This document shows, piece after piece, positions 1 through 48,578 of a stretch of 48,578 bases of DNA. The stretch lies in the NCBI GenBank assembly GCA_047621685.1, contig JBLHNG010000004.1, forward strand, positions 1 to 48,578. The letters are read 5' to 3'. Position 1 is the first letter of the stretch. Every line of letters begins with the position of its first letter. Source of the stretch: Myxococcota bacterium. Its GTDB lineage: Bacteria; Myxococcota_A; UBA796. The notes beneath the pieces are model-generated. The model made no database searches and was not told the origin of the DNA. It saw only the letters and a list, made by a program, of their open reading frames with translations. The position numbers were made by a program, and so were the translations under genes.

Positions 1-151
1 CACCCGCCTGTTCAAGGAGCTTCGCAAGGAAGACCCGGACCTCGACCTGCGCTGGTCGGCGGGTGTGGAGGTCCAGATGGACTCCGAGGGCTTCGTCGAG
101 GCCAACATCGATCTCCTTGAGCTGCGTGCGATCCCCAAGAAGTTGGACTGA
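1..151 (+). CDS. 3' end of a hypothetical protein (partial, runs off left edge)
   Basis: Frame 2 is open from base 2 (TRLFKELRKEDPDLDLRWSAG...PKKLD) to TGA at 149-151, with GC3-rich codons. Confidence 0.6.
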   Translation, partial: TRLFKELRKEDPDLDLRWSAGVEVQMDSEGFVEANIDLLELRAIPKKLD

Positions 152-249
152 GATCCGAGCCGTCAGACCGATGAACAAAGCTGAGGATGTGGGGGATATG
201 CGGATAAGATTCCGCCTCCTCTGCGTCCTGACTTTTGCGTTATGTAGCG

Positions 250-294
250 CAGCCACGCCATACACAGCCACGCCACATGCAGCACTGCCACACA
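250..294 (+). repeat. Three imperfect 15-bp direct repeats upstream of the TlpA gene
   Basis: CAGCCACGCCATACA / CAGCCACGCCACATG / CAGCACTGCCACACA. Confidence 0.6.
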
Positions 295-310
295 CTTTCG
301 GAGAAATCCC

Positions 311-1048
311 ATGAATCTGCGTCGAACCATCATCATCGCCCTGCTCGCCACAGGATGTGCCACTGCAGACCGGGTCCAGGCCCTCGAAGATCGGATCACC
401 GAGCTGGAGGCCAAGGTCGAAGAGGTCGGCAGTCGTCCCGTTGCCGCCGCCACTGGTGGCAGCGCTGAGGCCGATCCCGCCGCAGAGGAAGCCGCCCAGG
501 CGCTCTATGCTGAGGTCACCGAGCTGGTCAAGGCAGGCAAGCTGAGCGAGGCCAAGGCCAAGGTCGAGGTCCTCACCACCAAGTACGCCTCCACCAAGAC
601 CGCCCGCCGCGCCAAGAAGGTCGCGGCTGAGCTTGAGGTCATCGGCAAGCCCGCCCCGACCGCGCTGACCATCGAGAAGTGGTATCAGGGCGAGAGCGAA
701 GTCAACCTCGCCAGCACCGGCCCGACCCTGGTGGTCTTCTGGGAAGAGTGGTGCCCGCACTGCAAGCGTGAGGTGCCCAACCTCAACGAGACCTACGGCA
801 AGTTCAAGGGTCAGGGCCTCCAGGTCGTCGGCCTGACCAAGATCACCCGGAAGTCCTCTGAGGAGAGCGTCACCGCGTTCATCGCCGAGAAGGAGGTCGC
901 CTACCCGATGGCAAAGGAGACTGGCGACATGTCCAGCTACTTCAACGTCAGCGGCATCCCGGCTGCAGCGGTCGTCAAGGATGGCACCATCGTCTGGCGC
1001 GGCCACCCCGCCCGCCTGACCGATGAAATGATCCAGGGCTGGCTGTAG
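311..1048 (+). CDS. TlpA/ResA-family thiol-disulfide oxidoreductase lipoprotein
   Basis: Lipobox LATGC; coiled-coil/helical N-terminal region; thioredoxin fold VVFWEEWCPHC ... GIP; GGAG RBS. Confidence 0.85.
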   Translation: MNLRRTIIIALLATGCATADRVQALEDRITELEAKVEEVGSRPVAAATGGSAEADPAAEEAAQALYAEVTELVKAGKLSEAKAKVEVLTTKYASTKTARRAKKVAAELEVIGKPAPTALTIEKWYQGESEVNLASTGPTLVVFWEEWCPHCKREVPNLNETYGKFKGQGLQVVGLTKITRKSSEESVTAFIAEKEVAYPMAKETGDMSSYFNVSGIPAAAVVKDGTIVWRGHPARLTDEMIQGWL

Positions 1049-1058
1049 GTCTCCAGAC

Positions 1059-1607
1059 ATGATTCCCCTCCCCTCGCTCTCCGACAGCCTCGGCCCCATC
1101 GCCGAGGCCCTCGATGCCGCCGCCCCGGATGCACGGGTCAATTGGATGCGTGGACTGGGGAAGCGCGAGCTGAAGGCGCTCTACGGGCTGGCGGAGGGGC
1201 AGCAGCTCCCGCTGGACCACTTCTGCGACGACAGCGGCGCCATCACCCGGCACCACGGGCAGAACTCTCTGCCCGTGTTCTCGACCTTCGAGAAACGCTT
1301 CTGCACCCGTGACGAGACCATGCAGGGCTACAACCACAACGGTGCCCTGGTCTCCTGGTTCTCCGGTCCCGGCCACTTCGTCGCCCAACAAGACGGCGAC
1401 GAGGTCCTGTTTGACTACACCGTCCTGCCCGGCTCGGTCCCAGAGGACTTCCCGGCGCTGGCCAGCAACGACGGCGGGACCGCAAAGCTGGTGTTTGGCG
1501 GAATGATCGACCGGGTTCGTCGGGTCTCGACCCACTGCACCATCGGGACCGCCTTCCGAAACGGCAAGCCCGAGAACGCCTGGTTCATGCTCATCCGCGA
1601 AGCCTGA
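1059..1607 (+). CDS. Hypothetical protein (182 aa)
   Basis: Follows the TlpA gene by 10 bp; GC3-rich codons; globular composition; family not recognised. Confidence 0.75.
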   Translation: MIPLPSLSDSLGPIAEALDAAAPDARVNWMRGLGKRELKALYGLAEGQQLPLDHFCDDSGAITRHHGQNSLPVFSTFEKRFCTRDETMQGYNHNGALVSWFSGPGHFVAQQDGDEVLFDYTVLPGSVPEDFPALASNDGGTAKLVFGGMIDRVRRVSTHCTIGTAFRNGKPENAWFMLIREA

Positions 1608-1634
1608 TCTGGCCTTCAACGTCAGGCCTTCTGA

Positions 1635-3005
1635 CTATCTGATTCCCAGCAGGAGTCGGCACAGTCGGGTGTGTTCCTCCCACATTGGCCATGCGTTGAC
1701 CTCCAGGCGAGGTCTCAGCGGCTGATCGGGAGAGGGGTGCGGGTTTCCGGTCGGGCGGCACACCCGGGATCCGAACCCCTGGATGCCGGGGAACCACTGG
1801 CCGATGTTGTCGACCAGCCCACGGAAGCTGCGGCGCCGGGAGCTGACGATGTAGCCGGGCAGCCCCTGGAAGTCCGTCGCTCCCTCGACCACCCGCAGGA
1901 AGACCCCCGGGCCGTGGAGATCGAGCACCCCGATGCGGCTCTCTCGGGAGAGCTGGTAGGCGTCTCGGCTTCGCGCGCCCTTCTCAGAGCTGCGGTAGTG
2001 GCAGGTCACCACTTCTCCAGGAACCGCCAGAAGCAGGCGCGGAGAGCGCACCACGTGGCCGTCGATGAGCGAGTCGTGGACGGGCTGGAGCCAGAGCGGC
2101 GCATCACAGACCCGAAAGCCCTGGAGGCCGGCTGGTCCGAGGATGACCTTCGGGAGATCGATGTCGAGCAGCGACTCCCGGGGGATCACCGCCGCACCGA
2201 GCCCCAGCGCCGCGAGGTAGCGGGTGGAGAGGCGCTGGAGGGGCTCAGACTCGGCGTTTCGAAGCGCGACCCGGGGATACCGAGAGACCGCCAGCATGCG
2301 CGCGGTGACGCCATCGACCTCCAGAACCCGAGCCACTGCTGGCGCCCGGGCGGCATCTCCTGGACAGTCCACCACCAGGGCGAACGGATGCCCGGCGGAC
2401 GACCAGCTCCCCTGTCCCTCAAAGATGCGGACCGGCTCATTGGAGATCGGCTGCGGGACCGGAGCGGGAGTGGGCTCAAGAGGGGCCGGGAGCTGGCTGA
2501 GCAGCGACGGGATCTGAGCATGGAGTCGACTGAGGTTGACCCGACACGCCACCGTGTCCGCCCCCTTCCAGGCTGACGTGGCCTCGCTCAGCAGCCACGT
2601 CAGCTGTCTCAGCCCATCGTCGATGGTCGACTCTCGGGGGGAGATCGCGGAGGTTGGCATCATCCGGGGGATCGAAGGGGCGTCCAGCTCACTGGCAGGC
2701 TCAATGGGCAGCAGATCCAGGGGCTGGAGCGAGCTGGTGTCGAGATCAACCAGCTCAACAAGCTCGTCGACCTCTTCAACGACGGCCGACTTCGGCTCCA
2801 CAGCGCTGGCCTGGATCAGCGCAGCCTTCAGATCCTCCGTCCCCTGGCCGCTCATCGCCGCCCGAATGAGGGCGTCGAGGTTCTCGGGAATCGAGCGGGA
2901 TTCCGGTGCAAGAGCTGCCTGTGGCATGCCCTCCCCGCAGTACATGCACCGAGGGCGATGGGGTGCATTGGGGCGCTGGCAGGCCGGACAGGGAACGGTC
3001 TTCAT
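1635..3005 (-). CDS. Hypothetical protein with N-terminal zinc ribbon
   Basis: Start placed at MKTVPCPACQRPNAPHRPRCMYCG (CxxC-x10-CxxC); GGAG just upstream. Confidence 0.7.
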   Translation of the reverse strand: MKTVPCPACQRPNAPHRPRCMYCGEGMPQAALAPESRSIPENLDALIRAAMSGQGTEDLKAALIQASAVEPKSAVVEEVDELVELVDLDTSSLQPLDLLPIEPASELDAPSIPRMMPTSAISPRESTIDDGLRQLTWLLSEATSAWKGADTVACRVNLSRLHAQIPSLLSQLPAPLEPTPAPVPQPISNEPVRIFEGQGSWSSAGHPFALVVDCPGDAARAPAVARVLEVDGVTARMLAVSRYPRVALRNAESEPLQRLSTRYLAALGLGAAVIPRESLLDIDLPKVILGPAGLQGFRVCDAPLWLQPVHDSLIDGHVVRSPRLLLAVPGEVVTCHYRSSEKGARSRDAYQLSRESRIGVLDLHGPGVFLRVVEGATDFQGLPGYIVSSRRRSFRGLVDNIGQWFPGIQGFGSRVCRPTGNPHPSPDQPLRPRLEVNAWPMWEEHTRLCRLLLGIR

Positions 3006-3082
3006 CTCCGTTAGCCTATCGCATGCGCTGTCGGTTGCCCGTCCGTCTGCGATATGGTGGCCCCCCAAGCTGCGGAGCGCCG

Positions 3083-4543
3083 ATGATTCCCTTCCTCCTC
3101 CTCACCGCCGACGCCAGCGCTGCCGGCTACTACCTCATGGACTCCGGAACACGAGGCGTCACCCGGGCCGGTGCGTTCGTCGCTGGGGTCAATGATCTCT
3201 CCGCGCAGTACTACAACCCAGCCGGCCTCATCCGGCTGGATGAAACCCAGGTGTTCGTCAACGTCTCGATGGTCTCTCAGAAGGTTGACTTCACCCGGAT
3301 CGACTACGACTCCAGCGGGAACATCGACTACACCTACGATCCAGTCGAGAACGAAGACCCGGCGATGCCGATCCCGATGATGGGCTTCTCCAGTCGGTTC
3401 GGGCTGGAGAACACCGTGTTCGCCTTCGGGCTCTACACCCCCTCCGCCCCCACCCTCGGCTACCCCGAGGAGGGCGCGCAGCGGTACTCGCTCATCGACT
3501 CCCTCATCCTCAAGGGCAGCCTCGGTCCCAGCGTGGCCCACCGGTTCAACGACTGGCTCACCGTCGGTGCGGGGGTCGCGGCCACCTTCGTCAGCGCCGA
3601 CTACGCCCTGACGCTGACCACCTGCGGTGACACCAATGTCTGCGGTGGCACCGAAGCGGCTCCCGCCGGTGATCCGACCTACGACGTCGACATTGTGCTG
3701 GCGATGACCGACCCGGTGCGGTTCGACTGGAACATGGGCCTGCTCGTCGAGCCCACGGACACCCTCGCCATCGGCTTCTCGATGAACCCGCCGATGAACG
3801 TGTCCGGGTCTGGCTCGATCGTGGCGGACTTTGGCGAGGATCACTACCTCGTCACCAACGACCTGCTCACCGAGTCCTCCTTCTCTGACGATCAGGTCAC
3901 GGTGCTCCAGACCCTCCCATGGATCTTCCGCCTGGGTGCAGCGGTCAGCCCCAACGATCGCATGCAGATTGAGCTTGCCGGAGTCTATGAGACCTGGGGA
4001 AACACCGAAGAGACCGTGGTCACTGACGTTCAGCTGGAGATGGGGCTCAACGCGGAGTCCACACTGCTGGCGCTTGCCGGTGATGCGGAGATCCCGGAGT
4101 CCGTGGTGGTTGAAGACGACATCATCCTGCCGCTTGGGTTCTCGAACACATGGTCCATCCGGCTCGGCGGCGACTTCGCATTGACCGACACAATCACGGC
4201 CCGGGGTGGTGTGGGCTACGAGACCAGCGCAGTCCCCCCAGAAACGCAGAGCGTCGCCAGTGTCGATGGAAACAAGATCATCCTCGGACTCGGCGGCACC
4301 ATCACCCTGCTTGATCGCATGGATCTGGACCTCGGCTTCGCACAGAGCCGACTGCAGGCGCGCTCGATCAAGAACAGCGAGGTCCGCCAGATCGTCATCC
4401 CGCTGTTTCCCATCCCACTCGCCGAGCTCGACACCCACTTCACGGACCTGGGAATCGACGAGGGCGATGTGATCGGCAACGGCGAGTTTTCCTCGCACGC
4501 GACCTTTATGACGGCTGGTCTGACGTATCGCTTCGGGACGTGA
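3083..4543 (+). CDS. OmpP1/FadL/TodX-family outer-membrane hydrophobic-compound transporter
   Basis: Signal peptide then AGYY; AGAFVAGVNDLSAQYYNPAGL family motif; C-terminal beta-strand AGLTYRF; start moved to ATG 3083 behind GGAG. Confidence 0.85.
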   Translation: MIPFLLLTADASAAGYYLMDSGTRGVTRAGAFVAGVNDLSAQYYNPAGLIRLDETQVFVNVSMVSQKVDFTRIDYDSSGNIDYTYDPVENEDPAMPIPMMGFSSRFGLENTVFAFGLYTPSAPTLGYPEEGAQRYSLIDSLILKGSLGPSVAHRFNDWLTVGAGVAATFVSADYALTLTTCGDTNVCGGTEAAPAGDPTYDVDIVLAMTDPVRFDWNMGLLVEPTDTLAIGFSMNPPMNVSGSGSIVADFGEDHYLVTNDLLTESSFSDDQVTVLQTLPWIFRLGAAVSPNDRMQIELAGVYETWGNTEETVVTDVQLEMGLNAESTLLALAGDAEIPESVVVEDDIILPLGFSNTWSIRLGGDFALTDTITARGGVGYETSAVPPETQSVASVDGNKIILGLGGTITLLDRMDLDLGFAQSRLQARSIKNSEVRQIVIPLFPIPLAELDTHFTDLGIDEGDVIGNGEFSSHATFMTAGLTYRFGT

Positions 4544-6575
4544 TGACTTCGGGGGCAGCCCCCCACCAGCGCCCGGTCACCCGGCCATCTTCGATGTCGA
4601 TGCGGCCAAACGGAGTGGGCAGATCGATCGCCCGCTTTATCCCGGCGGTGACCCGGAGGGTTCGCTTCTCGACCTGAACCGCATCGAGGGCGAGCAGCAG
4701 GAACATCGCCGCGCCCATGAGGTCGTCTCCGATGCCGAGCGCCCCACGGAGGGGGTGGCGGGCGGAGGGAAACGCCCCGGTGGGACTGGCGAGCGCGCCG
4801 ACCACGCTGAGGGGGTCTGAGCCATCCTCCTGCCGTCGCAGCACCGCCATCAGCAGCGCAGTGGCCGCCGGGTGTGCACCACCCTGGGTGAACACGCCGC
4901 CGCCGTACCAGTGGTGGGTGCGGATGTGCTTGAGGGTGGACTGGACCGCCGGGCTGCGCACCGGGATCAGTCCCAGCCAGGCCGCAGCGAGCATGCCCGC
5001 ACTCGAGCCGTCGGCTGCGCGACCGGGGCTGGCCGACCACGGCGCCTCGCCCAGCACCTCTGGCAGGGCCTCCCGAGCGGTGGCCCCGGCGAGTCCCCAC
5101 TTCTGGTGGGCGTCGGAGACCTCTCGGAGTGCGGCGGCGCCAAACAGCAGGGCGGCGGTCTGCCAGATCCGACTCCATCGGCTCGAGCCGTCGAGCCCGA
5201 ACAGGGCGTGGCCACCGGGGGCGGGCTCCTGCTTGCTGAGCCGGTCGAGGAGGCGGGTCCAGGACGTGAGGTGCTCTTGGACCCAGCTGCGCTCTCGGGT
5301 CCAGCGGATGTACTCCGCCGCAGCCCAGCCGAGCATCGCGGCCTCTTCGCCTGAGGCGCCCAGCACCTTGCCGTCGCGGCGAACCCGGCTCATCCACCCG
5401 CCGATGCGCTGTCCGGCCCGACGCACGAAGCCGAGCCGGGCCAGGGCGACAGCGGCCATGCAGTTGTCGAGGCTGAGGCGGTCTCCGGCGAGCAGGGCCC
5501 GCTGCCGGGCGGCATCGAGCAGGCGCTGGTGATCGCCGGCCAGCTCAATGGTTGCCCCAGAAGCCAGCAGGCCCTTCCGATCGGCGATGGCGCCCTTCCA
5601 GAGAGTGCGTCCGCTGGTCCGGACGACCGCAGGAGGAGCCCCGGGAGGTGGGGCGATGATCGCGAACCGGGAGAACGGCTCGCCAGGGGAGAGGGTCGTG
5701 CGGTAGACCTCGGTGGCCCGGGCCAGCCCGGCACCGCAGCTCACGGTGAGGGGGCCGGCGTCGTGGCGCTCACCGGTGGGATCGCGGCCGGAGAACCGCT
5801 GCCAGGGATCGGCCTGACCGTTGCGACCGACCAGCACATCGTCGCCATGTCGGGCGACGATGAGGATCGGAGAGCCATCCGCCCGCCACATGCCGCCTCC
5901 GTCGCGCTTCAGCTCGAAGATCGGCTCGACCCCCTCGAAGCACGCCGGGCGCATCGCGAAGCCGAGGCGGACTGGACGGGGAGCGGGGGCCTCAAGGGAG
6001 AGCCGGGCAAACACCGCGATGGCGACCTGCCCCTGGAGCACCACCGGCCAGTGGAACACCTCCACCGACACCCCACCCCGACGGCAGGTGGTGAGCACGC
6101 CGTGCCCGTCGTCGCTGCGGACCTGCTCCACCGCGCCGCCCGGGTCGTCGGTGATCCCGGGGAGCGGGCCGACCGGGTAGCCGTGGCGACCGTCGGCGAA
6201 CCAGACCGACACCGAGGGGCCGCCCATGCCCGCCCAGCCCAGCGGATCCACCCAGCCCCGACGCGACCGCCCTGGCAAGGCCATGAGGGTGCGATCCCGG
6301 GCGGAGAGCACGAGGTGCATGCCCAGCGGCGGCAGGAACGCCGGATGCGCCGGGTCGAGCTGGCGGGTCATTGCCGCGGGCCAGGGCACCGGTCCCAGCG
6401 CGGAGATCACCCGACCGGTGAGCAGCGCGCGGGTGATCCGGGCGGACTCATCCGGCAGCAGGCTGCTGATCGGTCGCGCGCCGATCAGGGCAGCGAGCGC
6501 ACGGGCGCACGAGGCGGCCTCCTCGACGTTGGAGCCACCGAGCCGCCGGGTGAGTCGCTTTAGCCTTCGCGCCAC
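4506..6575 (-). CDS. Hypothetical protein, possible six-hairpin glycosidase-like fold
   Basis: Long ORF; beta-rich N half (GWVDPLGW...VSVWF) and helical Trp-rich C half; GTG start with GGAG RBS overlapping the glpD stop. Confidence 0.6.
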   Translation of the reverse strand: MARRLKRLTRRLGGSNVEEAASCARALAALIGARPISSLLPDESARITRALLTGRVISALGPVPWPAAMTRQLDPAHPAFLPPLGMHLVLSARDRTLMALPGRSRRGWVDPLGWAGMGGPSVSVWFADGRHGYPVGPLPGITDDPGGAVEQVRSDDGHGVLTTCRRGGVSVEVFHWPVVLQGQVAIAVFARLSLEAPAPRPVRLGFAMRPACFEGVEPIFELKRDGGGMWRADGSPILIVARHGDDVLVGRNGQADPWQRFSGRDPTGERHDAGPLTVSCGAGLARATEVYRTTLSPGEPFSRFAIIAPPPGAPPAVVRTSGRTLWKGAIADRKGLLASGATIELAGDHQRLLDAARQRALLAGDRLSLDNCMAAVALARLGFVRRAGQRIGGWMSRVRRDGKVLGASGEEAAMLGWAAAEYIRWTRERSWVQEHLTSWTRLLDRLSKQEPAPGGHALFGLDGSSRWSRIWQTAALLFGAAALREVSDAHQKWGLAGATAREALPEVLGEAPWSASPGRAADGSSAGMLAAAWLGLIPVRSPAVQSTLKHIRTHHWYGGGVFTQGGAHPAATALLMAVLRRQEDGSDPLSVVGALASPTGAFPSARHPLRGALGIGDDLMGAAMFLLLALDAVQVEKRTLRVTAGIKRAIDLPTPFGRIDIEDGRVTGRWWGAAPEVITSRSDTSDQPS

Positions 6576-8224
6576 CGCCGACTCCGTGCAACTTCCTTCT
6601 GATAGGCGAGGATTTCGGTGATCTTCTGCTCCTCGCTCCAACCCAGCAGCGCCGCCATGCGGTCTGCGATGCCGTCCGTGGCGGACAGTCCCTGGTCGAA
6701 GTCGCGGAAGAAGAGCTGGGTGCGACGGATCATGACATCGCGGACCGTAGCGGCCAGCTCGACGTTCACCGCGAAGTCGATCTGCGCCATGATCTCCGGG
6801 CGCCCCTCGACGAGGGGAACAGCAAGCTCAGGATCCCGAGCGGCGCTCTCTGCGATGTCCAGCCCCCGCATGCCGTAGGTGTCTCCGAGGAGACGGGCGG
6901 TCTCTTCGGACATGCCCTGGCCGCCGCGCTCCCGAATCTGCGCCGCGACGGCAGCGTGGTCGTCGTTCTCCGGCCAGCCGACCGCACCGGGCAGGGGCTC
7001 CGTCGCGGTCTGAGACTCCCGGAGCCGCCGGTCGAGCGAGCCCGTGAGCTGGAGGAGCTCCACCGCGCGATCCACGACCTCCGCGGCCATGCGCCGGTAG
7101 GTCGTCAGCTTGCCGCCAGCGATGGTGATCAGGCCATCCTCATCGACCCGGATGACGTGCTCCCGGGAGACCGAAGACTCGTTGGCCCCGTTGTCTTCTT
7201 CAGAGATCAGCGGACGGACCCCGGCCCAGGTGGCGATGACATCGTCTTCCACAAGCTTCGCGGTGGGGAAGTAGATGTTGGCGGCGGCCAGGAGGTAGCG
7301 GACGTCCTCTGCGCTGGCGGCCACCTCGCCGGGATCGCCGGGGTAGTCGGTGTCGGTGGTGCCGATGTAGGTGCGGTCCCGCCAGGGGATCGCGAACAGC
7401 ACCCGGCCGTCGTCGGGGTGGAAGCAGACGACGGCGTTGTTGGGCTTGAGCCGGTCGGAGTCGACGACGATGTGGATGCCCTTGGTCGGACGAAGCCGGG
7501 GCTTGCCCCCGCCAGTGCCCAGCGCGCGAGTGCGGTCAGACCAGGGGCCGGTGGCGTTGATGACTGCTGAAGCCTTCAGCTCCCGCTCCACGCCGGTCAG
7601 CTCATCCCGGACCCGAACGCCCGTCACCCGACCGCCGCCATCTCGGGTCAGCCCGACCGCGCGGGTGTAGGTGGCGATGACCGCGCCCGCCATGGCGGCA
7701 TCCAGAGCCGTCTCCAGGGTCAGCCGAGCATCGTCCGTTGAGCAGTCGTAGTACAGCGGCGCGCCCTTGAGGTCTTCGCGGTTCAGCATCGGCTCGACGG
7801 TGGAGACCTCCTTGGTGGAGAGGTTCCGGTGGATCTTGGGCGAGCGGAACAGGCTGAGTCCGTCGTACAGCCACATGCCGAGGTTGACGGTGAACACGCC
7901 GCGCCGGGAGGACTTGTAGACCGGGAACAGGAAGCCCAGCGGGTTGACGAGGTGGGGCGCGATGTTCATCAGCACCCGCCGCTCGCTGACGGCCTCGAAC
8001 ACCAGCGAGAACTCCATGCTCTCCAGGTAGCGCAGCCCGCCATGGACCAGCTTCGAGGAGCGCGAGGAGGTGCCATAGGCGAGATCCTGCATCTCAACAA
8101 TGCCGACGCGCAGGCCCCGACGGGCGGCATCTCGGGCCGCGCCAGCACCGGTGATTCCGCCCCCGATGATCAGGAGGTCAAAGGGCTTCTCCAGCTGCTG
8201 GAGCATCTCATCTCTTCTGGGCAC
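6560..8224 (-). CDS. glpD: FAD-dependent glycerol-3-phosphate dehydrogenase
   Basis: DLLIIGGGITGAG, GTSSRSSKLVHGGLRYL, DDARL, NATGPW, GTTD, AGVRPL, GGKLTTYRRMA; GGAGG 5 nt before GTG at 8224. Confidence 0.93.
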   Translation of the reverse strand: MPRRDEMLQQLEKPFDLLIIGGGITGAGAARDAARRGLRVGIVEMQDLAYGTSSRSSKLVHGGLRYLESMEFSLVFEAVSERRVLMNIAPHLVNPLGFLFPVYKSSRRGVFTVNLGMWLYDGLSLFRSPKIHRNLSTKEVSTVEPMLNREDLKGAPLYYDCSTDDARLTLETALDAAMAGAVIATYTRAVGLTRDGGGRVTGVRVRDELTGVERELKASAVINATGPWSDRTRALGTGGGKPRLRPTKGIHIVVDSDRLKPNNAVVCFHPDDGRVLFAIPWRDRTYIGTTDTDYPGDPGEVAASAEDVRYLLAAANIYFPTAKLVEDDVIATWAGVRPLISEEDNGANESSVSREHVIRVDEDGLITIAGGKLTTYRRMAAEVVDRAVELLQLTGSLDRRLRESQTATEPLPGAVGWPENDDHAAVAAQIRERGGQGMSEETARLLGDTYGMRGLDIAESAARDPELAVPLVEGRPEIMAQIDFAVNVELAATVRDVMIRRTQLFFRDFDQGLSATDGIADRMAALLGWSEEQKITEILAYQKEVARSRRWREG

Positions 8225-8298
8225 AGCGGCCTCCAGGGGAGCGATTGCAGGGGCACAGGGTAACCGATGCGAGGGAACTTCCGGGTTATCAGGAGCAC

Positions 8299-9135
8299 AT
8301 GTCACAGCTTCCTCCCCTCACCTCACTCAAGCCGTCGCTCTCCGAAAGCGGGCACCTCCTCCACATCGAGCTTGACCACGGTCGGGCCAACGAGATGGGC
8401 AGCACCCAGCTGTCGGACTGGGAGACCCTCGCCGACTGGCTGCCTGGCTCCAACGTGCGCGCGGTCATCACCTTCAGCCGCCGCCGCTCCCGGCGCGGCA
8501 CCCCGATCTTCATCTCCGGCGCAGACGTCACCGAGCGGGTCGGCTGGCCCGACGACAAGGTCCGCGCCCATGTCCGATGGCAGCGCAGTGTGCTGCGTCG
8601 GCTCCGGCGCGCTCCGGTGTTCCACATCGCGGTGGTCGATGGCGTGGCGCTGGGGTGGGGTGCGGAGATGATGATCGCGGTGGACTACCGGATCGCCGGC
8701 CCCGGGGCATCGTTCGCCCTGCCCGAGACTGGCCTCGGCATCCTGCCTGGAGCCGGCGGAACCAGCGAGCTGTGGGCGATGATCGGGGTGCCGCAGGCCA
8801 TGCGCCTGGGCATGACCGGTGAGCGCATTGACGCCGACGAGGCCCACCGCATCGGCCTCATCCAGGAGCGTGTCGAGAGCCTAGACGCTGGACTCGCCCG
8901 TGCTGAAGTCCTCGCCGCACAGGTCGCCCGGCGCTCCCCGACCGCCATCGGCGCATTCAAGCGGGCGATGCTTGACGGGATCGGTCAGACTTCAGAGGCC
9001 CGGGCCGAGCTGGAGGCTCAGGCATACGAGCTGTGCCTGGAGAGCGGAGATGCCGCCGTGGGCCGAGAGAACTTCAAGGCGATCATCAGCGGCGAGGAGG
9101 TCGAATGGAACGCGCGACGCACACCTTCTTCCTGA
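8299..9135 (+). CDS. Enoyl-CoA hydratase/isomerase (crotonase) family protein
   Basis: FISGADV, GVALGWGAE, FALPETGLGILPGAGGT, TGERIDADEA; AGGAG RBS before ATG 8299. Confidence 0.9.
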   Translation: MSQLPPLTSLKPSLSESGHLLHIELDHGRANEMGSTQLSDWETLADWLPGSNVRAVITFSRRRSRRGTPIFISGADVTERVGWPDDKVRAHVRWQRSVLRRLRRAPVFHIAVVDGVALGWGAEMMIAVDYRIAGPGASFALPETGLGILPGAGGTSELWAMIGVPQAMRLGMTGERIDADEAHRIGLIQERVESLDAGLARAEVLAAQVARRSPTAIGAFKRAMLDGIGQTSEARAELEAQAYELCLESGDAAVGRENFKAIISGEEVEWNARRTPSS

Positions 9136-9464
9136 TCCCTCTCCTCTCCCTGAGCCTCCTCGGCTGCACCGAGCCCACGCCCACCGACCTCGCGGGCTGT
9201 GCGGCCCTGTCTGCACCGACCGCTCGGGAGGAGTGCCGCTTCTCCATGGTCGCCCCCCTGGCAGGCGACTCCGCAGCCTTCAAGGCCGCCCTCGCTGAGA
9301 TCGAGGAGCCCTACAGCCGCGACCTCATCCGCTACCGGCTGGCGTTCCAGGATCCCGAGAAGAACAGCGGGCTGTGTCGGGAAGTCGAAGAGACCACCCT
9401 CCATGAGAAGTGCCGCCAGATCATCGGCCGACCGCACCTCTCCTCCACCCGGAAGAAGCCGTGA
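9105..9464 (+). CDS. Small Cys-pair lipoprotein
   Basis: GAGGAGG RBS; lipobox LLGC; two C-x11-C motifs. Confidence 0.7.
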   Translation: MERATHTFFLIPLLSLSLLGCTEPTPTDLAGCAALSAPTAREECRFSMVAPLAGDSAAFKAALAEIEEPYSRDLIRYRLAFQDPEKNSGLCREVEETTLHEKCRQIIGRPHLSSTRKKP

Positions 9465-10582
9465 TCCTCTGGCTGCTGATCGCCTGCGATCCCGAGCCCG
9501 ACCCGCTCTCCACCGCCACCGCGCCCTGGCCCCAGGACCCCGATGCGCTGCTCCCGATCTGCGACAGCCAGCCGTTTGAGGAGCTGGCGGTGACCTGCCG
9601 GGTTCAGGCAGCGTCGTTCTTCGGACTCCGCGGTCAGCCCCAGCGTGCTGCCGAGGTCTGCGCGATGATCCCGGAGGGCATCTGGCGAGACGAGTGCCAC
9701 TTTCGGGCCGGAGAGGAGCTGGGCCGTGCCGGATACACCATCCCTGGCCTCACCCACTGTGCCCAGGCTGGTCGGTTCGCCCGCAACTGCATCACCCACG
9801 CCGCCTGGCGCCTCCCCCGGGAGCCTGACCTCGCACCGGAAGAGGGCGCGGAGATCATCGGCGCCGCCTGGAGTGAGCTGTCCGTGCAGGTCACCGCAGT
9901 GCTGGAGGGAATCGGAGACGGACTGGAGGGCGAGGGGCTCGATCTCGTGCAGGCCCGGTTCGCCTACAACGTCTACGTCGGCAGCGGGCAGACCGACCCG
10001 GCCGCCGCACACCTCCCCCATCCCCTCGGCGGCGCCCTTCGCACCGGCATGGCGATCGAGGTGGTGCGGCTGATGGAGGCCGCTGGACAGCCAGCCACCG
10101 TGGCGGGCATCGTCGACATCTACACCGGCGCCGCCCCCCCGATGACCGGCGCCCCGGTGACCGATCGCGAGCACCTCGGCCGCTACCACACCCCGATCCT
10201 CTCCCCCCACGAGGCCGGGCAGCCTCACCTCCCGGTCTACGGCGGCGGGCTGCGCCTCGCGAGCCTCACAGCGAACACCGACATGGTCCTCGCCGCCCTG
10301 GAGGCCCTCTACTGGCTGCCACACACCCCGGCGGACACCTTCCAGCCCTGGCTTGAGAGCCCAGAGCCAGACATCCGCCGCACCGCCGCGAAGCTGATGC
10401 GGCTGTGTGTTGGTCAGGGCTTCGACATCGAGGAAGCCCTGAACGCCCTCGCCACGGAGCATCCAGACGAGGGTGTGCAGTGGCACGCGAAGGATGGGCT
10501 GGAGCGCCGGTCGTTTGAGGAGCGCGGTGCTGCCCCGCCGCCGCCGGGAGTTCCACTCGGACCGCCGCCCGATCGACCCTGA
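9461..10582 (+). CDS. Lipoprotein with Cys-pair repeats and C-terminal HEAT-like helices
   Basis: GTGA overlap with previous stop; MILWLLIAC lipobox; CDSQPFEELAVTC, CAMIPEGIWRDEC, CAQAGRFARNC; SPEPDIRRTAA and HPDEGVQWHA HEAT-like segments. Confidence 0.7.
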   Translation: MILWLLIACDPEPDPLSTATAPWPQDPDALLPICDSQPFEELAVTCRVQAASFFGLRGQPQRAAEVCAMIPEGIWRDECHFRAGEELGRAGYTIPGLTHCAQAGRFARNCITHAAWRLPREPDLAPEEGAEIIGAAWSELSVQVTAVLEGIGDGLEGEGLDLVQARFAYNVYVGSGQTDPAAAHLPHPLGGALRTGMAIEVVRLMEAAGQPATVAGIVDIYTGAAPPMTGAPVTDREHLGRYHTPILSPHEAGQPHLPVYGGGLRLASLTANTDMVLAALEALYWLPHTPADTFQPWLESPEPDIRRTAAKLMRLCVGQGFDIEEALNALATEHPDEGVQWHAKDGLERRSFEERGAAPPPPGVPLGPPPDRP

Positions 10583-10616
10583 CAGGCCAGTTCTTCCCGT
10601 CTGTCTGACTGAATCG

Positions 10617-10630
10617 TGTACTCAAGTACA
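10617..10630. promoter_or_regulatory. Candidate operator palindrome upstream of the type III PKS operon
   Basis: TGTACT-CA-AGTACA perfect inverted repeat in an AT-richer intergenic stretch. Confidence 0.4.
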
Positions 10631-10701
10631 GGCTGACAATCAGGTGAATTAAGTGCGGTTAAGAGTCGCCGTAGGCCCGACAGGCGGGTATCCCCCCGCA
10701 C

Positions 10702-11763
10702 ATGCAGATCCTCTCGGTGGGCACCGCACAGCCCCCGCACTACTACGATCAAGAGACCCTGCTCGCTGCGTTCTCGCGGGCATGGTCTCTCAAGCACCAC
10801 AATCCCCGACGGGTCGAGCAGCTCCACCGGGCTGTGATGGTCGGCGGACGCCACCTCGCCCTGCCGATGGAGCGCTATGAGTCGCTGTCTGGCTTCGGCG
10901 AGTCCAACCGCGCGTTCATCGAGGTCGGCACCGAGGTCGGCGCGAAGGCCATCGAGGATGCCCTCGCCCAGGCTGGACTCAAGCCGACGGATGTGGACGC
11001 CATCTTCTTCGCCTCGGTCACCGGCATCTCCGCGCCGTCCATCGACGCGCGGCTGGTCAACCGGCTCGGCTTCCGCAGCGACATCAAGCGCGTCCCGATC
11101 TTCGGACTCGGCTGCGTGGCCGGAGCCGCTGGGACCGCGCGACTCTACGACTACCTGCGCGCCTGGCCTGACCACGTCGCGGTGCTGCTCACCGTCGAGC
11201 TGTGCTCCCTGACGCTGCAGATCAAGGATCTCTCCATCCCCAACCTCATCGCCTCCGGCTTGTTCGGAGACGGTGCCGCCGCAGTCCTCGCCACCGGCAG
11301 CGAGCGGGCAAAGACCCTTCCCGCGAAGGGCCCGAAGGTCACCGCCACCAAGAGCCGGTTCTACCCAGACACCGAGGGCGTCATGGGCTGGGACATCTCC
11401 GAGTCCGGCTTCGGCATTGTGCTGACCGCCGAGGTGCCAGCGATGGTCGAGCGGCATGTCCGCCAGGATGTCGACGGCTTCCTCTCCGAGCACGACCTCA
11501 CCCGCGACGACATCGGCTGCTGGGTCTGCCACACCGGCGGCCCCAGGGTGCTCACCGCCTTCCAGACTGCCCTTGAGATCGACCGCGAGGCCCTGGCGCT
11601 GACCTGGGCCTCACTGCAAGAGGTCGGAAACCTCTCCAGCGCCTCGGTGCTCTACGTCCTGCGAGACACCATCGAGCAGCGCAAGCCCCCCGAGGGCACC
11701 CCGGGCATGATGCTGGCGATGGGACCGGGCTTCTGCTCAGAGCTTGTCTTGATGGAGTGGTGA
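10702..11763 (+). CDS. Type III polyketide synthase (SrsA/FtpA-like)
   Basis: Catalytic triad GLGCVAG, CHTGG, GNLSSAS; LFGDGAAA; AMGPGF. Confidence 0.95.
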   Translation: MQILSVGTAQPPHYYDQETLLAAFSRAWSLKHHNPRRVEQLHRAVMVGGRHLALPMERYESLSGFGESNRAFIEVGTEVGAKAIEDALAQAGLKPTDVDAIFFASVTGISAPSIDARLVNRLGFRSDIKRVPIFGLGCVAGAAGTARLYDYLRAWPDHVAVLLTVELCSLTLQIKDLSIPNLIASGLFGDGAAAVLATGSERAKTLPAKGPKVTATKSRFYPDTEGVMGWDISESGFGIVLTAEVPAMVERHVRQDVDGFLSEHDLTRDDIGCWVCHTGGPRVLTAFQTALEIDREALALTWASLQEVGNLSSASVLYVLRDTIEQRKPPEGTPGMMLAMGPGFCSELVLMEW

Positions 11764-11781
11764 CATGGGCTCCAGTTTCCA

Positions 11782-12330
11782 ATGAGCAGCGCGCTTCTCT
11801 ACACCCTGTTCATGGGCGCCACCGCGCTGGAGCGCCTGTTCGAGATGTTCGTCTCCCGGCGCAACGCGGCGTGGAGCTTCGCGAAGGGCGGCACGGAGCA
11901 TGGCAAGGGCCACTTCCCGGCGATGGTCCTGCTGCACACCGGCTTCCTGTTCGCCTGTCCCGCAGAGGTCTGGCTGCTGGACCGGCCGTTCATTCCGGAG
12001 CTGGGCTGGCCGCTGCTCGCGCTGGCCCTCGCCGCACAGGGGCTGCGGTGGTGGTGCATCACGACGCTCGGCCCCCGCTGGAACACCCGGGTCATCATCG
12101 TTCCAGGTCTCCCCCGGATCACTGGCGGTCCCTACCGCTTCATCCGACATCCCAACTACGTCGCAGTGGTCAGCGAGGGGCTCATCCTGCCGCTGATCCA
12201 CTCCGCCTGGATCACCGCCATCACGTTCACCGTGCTCAACGCCTGGCTGCTCTCGGTGCGAATCCGCTGCGAGAACCAGGCGCTGTCCGAGCTGGTGGAC
12301 GGCTCAAACGCCGGAGGGCAGCATGCCTGA
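11782..12330 (+). CDS. Isoprenylcysteine carboxyl methyltransferase family membrane protein (SrsB/BpsB-like)
   Basis: LRWWCITTLGPRWNTRV, GPYRFIRHPNY, RIRCEN; directly after the type III PKS. Confidence 0.92.
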   Translation: MSSALLYTLFMGATALERLFEMFVSRRNAAWSFAKGGTEHGKGHFPAMVLLHTGFLFACPAEVWLLDRPFIPELGWPLLALALAAQGLRWWCITTLGPRWNTRVIIVPGLPRITGGPYRFIRHPNYVAVVSEGLILPLIHSAWITAITFTVLNAWLLSVRIRCENQALSELVDGSNAGGQHA

Positions 12331-12562
12331 CCACAGCGCCCTGCGCGCCGAGATTGTCTCGCTGATCACCGAGGAGCTTCGGCTGCCAGACGGAGTGCCC
12401 GACGGCGACCTCGCCGAGGCCCTGGACTCCGTACAGCGCCTGTCCCTGGTGGTTGCCATTGAGGACCACTACGAGATCGCGTTCGATGAAGAAGACGACG
12501 CCTCAGTGACCACGCTCGACGACGTGGTCCGCCTCGTCGCGGCCCGACTGGCGACCCGATGA
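12323..12562 (+). CDS. Acyl carrier protein
   Basis: 79 aa, acidic; LDSVQRLSLVVAIEDHY phosphopantetheine Ser motif; overlaps both neighbours. Confidence 0.9.
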   Translation: MPDHSALRAEIVSLITEELRLPDGVPDGDLAEALDSVQRLSLVVAIEDHYEIAFDEEDDASVTTLDDVVRLVAARLATR

Positions 12563-14274
12563 AGCTGTGGACCCTGCCGGCTCACCTGGAGAACGCCGCA
12601 ACCATCGGTGCGGCCCGGGACGCTCTGACCTTCATCGACCGCAGAGAGCGGGAGACCGCGATCCACTGGCGTGAGGTCTACGCCCGTGCCCGCCGAGCTG
12701 CGGGTGCCCTGGCGGAGCTGGGGGTGAGGCGCGGCGACCGGGTCGCGATCATCCTGCCGACCTGCCCGGAGTTCATCGACGCCCTGTTCGGACTCCAGCT
12801 CCTCGGCGCCACCCCCGTCCCGCTCTACCCCCCGGTTCGGCTCGGGCGGCTGGTCGAGTACTACGACAAGACCGCCGCGATGCTCAAGGCGGTCTCCGCC
12901 GTCGGGATCATCACCACTGGCCGGGTCCGTCGGGTGATGGGGCAGGTCATCGCCCGCTACCGCCCGCCGCTGGGTCTCATCGAGGCCACCGAGCTGCACA
13001 GCGGACCAGACACCGATCCCGCAGACGTCTCCCCCGACGATCTCGCGATGGTGCAGTTCTCTTCAGGCACCACCGTCGCGCCCAAGCCCGTCGCCCTGAC
13101 CCACCGCCAGGTGCTCTCCAACGCCGACGCGATCATCGACTTCATCCCCATTGAGAGCGGCATTCCGCAGGGCGGGGCGTGCTGGCTGCCGCTGTACCAC
13201 GACATGGGGCTCATCGGCTGCGTGTACGTCGCTGTGGCCTCTCCCGGCCCCCTGGCGCTGATCTCCCCGGAGGTCTTCCTCTCCAAGCCCGCTCTGTGGC
13301 TGCGGGCCATCTCCCGGCACCGGGTGACCTGCTCCCCAGCCCCCAACTTCGCCTACGCCCTGTGTGCTGAGCGCATCCGGGACGACGAGATGGAGGGGGT
13401 GGACCTCTCCTGCTGGACGCTCGCGCTGAACGGTGCGGAGCCCGTCGCCCCGGCCAGTCTCCGTCAGTTCACCGAGCGGTTCGGGAAGTGGGGCCTGCCA
13501 GAGACCGCGCTCACCCCGGTCTATGGGCTCGCCGAGGCCTCCCTGGCGGTGACCTTCTCCGACCCCACCCGCCCGTTCTCCTCCCGCCGCATCGACCGGG
13601 AGGCGCTGCTGGAAGGTCGGGTCGTGCCCAGCGAGGACGGCATCGAGGCGGTCAGCGTCGGGACTCCGCTGCGGGGCTTCTCCGTCGAGATCCGCGACGA
13701 GGCTGGCGCGGTGCTCCCCGAGCAGACCATCGGCCACATCTGGGCGAAGGGGCCGAGCATCATGGTCGGCTACCTCGACCGGGACGACACCCCGATCGTC
13801 GACGGCTGGCTGGACACCGGTGACCTCGGCTACCTCCTCGACGGCGAGCTGTACATCTCCGGTCGGGCCAAGGACGTCATCATCCTTCGCGGCCAGAACC
13901 ACACCCCCCAGGACATCGAGCAGTCCATCGACGACGTCGACGGGATCCGGGTCGGCTGCGCGGCGGCAGTGGGAGATGTCGGCGAGGACGGCGAGCGGCT
14001 GGTGCTGTTCGTCGAGTTCCGGGAGGCCCGAGAGGGTCTGGCGGAGGACTGCCGGAAGATGGTGCTCAGCAGGACCGGCTTGAACCCGGAGCTGGTGGTC
14101 GTCGTCGCGCCGGGCACGCTCCCGCGGACCAGCAGCGGAAAGATCCGCCGTGCGGAGGCCCTGCGGCAGTGGAAAGTTGGCGATCTCAAGCCGCCGGATA
14201 AGGTCACCCCCTGGCTGCTCGCTGGTGCCATGGCCAGCAGCGCGCTGGGATACCTCAAGAGCCGCCGGGGCTGA
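12559..14274 (+). CDS. Fatty acyl-AMP ligase
   Basis: QFSSGTT, WLPLYHDMGLIG, APNFAY, NGAEP, YGLAE, TGDLG, LPRTSSGKIRR; adjacent ACP. Confidence 0.92.
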   Translation: MKLWTLPAHLENAATIGAARDALTFIDRRERETAIHWREVYARARRAAGALAELGVRRGDRVAIILPTCPEFIDALFGLQLLGATPVPLYPPVRLGRLVEYYDKTAAMLKAVSAVGIITTGRVRRVMGQVIARYRPPLGLIEATELHSGPDTDPADVSPDDLAMVQFSSGTTVAPKPVALTHRQVLSNADAIIDFIPIESGIPQGGACWLPLYHDMGLIGCVYVAVASPGPLALISPEVFLSKPALWLRAISRHRVTCSPAPNFAYALCAERIRDDEMEGVDLSCWTLALNGAEPVAPASLRQFTERFGKWGLPETALTPVYGLAEASLAVTFSDPTRPFSSRRIDREALLEGRVVPSEDGIEAVSVGTPLRGFSVEIRDEAGAVLPEQTIGHIWAKGPSIMVGYLDRDDTPIVDGWLDTGDLGYLLDGELYISGRAKDVIILRGQNHTPQDIEQSIDDVDGIRVGCAAAVGDVGEDGERLVLFVEFREAREGLAEDCRKMVLSRTGLNPELVVVVAPGTLPRTSSGKIRRAEALRQWKVGDLKPPDKVTPWLLAGAMASSALGYLKSRRG

Positions 14275-14286
14275 GGATCCGCGACC

Positions 14287-15330
14287 ATGCACGACCTGAT
14301 CATCGCCGGAGGCGGCCCCGCCGGGCTCTCGGCAGCAATCATGGCGGCACAGCGCGGCCTGGATGCAGTGATCGTCGAGCCCCGTCCCGGGGTCATCGAC
14401 AAGGCGTGCGGTGAGGGCCTGATGCCTGGCGCGGTCACCGAGCTGGCCGCCCTCGGGGTCACCCCGGCGATGAGCCACCCGTTCGTCGGCATCCGCTACA
14501 TCTCCGAGGGTCGCACCGCAGAAGGGCGTTTTCCGCAGGGACCGGGTCTCGGGGTGCGACGGACGGTGCTACATGAGGCACTGACCGCCCGTGCCGACGC
14601 GCTCGGAATCCGACGCATCCAGGGGCGGGTCAGCGACATCAAGCAGCACGATGACCGGGTGGAGGCCGCCGGGCTCACCGCACGCTGGCTGCTGGCCGCC
14701 GACGGGCTCTACTCCCCCACCCGCTCCGCCCTCTCCCTGGAGCGCCCCGCAAAGCGCCGCCCCCGGCTCGGCCTGCGTCGCCACTACGCCGTCGCGCCCT
14801 GGTCGGACTTTGTGGAGGTCCACTGGTCGGGCGAGGCTGAGGCCTATGTCACCCCGGTCGGCCCACAGCTCGTCGGGGTCGCGATCCTGTTCGCCGGCGA
14901 TCCTCTCCCTGAAGGGCGCGGCTCCCGGGATCGCTATGAGCGCCTGCTCGCCGGCTTCCCCGATCTCGCACAGCGCCTCAGCCAGCCCTGCACTGCGGTC
15001 CGTGGAAGCGGTCCGTTTGAGCGTCAACTCAGCGGGCGGCGGGTGGGACGGGTCCTGCTCATCGGAGACGCCGCTGGCTACCTCGATCCGATCACCGGCG
15101 AGGGCATTCACCTGGGACTCGCCAGCGCCGGTGTGGCGCTCGACTGCATCACCGCCGGACGCCCGCAGGACTACGACCGTCAGTGGTGGCTGCACACCCG
15201 TCGCTACTGGTGGCTGACCCTCGGGCTTCTCCAGGTTCGGGATCGCCCCGCGCTCCGTCGCCTGATGGTGCCCTTCCTCCGCACTGTTCCCGGCGCGTTT
15301 TCTCGCATCGTTGGCCTGCTCGCTGGCTGA
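14287..15330 (+). CDS. FAD-dependent oxidoreductase/monooxygenase (SrsC-like)
   Basis: DLIIAGGGPAG, DKACGEGLMP, AADG, IGDAAGYLDPITGEGI. Confidence 0.88.
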   Translation: MHDLIIAGGGPAGLSAAIMAAQRGLDAVIVEPRPGVIDKACGEGLMPGAVTELAALGVTPAMSHPFVGIRYISEGRTAEGRFPQGPGLGVRRTVLHEALTARADALGIRRIQGRVSDIKQHDDRVEAAGLTARWLLAADGLYSPTRSALSLERPAKRRPRLGLRRHYAVAPWSDFVEVHWSGEAEAYVTPVGPQLVGVAILFAGDPLPEGRGSRDRYERLLAGFPDLAQRLSQPCTAVRGSGPFERQLSGRRVGRVLLIGDAAGYLDPITGEGIHLGLASAGVALDCITAGRPQDYDRQWWLHTRRYWWLTLGLLQVRDRPALRRLMVPFLRTVPGAFSRIVGLLAG

Positions 15331-15381
15331 TGCCGACGCGGCTGTGAGAGGATACTCGACGACCTCACCCCGGAGCCTCCC

Positions 15382-16185
15382 GTGATCGAGTCCCTCTCCA
15401 ACCCGGACACCTGGGCCGCGCTGCTGGCGCTGACCTCGCTTGAGATCGTTCTCGGCATCGACAACATCGTCTTCATCGCCATCCTCTCCGACCGACTGCC
15501 GAAGGAGCAGCAGGGGGTGGCCTACAAGCTGGGGCTGTCCGCGGCGCTGGTCACCCGGCTGATGCTGCTGTTCGCCATCTCCTGGGTGATGGGCCTGACC
15601 GAGCCGATGTTCACGCTGATGGACCACGGCTTCTCCGGCCGCGACCTCATCCTGCTCGGTGGTGGTTTGTTCCTCATCGGCAAGGCCTCCCATGAGATCT
15701 TCGAGAAGGTCGAGGGCCACGAAGAGGAGCATGAGAGCGGCAGCGGCGGACCGACCGGAGCGAGCCTGGTGAGCACCGTCGTCCAGATCATGCTGCTGGA
15801 CATCGTCTTCTCCCTCGACTCAGTGATCACTGCGGTCGGCATGGCCGAGGAGCTGTGGATCATGGTCACCGCCATGGTCATCGCGGTGGGCATCATGCTG
15901 GTGTCCGCACAGGCCATCGGCAACTTCGTCAACGACCACCCCTCGATGAAGGTCCTCGCGCTGTCGTTTCTGATGCTGGTCGGCGTGCTGCTGACCGCCG
16001 AGGGCATGGGGCAGCACATTGAGAAGGGCTACATCTACTTCGCGATGTCGTTCTCGTTCATCGTCGAGCTGGTCAACATGCGGGTCCGTGGCCCCTCGAA
16101 GAAGAAGGTCGAGGCCCTCGAAGAGTCCGACCTGGAGCACCCCGACAACGACGACGCCGACAGTGCCGACGGGAGCGCCCAATGA
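15382..16185 (+). CDS. TerC family integral membrane protein
   Basis: LEIVLGIDNIVFI, GRDLILLGGGLFL, DIVFSLDSVITAVG, KGYIYFAM. Confidence 0.93.
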   Translation: MIESLSNPDTWAALLALTSLEIVLGIDNIVFIAILSDRLPKEQQGVAYKLGLSAALVTRLMLLFAISWVMGLTEPMFTLMDHGFSGRDLILLGGGLFLIGKASHEIFEKVEGHEEEHESGSGGPTGASLVSTVVQIMLLDIVFSLDSVITAVGMAEELWIMVTAMVIAVGIMLVSAQAIGNFVNDHPSMKVLALSFLMLVGVLLTAEGMGQHIEKGYIYFAMSFSFIVELVNMRVRGPSKKKVEALEESDLEHPDNDDADSADGSAQ

Positions 16186-17027
16186 GCAGCCAGATCTTTC
16201 GCAGCGACCTCCTGACCGGACAGGTCGCCCTCATCACCGGCGGGGGCACCGGCATCGGTGCCTACATTGCCGCGGAGCTGGGTCGCCTGGGCGCCACCAT
16301 CGTCATCGCCTCTCGCAAGGCCGATCGCATCGCAGCATCGGCGGAGAAGCTCTCTGGACTGCTCGGCGCGGAGGTCACCGGGATCGCCTGTGACATCCGC
16401 GATCGGGACTCCACCGCCGCCCTGGTCGCCGCAGTCATCCAGAAGCACGGCCGCATCGACCTGCTGGTGAACAACGGCGGCGGGCAGTTCATGTCCCCTG
16501 CCGAGCTGATCACCCCCCGGGGCTGGGACGCGGTCGTCGGTACCAACCTCACCGGTACCTGGAACCTCACCCGGGCGGTCGCAGATGGCTGGATGCTTGG
16601 CAACGGGGGGCGCATCGTCAACATCACCATGCTCACCCGCCGGGGCTTTCCGGGCATGGTCCACTCTGTCGCTGCCCGCAGCGGGGTCGAGGCCATGACC
16701 CGAACCCTCGCCATTGAGTGGGCGAGCTATGGCATCCAGATCAACTGCGTGCAGCCTGGAGTCATCGCCTCTGGTGGACTGCGAAACTACCCCGACGGTG
16801 AGAACCTCGCCCGCTCGATCCAGGCCGAGATCCCGATGAAGCGCCTGGGAACCTGTAACGAAGTGGCCTGGATGGTCGCCTTCCTCGCCAGCCCGGCGGG
16901 TGGCTACATCACCGGGCAGGTCATGACGGTTGATGGTGGGCGAGAGCTGTGGGGCAACACCTGGCCGGTATCGGAGCCCGCGGAGCTTCCCGAGGTTGAT
17001 CTGGGGAGCCTTCCCTGGGAGGAGTAA
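16182..17027 (+). CDS. SDR oxidoreductase, trans-2-enoyl/2,4-dienoyl-CoA reductase-like
   Basis: TGGGTGIG, NNGGGQF, HSVAARSG in place of YxxxK, YITGQVMTVDGG; ATGA overlap with terC. Confidence 0.88.
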   Translation: MSSQIFRSDLLTGQVALITGGGTGIGAYIAAELGRLGATIVIASRKADRIAASAEKLSGLLGAEVTGIACDIRDRDSTAALVAAVIQKHGRIDLLVNNGGGQFMSPAELITPRGWDAVVGTNLTGTWNLTRAVADGWMLGNGGRIVNITMLTRRGFPGMVHSVAARSGVEAMTRTLAIEWASYGIQINCVQPGVIASGGLRNYPDGENLARSIQAEIPMKRLGTCNEVAWMVAFLASPAGGYITGQVMTVDGGRELWGNTWPVSEPAELPEVDLGSLPWEE

Positions 17028-17271
17028 TCGGTGTCGGGTTGGGGCGGGCACTCCCGGAGGGGAGCGAAAAGCAAGAAGTGCTGCCCCGTCTCCATCCCCC
17101 GGCTGAAGGGCACCCCCGGCGCTGATCGCTGTGGGTCCCCTCCGCGGTCGCAACTCCGGTCCGTGAGTGCCGGCTCCAGCCGTCTCCGTTTCACTCCGCC
17201 TCCCAGCGGTTCCGCCTCTCACTCCCTGTCGGCGTCCCTGTTCTGCGACTCCCAACGTCCCTGGTCGGCCC

Positions 17272-18363
17272 TCAATACGGCATCGGCGAGCCGTCCCGAA
17301 AGACCGCCATCCAGGCAACATCGTCCGCCAACACCACCGCGATTCGATCCGCATCGCCATAGTCCCCTCCCCGCCGGGAGCGGACCACCCGCGCTCGGCC
17401 CTCCAGCAGCACCGCCCCGGAGCACTGTGCGAGGGAGACCGCCTCGCTGAGATCGGCGTCGGAGCGATCGGCGGCCCCCCGGGCGAGCAGGAGGTGGGCG
17501 AGCAGGAGGGGGAGCTGGCGCTCTCGGGCGAATTCGATCGGGCGGTGGACTCCGGCGGACAGCACCGCTTGACCGGCGGACAGGGCGGCTCGGATGAGAC
17601 CGGCCTCGGAGCGGTACAGCCCGGCGCGGCGACCGGCGGCGGTCCACAGCTTCCCGGCGTGGGTGTAGTGGGCGGCAGCCTGGTCGGGATCTCCGGCAAA
17701 CAGCGCGACCTCGGCCCGACTCATGATCGCGGCAGCGGCGGCCCCGGGGTGCTCAGCCATGGCCTCAGCCGCAGCGGCATAGCGAGCATCAGCTCCGGTC
17801 AGGTCTCCGGCCATGCGCAGCCGGGTGCCCTGGCGAAACCACACTGCGGCCTGCATGGGCTTGGGGGCGATCTGGGCGAGGGTCTTGAGGTGGGTGTGGG
17901 CCTCGTCGAGCTGGCCGAGGGCGTGCAGGGTGCCGATGAGGGTGTCCAGCGCCACTGCCTGATGGAGCGGGCTTATCGACCGCGCCAGTCCCTCCCGGGC
18001 GATGTCCGCAGCGATGTCGAGCTGTCCGGCCTGCTGGAGCACCCCGGCGAGTCGCACCCGCAGCATGCCGGACTTCGCGCCTTCTGGATCCACCTGGATC
18101 GCAGCAGTGAGGGTCTTCGCTGCGGCAGCCGGTCGGTCCGCTCGGCGAAGGGCGTCTCCAGCCGCAGAGAGGGACTGCTGCCGGGCGGGGACGGACAGCC
18201 CCGGGAGGTCAGCGATGTCCGCATAGGCCACCGCCGCCTCGGACCAGCGACCTGCCACGACCAGCGCATGGGCTGCCTGGACCGCCGCGTAAAGATCGGC
18301 CTCAGAAGCGACCGGCAACGCCGAGGTGTCCAAGCCCGATGACCGGGCGGACCGGGGCATCAA
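17272..18363 (-). CDS. TPR-like helical repeat protein
   Basis: Ala/Leu-rich repeats (AGRWSEAAVAY, AGQLDIAA, LGQLDEAH, AGDLTGADARY, AGDPDQAAAHY); start position uncertain. Confidence 0.65.
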   Translation of the reverse strand: MMPRSARSSGLDTSALPVASEADLYAAVQAAHALVVAGRWSEAAVAYADIADLPGLSVPARQQSLSAAGDALRRADRPAAAAKTLTAAIQVDPEGAKSGMLRVRLAGVLQQAGQLDIAADIAREGLARSISPLHQAVALDTLIGTLHALGQLDEAHTHLKTLAQIAPKPMQAAVWFRQGTRLRMAGDLTGADARYAAAAEAMAEHPGAAAAAIMSRAEVALFAGDPDQAAAHYTHAGKLWTAAGRRAGLYRSEAGLIRAALSAGQAVLSAGVHRPIEFARERQLPLLLAHLLLARGAADRSDADLSEAVSLAQCSGAVLLEGRARVVRSRRGGDYGDADRIAVVLADDVAWMAVFRDGSPMPY

Positions 18364-19387
18364 TGAGGAACGACGAGCCGGCCAGCGCCAGCCCCCCTGC
18401 AGTCAGGCCGATGGTGAGGATGCGGCTGGTGTTGAACCGGGTGGTGAGGTCGCTCGCTTCCGCCCGGGTCACGGTGTACGGGTCGTCGTTCGCTGCGGTG
18501 ATCTCGGCATAGGCCGGGTTGACCATGGCAAAGTTGACCACCAGACCGCCCGCCACCAGCGCCCCGCCCGAGGCGAGCATGTACGTCCCGAGGCCCGGAC
18601 CGCTGCGGCTGTTGCCCGGATCGGTGATGGCTGGATCGGTGACGGCTGGGTCGGTGACGGCTGGGTCGGTGACGGCTGAGGTCGGATCGACCTCAGCGAC
18701 CGGGTCGGTCTCCTCGACCGGATCCGAGTCGCCAAACGACGGGCCGAATTCCGACCACTCGTCCTCTTCTGCCACCGCAACCACCACTGAGGTGTCCACG
18801 CCATCCGGGCACAGCGCGAACCAGTCGACGGGCTTTGCGAAGTCCGTGACCACGCTGAAGGTGCCCTGCTCGTCGGGGCAGGCGATCTGTGCGAGGTGGG
18901 TGCCGCGGATCACGCTCTCTTCGGGACCGTGCTGCTCCCCGTCGACATAGAGCACTGCTGCCCCAACCTTCTCGGGCACTCCGGTCTCCAGGTAGCCCCG
19001 ACCCTCGACCTCGCCGCGCAGCGCCTCGAACAGGCTGATGAGATCGGAGTCGCCCATGAGATCGGCGTCCCAGGCAAAGTCGTTTCTCACGGTGAGGGCC
19101 TGACGCCAGGCGTCCTCAGCGCGGCCCTTCTTGTTGCCGGTGCCAAACTCCGCAGTGCCCTTGTAGAACCACACCCGGGCCAGCGAGCGGTTGCTGACGA
19201 GCGAATCGGATTCGTCGAGAGACTTCTCGATGAGCTTGAGGGACTTCAGCGCCTCTTTGTGCTCACCAGACGTGATCTGTGCGCGGACCGTGGTGAGGTC
19301 TTCGTCCAGGTTTCCGGCCTCAGCCGACAACGGCACCAGCAGCGCAAGGGCGGCAATGAGCCTCCCTACTCGCAGTCGCTCTCCCAT
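18302..19387 (-). CDS. Exported protein with TPR-like N-terminus and C-terminal hydrophobic segments
   Basis: Signal peptide ending LSAEA; helical repeat region; LYVDG beta segment (PEGA-like); acidic linker; hydrophobic C-terminus; overlaps kinase stop. Confidence 0.75.
   Translation of the reverse strand: MGERLRVGRLIAALALLVPLSAEAGNLDEDLTTVRAQITSGEHKEALKSLKLIEKSLDESDSLVSNRSLARVWFYKGTAEFGTGNKKGRAEDAWRQALTVRNDFAWDADLMGDSDLISLFEALRGEVEGRGYLETGVPEKVGAAVLYVDGEQHGPEESVIRGTHLAQIACPDEQGTFSVVTDFAKPVDWFALCPDGVDTSVVVAVAEEDEWSEFGPSFGDSDPVEETDPVAEVDPTSAVTDPAVTDPAVTDPAITDPGNSRSGPGLGTYMLASGGALVAGGLVVNFAMVNPAYAEITAANDDPYTVTRAEASDLTTRFNTSRILTIGLTAGGLALAGSSFLIDAPVRPVIGLGHLGVAGRF
18618..18677. repeat. 4 x 15-bp tandem repeat encoding (A[VI]TDP)4
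   Basis: GGATCGGTGAYGGCT / GGGTCGGTGACGGCT units. Confidence 0.85.
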
Positions 19388-21414
19388 TCACTCGCTCCCT
19401 GATCCACCTTGAAGGTGTACCGACAGGTCTTTTCGGGGACAGACTCGATGGTCGATCGAGCGGTGCTGTCTGCCTTGATCTTCGTTCGATAGACCCCGGC
19501 TGGCAGGCCGACCAGCTCCAGCTCTCCGGTGCCGTCCCAGGACTGCTCGAACTCACCGGTGGAGGCATTGAGCTTCACGCTCTGGACGGCACCCTCGACC
19601 TTGAGGATGACGGTCCCGGCATCGGGACCGACCACACCAAGCTCGATGCGCTGCCCGGGGATGCCCTCGATCGCCGGAGCGGCGACATCGGGTGGGGTCT
19701 CGGGCTGGGGATTGGTGGTGTTGGGCTTGCTGAACACCTTCAGCGCGACCACCGTGGCACCACCGCCAAACACCAACATCAGCAGCAGACCGAGCAGGAT
19801 CCACTTCCCCATTCCGCCACCGCTTGAAGGCTCCGGCTTTGGAGACTTCGGGGGAGCGGTACGGTCCGAGGATGGGGCCACGGCACCAGGGCCTGTGGGC
19901 TTGTTGCCAATGCTTGGGGAGATGGTCTGGTTGAACAGCTTCGCCGGGGGCGGCGGGGCGGCGGCCGGCTCCGGAGGGGGCTCGATGATCGTCGCCGCGG
20001 TCGGATCCGCGAACACCGGCACGGATGACTCGGGAAGCAGCGGCAGGACGGGCTCTGGCTGGGCGAACGCTGGCTGGGCGAACGCTGGCTGGGCGGGCTC
20101 CGACTGGGCGGGCTCCGACTGGGCGGGCTCCGACTGGGCGGGCAGCGGCGGCTGGGCGGGCAGCGGCGGCTGGGCGGGCTCAAGCGACTCGACAGGCACA
20201 CCGGGTCCAGGCACGGACATGCTCGGATCGATCGGGGCGTCCTCGAAGGCCATCGTGGAAGATGCCGGGGGAGCCGGCTCTGCTGGCGCGGTGTCTGCAG
20301 GCGTCGCGGCAACAACGGGCGGATCCGAGGTGTGGATTGAGCCCTCTACGAAGCCCCCAGAAGATGCCGGATCCGCAACGGAGGGTGGCTCCGCCTCGGC
20401 GGGGTCCATGGTCCAGTCCCCGTTGATCCCGGAGATGTCCTCGAACAGGGTGCTGCCAGCAAGGGGATCGACCGGGCCATCGGCGCTGATGAGTCGATCC
20501 CGGCACGGGGTGACGACCTCACGACAGAACCGCCGGAGGGAGCCGTCGTAGATCTCTTCAGAGAGGGCCTCCATGAGCTCAAGGGCCTGCCGGGCGTCTG
20601 GACGCTCGGTGGCCTCGTACTTCAGGAGGAGGTCGAGGGTCTGGCGGACCTGGTTGGCCCGGGTCTCGTCGAGATCGGACACATCGAGCTTTGCCATGCG
20701 CTCAATGTGGCTCTCGTCGTAGCGCTCCGGGCGGATGTGGATCTTGCCGAACGGCTCCAGGGTCAGCAGCTCGTAGAGTGTGACGCCGAGGGAGAAGATG
20801 TCGCCGGAGGGGGCGTCTGGATCACCGAGGAGGCGCTCGGGGGCCATGTAGGCCTGGGAACCAAACGCCAGGGCCTGGGTCTGGGCCTCGCGGTTCTCGA
20901 AGCGGGCCTGGGCGGTGCCGAAGTCGAGGACCTTGATGTCACCGGCTGCGGTCACCATGACGTTGCTGGGCTTGATGTCGCGGTGGATCAGGTTCAGGGG
21001 CTGACCGCCGCGCAGGGGCTCGCGGTAGTACGCCGCCTCCAGGGCCGATGCGGTGGCCGCGATCACCTCGAAGCAGACCCGACGTGGGATCGGCACCCCT
21101 GTCTCGGCGCTGTAGTTGATCAGCGACTTCAGATCGACACCGTCGAGGTACTCCATGATGACGGCGCACTGGCCGTTGAGGGAGGTGAGATCCTCGACCC
21201 GGATGATGTTGCGGTGGTGGAGCAGCCCCAGCACCCGGGCTTCATCGCGAGAGCGCTGGACGATCTCCTGGTGACCAAGCCACTTTCCATGGAGCAGCTT
21301 GATGGCAACGACGCTGGAGAAGTTGTTGTCGGTGACCATCTCCGCCATATACACCTTCCCGAAGGTTCCTTCGGAAAGCTGCTTCAGGAAGCGAAATCGC
21401 CGACGTGGCTCCAT
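19366..21414 (-). CDS. Membrane-anchored Hanks-type Ser/Thr protein kinase
   Basis: SEGTFGKVY, VAIK, HRDIKPSN, DFG, YMAPE, DIFSLG; Pro-rich linker; TM WILLGLLLMLVFGGGATVVAL; extracytoplasmic beta domain; start placed at MEPRRRF. Confidence 0.93.
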   Translation of the reverse strand: MEPRRRFRFLKQLSEGTFGKVYMAEMVTDNNFSSVVAIKLLHGKWLGHQEIVQRSRDEARVLGLLHHRNIIRVEDLTSLNGQCAVIMEYLDGVDLKSLINYSAETGVPIPRRVCFEVIAATASALEAAYYREPLRGGQPLNLIHRDIKPSNVMVTAAGDIKVLDFGTAQARFENREAQTQALAFGSQAYMAPERLLGDPDAPSGDIFSLGVTLYELLTLEPFGKIHIRPERYDESHIERMAKLDVSDLDETRANQVRQTLDLLLKYEATERPDARQALELMEALSEEIYDGSLRRFCREVVTPCRDRLISADGPVDPLAGSTLFEDISGINGDWTMDPAEAEPPSVADPASSGGFVEGSIHTSDPPVVAATPADTAPAEPAPPASSTMAFEDAPIDPSMSVPGPGVPVESLEPAQPPLPAQPPLPAQSEPAQSEPAQSEPAQPAFAQPAFAQPEPVLPLLPESSVPVFADPTAATIIEPPPEPAAAPPPPAKLFNQTISPSIGNKPTGPGAVAPSSDRTAPPKSPKPEPSSGGGMGKWILLGLLLMLVFGGGATVVALKVFSKPNTTNPQPETPPDVAAPAIEGIPGQRIELGVVGPDAGTVILKVEGAVQSVKLNASTGEFEQSWDGTGELELVGLPAGVYRTKIKADSTARSTIESVPEKTCRYTFKVDQGASEWESDCE
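20056..20181. repeat. Mixed 15/18-bp tandem repeats in the kinase linker
   Basis: Encodes (PAQPPL)2 (PAQSE)3 PAQ (PAFAQ)2 on the minus strand. Confidence 0.8.
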
Positions 21415-21790
21415 GATCGCGCTGGCTCCAGTTTGTGTCCTCAGGGGAGGACGCGCTGGCAGACTATATCGCATTCAGGGTCCAGTTGACGTTCCCCCAC
21501 AGATCGGAGTCAGCGCTGTGCCGGGGCTACTCGTCCGGGGTGCAGTGCAGCCAGCCGGCTTCCAGCTCCACCGTCCCTGAGGTGCCGTCGCAAAACCAGC
21601 ACGACTGGTCCCGACTGTCGACGAAGCCAAGCTGTGCGGTGCCCTCTGGTGGGGCTCGCCATCAAAGAAGGTCACCGGGGCTTGTCAGGCTGAGGACGAG
21701 GATGATGACGTGCTGTCGGCGCATCTGAGCTCCGATTCGAGGGACGGTCGTCACTGAAGCATGCTGGACCGAGAAGCCGTCTTGGGACAC

Positions 21791-22495
21791 TCACTCGCAG
21801 ATGCCACCGTCTCCCCGGGCCAGCTCAATGGTGAGGTGCATGAGGGCGAAGTACTCCACCAGCCGCTCCTCGATTCCCGGGTGGTCCTCCTTGACCTTGT
21901 CCCAGGACCACCGGCTCAGGGTCGTCGCACCCCAGGGGGAGTTGCCCTGGATGAGGGTCTCCTCGTTGAGGGTGAAGATGGACGCGATGGCCATGAGGGT
22001 GGAGTCTGGCTCGGCTGGGCGAGCGAGGTCGGCGGTCTCATAGACCCGCTGGATCGGCGCAGTCCTGGTCCATTCTTGTCGGCGGAGGCTGGAGACCTCC
22101 AGCAGGCTGACGGTCTGGCGCTTCTCCCCTTCCTGCTCGACGAGAAACTCCAGGCCGCCGTAGCGGGGGCGGCGCTGGCGTGTGCTTCCGCAGAGGGCAT
22201 CGGCCATGGCGCTGGACTCATCGGCAGAGCGCAGGAAGCCATAGAGCCGGTCGGGGTCGAGCTTGTCGATCCGGGCGACCGCTCGGTCCGCCATCGCCTC
22301 GTCCATGCCAAACGCCATGAAGTTGTCTTTTCGCTCCGAGACGCTGTACTGCATGTCGTGGTGGGGATCGGTCTTCTTCTGATCCTCCCGAAGCTCGGAC
22401 TCGCTCTTGGTGATCTCTTCGTTGACGATGATGTAGGAGCTGGTCGAGACTGCGGTGACGAACGCCCCGAAGACCATCCAGGTTCGCAGGCTCAT
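21791..22495 (-). CDS. Hypothetical protein with N-terminal membrane anchor
   Basis: N-terminal hydrophobic segment WMVFGAFVTAVSTSSYIIV; starts 3 bp after the transglycosylase stop. Confidence 0.75.
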   Translation of the reverse strand: MSLRTWMVFGAFVTAVSTSSYIIVNEEITKSESELREDQKKTDPHHDMQYSVSERKDNFMAFGMDEAMADRAVARIDKLDPDRLYGFLRSADESSAMADALCGSTRQRRPRYGGLEFLVEQEGEKRQTVSLLEVSSLRRQEWTRTAPIQRVYETADLARPAEPDSTLMAIASIFTLNEETLIQGNSPWGATTLSRWSWDKVKEDHPGIEERLVEYFALMHLTIELARGDGGICE

Positions 22496-22498
22496 GCT

Positions 22499-24106
22499 CT
22501 AAAGCTCCGGAACGTTGATGTCCTGACAGTAGCCGTCACCGAGCCAGTAGTCCTGCCAGGACTTCGGGAAGTCCGAGGGGAAGTGCTTGGCGTAGAAGCA
22601 GACCGCGAGGAGGTGCTGGGCGACGATGCTGTAGCCATAGTGCTGGGTCTGGTTCGGGATGAGCCCGCCGCAGGTCGAGCTGTAGAACTTGGCAACGTGG
22701 GGGTCGTTGACGGTCGGATCGCAGAGGATGTTGGCGCCGTAGTAGTCCGGCGCCCGCTCCTGGTTGGTGCGCTTGAGGTGGCGACCATAGGCGGTGAGCA
22801 TGTTGAGGCCTCGGGGCCGGCCGCCGTCATGGACCGAGTCGTCGAAGCCGGCGTTGTGGGACAGGATGGTGATCTGGACCGCAGAGCCGGACTCCTGGGT
22901 GGTGGGGTGATCCCAGGCCTCACGCAGCAGGTTGATTGCGCCGTCGGTGCTGCGGGCGAGATCCTGGCGTTCGTCGACCACGCAGCCCCTCTTCAGAAGG
23001 CAGACCGCAGATCCGGTCTCTGCGTTGTAGCTGACATACTCCGCGTTTTTTAGCACGCCCCTGGGCACGTAGTCCTTCGTCGGACTCCAGGTCCCGGTGC
23101 GCAGCTTGCACTCGCTGATCTCCAGGCCGACCCGGCGGCCAGTCTCCGGCATGAACTGCCACCAGCCCTCCGCACAGACCGGCGAGGTGATGCGGGAGCG
23201 GTAGCCGGACTCCCGATAGGGGATCGCGGCGAACACGGTCGGCAGCTCTGCCTTGGTGAGCTGCTCGGTGACATAGGCGTAGTCCTCGTGGATCTCACCG
23301 AGCCTCGACCAGAAGCTCCGGGCGCTAGCGTGCTGCTTCATCGAGAAGACGACGTACTTAAAGAAGATGTCGTCCCGGCGGGCTGTGCTGTGCAGCTCAT
23401 CCCACTCTGCCGCCTGGGCATTGGGGGAGACCACGAAGGCGTCAAATGCTCCCGTCATCCCGGTCAGCAGGGTCTGCTCGATGGTGTTGACCTCCTCGAT
23501 CTTGACCACATCGTAGGACTCCTTGCCCTCTTCCACCGGCCCCAGCGCGATGCGATCAGGGCGGAGGATCTCAACGGCGGGAATGGCGAGGCCGACGACG
23601 GTGAGCATCGCGACGATCAGCGAGGCGGGGATGAGCCAGCGGGGCACGCCGCCCTGGGTGTCGAGGGACTCGATGCGGATCGGCTGCACACCGTTGCTGC
23701 TCTGGGCGGCTTCCGAGAGGATCTGCCGCTGCTCCCAGACGCCCAGCCGGCGGCACTCCATGAACGAGATGGTCGCCCCTCGACCCGGGGCACCGAGGTG
23801 GAAGACGTCTCCGGGAGACAGGTGGACCGGGCCACGGAGGGTCTGAATTTCGGTCCAGTCGACGCTCTCATGGGGTGCGACCCGGACCTGGTTGGTGCCG
23901 ACCGGAGCGATGGCGACGGTGCCGCCATCGTAGGCCGTGATCACCGCCTGTCGGTTGTCGAGGCCGCGGTAGCCATCCAGCAGCAGTCCGCCAGGGCCGG
24001 GGCTCGCCCCCATCCGGACCACCGGGCCGCGGCACACGATGTCTCCCTGGTAGGACAGCGGTCCGCCGAGAAACCGCAGCACGACGTCCCACCGCTCCTG
24101 ACTCAT
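22499..24106 (-). CDS. FHA-like / TM / MltD-type lytic transglycosylase fusion
   Basis: SLT motifs AIPYRESGY (catalytic Glu), AEGWWQFMPETG, VDERQD, ILSHNAG; central TM; N-terminal beta domain VVRMGA...DNRQAVI...GTNQVRV...LSPGDVFHLG resembling a degenerate FHA. Confidence 0.8.
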   Translation of the reverse strand: MSQERWDVVLRFLGGPLSYQGDIVCRGPVVRMGASPGPGGLLLDGYRGLDNRQAVITAYDGGTVAIAPVGTNQVRVAPHESVDWTEIQTLRGPVHLSPGDVFHLGAPGRGATISFMECRRLGVWEQRQILSEAAQSSNGVQPIRIESLDTQGGVPRWLIPASLIVAMLTVVGLAIPAVEILRPDRIALGPVEEGKESYDVVKIEEVNTIEQTLLTGMTGAFDAFVVSPNAQAAEWDELHSTARRDDIFFKYVVFSMKQHASARSFWSRLGEIHEDYAYVTEQLTKAELPTVFAAIPYRESGYRSRITSPVCAEGWWQFMPETGRRVGLEISECKLRTGTWSPTKDYVPRGVLKNAEYVSYNAETGSAVCLLKRGCVVDERQDLARSTDGAINLLREAWDHPTTQESGSAVQITILSHNAGFDDSVHDGGRPRGLNMLTAYGRHLKRTNQERAPDYYGANILCDPTVNDPHVAKFYSSTCGGLIPNQTQHYGYSIVAQHLLAVCFYAKHFPSDFPKSWQDYWLGDGYCQDINVPEL

Positions 24107-24119
24107 GACTTCTCCCTAC

Positions 24120-26669
24120 TCACGACTTCGCCTTCTGCTGCAACATCAGCCGGAGCAGGCCAGTGCCGCTGTAGACATCAGCGAGGATGCTGTAGTTCGA
24201 CAGCGCGACATCATCAGCGAGCAGCTCCCAGTCACCGGCGGGCAGCGACAGCCACGCCGCGAGGTGGTCGATGAGGCTCACCGCTGGCACCGCGAGCCCA
24301 ACCGGCGCGACGAACCGCACCGGGGCCTCGCCACCAATGACCGAGATGTCTGCATGGAGGATGGTGTTGGGGATGTGGCGGAGGGTGTAGGTCTGCTTGT
24401 CGTCGAGGTCGGCCATGCGCTGACCGGGTGCGACCGGGGTCTCGCGGAGGGAGAGGCGATACCAGCCGGAGATCCGACCGGTGAGATCGGTACGCACCGG
24501 GATGATGTTGCCCAGCATCCAGGCGATGGCTTCGGAGACGGTGGCCGACAGCGGCAGCCGCATGCGCAGGGTCCGGCCGCTGGGTCCGCGTCGGATGTTG
24601 AACGACCCCACCCCGTCCCGCCCAGAGGCGGTGGTGATGCTGTCGGGCGGACGATCCAGAGATGCCGCAGCGACAAAGTCAGTCTGACCGGCGACCGCTG
24701 CCGCAGCCCTGGGGAGCGAGGGCACGGAGACGGCAGGGACTGCAACCTCAGGACGTGCCGGAGCAGGCTCGGGTGCCGCGACTCGTCTGTTGGAGGCCGG
24801 AGTCTCGGACACCGGGGCAGAAGCGGTCTTCACCGGGGGCTTTGCGAGGGGCTTCTTCGAGGCCGACTTCGCAGTCTTCGCCGTGGGCTTTGTCGCTGGC
24901 TTCGCTGGAGGCTTCTCAATGATTGGCGGAGGCTTCTCAATGATCGGCGGAGGCTTCTCAATGATCGGCGGAGGCTTCTCAATGATCGGCGGAGGCTTCT
25001 CAATGATCGGCGGAGGCTTCACCTCTGGTGGCTGCGGGCGGGGCACCGGGCCGGTCTCGGCGAGCCCTTCGCTGAGCGGCGGGGCGACCGGGCGCTCGAG
25101 CACCTCTGCACGACGGGGCGTGGAGAGGTTGGCGAGGCTGGCTTCGATGGAGCGAGAGATGATCGAGGCCTTCTCGCCACCCTCCTCGTTCAGCCCCCGC
25201 CGACGGGGCACCCGTCGGACCCGACCCGGCACGAAGCGGGGCTTGTCGGGGACCTCGGGGGTGATGTTCTTCTGGAAGTTGCTGTTCTTGCTAGAGCTGC
25301 CGAGGATGGACTGGATCACCCCTGCTGCGGAGCGTCGGTTCTCTTCGCGCTGGGTGAGCTTCTCGGGACTGACGTCCGGGGCAGATGCTCGAATCCGGGC
25401 CAGGAGGTCCGCTGCGTTGCCTCCGCTGCTGCGCACAACCTGGGCGGGCTCGATGTCCTCGACGCTGCTGGGCTCGGGCTCAGGCTGGGGTGGCATCCGG
25501 CGACGGGCTGGACGGGACCAGCGGGGCTTCTCGGGCTCCTCGGTGACCACAGCGACAGGCGGGACGACTGGAGGCGGGGTGGGCTGAGACGGCTCAGGCT
25601 CGGCAGCCGCGATCTCTTCAGGCTTGACGAGGCGCGGGGCTTTCCGGCGGGTGGAGCGGGCGGACGGGCTCCAGCTCTTGCGCTCTGGCTCCGGCTCGTC
25701 CTCGTCGAGCATGCCCTGGATCTGCTCTCGGGAGAGCATCTGGGTCTTCCCGCTCTCCAGGGCCTTGCCGATCCGGCGTCCCTGAGAGCTGACCCGATTC
25801 ATCAGGTCCATCAGCGAGCCGCCGGTGGCGTCCGGGCTGGAGATCACCCGGCGAACCTCATCGAGGTAGTCCTCGCCGGTCTCGAAGCGGTCCCCGATGT
25901 CTGGACGCAGGGCGCGGGTGAGCAGCTCGCAGACGCTGGTCGGCAGCTTGTCCCGAAAGCGGTAGAGCCGACGGCTGGTCTCGCCACGGGCTGCCTGCTG
26001 TCGGATGTCATCGACGAGGCCGTCATAGACCGGTCGGCCAGTCATCAGCTCAAACGCAATGAGGGAGAGCCCGAACAGGTCGCTGGTGAGGTTCTCCGGG
26101 GCGAATTCGATGCGCTCAGGAGGGCAGTAGCGGAAGGAGTCGACCCCGGGGATGCGCTTGTCGTCCTCGTGGAACTGGAGAATCTCGACCTGAGGCAGCG
26201 CATAGCCGATGATCTCGACCTGGCCGTCCTTCTTGAGCATGATCCGGCGTGGGGTGAGCCCACCGTGAGAGTAGATGCCGTCGCGCTCGCCCCGCTCGGC
26301 GGCCTCCGCGAGGATCTGAGCGGCGGAGTACATCAGCTCCAGCCCGGCGCGGACGTGGCCCTCGCTCTCGCCGATGTCCGCGAGGCTGCGAATGACCTCA
26401 GCGACCGACCAGCACTGCCCGGTGGGGTAGATGAACACGCCCTGGCTGCTGTCGCGCTCGACCAGCTCCGCGAGCCCGGTGACCAGCGGGGACTCCAGGA
26501 AGCCGACCACCACCTCCAGGGCCTCCCCGAGGGCGCGGTGACCACGGTACTCGGGGTGGAAGACGATGGCGGTGTGACGGAGCCCGTTGTCCGAGGTCAG
26601 CTCGATCAGATCCGATGCCGGGCCGGTCAGCTGACGTCCGGTCTCACTAAACCCAGCAATGCTGTCCAT
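24120..26669 (-). CDS. Ser/Thr pseudokinase with Pro-rich linker and two putative C-terminal ubiquitin-like domains
   Basis: Kinase C-lobe motifs YCPPE, SDLFGL, ELMTGRP, RF; HGGLTPRR replaces HRDxKPxN, GYA replaces DFG, no VAIK Lys; GGAG RBS before ATG 26669. Confidence 0.8.
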   Translation of the reverse strand: MDSIAGFSETGRQLTGPASDLIELTSDNGLRHTAIVFHPEYRGHRALGEALEVVVGFLESPLVTGLAELVERDSSQGVFIYPTGQCWSVAEVIRSLADIGESEGHVRAGLELMYSAAQILAEAAERGERDGIYSHGGLTPRRIMLKKDGQVEIIGYALPQVEILQFHEDDKRIPGVDSFRYCPPERIEFAPENLTSDLFGLSLIAFELMTGRPVYDGLVDDIRQQAARGETSRRLYRFRDKLPTSVCELLTRALRPDIGDRFETGEDYLDEVRRVISSPDATGGSLMDLMNRVSSQGRRIGKALESGKTQMLSREQIQGMLDEDEPEPERKSWSPSARSTRRKAPRLVKPEEIAAAEPEPSQPTPPPVVPPVAVVTEEPEKPRWSRPARRRMPPQPEPEPSSVEDIEPAQVVRSSGGNAADLLARIRASAPDVSPEKLTQREENRRSAAGVIQSILGSSSKNSNFQKNITPEVPDKPRFVPGRVRRVPRRRGLNEEGGEKASIISRSIEASLANLSTPRRAEVLERPVAPPLSEGLAETGPVPRPQPPEVKPPPIIEKPPPIIEKPPPIIEKPPPIIEKPPPIIEKPPAKPATKPTAKTAKSASKKPLAKPPVKTASAPVSETPASNRRVAAPEPAPARPEVAVPAVSVPSLPRAAAAVAGQTDFVAAASLDRPPDSITTASGRDGVGSFNIRRGPSGRTLRMRLPLSATVSEAIAWMLGNIIPVRTDLTGRISGWYRLSLRETPVAPGQRMADLDDKQTYTLRHIPNTILHADISVIGGEAPVRFVAPVGLAVPAVSLIDHLAAWLSLPAGDWELLADDVALSNYSILADVYSGTGLLRLMLQQKAKS
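24907..25020. repeat. About 5.4 x 21-bp tandem repeat encoding (KPPPIIE)5
   Basis: GGAGGCTTCTCAATGATCGGC unit, one variant copy, no spacers. Confidence 0.92.
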
Positions 26670-26731
26670 CCCCACTCCCCTCTCCAATCCCCAATCCCCT
26701 CAACCGACAAGGCCGTTGATATCATACGCCT

Positions 26732-28291
26732 GTGCAGTCTGGACTCAGCCATCGCAAAGACCGTCGCCCGGATGCCCTCAAGGATCTCAACGAGGAGCTG
26801 CAGAAGCAGAACGACCGGGAACTGGAGCACCTGGAGGAAGGCCAGGAGCTGTCTGCTGAGCAGACCGCGACCCTCCAACCGCAGGTCGGCAACCAGGCCA
26901 TCCTCAACCTGCTCAACCGCCTATCCAGCGCCTCCAGCTCCATCTCCAACGTCGAGTTTGAAGAGGAGCAGGAGGAAGAGGAGATCCAGGAGCAGGAGGA
27001 GGATCTTGAGTCCGATATGGAGCTTCGCCACCTCGGCGGCGGGGGCGGCGGAGGGGGCGGAGGGTCCGCCGGGAATCCCTGGGAGGTCGGGCACCTGTTC
27101 GGCGGAGAAGACGACAATCCGACCGGTGCGCCGCAGCGCCCCCGTCGGCGGAGCACCGCACGGCGCGAAGACGGAGAGATCGAGGATCCATTCGCGGAGG
27201 AGTACCCCGACGCCCTCTCCAGCGAAGATCTCACCGGGATCGATGCCGCCCTCGGTCCGATCGCCTCGCGCTCCGATCAGCCCCGCTGGGGAGACGCCCG
27301 CTACGAGGCAGTCGAGGGCGCGCTGCTGGATCCGGCGCGGCTGGGGCGGGCGGTGCTGACCCCGGAGTCCCTCATCGGGTACAGCGGTCCGAAGGATCCC
27401 CTCGGTCGTGCTGCGGAGATCGGCCGCTTCCTCTCCGCACTGGATGCAGAAGCCCCCATCGCGGCGCTGCTTGTCGGTCCGGCCCCGTCGCTGATGACCG
27501 CAGCCTCAGGCTACGCGGGGGCTGCGGCAAGGCTGGCCTGCCTCGCGGTGTGCGCGGAGGCTGCGGAGGGCGGAGAGCGGGACACCGACGCAGCGGTCGC
27601 GCTGGCGCTGATTCGGGATGCCTGGCCCACAGCAGTGGATGCCGCCCGGGACGCCGCACGCCGGGGGCGCCTGCATGCACCGCTGATTGTGGCGATGGTC
27701 CTCGGGGAGCCGGAGTCCCTGCCCGGCGCACACGCCCGCCTCGGTCCAGCCAACCTGCTCGGCGGTCTGGCGCTGGAGCGGGTGCTGCCGGAGGGCTTCA
27801 TCCCCACCATCCCCTCCCTCGACTTCACCCCGCCGCCAGCCCCGCCGATCTTCAACGACGCACTCGCCGCTGCAGACGCGGTGCTCGCTCGAATGACCGG
27901 AGGGCTCGATCCGCTGGATCCTCCGACCCCGCCGACCCTCACCGCAGAGTCGCTCCAGCCGATCCTCGCGGCCGCCAATGCCCTGATGTCCGCCATGGGC
28001 AAGGCGCAGGTTGAGGCTGCTGCAGCGGCGATCGCGGTGCGACAGATCCGCAGCGATGCCCCGATCCGCAGCCCCCTGGCCCACACCGATCGGGCGCTTC
28101 GTGAGCTGGCCCGGGGCGTCATCAAGGCCGGACGAAGCCTGGAGAAGAACCAGGGCAAGTCGCTGATGCAGGCCCGAGAGCCCGCAGAGCGTGCGGTCAT
28201 CGCCCTCCGAGACAGCGCCGCGGCCCTCGCCGCGCTGCGCAGCTGGGTGTTTGCCACCCTCGCAGGCGCGCTCCATGCGAAGGCCGCGTGA
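26732..28291 (+). CDS. Hypothetical protein, candidate CIS cargo (N-terminal LQxxxGNQA motif)
   Basis: LQPQVGNQAILNLL; poly-Glu and Gly10 tracts; Ala-rich helical C-terminal part; GTG start uncertain. Confidence 0.7.
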   Translation: MQSGLSHRKDRRPDALKDLNEELQKQNDRELEHLEEGQELSAEQTATLQPQVGNQAILNLLNRLSSASSSISNVEFEEEQEEEEIQEQEEDLESDMELRHLGGGGGGGGGGSAGNPWEVGHLFGGEDDNPTGAPQRPRRRSTARREDGEIEDPFAEEYPDALSSEDLTGIDAALGPIASRSDQPRWGDARYEAVEGALLDPARLGRAVLTPESLIGYSGPKDPLGRAAEIGRFLSALDAEAPIAALLVGPAPSLMTAASGYAGAAARLACLAVCAEAAEGGERDTDAAVALALIRDAWPTAVDAARDAARRGRLHAPLIVAMVLGEPESLPGAHARLGPANLLGGLALERVLPEGFIPTIPSLDFTPPPAPPIFNDALAAADAVLARMTGGLDPLDPPTPPTLTAESLQPILAAANALMSAMGKAQVEAAAAAIAVRQIRSDAPIRSPLAHTDRALRELARGVIKAGRSLEKNQGKSLMQAREPAERAVIALRDSAAALAALRSWVFATLAGALHAKAA

Positions 28292-28977
28292 TGACCGACC
28301 TTGAGGCGCTGATCGCCCATCCTGATGCCGCCTGGCTGCTCGCGGATCGACTCCGGGATCTGCGCGGAGACACCTCGGAGCGGCTCCAGATCCACACCGC
28401 GCTGGCCCGAATCTGCACCTCGGGTGGAGACCGGGTCGCTGCCCGGGAGCACCTGGAGGCCGCCCATGCCATGGCGCATCGGCTGGGAGAGCACGCCCAG
28501 GCCCGCGTCCTCCGACAGCGCCTCGCCCTGCACCTCCTCAGCATCGGCCTGCCCGCCCTCGCCGAGCCACACCTGCGCGAGGCCCTCCTCGATGCGGTGG
28601 ACACCGACGACACCCTGATGGTCGTGGCCCTCGGCACCAGCCTCTCCGCGACCCGCCTGGAGGCGTCCGACTGGACCGAGGCCCGCAAGATCGGGGCGCA
28701 GGTTGTCACAGCGGCATCCCGGCGGGGCAATTGGCTGGGGGTCACCGACGGGCTCATCACCCAGGCCACCGGCCTCCTGGGACTCGGCGCCCCCCTCACC
28801 GACGCCATCGCGCTGATGCTCCACGGCGGCCAGCGCCTCAGCGCAGCGGGAGCGGTCGCAGCGGTCAACCTCATCAAGGCTCGACTCGGAGAGCTGCGGG
28901 CGGAGCGTGGGGCCGAGGTGTTCGATGCCGCCCTCCAGGCCGCGCTCGCCAGACTCCGGGCTGCTCAGCGCTCTTGA
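28288..28977 (+). CDS. TPR-like helical protein
   Basis: GTGA overlap with upstream stop; repeats GGDRVAAREHLEAA, IGLPALAEPHLREA, ASDWTEARKI. Confidence 0.7.
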   Translation: MMTDLEALIAHPDAAWLLADRLRDLRGDTSERLQIHTALARICTSGGDRVAAREHLEAAHAMAHRLGEHAQARVLRQRLALHLLSIGLPALAEPHLREALLDAVDTDDTLMVVALGTSLSATRLEASDWTEARKIGAQVVTAASRRGNWLGVTDGLITQATGLLGLGAPLTDAIALMLHGGQRLSAAGAVAAVNLIKARLGELRAERGAEVFDAALQAALARLRAAQRS

Positions 28978-28979
28978 GG

Positions 28980-29942
28980 TCAGGCCACCTGAGCGTTGCA
29001 GACCGCACAGAACCGCTGGTCACCCCGATACACCGCGACCCGGGCCTGGTAGCAGCCGGAGTGGAAGTGCTGGCCGCAGTTGAAGGGGCAGTCCATGCGC
29101 ACCTCCGCGGTCACTGAGCCCCTGCAGATCCCACAGTCCACCACCGCGACGGCCTCCTGGGCGGCCTCGATCGTTGGGGCCTGCTCCGGCAGCGGCTCGA
29201 CAGCCCCCCACCACGCCAGCCAGCCGACGAACACGCCGAGGAAGCCGGTGATCACGCCGGGAGCCACGTCTCGGAAGATGACCTCAAAGGTCGGGGGGAC
29301 GGCTCGACCAGGGAGCGCGGTGAGCACGCTGGGGGCAAGCAGGTCGGCGGCGGCGGTCACCGCGAGGGTCAGGGCCATCATCATGATGAACAGCACCAGC
29401 GCAGTGAGCGCGACCCGGGCGCGGTACGCCTGTCCGCCCCAGGCATGGCGGGCGAAGTTGCAGCAGAGCAGCCCGAGTCCGACGCCCGGCAGCAGGACCA
29501 CTCCCAGCTGTCGGGACACGCTCAGGGCTGCCCCCCAGCCCACCGCCCAGGCCACCACGAGGCCGACAGTGCTCATCAACGCGGGGATGCCGCTGCCGGC
29601 GTAGCCAAAGTTCTCCGGGTAGTCTGGTGGCTGCTCCAGCACCCCGCTGCCATGCGGAGGCTCGGGGAGGAGGTAGACCAGCTCTCCGTCGATGACCCCG
29701 AGCTGGCTGAGGGTCTCCTTGTCGCCCAGCAGCCGACCGCGTGCCCTCAGCCAATACAGGCGCCGCTGGCCGTTCTGCCAGTGGGAGTCCAGGCCTGCGT
29801 CACGGACGATGCGCTGGGTGAGGTCCTGCGCGGGCAGGAAGGTGGGCACCTGGAGGTCGAGGGTGAACGACTGCATGTCGACGACCTGCACCCGAAGCGT
29901 GACGGTCTGATCGCCCTCTGCAAAGCTGCCCGCGTAGTCCAT
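28980..29942 (-). CDS. EsaB/YukD-like ubiquitin-fold + 4 TM + C4HC3 RING/PHD-type zinc-finger protein
   Basis: LDLQVP...LLGDKETLSQLGVIDGELVYL (YukD-like); four hydrophobic helices; CGIC-x11-CPFNC-x4-HSGC-x14-CAVC. Confidence 0.8.
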   Translation of the reverse strand: MDYAGSFAEGDQTVTLRVQVVDMQSFTLDLQVPTFLPAQDLTQRIVRDAGLDSHWQNGQRRLYWLRARGRLLGDKETLSQLGVIDGELVYLLPEPPHGSGVLEQPPDYPENFGYAGSGIPALMSTVGLVVAWAVGWGAALSVSRQLGVVLLPGVGLGLLCCNFARHAWGGQAYRARVALTALVLFIMMMALTLAVTAAADLLAPSVLTALPGRAVPPTFEVIFRDVAPGVITGFLGVFVGWLAWWGAVEPLPEQAPTIEAAQEAVAVVDCGICRGSVTAEVRMDCPFNCGQHFHSGCYQARVAVYRGDQRFCAVCNAQVA

Positions 29943-30024
29943 GCCCCGATCCTACCTCATACAGTTCCGCGCTCACACCGGGAGACTGAGTCCGCTTTTC
30001 GAAAACCGGTGGTATGTAGTGGCA

Positions 30025-31272
30025 ATGCTCTCATTCCTGCTCCTCTGCTCCTGCGGTCGTGGTGATCTCACTGCACCGCCCCTGCTCGAAGATGACCGCT
30101 ACACCACCACCTCCCGGGCCTGGACCCTCATCGGCAATGCGCTGACCGAGGGACACGACACCCTGGAGATCACGGTGACCTTCCCCGAAGGCGAGGAGGA
30201 GGTGCTGGTCTGGCTCGACAACGCCCTGCAGCCTTCGCTGTCCCTGGATCTCTCCGAAGTCGGCCCCGGCTCGCACACTGTCCTGCTGTCCGTAGATGGC
30301 GGCGAGAGCGCATTCGCCGCGGTGGACTTCCTGCGCACCCACCCCCTATACGTCATCACCTCGGTGGACTGGGACCAGGCAGACACCGCCGACGGAGAGC
30401 TGGACTGGCACCTCGCGCTGCACGAGGACCACCCATCGCTGCGCCTGACCCAGTTCGTCGGCCCATACACCTTCACCGATCCAGAAGTCTCCCCGGAGCG
30501 GGCCGAAGAGCTGGTGAGCTGGCTGCGCAGCACGGAGGAAACCTACGGCGACGAGATCGGCCTGCACATCCACCCCTACTGCAGCTTCGTCGAGACGACC
30601 GACGTCACCTGCCGACACGAGCCATCCTACGTCTTCACCGACGGCGACGACACCGGGTACACGGTGCTGTCGTCGGCCTACACACAGGAGGAGTACGTCA
30701 CCCTCCTCCTTGCCTCCGTCGCTCTGTTTGAGGACAACGGCCTCCCCCGTCCCACCACCTTCCGGGCCGGTGGCTGGATCGCCGACAGCACGGTCCTCTC
30801 CGCGCTCGATGAGGCGGGCTTTGTCGCCGACACCAGCGCGCTGAACTGGCCGCTCATCGAGGAGTGGGAGGATCAGGCCAGCTCCGGCAGCGAGTACAAC
30901 TCGGTGCTGTTTGACTGGAACGCAGAGAACTGGTCGGACATCGGAGCGACCAGCCAGCCCTACCATCCTGATCCGGTGGATCCGCAGGTGCCCGGGGCTC
31001 CCGGACTCTCGCTTCTGGAGGTCCCCGACAACGCCGCGCTGGCGGACTACGTCTCCGTTGAGGACATGCTCGCGGTCCTTGAGGCCAACTGGGATGGTGG
31101 AGTACTCGACGCACCCATCGCCTTCTCCATCGGCTACCACAACAGCACCTACCCCGGCTATCGGTACGGCATTGAGGAGACCCTCAATCACCTCGACGGC
31201 TTCCTCGCCGAAGACGACACTGGACCCATCATCTACGCCACCCTTGATGAGATGCCCCTGGTCTGGCCTTGA
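30025..31272 (+). CDS. Lipoprotein, polysaccharide deacetylase/NodB-like superfamily
   Basis: Lipobox LCSC; SVDWD, DEIGLHIHP, FRAGGW, DTS, LLEVP, IGYH; start moved to ATG 30025. Confidence 0.75.
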   Translation: MLSFLLLCSCGRGDLTAPPLLEDDRYTTTSRAWTLIGNALTEGHDTLEITVTFPEGEEEVLVWLDNALQPSLSLDLSEVGPGSHTVLLSVDGGESAFAAVDFLRTHPLYVITSVDWDQADTADGELDWHLALHEDHPSLRLTQFVGPYTFTDPEVSPERAEELVSWLRSTEETYGDEIGLHIHPYCSFVETTDVTCRHEPSYVFTDGDDTGYTVLSSAYTQEEYVTLLLASVALFEDNGLPRPTTFRAGGWIADSTVLSALDEAGFVADTSALNWPLIEEWEDQASSGSEYNSVLFDWNAENWSDIGATSQPYHPDPVDPQVPGAPGLSLLEVPDNAALADYVSVEDMLAVLEANWDGGVLDAPIAFSIGYHNSTYPGYRYGIEETLNHLDGFLAEDDTGPIIYATLDEMPLVWP

Positions 31273-31285
31273 GACGACCCTCGCT

Positions 31286-31919
31286 TCAGGTCAGCACAGC
31301 AAAGCGCCAGGCGTCCTGAGCGAGTCGGATCATTGCGACATCGCCGACCCGGTGGCCAAACCGGAGGAGGTTGATGGCGTAGTGGACCGCCTGAAACCGG
31401 GCACGCCGCCAGGTCGCTTCGTCGATGTCGCCGTAGGCCTTCTGGAATGCGGGCCGGTCGGCAGGGGGTAGCCAGGAGAGGGCGATGGAGAGGTCGGCGG
31501 CAGGTCGTGGAGTACACGGAGGAAGCCGCCGAGGGCGATCCCGACGCCACGGCGATCCTGAGGCGGGGCACGGTCGGCGGTCTGTCCGTGGACCCGGGCC
31601 ACCAGCGCACAGGGGAGCGGGTAGTCCTCGCTTGGGGGGATGCGCTGGACGATGCGTGGCACCGGGGCGGGGAGGGACGCCGCCCAGGTGGCGAGGAAGT
31701 CCAGCTCGCCAGACAGCAGCTCTGCGCCGAGATCCCGACGGGGGAGCCGCAGCAGGAGGTCGTCCCCGACGGTGACCACGAGGTTGTCCCACCCCTCCCC
31801 CAGCACCGACAGCGGCCGTTCCGCCAGCTGTGGAGCCGCCCAACGCAGCACGCCCCGGGCAGTGGAGAGGTCAACGGTGATGTCTGCCAGCCAGGGCTTT
31901 GAGGGGCCGAGGGGGCCAC
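31286..31919 (-). pseudogene. Aminoglycoside phosphotransferase (APH)-family gene with internal deletion and frameshift
   Basis: N-lobe PWLADITVD...LGEGWDN...LLRLPRR...FLRVLH in one frame; C-terminus PAADLSIALSWLPP...AYGDIDEATWRRAR in another; catalytic HGD and DFG segments absent. Confidence 0.75.
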
Positions 31920-32855
31920 CTACCGCTGCGCTTCGACGGTGCGCTCCAGCTCGTCAGAGATCTTGTTGAGCGGACCAAGCAGGCGCTCGAACTTGTCAAA
32001 CCACCGCAGCCAGATCTCGTTGGCCTGATCGGGTGCCGGCACCTCGGCATGGACCCGACGCACGAACTCCTTGAACTGCACGATGCGATCGACGCTGACC
32101 GGCAGGTTGTTGAAGAACTCGTGGGCGTAGTTGATCAGCGATCCGGCGGTCCGATACAGGACCCGGTCGCTGGTGCCCTCCTCGATGAGCAGAAACTCAC
32201 TGGAGATCAGCGCGGAGTTGAACGACAGGGTCGACAGCTCCAGCTCCCGCAGCGAGTTGGTGCGCAGGAGGTTGTTGATGATCTTCTTGTTGACCCGGAT
32301 GAAGGTCTCGACCCGGGGCTTGAGGTAGCTCTCCGCGGCACGCTCCTGACGACCGGCGCGGGGCACCGGGAGGAGGACCTGGACCATGCGACCCAGCCGG
32401 ACGTTGATCCGGCACAGGGCGACGGCGTCGGGCTGGTCGGAGTCGATGGTGTGCAGCCGCGGCGCGCAGCTCTCCACCACCCGGGACTCCTGACGCTCGT
32501 TGGTGTCGAAGATCGGCCGGTTGAAAGCTTCGTCGGGGGCCTCAACATGGAACAGCCAGAGCATGTACTCGCCGTCCTTCTTGGGGACCTCGAGCTGCAC
32601 CGCGACGGCTTCTGGGAGGCGCACCTGCTGCCCCATCCGGGTGATGCCGAAGCCCGCCTGGATGATCGCGACGTAGCGCTTGCCCTTCTGCTGAAGCTCA
32701 ACCTGGAGGCCCTGGACGATGCCGTGACCGTGCAGGTAGAGGTTGTGCCGATGGATGTTGTTGCGGTGGTAGGTCTGCTCGTCTTCGAGATCCCGTGCTG
32801 TGAGACACAGGCCCTCGAAGGGACGCATTCGACGGAGGAGTTGGTCTTTGCTCAT
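31920..32855 (-). CDS. CIS baseplate-associated / fibre-attachment protein
   Basis: RMRPFEGLCLTARDLEDEQTYH...HNLYLHGHGIVQGLQV...AGFGITRMGQ, an N-terminal motif typical of genes following eCIS baseplates; last gene of the operon. Confidence 0.7.
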   Translation of the reverse strand: MSKDQLLRRMRPFEGLCLTARDLEDEQTYHRNNIHRHNLYLHGHGIVQGLQVELQQKGKRYVAIIQAGFGITRMGQQVRLPEAVAVQLEVPKKDGEYMLWLFHVEAPDEAFNRPIFDTNERQESRVVESCAPRLHTIDSDQPDAVALCRINVRLGRMVQVLLPVPRAGRQERAAESYLKPRVETFIRVNKKIINNLLRTNSLRELELSTLSFNSALISSEFLLIEEGTSDRVLYRTAGSLINYAHEFFNNLPVSVDRIVQFKEFVRRVHAEVPAPDQANEIWLRWFDKFERLLGPLNKISDELERTVEAQR

Positions 32856-32858
32856 TGA

Positions 32859-33977
32859 TCAGTCCACGGTCTCTTTGAACCGAATCGTGAAGGTGATGTT
32901 GGCCGGCTTCTCCTGGGTCACGATCTGGGAGATCCGCCGCAGGACCGCCGTCGCCCGCTCCCCAAAGCGCTCGCGAAAGCGCTCCCGGGACTCCAGGGTC
33001 AGCACGAAGAAGGTGGTCTTCGCCCGCTCCTCACGGATGAGGTAGTGGGCAGTGGGTTCGTTTCGGAGGAAGCGCTCCTCCACGGTCTGTCCGCCAGCGA
33101 GGGTCATCGCGCCGAGCACACAGGGGTGGGGCTTCTCCCGCTCCTCGACCTCGACCGGGGCGCTGGTGAGCACCCGGATCATCTCGGTGACCCCAGCGAC
33201 CGTGCCCCGAGTCCGGTGGAGTCGGATGGACCGGCGGACCAGCTCGCGCTGCTGGTGGAGCGGCAGGGAGCCGTCCAGCTCGAAGCTGACCCAGGAGGCA
33301 ATCCAGGGCAAAAACGATGGGTCGGCGAGGGTGGGGTCGGTCAGGGAGGGGATGTTGTCGATGCGGTCGGTGACCGTGGTCATCATGTGCTGAAACATCA
33401 GCAGGAAGCGCCGGAACTGGTCGGTCCCATCCACGCCCTTGTTTCCGGAGTCGTCGCTCTTGTAGCCATACTGACGCCGCTGCCGGTCGGTGACCTGGGG
33501 CACGTCCTGGCGGGTGGTGGCAGCGCTGCCCTGAAAGATGCCGGGCAGGTAGCGGAGGTAGGAGCGAACCGGGACGTGCAGGATGATGAGATCCCGGCTG
33601 CGAAGTGGGGGAATGTCGCCCTCTTCGGAACCACCAACGGTGATCCGGACCTTGATGGTGACCAGCTCTTCAGGGGTGAACCAGGTCGCTGGAGAGCCAT
33701 CGGGCAGCTCGCGCGCGGCGATCACCATCACGGTCTCGCCGCCGACATGAGGCTGGATCTCGACCGCGCGAATCCGACCGGTGGGCTCTCCCCGGCGGGC
33801 CTCGACGAGCCGGTAGGTCACCGGGTTGCCGAGGTGGCGGTTGAGGTACACCCGGGCATCCCGCACCGGGTAGTTGATGCGGACCACATCAGAGAGGTAG
33901 GCGTAGTCCCCAGGCGGCTTCCGGGCGGTCCGGGCGGTGCGCAGTGAGAGCAGGCCGTTCATCCCGAGTCCGCTCAT
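32859..33977 (-). CDS. Baseplate wedge / phage tail protein I (P2 gpI-like)
   Basis: YLPGIF, RRFLLMF, DP...FLPWIASWV, LHRTRGTVAG, EKPA; ATGA overlap with baseplate J. Confidence 0.88.
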   Translation of the reverse strand: MSGLGMNGLLSLRTARTARKPPGDYAYLSDVVRINYPVRDARVYLNRHLGNPVTYRLVEARRGEPTGRIRAVEIQPHVGGETVMVIAARELPDGSPATWFTPEELVTIKVRITVGGSEEGDIPPLRSRDLIILHVPVRSYLRYLPGIFQGSAATTRQDVPQVTDRQRRQYGYKSDDSGNKGVDGTDQFRRFLLMFQHMMTTVTDRIDNIPSLTDPTLADPSFLPWIASWVSFELDGSLPLHQQRELVRRSIRLHRTRGTVAGVTEMIRVLTSAPVEVEEREKPHPCVLGAMTLAGGQTVEERFLRNEPTAHYLIREERAKTTFFVLTLESRERFRERFGERATAVLRRISQIVTQEKPANITFTIRFKETVD

Positions 33978-36900
33978 TCCGCGCCCTCTTCAGTGCGAAT
34001 GCGAACTCGACGGACCACGAACAGGTCGTGATCCTGGAGCATCAGCTCGCCGTCTCCCAGACCCTCTTCCCAGCCGGGAACGCCCCGGGGATCCGCACCG
34101 CGCATGTCGTAGAGCTGGACGTCGACGACGTGACGGACCTCGGGGATGTCGGAGACCATCCGGGCGAAGTCCTGGGCGTAGAGGGTGCCGCCGAATGGCC
34201 AGCCCTCACCATCAAGCCCACCACTGTAGGGGTTGAGGAAGTGCTCAACCCACCGACTGGCCTGCTCGCGGACGAGGATGACGTTGGCGTTGGGGCGCAG
34301 GCGCAGGGTCACGGAGACGTCGATGGGCAGAAACGCCGCGAGGTGGACCACCGGATCGACGTTGATGAGGCAGCGGCGCTTGAGGTACTTGGAGACGTGG
34401 TCACGCAGACCGGCAGAGAGGAACTGATCGGGGACCCGCTCGCCGTCGCGCCGCCGGGGCAGCACGATGATGTCGACCCGACCGTCTTCGTCGAGGCGCC
34501 CACGACAGGCCGCACGGGCAACCTCACCGGAGGCCTCCCGGGCGATGATCTCGAAGTCGGTGCGGGTGACGGCGCGGTCCCGGCTGGTCAGCAGGCTCGG
34601 AGCGCGACGGATGATCTCTTCGATGCTCTCGGCATCTCGTCCGCCAGTGGTCGGCACGAGGTTGGTGACCTTGATGGCGTCGCCGTAGCCCTCGCAGATG
34701 GTGATCTCATGGGGACCGACGTTGCCCCGGGTGCCGGGCACGAGGCGGTAGGTGTCGACCAGGACGTTGTTGGAGCCGGTCGGCAGCATGCGGCCGCGGA
34801 TGCCGTTTCCAAACGTCAGGGTGCCATCGACCGGGTCGACCACGAAGATGCGGTCGTCCTTGCCAGCGGTCAGCAGATCGGAGGGGCGGACCTGATTCCA
34901 GGGGGTCTGCTCGCCGTCCCCCTCATCGAGGCTGACCTTGATGTCCGCGAACAGCTCGGGTCGGGGGAACACCGCGCGCTCGGACTCTCCCTCATGGAGG
35001 AACAGCGGCTTGCGGAGGAGCTGGATGGACTGGTGGGGGACGCCGTGGCCGGAGTAGCGCTCGGTGCGCATCGAGTGGAGGTTCACCACATCGATGGTGT
35101 TGAGCATGATGTGGGTGACCGGCGGCAGCGGCGGGATGCGATCGATGCCGGAGCCCAGGGGCAGCACGAACCGACCGCGCAGCCAGAAGCCGTCCTGCTC
35201 GGGGTGCTCGGGGACGTCGGGAAGCGGGAACTCCAGCACCCCGGAGCCAGCGAGAGAGTACGCCGGACGGACCTGGCCGTCATCGGAGCGCTGCTCAGAC
35301 TGGAGCTGTCGCCAGCCGGTGCGACCGTGGGCGCGCTTCTCCAGCAGCTCCCACTCCATGCCCACGCCTTCTGGGAGGAATGCTTCGCCGCGACAGCGGA
35401 CGTGGATGGTGTGCCTGGAGCCCTCGGGCAGCGGGCGATCGAACTGGATGTAGATCGCCTGGTTCTCTTCCTGGATCTCAACGAACGGGTAGAACGGGTA
35501 GAACTCGTTGAGCCGGCCGATGGCGCGGGTGAGCACCCGGGTCAGGCGGCGATTTTCCTCGCGCAGATCGAGCTGAGCCATTCGGGGGCTCGGCATGGGC
35601 TGCTCGTAGGTGGCATCTCCTAAGGTCTTGTCCGCGCCGAGCTTGATGCCGAAGAAGCGGAGCTGGATCGGCTTCTGCTCCTTCTTCTCGTCGGTGCCGG
35701 TGAGGTTGGACTTGATCAGCTCCAGCCGCAGCCAGGTGGTCTCGATGTCGCCGATCGTGTGGCGGCCGAGTCCCTTGAGCTGGCTCTTGGGGTCCAGCAC
35801 AATGCGGAGCTTGCGACGTCCGGCCTTCTTCGCGCCCTCTTCATCGAGGTCAGAGAAGGTGAACTTGCTGTAGATCTTGTCTTCGGTCCAGACCACCCGC
35901 CAGCTGTCTTCTGCTCGGTAGGTCAGCTGAAGGGCGTACAGATCGGTGGGCTCGGCGATGGGCTCGCCGTTCATCTCGAAGCCGACCTCGATCTCAACGA
36001 GCACCGGAGTCTGTCGGCGGTTCTCGAACAGGTCGGAGCCGATGAAGAACCTTCGGCCGATGGTCGGGGGGATGATCTGTGAGATCTGGAACGGATCCCA
36101 TGGGGAATCGCCGAGTGGAAGCACCTCGACCCGACGGGGATCGTCGCCCTGAGCGAGGTGGACCTCGACGGGGCGGATCCAATTGAGGTCGACCTCAAGA
36201 TCGGGGCAGAAGCCGCGCATGAACACGGTCTCGATGCGCTCTGCCCGGAGGTTGTAGCCATCCGAGGCCATGTCCGGCAGCGGACCGGTGATGATGACCT
36301 GGGTCTTCTCGACCCGCACCCGCTCCCATGGGATGGCTTCCCACGCATCTCCGCGCCGATACCACCACCGGTACTTCGGCAGGTAGCTGTTGCGCCCGGC
36401 GGGAACGCCGCGGTTGACGAGGGCGAGCCGAATGGTCCAGCCGCCACGGATGGGGGGGAGATCCTGGAGGAAGAACTCCAGGGAGCGACCCGAGGGGCGG
36501 ACCTCCCAGTTGTGGATCTGGCGCTCCTCGCCGCCACGGTCGTCCTTCCAGTAGACGTCGAGGTCGTCGTCCATGCGAGCGGCCATCCACCGCTCGTAGT
36601 CCAGCCGTCCGCGAATCCACCACTTCGACTTCGCGATGGGGTCCGGCAGCTTGACCCGCGAATCGCCGACGTCAAACGGCAGCTCGATGATCCCAGGCAT
36701 CGAAGTGAGCAGGGCCAGCTCGGGCATGCCGAGCACGTCCTCCAGCTCTCGCTCCGTCTCGATGGGCGCCCAGCCGTCGGTGGTCGGGTACTCCCACTTG
36801 AAGAAGTTGACGATGGACATGGTGTCGCCGCCGGAGCGACGGATCCGCATGCGACCGACGGGGCGCTCGCTCTTCGGATCGATGTCCATCAGCCGGAAGT

Positions 36901-37483
36901 CGTTGTGGGCGAGGTAGAAGAACTGGTGCGGCGTGTAGGCGTCGGGGCCGTACTCCAGCGGATCGAGGTCGAAGAACTGGATCCCCCTGCCCTCGGAGAA
37001 CGACAGCGCGGCGTCGTGTCCGTCGAGCAGGGCGTAGGGCAGCTCCCTCACGACCGGGCTGGCTCCGCCCTTGACTGCCATCACCCGGGAGATCCGGGCG
37101 CTGTGCAGGGTCATTCGGTCGACCGAGAGGAACTCCAGGGCCGGCTTGTCCTCCCGCTGACGGGTCGCACACCGAGAGAACGCCGGCAGCTCGATGGGCC
37201 GGTCGGTCTTCAAAGCGAAGGTCACCGGGCCGACCGAGGGTCGGGCGCGCTTTCGCTCCTCTCCGATGAAGTTGAGGAAGTGGACGTAGGTCTTGTCCGG
37301 AACCTTGTTCAACCGGTAGATGATCAGCTCGGTCATCCAGGCGAACAGCTGAACCAGAGTCATGCCCGGGTCGGCAGGTCCGAGGTTGGTCCACTCCGGA
37401 CAATACTGTGGGATCAGCTTCCGGGCTTCTTCGATGATGTCGTCGTAACCGCGATCATCGAGTTTTGGCGGCTTAATGGGCAT
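33974..37483 (-). CDS. Baseplate J/gp47-like protein, expanded (1169 aa)
   Basis: LDDRGYDD...IPQYCPEWTN...DPGMTLVQLFAW; LTFGNGIRG; GGRDAESIEE; RAVTRTDFE; GWPFG. Confidence 0.93.
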   Translation of the reverse strand: MPIKPPKLDDRGYDDIIEEARKLIPQYCPEWTNLGPADPGMTLVQLFAWMTELIIYRLNKVPDKTYVHFLNFIGEERKRARPSVGPVTFALKTDRPIELPAFSRCATRQREDKPALEFLSVDRMTLHSARISRVMAVKGGASPVVRELPYALLDGHDAALSFSEGRGIQFFDLDPLEYGPDAYTPHQFFYLAHNDFRLMDIDPKSERPVGRMRIRRSGGDTMSIVNFFKWEYPTTDGWAPIETERELEDVLGMPELALLTSMPGIIELPFDVGDSRVKLPDPIAKSKWWIRGRLDYERWMAARMDDDLDVYWKDDRGGEERQIHNWEVRPSGRSLEFFLQDLPPIRGGWTIRLALVNRGVPAGRNSYLPKYRWWYRRGDAWEAIPWERVRVEKTQVIITGPLPDMASDGYNLRAERIETVFMRGFCPDLEVDLNWIRPVEVHLAQGDDPRRVEVLPLGDSPWDPFQISQIIPPTIGRRFFIGSDLFENRRQTPVLVEIEVGFEMNGEPIAEPTDLYALQLTYRAEDSWRVVWTEDKIYSKFTFSDLDEEGAKKAGRRKLRIVLDPKSQLKGLGRHTIGDIETTWLRLELIKSNLTGTDEKKEQKPIQLRFFGIKLGADKTLGDATYEQPMPSPRMAQLDLREENRRLTRVLTRAIGRLNEFYPFYPFVEIQEENQAIYIQFDRPLPEGSRHTIHVRCRGEAFLPEGVGMEWELLEKRAHGRTGWRQLQSEQRSDDGQVRPAYSLAGSGVLEFPLPDVPEHPEQDGFWLRGRFVLPLGSGIDRIPPLPPVTHIMLNTIDVVNLHSMRTERYSGHGVPHQSIQLLRKPLFLHEGESERAVFPRPELFADIKVSLDEGDGEQTPWNQVRPSDLLTAGKDDRIFVVDPVDGTLTFGNGIRGRMLPTGSNNVLVDTYRLVPGTRGNVGPHEITICEGYGDAIKVTNLVPTTGGRDAESIEEIIRRAPSLLTSRDRAVTRTDFEIIAREASGEVARAACRGRLDEDGRVDIIVLPRRRDGERVPDQFLSAGLRDHVSKYLKRRCLINVDPVVHLAAFLPIDVSVTLRLRPNANVILVREQASRWVEHFLNPYSGGLDGEGWPFGGTLYAQDFARMVSDIPEVRHVVDVQLYDMRGADPRGVPGWEEGLGDGELMLQDHDLFVVRRVRIRTEEGAE

Positions 37484-37501
37484 GATCTTGTGGCGTACCC
37501 T

Positions 37502-37894
37502 TTAGCGATTCGTAACGACGTGCTGGAGTGCACTCACCTGGCCGGTGGAGGGGATCTTGTAGCTCACCTCCACCTTGATGGAGCCGCTGGGGTCGGAGAC
37601 CGCTCGGACGTCGATGACTTCGATTCGAGGTTCCCACCGTTCCAAAGCGTCCTCGACATAGCGTCGGGCGCGTCGGGCGGTGGCAGTGGTGTTGGGGGCG
37701 AACAACAGCTCATGGATCCGACATCCGAACTCCGGCATCATCTGGCGCTCTCCCTGGCGGGTGCCGAGGATGACGGTGATGCTCTGGCGAATGTTCTCTT
37801 CGAATTCCGAGGTCGCGACCCGACCGGTGGCGGGATCGAAGTGGAACGGGAACGCCCAACCCCGTCCGAGGAACTCCTTCCGGGCGGTCATCAC
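37502..37894 (-). CDS. gp25/GPW-family baseplate protein
   Basis: FLGRGWAFP, ILGTRQGERQMMPEFGC, ALERWEPRIEV. Confidence 0.95.
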   Translation of the reverse strand: MMTARKEFLGRGWAFPFHFDPATGRVATSEFEENIRQSITVILGTRQGERQMMPEFGCRIHELLFAPNTTATARRARRYVEDALERWEPRIEVIDVRAVSDPSGSIKVEVSYKIPSTGQVSALQHVVTNR

Positions 37895-37917
37895 ACACCC
37901 CTTCTGTCGTAGACATG

Positions 37918-37971
37918 AAAAAAAAACAGCCCCCTGTAGATACCACAGGAGACTGTCTGACAGGGGGCTGT
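37918..37971 (-). terminator. Rho-independent terminator after the VgrG-hub gene
   Basis: 12-bp perfect stem ACAGCCCCCTGT/ACAGGGGGCTGT followed on the minus strand by a run of T (A9 at 37918-37926). Confidence 0.85.
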
Positions 37972-37983
37972 GCTGCGCGGGAC

Positions 37984-39006
37984 TCAGCTACCCATGGTGT
38001 TGCTGCAGAAGGTCATCTCAGTGGTGTAGCCGGTGCGTACACTGATGATGTGTCGGGTGGCCACGACGTAGAACTTTCCATTCTGCCCGCTTGGCAGGCC
38101 CTCGAACTCGACCATGCTTCCGGCGCGGACGCTGGCGTCTCCGCGAACCGAGCAGCTGCCGTGGCAGAATTGACGTGCGAACCGCTCCATCTCAGCCTTG
38201 GCGATCTGGTTGGCCATGGTCTGAGAGCTGACCGGGACATCGGTGATGTAGGCGGTGGAATCTCCGAACACACCGCACTTGGTCGCACCCAGCTCGCCGC
38301 TGCCGATGGCGGCGACCTCTCCGGCGGAGCACTGACCGACGATCTCCTGCTTACCGGCAATGTCCCAGCCCCGGACAACCACCTTCTGCACCTGATCGGA
38401 GGAGTTGAAGGACATGCGCATCGAGCGGAGGTCCTCTCCCATCTTGACGGACTTGGAGCTGCCGTCGAAGCTGGCTTTTTTGAACAGGAGCTTGCCCTCT
38501 TCCACCCGCACCTGGAAGTTATTGCGGGCCGCCAGACGCTTGATGAACGCGATGTTGCTCTCGTTGCGCTGGAGGATGTAGGGCATGGTGTCTTCGGTCG
38601 GATCAGCGTCTACGCTGAGACCAGACTCCGCGCCGACCTCCGAGGCGACGTCTGAGTCCTTCATCTCCTCCCAGAACCGGGTCTTGCGACCACGCCCCAG
38701 TCGGTGAGTCTTGTCCATCGCCCGGACGGTCATGCTGGTGTTGCCTTCGATCTGGAAGCCCGGCTCCATCGAGGTCACCTCGCCGGAAAACAGAGCCGTA
38801 CCATCGAGCTTGACCTCGACGGCATCGCCCATGTTGAAGTTCCAGGACGGCTGTCCCTCCGCACCACCGACCCGAACGGTGCACATCGAGACCATGTCGA
38901 CATGGTCCTCAACCACCGCCATCTGCAGGGCGTCTTTCTCCGCCTGCTTGAGCGTGGTGCCGCCGATCGTGATCTCATACTTGATCGCGCCGCTGTTCTC
39001 GCCCAT
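37984..39006 (-). CDS. Phage late control D / VgrG gp27-like hub protein (no gp5 spike part)
   Basis: LFSGEVT, RAMDKTHRL, KDSDVA, QRNESNIAFIKRLAAR, VVVRGWD, GKFYVVATRH, YTTE then stop at 340 aa. Confidence 0.9.
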   Translation of the reverse strand: MGENSGAIKYEITIGGTTLKQAEKDALQMAVVEDHVDMVSMCTVRVGGAEGQPSWNFNMGDAVEVKLDGTALFSGEVTSMEPGFQIEGNTSMTVRAMDKTHRLGRGRKTRFWEEMKDSDVASEVGAESGLSVDADPTEDTMPYILQRNESNIAFIKRLAARNNFQVRVEEGKLLFKKASFDGSSKSVKMGEDLRSMRMSFNSSDQVQKVVVRGWDIAGKQEIVGQCSAGEVAAIGSGELGATKCGVFGDSTAYITDVPVSSQTMANQIAKAEMERFARQFCHGSCSVRGDASVRAGSMVEFEGLPSGQNGKFYVVATRHIISVRTGYTTEMTFCSNTMGS

Positions 39007-39015
39007 GAGTACCTC

Positions 39016-39642
39016 TTAGCCGAAGACCGACAGGATGCTTCCCGCCGCAAGGTTCAGCCAGTCTGAGACCTGTGGGTTGGCGTCCTGAATGGCCCCCTGG
39101 GTAGTGTTGTTGCTTGATGCGATCTGCGAGAGGCTCTGCCCTGCCTGCACCGTGACCAGCTGGATCTTGGTCGAGGACAGCCCATCGGCACCGCCGCCGC
39201 CGCTGTATTCGTTGTCTGGCGTCCACTCTTTCATCTTGAGCTGGACCTTGGCCCTCAGCGGGTTGCCAGACTGAGCGAACATGGTGTAGGTCGCATTGAC
39301 CGACTCCACCACCCCGGTAAAGCAGAACGAGCCCCACTCGAAGTCGACCTTGGGCGGTCGCATCTTGTCGGTGTCGCCCTCATCGGGGATGACCGGATTG
39401 GTCAGCGCGAGGAGCTGGTCGACCCAGGTCTGACGGACATCGCTGCCGGAGTTGGTCGTGTCGTAGATCAGCTCCATTGAGATGTTCGCTGGCTGCGACT
39501 TCTGGAACTCGAGCTTGGACTCCTGGCCCTGCTCATCGTGCTCTTTCCAGGAGACGGGCTTGTCAAACTTGAAGTTGACCGGGTTGTACTGGACCGGGAA
39601 GGTGCCGGTCTCAGCGCAGAATTGTGCTTTGGAGACGCTCAT
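39016..39642 (-). CDS. CIS tube-initiator protein with LysM domain (Afp7/Pvc7-like)
   Basis: VQYNP, RPPKVDFEWG, MFAQSGNPLRAKVQLKMKE; LysM VTVQAGQSLSQIA...IQDANP...LAAGSIL. Confidence 0.9.
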   Translation of the reverse strand: MSVSKAQFCAETGTFPVQYNPVNFKFDKPVSWKEHDEQGQESKLEFQKSQPANISMELIYDTTNSGSDVRQTWVDQLLALTNPVIPDEGDTDKMRPPKVDFEWGSFCFTGVVESVNATYTMFAQSGNPLRAKVQLKMKEWTPDNEYSGGGGADGLSSTKIQLVTVQAGQSLSQIASSNNTTQGAIQDANPQVSDWLNLAAGSILSVFG

Positions 39643-39679
39643 ATTCTACCCCTGCAAGATGTTTGTTTTGGGACAAGTC

Positions 39680-42600
39680 CTACCACCATGAGTCCTGATC
39701 CCCTCCGCCGTCCAGGCTCCGCTCCCGGCGAAGCTCGCCCATGCGCTGGACCTCTTCGAGGACCTCACGTCCAAGGGCGTCGATGTCGATCTGGCGCTTG
39801 TTGCCTCCGCCCTCGGGCTGAGTCGGAGAGGACTGTCCCTCGGATCGTGCGGAGGAGCTGTCCTCTGCCATCCGAACCCCCTGGCGGGCGGTGTCCCGAC
39901 CCTGGTGCTCGGCGAGGTGGATGAGATCTCGGAGCCGCTTCGCCAGCTTCATGACGCGACCGTCTCCCACTCCAGCACCACCCTGTGCGGTGGAGAGGGG
40001 GCGGAGTCCGGTGAAGCCCCGGACGACCCGAGCGGAGCTGCGGGCCTTTCGGGGTGAGCGCACAGTGCGGGTGGTTGCTGCGGTCATCTGACGACCAGAC
40101 GGTGCCGCGGGACCGGCACTGCTGCTGCTGGCCTCGACTTTCGCGCTCTCTCGGCGGAGCTGTTGGATGACCTGAATGACCGGAGACGGCATCCGGGTGA
40201 GCCGGGGTGCTGGATCGTTGGAGCGCTCGAAGATCACCCGCACGACCTCCTCGACATCCGAGGCACGCGCCAAGGCAGCGATGAGGCCCTGGTTGGCGGA
40301 GGACGGACGGGGGAGAAGCTCGCCAGACGAGCGCCGGGCCCAGCTGGGCAGCGCGGTGTTGATGGACTGCGCTTCGACGGCTTCGAGGGTCCAGGACAGC
40401 GGCAGACGCTGCTCTGGAGAAGCTGTACGGGACGGTCGCCGCTCACCGACAAACACGCCACCGTCAGTGCGGTGGATGGTCGGGAGGGGGCGGGTGTAGG
40501 AGGACTCCACCACACCACCGTCCTCAATCCGACCGCTCCGAGAGAAGCGGGGGCGACTCCAGGGCGTGGGCGGGGTGCCCTCAGCAGAGCGAGGCGCGCT
40601 CTGGCGACCGGTCACGGCAGGGATGGCGGCATCAAACGGAGCCTCTGCGGACCGGGGAGCCGCGAGGATGACGCCGTCGGCCGTGGTCTGCAGGCGGGGA
40701 CGGCGGGTGAGGCTTTGCGTGTGTGGCTGACGCCCACCGATGTCTCGGGTGAGTGCTGCGGGTCGTCCCTCTTCCTGGCCCCACTGCTCACGCCCCCACT
40801 GTGCGCGACTCGAGAGCCGCTCCAGGGGACGGTCGGGGGAGCGACGAGAGGCTGCAGTGCGGATCGTCTGCTTCCCGCCAGCCGCTCTGGTGACCGAGGC
40901 GGTGGCCCGAGTCGCTGACGAAGTCGTCGGTGGAGTCACCGTGGACGACGGGGAGAAGATCGATGGAAACCCAGGGGACTTCGTCAGCGCGGGGGATGCC
41001 GGGGCAATCGCTGGCTCGGGAGCGCGGGACTCCTCGGTGACGATCACCACCTGGGGCGGCGCGCTGGGGGCATAGCTGAGCAGCCGTCGACGGACGCGAA
41101 CCTCGACCGTGGCCTGAGCTGAGGAGGAGGCTGCCCGAGAGGAGGCCGTGCGTCGGCTGGCCGTCTGGCCAGTCACCGTCTTGCCAGCCACCATCCGGCC
41201 AGTGGCTGGCCGACTTCCGCGGCTGGCGACAGCTCGACGGGTGCTGGTCGGGCTTGCTTGCCGGGCGGAGTAGCCGACAAGGGGACTGGAGTCGAAGCGT
41301 TGGCTGGCGGCGATGATCGCAGCGACCCGACGCTGACGGGTCGTGCCGCCAGTGACAGACAGGCTCGGCGCGGCATCCGACGGTTTCCGTGTGGAAACAG
41401 CCGGCGGGGTTGTGGAGCGCGGCTTTTTGCTTGGAGTCTCGTCACGCCGGGTGTCGGTGGCGGGTGTACCGGAGAACCATGAGCTGGCGGAGGCACGTCT
41501 CGGTGGGGTGGTCCCCTCACCCTCAGTGGAGGTCGAGACCTCGGGTAACGGGGCCGAGGAGGGAAGGACCTCTGCCGGGGCGTAGACCGCCATCCGACGC
41601 GTGCTGCGTGCCTCTGATGAGGCCGCTCCCACCTTCTCAGCGAGCTGCGGGGTTGTGGCCCGGGAGGCGTCGGTGAGCGGAGATGCTTTGATGAATGGAG
41701 ACGCTTCAGTGAGCGGGGCTCCTGAGGGGTCCGTCTGCCTTGTTGGTGCAGCCCGGGTCACCCGAGGCAGGAGGGAGCCTGCTGTCGGGGTTGTGGCTTC
41801 CATCCGGGCTGCGAGCCGTCGGGTAGAGGCAATCCGGACCGGACGATCGGAGCGTGCCGCAGGCAGCGCTGAGGGGCGGGGAGGCGCGTGACGGGGCGGG
41901 GTGCTCCGGGGGATGGCCGAGCGCGCAGTGATCGTACCGATGGCCTGGCGACTGAGCACTCGCTGCATCGGAGCCGGAGCGGCGCTTGGGACCACCCGGG
42001 TGATGGTCTGTCGCTTCGATGAGACGGTTCGGGTGACCACTCGGGGCAGCACGGAACCCGGTCGAGCCTCAATGACACGGCCGCGTGCGGCGGCCTGGCG
42101 AACCGGGGACGCCGCTTCTGGTGTGGCCTTTGTCTGAGCGGGAGCCGGCTCAATGAGCTGCGGGGTGATGGTCGGGAGGAGCGAGCGGCGTGCGCGAGCC
42201 CGAACCGGTCGAACCGGACGCGCGGACTCGATGCTGATGGAGCTGCTGGGCGCTGGACGCCGGGTAAGCCGCCGAGCAGCATGGGCGCTTGCAGTCTCTG
42301 CCCCCGACAGGCGAACCGGGGAGGCCGAGATGGCCACTGAAGACGGTCGGGAAGCCCGCTGGAGGATCTCCGCACGGGCTGAGCCCGATGTGCTGGAGTC
42401 GTCTGCTCTGAGTCCCCGGGTCAGCGCACGCTGAGTGAGCGATCCGGGGTGGGATGATCGGGGTTGAGCAGGACCATCAGGGGCTCGGGGGGTCGTCGCG
42501 GACGCTCGACGGCTGGCAACCCGACGCCCGGGGGCCGACTGCGGAGTCCGCGGAGTCGCGCCTCTTGGGGTCGCAGCACGCGAGGTGATTGCGGCTCGAG

Positions 42601-43648
42601 GTGCGGCAGGGCGAGACACCGTCGGCGCGGCGGTCTCCGGCTGCATCATCGGACGCGATGGCTCCACCGCCTTCATCATCGGGGAGCTGTGCAGGACCGG
42701 ACGGAGCCCTCGGCGGCGCTCCTGTCGGCTGGCAGAGGCCATGCGCCCCGCAGCAACCGTGACCGGGGATGCGGCGTGGTCTGGCAGCGCACGCTCGATC
42801 TCAACCCGGGCAGCCCGATTGGTCCCGCCCAGGCTGCGCACAACCTTTCGCACACGACGGACCTGCTCGGGAGCCGGCAGGGCCTCGATCTCTTCGATCA
42901 GACGGACCAGTCGGCGCGCGGGACGCCCAGAAGACCGCACCAGACGCCGAAGCGGCTCGACGGCATCACTGGAGGCATGATTGAAAGAGGCAGTGGACTG
43001 GAGGCGATGACCTGCACGCTCCATCGGACGGGAGCGCTGGGACCTGGCCGGGACCTCTCGCACGCTGAGTCGGGGCTCGGCCAAGACCTTGCGCACGATG
43101 ATCTGCGAACGGGACGGCTTCTCCGCAGTTCTCGCCGGAGATGTCGGGCGAGAGAGCCAGGCGGCCTGCCCGGAGACGCTGCGAGCGGTGCTGCCACTCC
43201 ATCCCCGCACTGTGCGGATTCCAGGCTCCTCCGGCTCGACCTCTGGGGTCGGTGTGGTGGGCTCTGGCAGGAGCATGTCGCCATCAGAGATGGTCAGCAG
43301 CCCGGAGAGGAAGCGAGGGCGGCTCGACGACTCACCCGGCCACAGCCGACGCGCAGCCTTGACTGGCCGACGTTCGCCATAGCGACTGGCATAGCGCTCC
43401 AGGCGCTTCTGACGGCGGAGTCGTGCCTGCCCGAGGCGTCGGAGCATCTGGTAGAACGGCTTTCCGGAGAGGTAGACGAAGTCTCCACTCCCCTCACGGA
43501 CCTCGGGAGCAGTGCTGCCCTGCAGCCAGGGGTCTGCAAGCCCAAACCGTTCATAGAAGGCAGGCGAAAGCCCCATGCGCGGACGACGGACTGAGCGCTT
43601 CTCAAGGCGCTTCAGCAGCCGAGCTCCGATCAAGTTTCTCTCACTCAT
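39680..43648 (-). CDS. Large Arg/Ser/Pro/Ala-rich low-complexity protein, candidate tape measure or lumenal cargo
   Basis: 1322-aa uninterrupted ORF with GAGG RBS between the tube and LysM genes; C-terminal helix IDIDALGREVLEEVQRMGELRRERS. Confidence 0.75.
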   Translation of the reverse strand: MSERNLIGARLLKRLEKRSVRRPRMGLSPAFYERFGLADPWLQGSTAPEVREGSGDFVYLSGKPFYQMLRRLGQARLRRQKRLERYASRYGERRPVKAARRLWPGESSSRPRFLSGLLTISDGDMLLPEPTTPTPEVEPEEPGIRTVRGWSGSTARSVSGQAAWLSRPTSPARTAEKPSRSQIIVRKVLAEPRLSVREVPARSQRSRPMERAGHRLQSTASFNHASSDAVEPLRRLVRSSGRPARRLVRLIEEIEALPAPEQVRRVRKVVRSLGGTNRAARVEIERALPDHAASPVTVAAGRMASASRQERRRGLRPVLHSSPMMKAVEPSRPMMQPETAAPTVSRPAAPRAAITSRAATPRGATPRTPQSAPGRRVASRRASATTPRAPDGPAQPRSSHPGSLTQRALTRGLRADDSSTSGSARAEILQRASRPSSVAISASPVRLSGAETASAHAARRLTRRPAPSSSISIESARPVRPVRARARRSLLPTITPQLIEPAPAQTKATPEAASPVRQAAARGRVIEARPGSVLPRVVTRTVSSKRQTITRVVPSAAPAPMQRVLSRQAIGTITARSAIPRSTPPRHAPPRPSALPAARSDRPVRIASTRRLAARMEATTPTAGSLLPRVTRAAPTRQTDPSGAPLTEASPFIKASPLTDASRATTPQLAEKVGAASSEARSTRRMAVYAPAEVLPSSAPLPEVSTSTEGEGTTPPRRASASSWFSGTPATDTRRDETPSKKPRSTTPPAVSTRKPSDAAPSLSVTGGTTRQRRVAAIIAASQRFDSSPLVGYSARQASPTSTRRAVASRGSRPATGRMVAGKTVTGQTASRRTASSRAASSSAQATVEVRVRRRLLSYAPSAPPQVVIVTEESRAPEPAIAPASPALTKSPGFPSIFSPSSTVTPPTTSSATRATASVTRAAGGKQTIRTAASRRSPDRPLERLSSRAQWGREQWGQEEGRPAALTRDIGGRQPHTQSLTRRPRLQTTADGVILAAPRSAEAPFDAAIPAVTGRQSAPRSAEGTPPTPWSRPRFSRSGRIEDGGVVESSYTRPLPTIHRTDGGVFVGERRPSRTASPEQRLPLSWTLEAVEAQSINTALPSWARRSSGELLPRPSSANQGLIAALARASDVEEVVRVIFERSNDPAPRLTRMPSPVIQVIQQLRRESAKVEASSSSAGPAAPSGRQMTAATTRTVRSPRKARSSARVVRGFTGLRPLSTAQGGAGVGDGRVMKLAKRLRDLIHLAEHQGRDTARQGVRMAEDSSSARSEGQSSPTQPEGGGNKRQIDIDALGREVLEEVQRMGELRRERSLDGGGDQDSWW

Positions 43649-43660
43649 CGCCTCTCCAGA

Positions 43661-44101
43661 TCAGGAAACTTCGATGCCATGGTGGGCAATCTCAAGCATC
43701 TCAATGGCCAGCTCAGATCCGCTTGAGGAGAGGGATGGGCCCTCCCACGCGACGGGCCATGCAGACTTAAAGTTGTACCGCCGGACGGTCTCCATCTTGT
43801 TGTTCTTCAAGATGATCGAGCCATTTCGGTAGTTACTATCGGAGAACTGATCCTGGAGGATCTCGTTTCTCCAGCCGAGCAGGGAGGTGTCCGAGGTGAC
43901 GCCGTAGCGAAGCTGGATGTTCTCCCACTTGCTCTGCCCAGGCACCTTGTGGACCCGGTCGTTCACGCCGCCTTCCTGGATCTCGAAGACCTCAGTCGTT
44001 GACTTCATCCCCGAGCACTCCATGAAGTGCGCGATCTCAACGCCATCGATCTCGAGGGCGAAGACATAATTTCCTTCCGCATCCAGCCAGTCTCTCGACA
44101 T
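43661..44101 (-). CDS. Tail tube protein 2 (T4 gp19-like)
   Basis: FMECSGM, IQEGGVN, KVPGQSKWENIQLRYG, AWPVAWEGP, AIEMLEIAH. Confidence 0.93.
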   Translation of the reverse strand: MSRDWLDAEGNYVFALEIDGVEIAHFMECSGMKSTTEVFEIQEGGVNDRVHKVPGQSKWENIQLRYGVTSDTSLLGWRNEILQDQFSDSNYRNGSIILKNNKMETVRRYNFKSAWPVAWEGPSLSSSGSELAIEMLEIAHHGIEVS

Positions 44102-44176
44102 TACTGACACCCCTGCTCAGGCGGTATTGTACCCCAGTCTACCAGACTCCAACCACTGTTCTTCATCGCAGCCTGG

Positions 44177-45355
44177 TTATCCACCAAGTCGAAGATCGAT
44201 AACAATCTGCTCGGCAGTGCCGACTGGCTTCATGCGAATCTCGACGTTGACCTGACCAGCATCGAGGAGGTATCGGGGATTGTTGCTGGTGTTGCAGGTG
44301 ACCGCATACTCCTCGCCAGCCCGCTCTCCGGCCAACAGTCCGGCACGCCAGAACTGCTCCAGCCGGTAGCGCACGTCGCGCTCAAGGACATCCCAGAGGT
44401 GCGGATTGTTGGTCTCAAACACCGCCCACTCATTGTCCCGGCGCAGCTGCTCGGTGATCATGCTGATGATCCGACGGCTGTTGATGAACCGATACGCCAG
44501 ATCTGTGCTGAGGGTCCGAGCACCAAAGACCACAATCCCACGACCAGCCTGGAGGATCAGCGGGTTGATAGAGGCCTCGGCCATGTCACCGGCCTCGGTG
44601 AAGTCCAGGTCCAACTCCAGGTGAGTCACACCGTTTACCGGGACATTCGCCGGTGGCCAGACCACACCATACTCCCCTTTCTCCTTCTCGATTCGCGCGT
44701 AGATTCCCGCCAGTGAGGCGCTGGGGGGGAAGGTGGTTCCCCCCTCAAACAGCCAGGGGTAGTACAGCGCACCATAGGAGCGGGTGTGTGTTTCTCGTGC
44801 CCGAAAGTCCCGAACCCACCGAACGAGCAGGTCGCCGTGGAGTCCGCGGGGCGGATCGAGGATGAGGAAGCGGTTGTTCATCTCCCGGCAATGAACAAGC
44901 AGTAGATCGTAGACATGCTCGGCATCGGTGTGTGCCTCACCGAGTCGGCTCACGCTCACTGGCAGCCAGGCCAGGGCCGGTGAAGCCAGCACCGCGATGT
45001 CGTCCTCCGCACGGAGGCGGTCGAGGAGCGGAACGAAGATCTCTGTTGCGGTGGCCGGGGTCTCAAAGTCCACCGTGGAGCGAATGCACACCCCAAAGAG
45101 GAAGAGGGCATCTCCGTTGTTGACGAAGAAGTCATGCACTGCACGCACAGAGGCCTGATCGAACCGGCGCCAGTGGGGGTGCTCCCAGAGATCGGGCTCA
45201 CGCCGCAGTGGGATCTCAACAAAATCCCCGGCCGTCATCCCCTCAGGCCACTTTTCCTCTGAAATGAAGCCGATAAATGCAGTCACGTCGCATCGGACCA
45301 GCTCGCGAGAGCGGACCGGAAGCCGGCCGTGTTGGACCACAATTCCTGGACGCAT
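44177..45355 (-). CDS. Tail sheath protein 2
   Basis: PGIVV, FFVNNG, RFLILDPP, ALYYPWL, PPAN, VFGARTL, WAVFETN. Confidence 0.92.
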   Translation of the reverse strand: MRPGIVVQHGRLPVRSRELVRCDVTAFIGFISEEKWPEGMTAGDFVEIPLRREPDLWEHPHWRRFDQASVRAVHDFFVNNGDALFLFGVCIRSTVDFETPATATEIFVPLLDRLRAEDDIAVLASPALAWLPVSVSRLGEAHTDAEHVYDLLLVHCREMNNRFLILDPPRGLHGDLLVRWVRDFRARETHTRSYGALYYPWLFEGGTTFPPSASLAGIYARIEKEKGEYGVVWPPANVPVNGVTHLELDLDFTEAGDMAEASINPLILQAGRGIVVFGARTLSTDLAYRFINSRRIISMITEQLRRDNEWAVFETNNPHLWDVLERDVRYRLEQFWRAGLLAGERAGEEYAVTCNTSNNPRYLLDAGQVNVEIRMKPVGTAEQIVIDLRLGG

Positions 45356-45373
45356 GGACACCCTCTAAGCGAA

Positions 45374-45401
45374 TGAAGCGGCTCCCAAGGAAGCCGCTTC
45401 A
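45374..45401 (-). terminator. Intergenic stem-loop (weak terminator or mRNA-stabilising hairpin)
   Basis: TGAAGCGGCT/AGCCGCTTCA 10-bp perfect stem; only a short interrupted T tract (TTCGCTT) follows on the minus strand. Confidence 0.5.
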
Positions 45402-45426
45402 GGAAGGTCTGTCTGGATGAACCAGA

Positions 45427-45591
45427 TCAGCGAGGTGCGTTGATCCTCTCATTGATCTTGGAGATCTCTTTGACCCAGGAGTGTCTCTCCCGATGGGAGA
45501 GGTCCAGGATCGAGTCCCGATCCCAATGAAAGTGGTAGGCAATGAACGCTACCTCCTTGAAGATGTTCTCCAAGGGGTAGCTTACGATTCC
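45427..45591 (-). CDS. DUF6760-like domain, probably translated only as a -1 frameshift extension of the chaperone
   Basis: SYPLENIFKEVAFIAYHFHWDRDSILDLSHRERHSWVKEISKIN; no ATG; overlaps the chaperone stop in the -1 frame. Confidence 0.8.
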   Translation of the reverse strand, partial: GIVSYPLENIFKEVAFIAYHFHWDRDSILDLSHRERHSWVKEISKINERINAPR

Positions 45592-45594
45592 CCC
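45548..45594 (-). promoter_or_regulatory. Putative -1 programmed ribosomal frameshift signal
   Basis: Slippery G GGG GAA (45594-45588), 6-nt spacer TCGTAA, hairpin GCTACC-CCTTG-GAGA[ACA]TCTT-CAAGG-A-GGTAGC (45581-45548). Confidence 0.75.
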
Positions 45595-45947
45595 AGGCGG
45601 CCGAACTCCCGCTCGAAGCGAGCACCGCACTCGGGACAGGCCACTGTGATCGTAGCTTCGTCCTCGTTGATCCGATTATACATCTCCTCAAGGAACCGAA
45701 GGTCGCTCGCGAACAGGTTCTCGATGACCCCGGTGTTGACCTCCTTGAGGTTGCCGAGCTGAGTAATGACTCTGCTGAGCAGAACGATGATGAGGTACGC
45801 CCGGTTGCGCTGGACGCGGAGATCATTCAGTGGAACGATCTCGTCCTTGGCATTGGCCAGTCGCATGACACCCTCACGATGGAGGTTGCCTTCCTTGTCG
45901 ACGTATCCACGCGGCAGGATGAACTCGTACTCGGTCTTCAGATCCAT
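45582..45947 (-). CDS. Tail assembly chaperone (gpG/gp41-like) with C-terminal CxxC
   Basis: TEYEFILPRGYVDKEGNLHREGVMRLA..DEI...LLSRVITQLG...LFASDLRFLEEMYNRIN, CPECG; TAATG coupling to the tube gene. Confidence 0.85.
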   Translation of the reverse strand: MDLKTEYEFILPRGYVDKEGNLHREGVMRLANAKDEIVPLNDLRVQRNRAYLIIVLLSRVITQLGNLKEVNTGVIENLFASDLRFLEEMYNRINEDEATITVACPECGARFEREFGRLGES

Positions 45948-46390
45948 TAGGCTCTCTCAACCTTCTCGACGGCGATCTCGATCTTCTCGATGGCCATGGC
46001 GGAAGCGTCGGAGTCCATCTCCGGCACGTTCCACTTGCAGGGCCAGCCCTCGAAGAAGTTGTAGCGTGCGACCTCGGACTGTCCGTCCTGGTCGAGGATG
46101 ATCACCGAGCCGGCACGACGATCGATCTTGCCGTCCTCAATGTTCTTTCGCCACTGCCACAGGTCGTCGGTCGCGGTGTAACCACGCTCGAGGACGATGT
46201 TGGCGTAGGTCGTGCGACCCGGCTTCTTGCGGACGACCAGATCGTTACCCTGCTTGAACTCGATGACCTCGGTCTCTGAGTCCATGCCGGACACGGACTT
46301 GAATCCGCCGACGATGATCTTGTTGTCATTGATGACCCCCTGGATTTCCAGGAGGAAGTGGTATGCACCGAACAGTTCCTCTGTAGGCAT
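45947..46390 (-). CDS. Major tail tube protein (T4 gp19-like)
   Basis: GGFKSVSGM, KKPGRTTYANIVLERG, RYNFFEGWPCKW, AIEKIEIAVE; GAAGGAG RBS. Confidence 0.95.
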   Translation of the reverse strand: MPTEELFGAYHFLLEIQGVINDNKIIVGGFKSVSGMDSETEVIEFKQGNDLVVRKKPGRTTYANIVLERGYTATDDLWQWRKNIEDGKIDRRAGSVIILDQDGQSEVARYNFFEGWPCKWNVPEMDSDASAMAIEKIEIAVEKVERA

Positions 46391-46468
46391 GTTGGTGTGC
46401 TCCTTCGCTTCAGGTTGTGTTCGGTGCGTGGTGGCTTACGCCTCGAACGGGTGAGTGATCAGTGGGGA

Positions 46469-48268
46469 TTAGACTTCTTCGATTAGGGCGCCACCATCCC
46501 ACTGGCCAATGCTGAAGATAACGAACTCGGCGGGCTTGACCGGGCAGATTCCAATCTGCACGTTCACCTGGCCCGCATCGATAAGATACCGCGGATTTGT
46601 CTCGCTGTCGCACTTGACGTAGAAGGCTTCTTCCGGCGTCTGACCGAACAACGCACCGGAGCGCCAGACACGCATGAGGTACGCGCGGACGTCGCGGGTG
46701 AGCTTCTTCCAGAGGGTGTGATCGTTGGGCTCGAACACTGCCCACTGGCTGCCAACCATGATCGACTGCTCGATCATGATGAACAGGCGGCGCACGTTGA
46801 TGTACTTCCAGGACGGGTCGGACTTGGTGGCGAGGGTACGCGCACCCCAGATCCGGATGCCACGGTCCTTGAACTCACGGATGACGTTGATGCCGCGGTC
46901 GTTGTACTGACCCTGCTCGATCCGGTTGATGGTCTGAGTCAGGCCGGTGATGCCCATGACCAGCTCATTTGCCGGAGCCTTGTGCACACCGCGCTCGGTG
47001 TCAACGCGGGCCATGATTCCAGCGACGTGACCACTCGGCGGAACGAACATCTCGTTCTTGGAGGTCTTGATGAGCTTCCGGCGGTTGGGGCCAGAGACCT
47101 TGATGTCCTGCTCGCCGACAAACCATGAGGGCTTGGTGATCCGGAACCAGGGCACATACATCGCGCCGTAGCCCTTCGCGGAGGCCGGGATCTTCATGTC
47201 GCCGGAGCTGACAATCGGGCCGTCGAGGATGGCGAAGCGATCCTTGCGAGTCTCGCAGTACTCCAGCATCTCTTTCTGCTGCGCATCAGTGGTGCCCGGC
47301 GCGGCCATCAAGGCCATGTCGTCTGCATCATCGAACGCATAAAGACCGAGCTTGTCTGCCTGGTTCTCGCGAATGGAGCACTCAACGTTCTGGGTGCCCA
47401 TCAGGTAGACGTAGCACTTGCCGCCGCCATTGTCGTAGAAGCCGTTGACGGATGCCACGAAGCTGAAGACAGTGGGCTGGGAGAGGAACTGACGGAACTG
47501 CTGCTTGAGCGCTTCGTCCTTGCTCAGTGCCTCGTAGACAGCATCGGCGGCGTCATCCGGGTCGTCGAAGGACTGACCAACCAGCTCCTCAATGGGAGTG
47601 GTCTCCAGGAGGAACTGTGCGAAGAAGCTCTGCAGCCAGCGGAAGAACTCACCCTTGTTGGTCACAGCGACCGGGGGGATGGAGTACTCGCTGCGCAGCG
47701 CAGTGCCCTCAGCGCCCTTGAACTCGAAGCCGTAGGTCTCGAGGACGTCGCTTGCGGTCTTGGGCTGGGGGGCGGACAGCTCGAAGTTCTCATGGAGCTG
47801 GTTGAGCAGATCGTCGACGAGCTGGTCGTTCTCAGTGACGACCTTGCCCGCGACGCTCATGATCACCTCAGCGACCTCGACCGAGGCGGTGCCCATGGAG
47901 ATCTTGACGCGGCCCTTGGAGCCGGCGCCGAAGGCAGGAGCACCCTTGCCGCCCTTGGGGGCACCGTGCAGTTCCAAGTACTTCTTGACGTCGCGAACCT
48001 GGCTGCGCTTGAGCCGGAAGGCCTGGGTCAAGGCAGTGGTGGCCTCAGCCGCGTTGCCCTTGACGGCACCCTTGGCATCGACAAGTTGGGGGATGACTTT
48101 GCCGCGGATGCGACGGCGGCCATCAAATCCGGTGATCGCAATGGCATCGTGTTCGGGATTAAACGGGAAGAGCCCGAGGAATCCGGGGATGCTGGTTGCA
48201 ACAGAGCTGATCGGCTTTGGGCCGCTATCAACCTCGCGAATATAGACGCCTGGGGTATGGTATTCCAT
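46469..48268 (-). CDS. Major tail sheath protein with large N-terminal insertion
   Basis: YHTPGVYIREV, GFYDNGG, RFAILD, VPPSGHVAG, RGVHKAPANE, IWGARTL, YINVRRL, PVKPAEFVIF; start placed at MEYHTPG. Confidence 0.95.
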   Translation of the reverse strand: MEYHTPGVYIREVDSGPKPISSVATSIPGFLGLFPFNPEHDAIAITGFDGRRRIRGKVIPQLVDAKGAVKGNAAEATTALTQAFRLKRSQVRDVKKYLELHGAPKGGKGAPAFGAGSKGRVKISMGTASVEVAEVIMSVAGKVVTENDQLVDDLLNQLHENFELSAPQPKTASDVLETYGFEFKGAEGTALRSEYSIPPVAVTNKGEFFRWLQSFFAQFLLETTPIEELVGQSFDDPDDAADAVYEALSKDEALKQQFRQFLSQPTVFSFVASVNGFYDNGGGKCYVYLMGTQNVECSIRENQADKLGLYAFDDADDMALMAAPGTTDAQQKEMLEYCETRKDRFAILDGPIVSSGDMKIPASAKGYGAMYVPWFRITKPSWFVGEQDIKVSGPNRRKLIKTSKNEMFVPPSGHVAGIMARVDTERGVHKAPANELVMGITGLTQTINRIEQGQYNDRGINVIREFKDRGIRIWGARTLATKSDPSWKYINVRRLFIMIEQSIMVGSQWAVFEPNDHTLWKKLTRDVRAYLMRVWRSGALFGQTPEEAFYVKCDSETNPRYLIDAGQVNVQIGICPVKPAEFVIFSIGQWDGGALIEEV

Positions 48269-48276
48269 AGGACTTC

Positions 48277-48578
48277 TCAATCCTCCGTGTCGGACTCGGC
48301 AGGTGAACGCCGCATGAAGTGGGGTTTGGGTCCGGGCATCTCCATCCTACGCTTACCAGGCTTTGTCGGTCTGATGCGCCCGGATGCAGGTGGCCGGTTG
48401 TCTGCTTTCTCGGCGGTGTTTTCCAAACCGGGAAGCTTGATCGTGGTTCCGCCGCCGCTGGCAGCGAGTGGTCCATCCAGCGCAACACGCGCCCTGTAGG
48501 TCATAAAAGGCCGGTAGGGCGCCTCGTGGAGGCTGAAGAGATTGGTGGCATCGCCGACAGTGAGATCATCAACGAGGG
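48277..48578 (-). CDS. 3' part of a DUF4255/Pvc16-like tail terminator (cap) gene, partial
   Basis: Frame is open to the window edge: LVDDLTVGDATNLFSLHEAPYRPFMTYRARVALDG resembles the DUF4255 C-terminus; sits directly upstream of the sheath gene. Confidence 0.65.
   Translation of the reverse strand, partial: LVDDLTVGDATNLFSLHEAPYRPFMTYRARVALDGPLAASGGGTTIKLPGLENTAEKADNRPPASGRIRPTKPGKRRMEMPGPKPHFMRRSPAESDTED

Follow-up and report, generated by a model that had tools for sequence, protein, structure and literature searches.

Gene content of the locus

The window considered here is the whole 48,578-nt stretch of contig JBLHNG010000004.1 (GCA_047621685.1) from a Myxococcota bacterium of GTDB UBA796. 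Strands were chosen by third-position GC content (GC3), and 53 open reading frames (ORFs) of at least 80 aa were scanned for protein families. An earlier note, made from the sequence alone, had placed a kinase, an FHA-TM-MltD protein, a pseudokinase with ubiquitin-like (Ubl) domains and a Ubl-4TM-finger protein about 2 kb from the end of a CIS operon. All four are present there, and the gap between the nearest gene, g8, and the last CIS gene measures 1,978 nt. Their orientation, described as mostly uniform, had to be corrected, as the genes from kinase through pseudokinase lie entirely on the minus strand; g1-g5 and g8 are all minus-strand genes and g6 and g7 plus-strand genes. Two plus-strand ORFs (21761-23053 and 24105-27359) were discarded as shadow frames, having GC3 values of 0.61 and 0.71, respectively, versus 0.83-0.87 in the minus-strand genes.

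In relatives, the order g5-g4-g3-g2 is conserved as an operon, with g1 following g2. Gene g2 (19366..21474, minus strand) encodes a 702-aa Hanks-type Ser/Thr kinase (Pkinase, E = 3.1e-36) carrying VAIK, HRD164, DFG184 and APE211, one transmembrane (TM) segment (559-577) and, after it, an extracytoplasmic C-terminal domain of ~125 aa. Given its complete motifs, it is predicted to be an active TM kinase, as the earlier note had it. The 361-aa product of g1 (18302..19387, minus) is an exported or membrane protein with an N-terminal signal-like stretch and hydrophobic segments at 271-289 and 323-341, for which no Pfam or NCBIfam match was obtained. Tentatively, g0 (17272..18363, minus) can also be counted in the module; this 363-aa TPR protein (TPR families, E = 7.5e-5 to 8e-3, at or below the Pfam cut-offs) has a homologue downstream of g1 at loci L030, L034, L035, L040 and L048, and it closes the kinase operon in several relatives. 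The 234-aa protein g3 (21791..22495, minus; GC3 0.86) belongs to no family and bears an N-terminal membrane anchor (TM 6-24); in relatives its gene invariably sits between g4 and g2, with 27-40% identity outside the genus.

The 535-aa protein g4 (22499..24106, minus) combines an FHA fold (1-122), a TM segment (163-181) and a periplasmic MltD-like lytic transglycosylase. In Foldseek comparisons of its structure model (pLDDT 86.6), residues 1-122 superimpose on FHA domains with TM-scores by target of 0.75-0.80 and an rmsd of 2.5-2.8 Å, and the C-terminal portion resembles MltD and MltF; sequence matches to SLT (5e-7) and MltD (8rhe, E = 8.4e-9) agree with the earlier FHA-TM-MltD description. The catalytic Glu299-Ser300 and six cysteines are invariant in a homologue alignment (A2). 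On reading of the same alignment, the canonical phosphothreonine-binding Gly-Arg and Ser were not found in the FHA-fold domain, where Asp replaces Ser; hence, a simple relay from kinase g2 to the FHA fold of g4 is uncertain.

Protein g5 (24120..26687, minus; 855 aa) is a soluble Hanks-type pseudokinase. Residues 1-305 form a PknB-like kinase fold in the predicted structure, with a weak Pkinase match (1.9e-4), while the VAIK lysine is missing and HGG and IGY stand in place of HRD and DFG in 21 homologues. A disordered, Pro-rich linker of ~385 aa (306-690) with five EKPPPII repeats leads to two beta-beta-alpha-beta-beta units (693-851, predicted structure), which match tandem ubiquitin/ISG15-like models with a TM of about 0.5. 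The pseudokinase of the earlier note is thus borne out, and its two C-terminal Ubl beta-grasp domains can be taken as a lead from modelling. Two plus-strand genes lie between g5 and g8. The first, g6 (26732..28291), encodes an acidic, Gly/Ala-rich protein of 519 aa without family, for which no significant PDB or Pfam match was found by profile or with 12 members; homologues (26-78% identity) occur in 20 loci, and part of the order shares this placement of the gene. The second, g7 (28288..28977), encodes a 229-aa TPR protein (TPR_12, 2.4e-4) whose profile matches LGN/Pins and kinesin-light-chain TPRs (E = 6e-10 to 1e-5).

The 320-aa protein g8 (28980..29942, minus) consists of a YukD domain (~17-91; E = 4.5e-7, 31 bits versus a cut-off of 27), four hydrophobic TM segments (122-239) and a C4HC3 zinc finger (270-315), in which C270, C273, C285, C289, H294, C297, C312 and C315 are invariant among homologues. 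The Ubl domain is N-terminal and runs on into the TM segments. The former label Ubl-4TM-RING therefore holds for its first two parts, while the finger is better called PHD/RING-like, since among PDB sequences it comes closest to PHD fingers (Pygopus, E = 0.003), followed by RING fingers (AMFR, 0.035).

Across the gap lies c311 (31920..32855, minus), the last CIS gene, whose product is similar in its N-terminal domain to Cis13 and Cis19, proteins of the baseplate periphery. Residues 7-129 match NCBIfam CIS13_fam (2.8e-14, far below the equivalog cut-off), and residues 17-85 weakly match Cis19/All3314 of the Anabaena tCIS (7b5h, E = 0.0028). No hydrophobic segment was found in c311, and a fast-evolving receptor-binding part is absent. 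Its conservation across the order (mean column identity of 73% in 26 sequences) would suit a constant partner in the own cell better than a variable target receptor. The rest of the CIS (32859..48578, minus) was assigned by Pfam matches and comprises a P2_I-like protein, a 1169-aa Baseplate_J protein, gp25, a GPD hub, CIS_tube-LysM, a 1322-aa unknown protein, two tubes, two sheaths and the start of a Pvc16-like cap. It continues past the contig end; in a genome of the same genus (G001), the cluster goes on with the Pvc16 cap, an eCIS_core protein and an AAA+WHD ATPase. As noted earlier, FtsK/EssC, WXG100, ClpV and TssJLM gave no family match among the 53 ORFs scanned.

Linkage and inheritance with the CIS

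Relatives were compared in 182 genomes of the class, all of them MAGs, with 154 from the order of the window and 28 from outside. Of the 77 loci whose upstream flank reaches 1.2 kb or more, 64 have c311 as the immediate upstream neighbour of g8 in the same orientation (median gap 48 nt), so that g8 ends the CIS operon there. In the other 13 the two genes are apart, and two of these loci come from genomes of family f7; G027 has g8, g4 and c311 on three contigs. Within the order, g8 is present in 139 genomes, c311 in 140 and g4 in 140, and inheritance across the order is vertical and at a fixed position, with 33-63% identity outside the genus. Outside it, neither g4 nor full-length g8 occurs in any of the 28 genomes (two weak YukD-only matches aside), and nothing equivalent was found in other orders.

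Losses are shared as well. All three genes are jointly absent from 10 of the 154 genomes, five of which are 94-97% complete (G022, G038, G072, G073 and G092) and five less than 90% (G008, G060, G077, G079 and G093). These are confined to few genera (genus labels g13, g36, g39, g44, g45 and g3); the two genomes of genus g13, G022 and G038, are also without a g5 orthologue (best match 31 bits), and G072 retains only fragments of the orthologous sheath. In four genomes, g8 and c311 occur without a g4 match (G048, 90% complete; G112, G032 and G129). A genome keeping g8 or g4 and demonstrably devoid of the CIS was not found in the class set. One candidate, G068, which had seemed to carry g4 without a CIS, was dismissed on account of its orthologous sheath (73% identity). 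The search for relatives in which these genes occur independently of the CIS, suggested in the earlier note, was thus run and does not speak against the link. Gene order, co-occurrence and co-loss, together with the Ubl, finger and SLT genes at the CIS end in sister lineages (see below), support a link of the module to the CIS by context. Co-occurrence as such can simply reflect that CIS and module, both near-universal, belong to the core gene set of the order.

The link is less tight for the kinase operon. Among 41 loci with a downstream flank of 9 kb or more, g5-g4-g3-g2 lies within 10 kb of g8 in 17 but not near it in 24, and in G006, G027, G028 and G031 it is on other contigs than g8. Hence, of the envelope platform tied to the CIS that had been proposed, the linkage stands by context, while proximity of its kinase part does not hold generally. 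Kinase/FHA/wall-enzyme growth circuits of the PknB/FhaA type are well known, and g5-g4-g3-g2-g1 might be an ordinary signalling unit for envelope growth or division that is near the CIS by descent, with only g8 being CIS-related. Its single-copy, near-universal presence in the order (140/154), its frequent separation from g8 and the lack of kinase and pseudokinase at sister-lineage CIS loci would fit such a unit. Housekeeping wall genes, however, should outlive CIS loss, whereas g4 is gone from the same 10 genomes as c311 and g8, including the five nearly complete ones, and is missing from all 28 genomes outside the order. Moreover, a g4-related TM-SLT protein stands beside the CIS/Ubl cassette of one sister lineage, and the Ubl domains of g5 match the Ubl theme of g8. 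We regard an ordinary growth or division unit as unlikely.

A ubiquitin-like cassette in sister lineages

In two sister lineages of the same class, the place of g8 after the CIS is taken by ThiF-E1, a TM-finger protein, a Ubl of the YukD type and a UQ_con E2. Genes for a JAB peptidase and an SLT protein are close by, and the E1/E2/Ubl/JAB set lies directly after a c311-like gene or within ~12 kb of it. In G166, the c311-like gene is accompanied by ThiF (1.3e-35), a 4TM-Cys finger, YukD (1.5e-5), UQ_con (2.3e-7), a TM-SLT protein (8.5e-6; hhalign probability to g4 of 83%) and Prok-JAB. In G170, it is accompanied by ThiF (1.3e-42), YukD (2.5e-5), UQ_con (1e-6) and a TM-finger protein aligning with g8 122-318 (hhalign probability 71%, E = 3.7e-5), with SLT and JAB nearby. 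The E2 occurs in all 11 sampled genomes of families f11/f12, less than 3 kb from the c311-like gene in G166, G170, G176 and G179. In the order of the window, it was found in none of the 59 genomes sampled, save two weak matches, which leaves the g8 finger without a partner E2 among them. A weak search of the window's own genome, in which the family control matched nowhere either, did not find it, and within ~10 kb of g8 no E1, E2 or JAB was found in the window or about 100 loci of the order.

Accordingly, g8 looks like a fused descendant of a CIS-embedded ubiquitin-like system. With the Ubl joined to the TM-finger and the sampled genomes of the order yielding no clear E2, g8 probably binds rather than conjugates. 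Being absent from the sister-lineage loci, kinase and pseudokinase appear to be a later addition. This kinship to bacterial ubiquitin-like conjugation cassettes, which the earlier reading did not contain, is more telling than the likeness to T7SS, and in the literature searched no report tying YukD or ubiquitin-like parts to a CIS was found.

Alternatively, g8 and its relatives might regulate CIS assembly or turnover without anchoring the CIS. The sister-lineage E1, E2, TM-finger and JAB would then attach a YukD-type Ubl to a baseplate or fibre-like protein, for instance c311, and remove it, and the fusion in the order of the window would retain a non-covalent version of such control. Besides the full sets at the c311-like genes of G166 and G170, parallels exist in Bil tagging a phage tail fibre and in the Ubl and JAB of phage lambda tail assembly; phage tail assembly clusters contain a Ubl (TAPI) and a JAB protein (TAPK; PMC1779556), and YukD is an assembly factor in T7SSb (PMC12637312). 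On the other hand, the E2 is missing from the sampled genomes as described, the Ubl of g8 could not be conjugated unless cleaved, and four TM segments and a co-inherited kinase/transglycosylase operon are left unexplained. This alternative appears somewhat unlikely. It is compatible with the anchoring model, the two not being mutually exclusive.

Proposed function and comparison with known systems

We lean towards regarding these genes as an inner-membrane accessory module dedicated to the adjoining CIS, whose lineage would have been passed on vertically within a single order of uncultured Myxococcota. From the domain content we infer an anchoring or triggering role: g8 and the kinase/pseudokinase/transglycosylase set probably form a docking and control station of the CIS in the cell envelope, whose topology, protein contacts, signalling direction and role in firing would be as follows. 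With its four TM segments, g8 would sit in the inner membrane with YukD domain and C4HC3 finger both cytoplasmic, receiving the baseplate via c311 as Cis13/Cis19-like peripheral protein. The g5-g4-g3-g2-g1 operon would supply control and wall passage: kinase g2 may sense a signal outside the cytoplasm, pseudokinase g5, with its long linker and two putative Ubl domains, may serve as scaffold and likely substrate and, like YukC with the YukB FHA domains in T7SSb, may bind to the FHA fold of g4, and the MltD-like domain of g4 would open peptidoglycan at the docking site. In evolutionary terms, the module would derive from the conjugation cassette still found after the CIS in sister lineages (E1, TM-finger, YukD Ubl and E2, with JAB nearby), and in the order of the window the Ubl, fused to the TM-finger protein, would probably work by binding.

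Individual parts recur in other machines. In T7SSb, the Ubl YukD is a non-conjugated assembly factor (PMC12637312) that joins the FHA region of YukB to the pseudokinase YukC, and a YukD-family Ubl, a pseudokinase and an FHA fold are shared with the window (PMC12637312; PMC9600267). The T7SS resemblance named earlier is one of parts and not of membership in a T7SS: an FtsK-type ATPase, WXG100/LXG substrates and YueB/EsaA are lacking in the window, its pseudokinase is of the Hanks type, soluble and equipped with two putative Ubl domains, its FHA fold is fused to a transglycosylase rather than an ATPase, and its host is a diderm myxobacterium.

The T6SS resembles the module in that a TM Hanks kinase and an FHA protein control a contractile machine and a transglycosylase serves wall crossing. 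The T6SS-associated lytic transglycosylase MltE lets the machine cross the wall. The threonine-phosphorylation pathway of the T6SS comprises the kinase PpkA, Fha and PppA (PMC3953482). In contrast, TssJLM and ClpV are missing from the window, the kinase operon showed no PP2C phosphatase, FHA and transglycosylase share a single polypeptide, and there is a pseudokinase-diUbl protein in addition.

Bil/Bub systems (E1, E2, Ubl, peptidase) resemble the ThiF-E1, UQ_con-E2, small Ubl and JAB of G166 and G170, and Bil targets a phage tail protein (PMC11601603), i.e. a tail-like structure as is the CIS here. Unlike these, the window is without E1, E2 and JAB and has a YukD-family Ubl fused to a TM-finger, and the cassette is part of a vertically inherited CIS operon and no mobile defence operon. 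The set might nevertheless serve anti-phage defence as an island of Bil/Bub-like or kinase-based type, or be a degenerate T7SS beside the CIS by chance, given that E1/E2/Ubl operons of bacteria can act in defence (PMC11601603), that the kinase domains of g2 and g5 partly match the defence kinases MADS6 and PglW, far below cut-offs, and that T7SSb parts are present. The vertical inheritance at a fixed position contrasts with patchy mobile islands, however, and the missing conjugation genes around g8, the absence of FtsK/EssC and WXG100 families among the ORFs scanned and a g5 without TM, as opposed to the membrane pseudokinase YukC/EssB, render this highly improbable.

Membrane-associated CIS offer a comparison for the proposed docking station. 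The thylakoid tCIS of Anabaena is anchored by Cis13, Cis12 and Cis19, with Cis13 being fibre-like with its own TM helix, Cis12 contributing an extension and Cis19 a crown (PMC8894136; PDB 7b5h). Membrane contact is thus made by peripheral baseplate proteins, which the N-terminus of c311 weakly matches; whereas the fibre-like protein there carries the TM itself, c311 has none and a separate 4TM protein follows, and no Ubl, finger, kinase or transglycosylase is described for the Anabaena system. The cytoplasmic CIS of Streptomyces coelicolor needs the membrane protein CisA. This protein is not built into the particle; its cytoplasmic portion is predicted to touch the CIS, and both contraction and function depend on it (PMC12237407). 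Like g8, CisA is a conserved membrane protein whose gene accompanies a CIS, in a bacterium of the multicellular type. By its abstract and section titles, that report describes CisA as bitopic and names no Ubl or zinc finger in it and no kinase, pseudokinase or transglycosylase set with it, whereas g8 combines four TM segments with YukD and C4HC3.

Gene layout beside the contractile injection system

The whole window corresponds to a single contig (G000:C4) from a MAG of 8.4 Mb and 89.8% completeness. Due to its high G+C content (59-70%), long open reading frames are found on both strands, and genes were therefore picked by means of third-position GC. This places g1 (18302-19387), the kinase gene g2 (19366-21474), g3 (21791-22495), the FHA-fold-TM-MltD gene g4 (22499-24106) and the pseudokinase gene g5 (24120-26687) on the minus strand, followed by g6 (26732-28291) and g7 (28288-28977) on the plus strand and by g8 (28980-29942), encoding a ubiquitin-like (Ubl) membrane-finger protein, again on the minus strand. 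The plus-strand ORFs 21761-23053, 23288-24274 and 24105-27359 were ruled out as shadow ORFs by the same measure. Farther away, a small plus-strand biosynthetic cluster (10702-15330) combines a type III polyketide synthase, recognised by its Chal_sti_synt N and C domains, with a 202-aa ORF, an AMP-binding ligase and a FAD monooxygenase; TerC and a short-chain dehydrogenase come next.

According to Pfam matches, the contractile injection system (CIS) occupies the minus strand from 31920 to the contig end. Read from 31920, its order is c311 (31920-32855, the last gene of the CIS), a P2_I-like gene, a 1169-aa Baseplate_J gene, gp25, a GPD hub, CIS_tube-LysM, a 1322-aa protein, then tube, short sheath, tube, sheath (603 aa) and, at the contig end, the beginning of a Pvc16-like cap. 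In G001, a genome of the same genus, the cluster extends into the Pvc16 cap, an eCIS_core protein and an AAA+WHD ATPase; judged from this continuation, the locus is of the complete Afp/eCIS type. For the 1322-aa ORF (39680-43648), neither Pfam nor NCBIfam offers a family; its position, flanked by the tube-LysM gene and a tube gene, would suit a tape measure or cargo protein. A second sheath-like gene, 42-49% identical across the C-terminal half, is present at G000:C400:246-923 and at similar places in many relatives, pointing to a second contractile system in each of these genomes.

Between g8 and c311 (29941-31851), two further genes are wedged in: g9, a plus-strand gene of 443 aa without family, and an N-terminal aminoglycoside-phosphotransferase fragment on the minus strand (31330-31851; Pfam APH, 1.7e-14). 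This stretch has the appearance of DNA that was inserted recently and contains a decayed gene. In G001, g8 and c311 are 715 nt apart.

Proteins of the module and of the baseplate periphery

The earlier note had read the set as an active transmembrane (TM) kinase, an FHA-like-TM-MltD protein, a pseudokinase with two Ubl-like domains and a Ubl-4TM-RING protein; the first three assignments are borne out and the last one in part. Protein g2, an active Hanks kinase, matches Pkinase (3.1e-36) with the VAIK, HRD, DFG and APE motifs all in place, and possesses a single TM segment and approximately 125 extracytoplasmic residues. For g4, a structure model was built with 26 homologues (pLDDT 86.6), in which residues 1-122 adopt an FHA beta-sandwich (Foldseek matches CT664, OdhI, GarA and Rv0020c; TMt 0.72-0.80, rmsd 2.5-3.2 Å over about 112 columns), followed by a TM helix and a remainder that fold-matches MltD and MltF. 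By sequence, this part matches SLT (5e-7) and MltD (8rhe, 8.4e-9), the ES of the query being aligned with the ES of MltD, and the catalytic E299-S300 is invariant across the 26 sequences. Fold and E-S motif thus identify g4 as a putative family 1 lytic transglycosylase (SLT/MltD-like) with predicted activity. Phosphothreonine binding by FHA domains relies on a conserved Gly-Arg, Ser-x-x-His and Asn. No FHA sequence-family match was obtained for g4, and inspection of its alignment by eye suggests that this site may be altered: an Asp occupies the Ser position, the conserved Gly is not followed by Arg, and the His is mostly kept, with Gln in the window.

Residues 1-305 of g5 are modelled as a PknB-type Hanks kinase fold, in which HRD is replaced by HGG and DFG by IGY and the VAIK lysine is absent in all 21 aligned homologues. 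A disordered linker (about 385 residues) joins this kinase-like domain to two beta-grasp units at 693-851, which resemble tandem ubiquitin/ISG15 (TM about 0.5, to be taken as a lead). There is no TM segment, the single hydrophobic stretch being situated inside the second Ubl. The linker carries EKPPPII five times in tandem (at about 24912-25031), and among homologues its length is highly variable, with whole proteins of 613-990 aa. A homology of the second Ubl to the YukD domain was considered and dropped: hhalign of g5 against g8 aligns the two with a probability of only 7%, which is no evidence of homology. Likewise unsupported is a reading of g6 and g7 as a decayed E1 and E2; g7 is a TPR protein, and for g6 nothing credible emerged from a profile search against PDB sequences or from 12 members searched against Pfam.

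In g8, residues 17-91 match YukD (PF08817) with an E-value of 4.5e-7, scoring 31 bits where the cut-off is 27, and the protein has four hydrophobic segments; the Ubl and membrane parts of the earlier assignment stand. Its RING label is less certain: the finger has eight invariant C4HC3 ligands (C-x2-C-x11-C-x3-C-x4-H-x2-C-x14-C-x2-C), and its best sequence matches in the PDB are both PHD and RING fingers, all weak (E 0.003-0.1). We take the spacing to fit the PHD pattern best. A RING E3 ligase would have a cross-brace finger of C3HC4, C3H2C3 or C4HC3 type to which an E2 binds. Prokaryotic RING fingers, reportedly a subject of Burroughs et al. in 2011, may bear on such TM-finger proteins. Among the 120 listed of 403 clusters, relatives of g8 carry the public names 'EsaB/YukD family protein', 'uncharacterized ubiquitin-like protein YukD' and 'hypothetical protein'.

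At its N-terminus, c311 is similar to the N-terminal part by which Cis13/Cis19-type peripheral proteins bind the baseplate, and it has no membrane segment. With a mean column identity of 73%, it is unusually conserved compared to g8 (54%), g4 (48%) and g5 (33%). A predicted complex of c311 and g8, each entered with its alignment, scored 0.00 in two runs with no folded controls, a result that counts neither for nor against binding.

Linkage to the injection system and cassettes of sister lineages

Directly upstream of g8, on the same strand, lies c311 in 64 of the 77 g8 loci with enough upstream sequence (median gap 48 nt, which is also the median of the genera other than that of the window); the window and G001 depart from this adjacency only because of the insertion. 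The genes g5-g4-g3-g2, in part with g1 and the TPR gene g0, form a conserved operon with often overlapping stops and starts. It is found within 10 kb of g8 in 17/41 loci having at least 9 kb of flank, and elsewhere farther off or on another contig. A weaker rival would make the kinase operon a general circuit of wall growth, merely co-inherited with the CIS.

Presence and absence were surveyed across all 182 genomes of the class, all of them MAGs, 154 of which belong to the window's order. Within the order, g8 is present in 139, c311 in 140 and g4 in 140 genomes; in the other 28 genomes of the class, neither full-length g8 nor g4 was found. All three are jointly absent in 10 genomes, five of which (G022, G038, G072, G073 and G092) are 94-97% complete, and G022 and G038 additionally lack a g5 orthologue. 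Discordant genomes are fragmented or contain other CIS genes, such as the orthologous sheath in G068, G085 and G010; g8 and c311 occur without a g4 match in four genomes (G048, G112, G032 and G129). In G072 (95% complete), where g8, g4 and c311 are absent, the orthologous sheath is broken into three pieces (G072:C23:1408-2688), and this genome may represent a CIS caught decaying along with its accessory genes. The earlier note had named independent occurrence in relatives as an argument against a functional link; among the 182 genomes of the class, no genome with g8 or g4 yet demonstrably without CIS was found. Since the co-absences fall into six genera of three families and kin are not independent, this pattern is suggestive of a coupling of g8 and g4 to the CIS and is no statistical proof. 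For g8 as a candidate membrane adaptor in a CisA-like role, conserved adjacency to the CIS and co-loss with it are what the comparison shows.

Sister lineages of the same class, reached via weak matches, carry a CIS of only 26-38% identity. In G166 (L133, G166:C180:122000-141999), Baseplate_J and P2_I are followed by a c311-like gene, a ThiF E1 (1.3e-35), a 197-aa 4TM protein with C-terminal Cys finger, a YukD Ubl (1.5e-5; 35-42% identity with the g8 N-terminus) and a UQ_con E2 (2.3e-7, HPN...C motif). Adjoining this cassette are a TM-SLT protein with FHA-like N-terminus, whose SLT part is related to g4 (hhalign 83%), and a Prok-JAB peptidase. The same locus also holds a T2SSE-type ATPase, an HTH_3 regulator and a Gp49-like (HigB-type) toxin gene beside the cassette (L133 3540-5940), and a SNF2 helicase farther on. 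A second genome, G170 (L145, G170:C10:62000-81999), displays co-oriented genes with short gaps for a c311-like protein, ThiF (1.3e-42), a 219-aa TM-finger protein, a YukD Ubl of 96 aa and a UQ_con E2, with genes for an SLT and a JAB protein at a distance of a few kb. Its TM-finger protein aligns by hhalign to g8 residues 122-318 (71%, E 3.7e-5) and provides the one usable match, as that of G166 reaches a probability of 14%; for g4 against the G170 SLT protein, the probability is 25%.

An E2 is encoded in 11/11 sampled genomes of families f11 and f12; in G166, G170, G176 and G179 it is at most 3 kb from the c311-like gene, and in G165 and G175 the two are on different contigs. Sampling 59 genomes from the window's order yielded no credible E2, nor was one found in G000, the latter being a weak negative since the family control was found nowhere. 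Searching the G166 proteins by tblastn (E 1e-3) against the window and about 100 loci of the order gave no E1, E2 or JAB near g8. The kinase, the pseudokinase-diUbl gene and the other operon genes were found only in the window's order and not at the sister-lineage loci. Given the Ubl and TM-finger genes behind the c311-like gene in sister loci and their likeness to g8, the latter looks, by sequence, like a protein in which the Ubl and TM-finger components of a CIS-embedded ubiquitin-like conjugation cassette have been fused.

Proposed working and comparison with known systems

In the scheme that we propose, g8 would be the membrane receptor for the CIS, presumably contacting it via c311, and the g5-g1 operon would supply the trigger and the passage across the wall. 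Here, g2 would sense a signal outside the cytoplasm, g5 would serve as scaffold and substrate, and the MltD-like domain of g4 would open peptidoglycan locally. Additionally, g5 may bind the FHA fold of g4 in the way that, according to excerpts of two sources, YukC binds the FHA region of YukB in T7SSb, aided by YukD (PMC12637312, PMC9600267). All contacts and the direction of signalling in this scheme are ones that we infer. A close rival has the Ubl system govern assembly or turnover of the baseplate periphery, with a parallel in Bil systems, which attach their tag to a phage tail protein as stated in part of the source (PMC11601603). This rival is compatible with g8 as a receptor, and both can hold.

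Tentatively, and with a good deal of doubt, a class-wide, built-in ubiquitin-type control of CIS can be envisaged: an ancestral E1, E2, membrane finger ligase and JAB would attach a YukD-type tag to the baseplate periphery, and the machine would thereby be docked, licensed or dismantled at the inner membrane. A fused Ubl-membrane-finger receptor and a phosphorylation circuit of active kinase, pseudokinase with di-ubiquitin-like tail and FHA-gated peptidoglycan cutter would have taken the place of this chemistry in the window's order. If true, contractile weapons would have an undescribed control layer that recurs among them, namely ubiquitin-like signalling, and the YukD of T7SS would be a further offshoot of it.

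The locus bears on the question of how contractile injection systems other than T6SS make contact with, traverse or exit the envelope of the cell that produces them. To our knowledge, only two anchoring solutions have been described, CisA (Streptomyces) and Cis12/Cis13 (Anabaena). The locus is a third, richer candidate whose predicted parts lend themselves to biochemical work, namely an active kinase, a pseudokinase acting as scaffold, a transglycosylase gated by an FHA domain and a ubiquitin-like membrane receptor. Excerpts of the respective sources state that in Anabaena, a fibre-like Cis13 anchors the CIS by its own TM helix (PMC8894136), and that firing in Streptomyces depends on CisA, a separate membrane protein (PMC12237407). 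The locus also ties CIS to bacterial ubiquitin-like conjugation. As far as we know, the cellular targets of such conjugation systems are mostly unknown; the sister-lineage cassettes point to an obvious candidate, the c311-like baseplate protein. Moreover, the YukD family is extended past type VII secretion and monoderm bacteria, and a course of evolution is proposed that starts from a conjugating cassette and leads to a fused receptor that does not conjugate, accompanied by a kinase circuit. In a literature survey below full-text level, no link of YukD, pseudokinase or ubiquitin-like cassette to CIS was found, nor anything on this module in work on contractile injection systems in Myxococcota.

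Compared to known systems, the set shares the kinase and the FHA fold with the threonine phosphorylation pathway of T6SS, whereas the machine here is of the eCIS/Afp type (Pvc16 cap, eCIS_core and AAA+WHD ATPase in G001). As the earlier note had observed, TssJLM, ClpV, FtsK ATPase and WXG100 are all missing among the scanned window ORFs (at least 80 aa): a Pfam scan of the window revealed no TssJ, TssL, TssM or ClpV family, and none of the 53 ORFs scanned matched FtsK_SpoIIIE (EssC/EccC) in Pfam. Since the Tss core genes are absent, this is not the T6SS phosphorylation pathway. With T7SS, the YukD/EsaB-type Ubl domain of g8 is shared, and the accessory likeness claimed before holds for the YukD domain, a pseudokinase and the FHA fold; it does not extend to the EssB type or to an EssC-type ATPase. 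EssB/YukC is a membrane pseudokinase, while g5 has a PknB-type fold without TM segment and no match to the YukC family (Pfam, NCBIfam). Hence, with neither EssC nor WXG100 found among the scanned ORFs of at least 80 aa and a pseudokinase that is not of the EssB type, the window set is not a T7SS. Finally, Bil/Bub operons unite E1, E2, Ubl and peptidase. The window, in which the G166 proteins found no E1, E2 or peptidase by tblastn, accordingly holds no such operon, whereas the sister loci of G166 and G170 do have that content.

Follow-up and report, generated by a model that had tools for sequence, protein, structure and literature searches.

A probable −1 ribosomal frameshift joining a tail-assembly chaperone to DUF6760 in contractile injection system loci

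Chaperone frameshifts in phages and the injection-system locus

Long-tailed phages reportedly share a conserved frameshift in their tail-chaperone genes, as Xu, Hendrix and Duda are said to have set out in 2004. The phenomenon itself is well known, including in the contractile phages P2 and Mu; here it is put forward for a contractile injection system (CIS). In phage lambda, G attaches to the tape measure, and the T part of the longer product contacts the tube protein. Among cellular genes, E. coli dnaX undergoes a −1 frameshift at a heptamer that is accompanied by an upstream SD-like element and a downstream hairpin. In phage P2, a gene between the tube and tape-measure genes yields a short product, E, and a −1-extended product, E+E′, with a common N-terminus, the annotated slip site being T TTT TTG (NC_001895). 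The sequence GGGGGAA, which lies outside the canonical X XXY YYZ heptamer pattern, is the sole sequence of the 'fivetwo' motif among about a thousand SEA-PHAGES chaperone frameshift motifs, and its re-pairing is explained there by G-U (PMC10885494, available portion); for corynephage phi16, an internal SD, GGGGGAA and a downstream pseudoknot are predicted (PMC5506516, available portion). These two sources bear out an earlier note on the present DNA, which had named GGGGGAA as a recognised slip site of phage chaperone genes. A literature search found no paper describing a chaperone frameshift in CIS loci, and the term 'DUF6760' in no paper at all. The CIS papers checked make no mention of such a frameshift in their available portions, where those on Streptomyces and haloarchaeal CIS list the genes concerned only as proteins of unknown function or leave them unmentioned (PMC10066040, PMC11566945).

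The window, that is, the whole stretch of 48,578 nucleotides analysed here, carries a phage-tail-like CIS whose genes of concern all lie on the minus strand according to the ORF listing and Pfam (Table 1). The order is tube, chaperone, DUF6760, sheath-like gene, second tube gene, a 1322-aa ORF, tube initiator and spike, the last two being a tube-LysM protein and a VgrG-like protein, accompanied by Baseplate_J and Tail_P2_I proteins. Overlapping ORFs between the tube and tape-measure genes are a mark of tail chaperones, and the window has such ORFs between its first tube gene and the candidate tape-measure ORF. The 1322-aa ORF has no Pfam or NCBIfam match; its position makes it a candidate tape-measure-like protein and chaperone client, and this position resembles that of Tme, the Streptomyces tape-measure-related effector, as described in the available portion of PMC11126660. 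A large ORF also stands directly 3′ of DUF6760 in Streptomyces, Brasilonema and Treponema.

Compared with lambda G/GT, the locus has the same logic and synteny, in that a slip site shortly before the first ORF ends would yield two nested products. The two show no similarity in sequence, the setting here is an injection system of cells instead of a virus, and a sheath-like and a second tube gene intervene between the chaperone and the tape-measure-like ORF. P2 E/E+E′ offers the same placement and a pair of products like that predicted here, but a different slip sequence, and the window's chaperone in addition carries a zinc ribbon. The same three signals occur in the cellular gene dnaX, where the slip truncates the protein, whereas here it would extend it. 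With actinophage and corynephage chaperone genes the locus shares an identical heptamer and, in the case of phi16, the same three-part predicted signal, so far as the available portions of those sources go. Searches by tblastn with the window's chaperone and DUF6760 gave no match in 50,697 phage records, and the pair therefore does not come from a sequenced phage.

Table 1. Features of the window that bear on the chaperone/DUF6760 junction
Feature	Position	Strand	Basis
Tail sheath gene, 603 aa	46469..48280	−	Pfam Phage_sheath_1 + Phage_sheath_1C
Tube gene, 147 aa, directly 5′ of chaperone	45947..46390	−	PF06841 Phage_T4_gp19, E 6.5e-35
Chaperone ORF, 0 frame, 121-aa 'G' product, C-terminal CxxC zinc ribbon	45582..45947	−	ORF listing
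SD-like GGGAG, 11 nt upstream of heptamer	45606..45610	−	sequence
Candidate slip site G GGG GAA, chaperone frame	45588..45594	−	sequence
6-nt spacer TCG TAA including 0-frame stop (45582-45584)	45582..45587	−	sequence
15-bp hairpin, one bulged A, one G-U, 6 nt after heptamer, contains TTG	45548..45581	−	folding
DUF6760, −1 frame extension ('T' part), heptamer to TGA	45427..45594	−	PF20546, E 1.6e-18
Second, shorter sheath-like gene, 394 aa	44177..45361	−	Pfam sheath domains
Second tube gene, 149 aa	43661..44110	−	PF06841, E 5.6e-36
1322-aa Ser/Arg/Ala/Pro-rich low-complexity ORF, directly 5′ of tube-initiator and spike genes	39680..43648	−	position

The chaperone/DUF6760 junction and its conservation

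The chaperone ORF of the window ends CTG GGG GAA TCG TAA on the minus strand, and the −1 frame reads GGG GGA ATC GTA AGC TAC CCC TTG GAG and onward to a TGA at 45427-45429. The earlier note had placed DUF6760 in this frame, and the assignment proved correct: the translation matches PF20546 with 67 bits against a gathering cut-off of 27, over profile positions 6-53 of 89. The same note had reported that the −1 frame lacks an ATG and that its nearby TTG is buried in a stem, and this too was found, the TTG lying at 45571-45573; a GTG is present as well, 36 nt upstream of the heptamer (45628-45630).

From these signals and those described below, we propose that this tube-proximal chaperone gene is very probably decoded in two ways via a programmed −1 ribosomal slip, and therefore that DUF6760 would be a slipped-frame extension and not a separate gene. 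We infer that most ribosomes would stop at TAA and release the 121-aa chaperone (the G form), and that a fraction would move back by one base on the heptamer, with the P-site tRNA-Gly re-pairing from GGG to GGG and the A-site tRNA-Glu from GAA to GGA via G-U. Slipped ribosomes would then read the DUF6760 frame and give a 173-aa fusion (the GT form), whose joint would be Leu-Gly, then Gly or Glu, then Ile-Val-Ser-Tyr. The slip would be raised by the 15-bp hairpin and perhaps also by the adjacent stop codon and the upstream SD-like GGGAG, a possible frameshift stimulator. If lambda G/GT and P2 E/E+E′ are a guide, the large tape-measure-like protein would be chaperoned and coated by both forms acting together, which would also bring in tube subunits. 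The earlier note's reading of a 121-aa G and a roughly 173-aa GT draws its support from comparison, the predicted long product being of that length.

For this comparison we assembled 126 loci in three sets: the 30 best loci of a PF20546 search of the window's phylum, L001 being the window's own; the best 80 of 444 relatives in genome_contigs, with titles mostly of Myxococcota or 'Deltaproteobacteria' MAGs; and 16 plasmid loci from other groups. The plasmid loci comprise four from Streptomycetaceae (among them Streptomyces and Streptantibioticus), one each from Rhodococcus, Ralstonia, Paraburkholderia, Burkholderia, Rhizobium, Paenibacillus and Treponema, three from cyanobacteria (Brasilonema, Nostoc and Pseudanabaena) and two from haloarchaea. 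PF20546 is present in 172 of 401 sampled genomes of the phylum, and the genome to which the window belongs has a single copy. The 110 Myxococcota-type loci are closely related to one another (76-100% DUF6760 identity) and not independent, so that the weight of the comparison falls on roughly ten separate lineages; its phylogenetic breadth comes from the plasmid records, the locus search with the DUF6760 alignment having given only close relatives.

All 126 loci have DUF6760 in the −1 frame with respect to the chaperone. In 124 of them (110 Myxococcota-type and 14 bacterial plasmid loci), a G GGG GRR in the chaperone frame lies no more than 60 nt from that ORF's stop, as GGGGGAA in 118, GGGGGAG in five and GGGGGGA in one; represented among the 124 are Myxococcota-type MAGs, Actinomycetota, Cyanobacteriota, Alpha- and Betaproteobacteria, Bacillota and Spirochaetota. 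Both the overlap and the GGGGGAA-like heptamer that the earlier note had expected to be conserved thus held across the set, and the observation it had named as counting against a frameshift, DUF6760 homologues with a conserved start of their own and a random relative frame, was not seen: no start is conserved and the frame does not vary. The 0-frame stop follows the heptamer after 0, 3, 15 or 24 nt in 23, 99, 1 and 1 loci, respectively, and is TAA in 74, TAG in 26 and TGA in 24. In 114 of the 124, an SD-like word precedes the heptamer by 7-20 nt.

This recurrence, in several phyla and with the domain intact, makes it scarcely credible that the window holds a decayed gene or an assembly error and that DUF6760 is not expressed here; since the arrangement is conserved, gene decay is ruled out. 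Three database proteins (P0131, P0252 and P0217) look, on our own reading, like mis-called frames across the chaperone/DUF6760 junction and could be cited for such an error. RNA-library contigs from two studies, which are blind to transcription, strand and rare variants and show presence in the libraries only, nevertheless cover 45435-45602 and 45585-45708 with no inserted or deleted letters at the junction; they do not cover 45000-45407.

Codon choice at the heptamer points to the programmed slip from another side. The residues around the site differ among loci (LGES, SGES, PGEW, LGEV, TGGS, TGER, SGEL, LGEA and AGEL), yet the heptamer is always preceded by a codon with G as its last base, whether that codon specifies L, P, S, T or A, and the Gly codon within the heptamer is always GGG, which accounts for 10-34% of local glycine codons. 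With the encoded residues and local usage taken into account, the joint codon expectation per locus was 0.009-0.185 in the 17 loci examined. Selection at the slip site, to judge from these codons, acts on nucleotides and not on protein. Beyond the heptamer the picture is reversed: where the 0 frame has TAG TCA in place of TCG TAA, the −1 frame still encodes Ile-Val (ATA GTC versus ATC GTA), and the −1 frame is therefore under protein constraint there. Upstream of the heptamer the −1 frame is unconserved, with a stop within 36 nt in 28 of 124 loci and, in L028, a TGA one codon before the heptamer. These upstream stops, together with the 23 loci in which the 0-frame stop abuts the heptamer, confine any frame change to the heptamer itself.

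Start codons bear on whether DUF6760 could instead be a separate small gene, expressed through translational coupling or re-initiation where the chaperone ORF ends, with the G run as ribosome-binding site. Between the heptamer and profile position 12, and hence before the conserved domain, 25 of the 124 loci have no ATG, GTG or TTG, and in 11 the open −1 frame has none anywhere (L004, L027, L028, L050, L058, L079, L097, L108, Brasilonema, Pseudanabaena and Treponema). A GTG at +9 occurs only where the stop reads TCG TGA, and the window's only nearby TTG, buried in its stem, is CTT or CTG in other loci. RefSeq does annotate a separate 'DUF6760 family protein', with 4-nt overlaps, as this alternative would have it, but its annotators resorted to ATA as the start in Nostoc and ATT in Pseudanabaena, and left the Brasilonema gene unannotated. 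A usable start does overlap the chaperone stop in some lineages, as an ATG within ATGA in Burkholderia, Rhizobium and both haloarchaea and as a GTG in the four Streptomycetaceae loci and at every TCG TGA stop, and GGGGG could, by our own reasoning, pair with the anti-SD through one G-U. The conserved run G-[IVA]-[IV]-x-Y and the similarity to P2 E′ described below nonetheless begin at the heptamer, upstream of the candidate starts. Taken as a general account, a separate gene is improbable. The second ORF thus lies, as in phage tail chaperones, in the −1 frame without a conserved initiation signal of its own, the four loci with ATG being the exceptions; and because of the usable start at the stop overlap (ATG or GTG), stand-alone translation of DUF6760 may occur in some lineages, with the two haloarchaeal, the Burkholderia and the Rhizobium loci as those that have an ATG. 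The comparison supports the earlier suggestion that DUF6760 is probably mis-annotated as a stand-alone gene, for which RefSeq at times uses ATA or ATT as the start. On the programmed-slip reading, a Pfam family of unknown function gains a proposed function, and a systematic stand-alone annotation error in RefSeq is corrected.

The hairpin downstream of the heptamer

The 15-bp hairpin that had been noted downstream of the heptamer, with its one G-U and one bulge, was recovered by folding (Table 1) and is stabler than expected by chance. An 81-nt fold has a minimum free energy of −30.1 kcal/mol (z −2.94), and none of 200 dinucleotide shuffles was as stable. For a 66-nt fold starting at the last base of the heptamer, z was −3.90 with dinucleotide shuffles as background and −3.13 with synonymous recodings of the DUF6760 frame, 0.7% of 300 recodings being as stable. 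The 66-nt test was applied to 23 loci, each with 300 synonymous recodings and 200 dinucleotide shuffles; codon usage for the recodings was estimated, roughly, from every same-strand ORF of 150 aa or more. Among 21 bacterial loci, 19 had no more than 5% of recodings reaching the native stability, Nostoc being borderline (0.050). The test failed in Paenibacillus (recoding fraction 0.243) and S. clavuligerus (0.093), and neither haloarchaeal locus has a significant hairpin (0.81 and 0.61).

Stem sequences differ between lineages: Myxococcota-type loci and cyanobacteria have GCUACC...GGUAGC, Streptomycetaceae have ACGUACGCG...CGCGUACGU, Rhizobium and Burkholderia have AUGAAGGCC...GGCCUUCAU, and Treponema has GCCGCC...GGCGGC; each stem starts 0-7 nt after the heptamer. 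Pairs were counted in a fixed register over 77 of 86 distinct junction sequences, the nine others (L111, L112, L115 and L121-L126) having stems in another register. In this register 90.4% of cells are paired, versus 34-58% in slid controls, and both sides have changed in 17 cells versus 6.2 for shuffles, none of 500 shuffles reaching 17. The covariation score, however, is 0.071, below the 0.109 of the control slid by +1, and because this slide outscores the true register, covariation within the close clade gives only modest support. Of the hairpin covariation that the earlier note had proposed to look for, what was found is a hairpin kept with differing stems across phyla and modest covariation within the close clade.

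A conserved hairpin 6 nt downstream is a hallmark of ribosomal, not transcriptional, slippage, and it weighs against the idea that RNA polymerase stutters on the G5 run, adds one G and lets ordinary translation produce an identical fusion. One inserted G would give exactly the −1 frame, and slippage on homopolymers is known in other bacterial genes, but the known runs are much longer than five G. The RNA-library contigs across the site show no insertion or deletion, a weak point since contigs drop rare variants. We consider polymerase stutter very unlikely. If the ribosomal slip operates as proposed, the loci make up a large, cross-phylum set of cellular −1 frameshift sites with natural stem variants, useful for studying the non-canonical GGGGGAA; and when particles are rebuilt or engineered in another host, or the operon is recoded, an altered G run or stem would lose the long form.

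DUF6760, the chaperone and their phage relatives

The extension of P2 E′ carries PF06528 (E 2.1e-22), and the P2 short product E carries PF10109. Comparison of the DUF6760 profile with P2 E′ by hhalign gave 94% (E 1.3e-7) over 39 columns, starting four residues after the P2 slip site, whereas the controls, P2 E and Ogr, gave 0.13% and 0.15%. When every plus-strand frame in the P2, T4 and Mu regions was scanned with a DUF6760 HMM, the E′ frame came top (E 0.0067); the extension of Mu FS-gp41 was not detected (E 6.4). PF06528 itself was weakly matched by two of nine DUF6760 sequences, with a best E of 0.0079, below the curated cut-off. These profile comparisons make DUF6760 and the P2 E′ extension remote homologues, short of family membership at Pfam thresholds; DUF6760 falls outside PF06528 by that measure and so appears homologous to a domain known to be reached only by −1 frameshift. 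This homology directly supports the earlier proposal that DUF6760 is the T domain.

A model of DUF6760 has three helices (pLDDT 88.3). In a protein atlas, DUF6760 lies beside Gp51_C (score 0.91) and Phage_P2_GpE clusters. Foldseek of the model against BFVD gave no match at E <= 0.001; four weak matches (E 1.2-1.7) are to tail or tape-measure chaperones or hub assembly catalysts, a suggestive result and no firmer than that. A complex prediction for tube and DUF6760 returned a score of 0.00, which is no answer and says nothing either way. The Halogeometricum cluster carries a DUF6760 gene and, according to the available portion of PMC11566945, lacks a cis6 homologue, for which reason DUF6760 is probably not Cis6, the spike plug (Cis6/Afp6/Pvc6).

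For the G part, the likeness to phage chaperones is at the level of the predicted fold and not of sequence. Neither the chaperone nor 26 diverse homologues matched a Pfam family, the chaperone has no NCBIfam family either, and PDB sequence searches with chaperone and DUF6760 profiles gave 0 matches. The sequence signature of Phage_TAC_7 (PF10109; P2 E and Mu gp41) is not found in the G product, and hhalign to P2 E gave 0.2%, so that the G parts of the window and P2 are not detectably related. The AF2 model of the chaperone (pLDDT 88.7), by contrast with its sequence, matches BFVD entries named T4-like baseplate hub assembly or 'Baseplate protein' by Foldseek (E 5.3e-8 to 1.8e-4). These are predicted proteins of viruses, two of them bearing the name 'Baseplate hub assembly protein, bacteriophage T4-like' (E 1.4e-6 and 4.4e-5), and the model matches as well as the Mu 'Probable tail assembly protein FS-gp41' (E 2.5e-3, TM 0.55). 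Against the PDB nothing was found at E <= 0.001, the prophage protein YqbN (3klu) standing at rank 3 with E 0.9. Homologues of the chaperone number in the thousands, with 119-125 aa and 84-93% identity (7,997 of 8,000 candidates scored passed), and some database sources call them 'phage tail assembly protein'.

These matches, and the place of DUF6760 beside Gp51_C clusters, resemble T4 gp51, whose type of protein would hold both parts in one frame; at the profile level the resemblance to gp51 itself is slight (17% with the chaperone, 0.14% with DUF6760). The title of a 2022 paper in Virology reportedly states that T4-like chaperones are not made by frameshifting. A clean in-frame fusion was found among 270 database proteins scanned with the DUF6760 HMM: P0239, of 167 aa, combines the chaperone N-domain with DUF6760 at residues 111-160 (Pfam E 3.8e-10). 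A search for longer homologues with DUF6760 yielded six candidates, none of which was scored; there is weak evidence that annotated chaperone-DUF6760 fusions are rare.

Neither haloarchaeal locus has GGGGGRR, and each has a real ATG of its own in the ATGA overlap. Four codons before the stop, each also has an in-frame heptamer of the canonical pattern, G GGA AAT in Halogeometricum and G GGA AAC in Haloferax. Taken with P0239, this leads to a tentative reading, which we hold as a conjecture, that one two-domain chaperone is made in three interchangeable ways across lineages: by a slip, with a separate T, or as an in-frame polypeptide. In most bacterial injection systems the first way, a −1 slip on GGGGGAR, would perhaps apply. 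In haloarchaea, T might conceivably be separately initiated, possibly with a lambda-type slip on G GGA AAY in addition. The single in-frame polypeptide might, just as tentatively, be represented by P0239 and perhaps by the T4 gp51 family. Were all this so, the T domain could work either in cis or in trans, the slip rate would be a tunable dial for the amount of tape-measure-like effector loaded per particle, and the slip would rank among the −1 frameshifts most widely spread on bacterial chromosomes. A Gly-Asn-Pro motif also closes two chaperones of haloarchaeal type that the protein search had returned.

Sequence features at the junction

The summed depth of RNA-library contigs (at least 90% likeness) rises to a sharp peak over the G GGG GAA heptamer and its downstream hairpin (45561-45611), reaching 462 in X1, whereas most of the other covered bins in the stretch have values of 20-130. 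A possible cause of the peak is that contigs from many relatives converge where the nucleotides are best conserved. About 11 nt 5' of the heptamer, an SD-like word (AGGAG, GGGAG or GGAGG) occurs in 114 of the 124 loci with an in-frame G GGG GRR, and it resembles the stimulator of dnaX; in the close clade, the same nucleotides double as codons for conserved Lys/Arg-Glu residues. The RefSeq coding sequences of DUF6760, the predicted T part, start at ATA in Nostoc (L115) and at ATT in Pseudanabaena (L119), in both cases at 1504-1506, a sign that the annotation pipeline found no ordinary start.

Two haloarchaeal loci, L117 (Halogeometricum) and L120 (Haloferax), have an ATGA-overlapped ATG for DUF6760 in place of GGGGGAA and the hairpin. 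Both retain a canonical in-frame heptamer, G GGA AAT in L117 and G GGA AAC in L120, and their chaperones carry a long acidic tail.

Coordinates and placement of features in the window and in compared loci
Feature	Locus	Position	Strand	Remark
SD-like word	window	45606-45610	-	same place in relatives
Haloarchaeal heptamer	L117, L120	within last 15 nt of chaperone ORF		four codons before stop
Tandem chaperone copies	L113 (Brasilonema)	743-1097 and 1126-1507
T4 gene 51	L128 (phage T4)	6480-7226
Putative 1322-aa ORF	window	39680-43648	-	Ser/Arg/Ala/Pro-rich; frame called in very G+C-rich DNA
YukD-like ubiquitin-fold protein	window	28980-29942	-
Ser/Thr protein kinase	window	19366-21474	-
SLT transglycosylase-domain protein	window	22499-24106	-

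Chaperone duplication and T4 gp51

Some genomes contain a tandem duplicate of the chaperone, either as two genes or as one protein with two domain copies (244-252 aa); the database proteins P0121, P0122, P0125 and P0130 are among those showing tandem duplication. In the Brasilonema locus, the slip site lies at the end of the second copy only.

T4 gp51 and its relatives may be the same two-part chaperone encoded in a single frame. Proteins of that name are matched by the chaperone model at the fold level, and the protein atlas places DUF6760 near Gp51_C; T4 gp51 itself aligns weakly in hhalign, at 17% with the chaperone and 0.14% with DUF6760.

Other genes in the window

The putative 1322-aa ORF, the largest of the cluster, lies directly 5' of the tube initiator and spike, and no family match to it was found in Pfam or NCBIfam. 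Its position is that described for Tme, a tape-measure-related effector of Streptomyces, in PMC11126660. The YukD-like, Ser/Thr protein kinase and SLT transglycosylase-domain genes are located 3' of the structural genes of the injection system.
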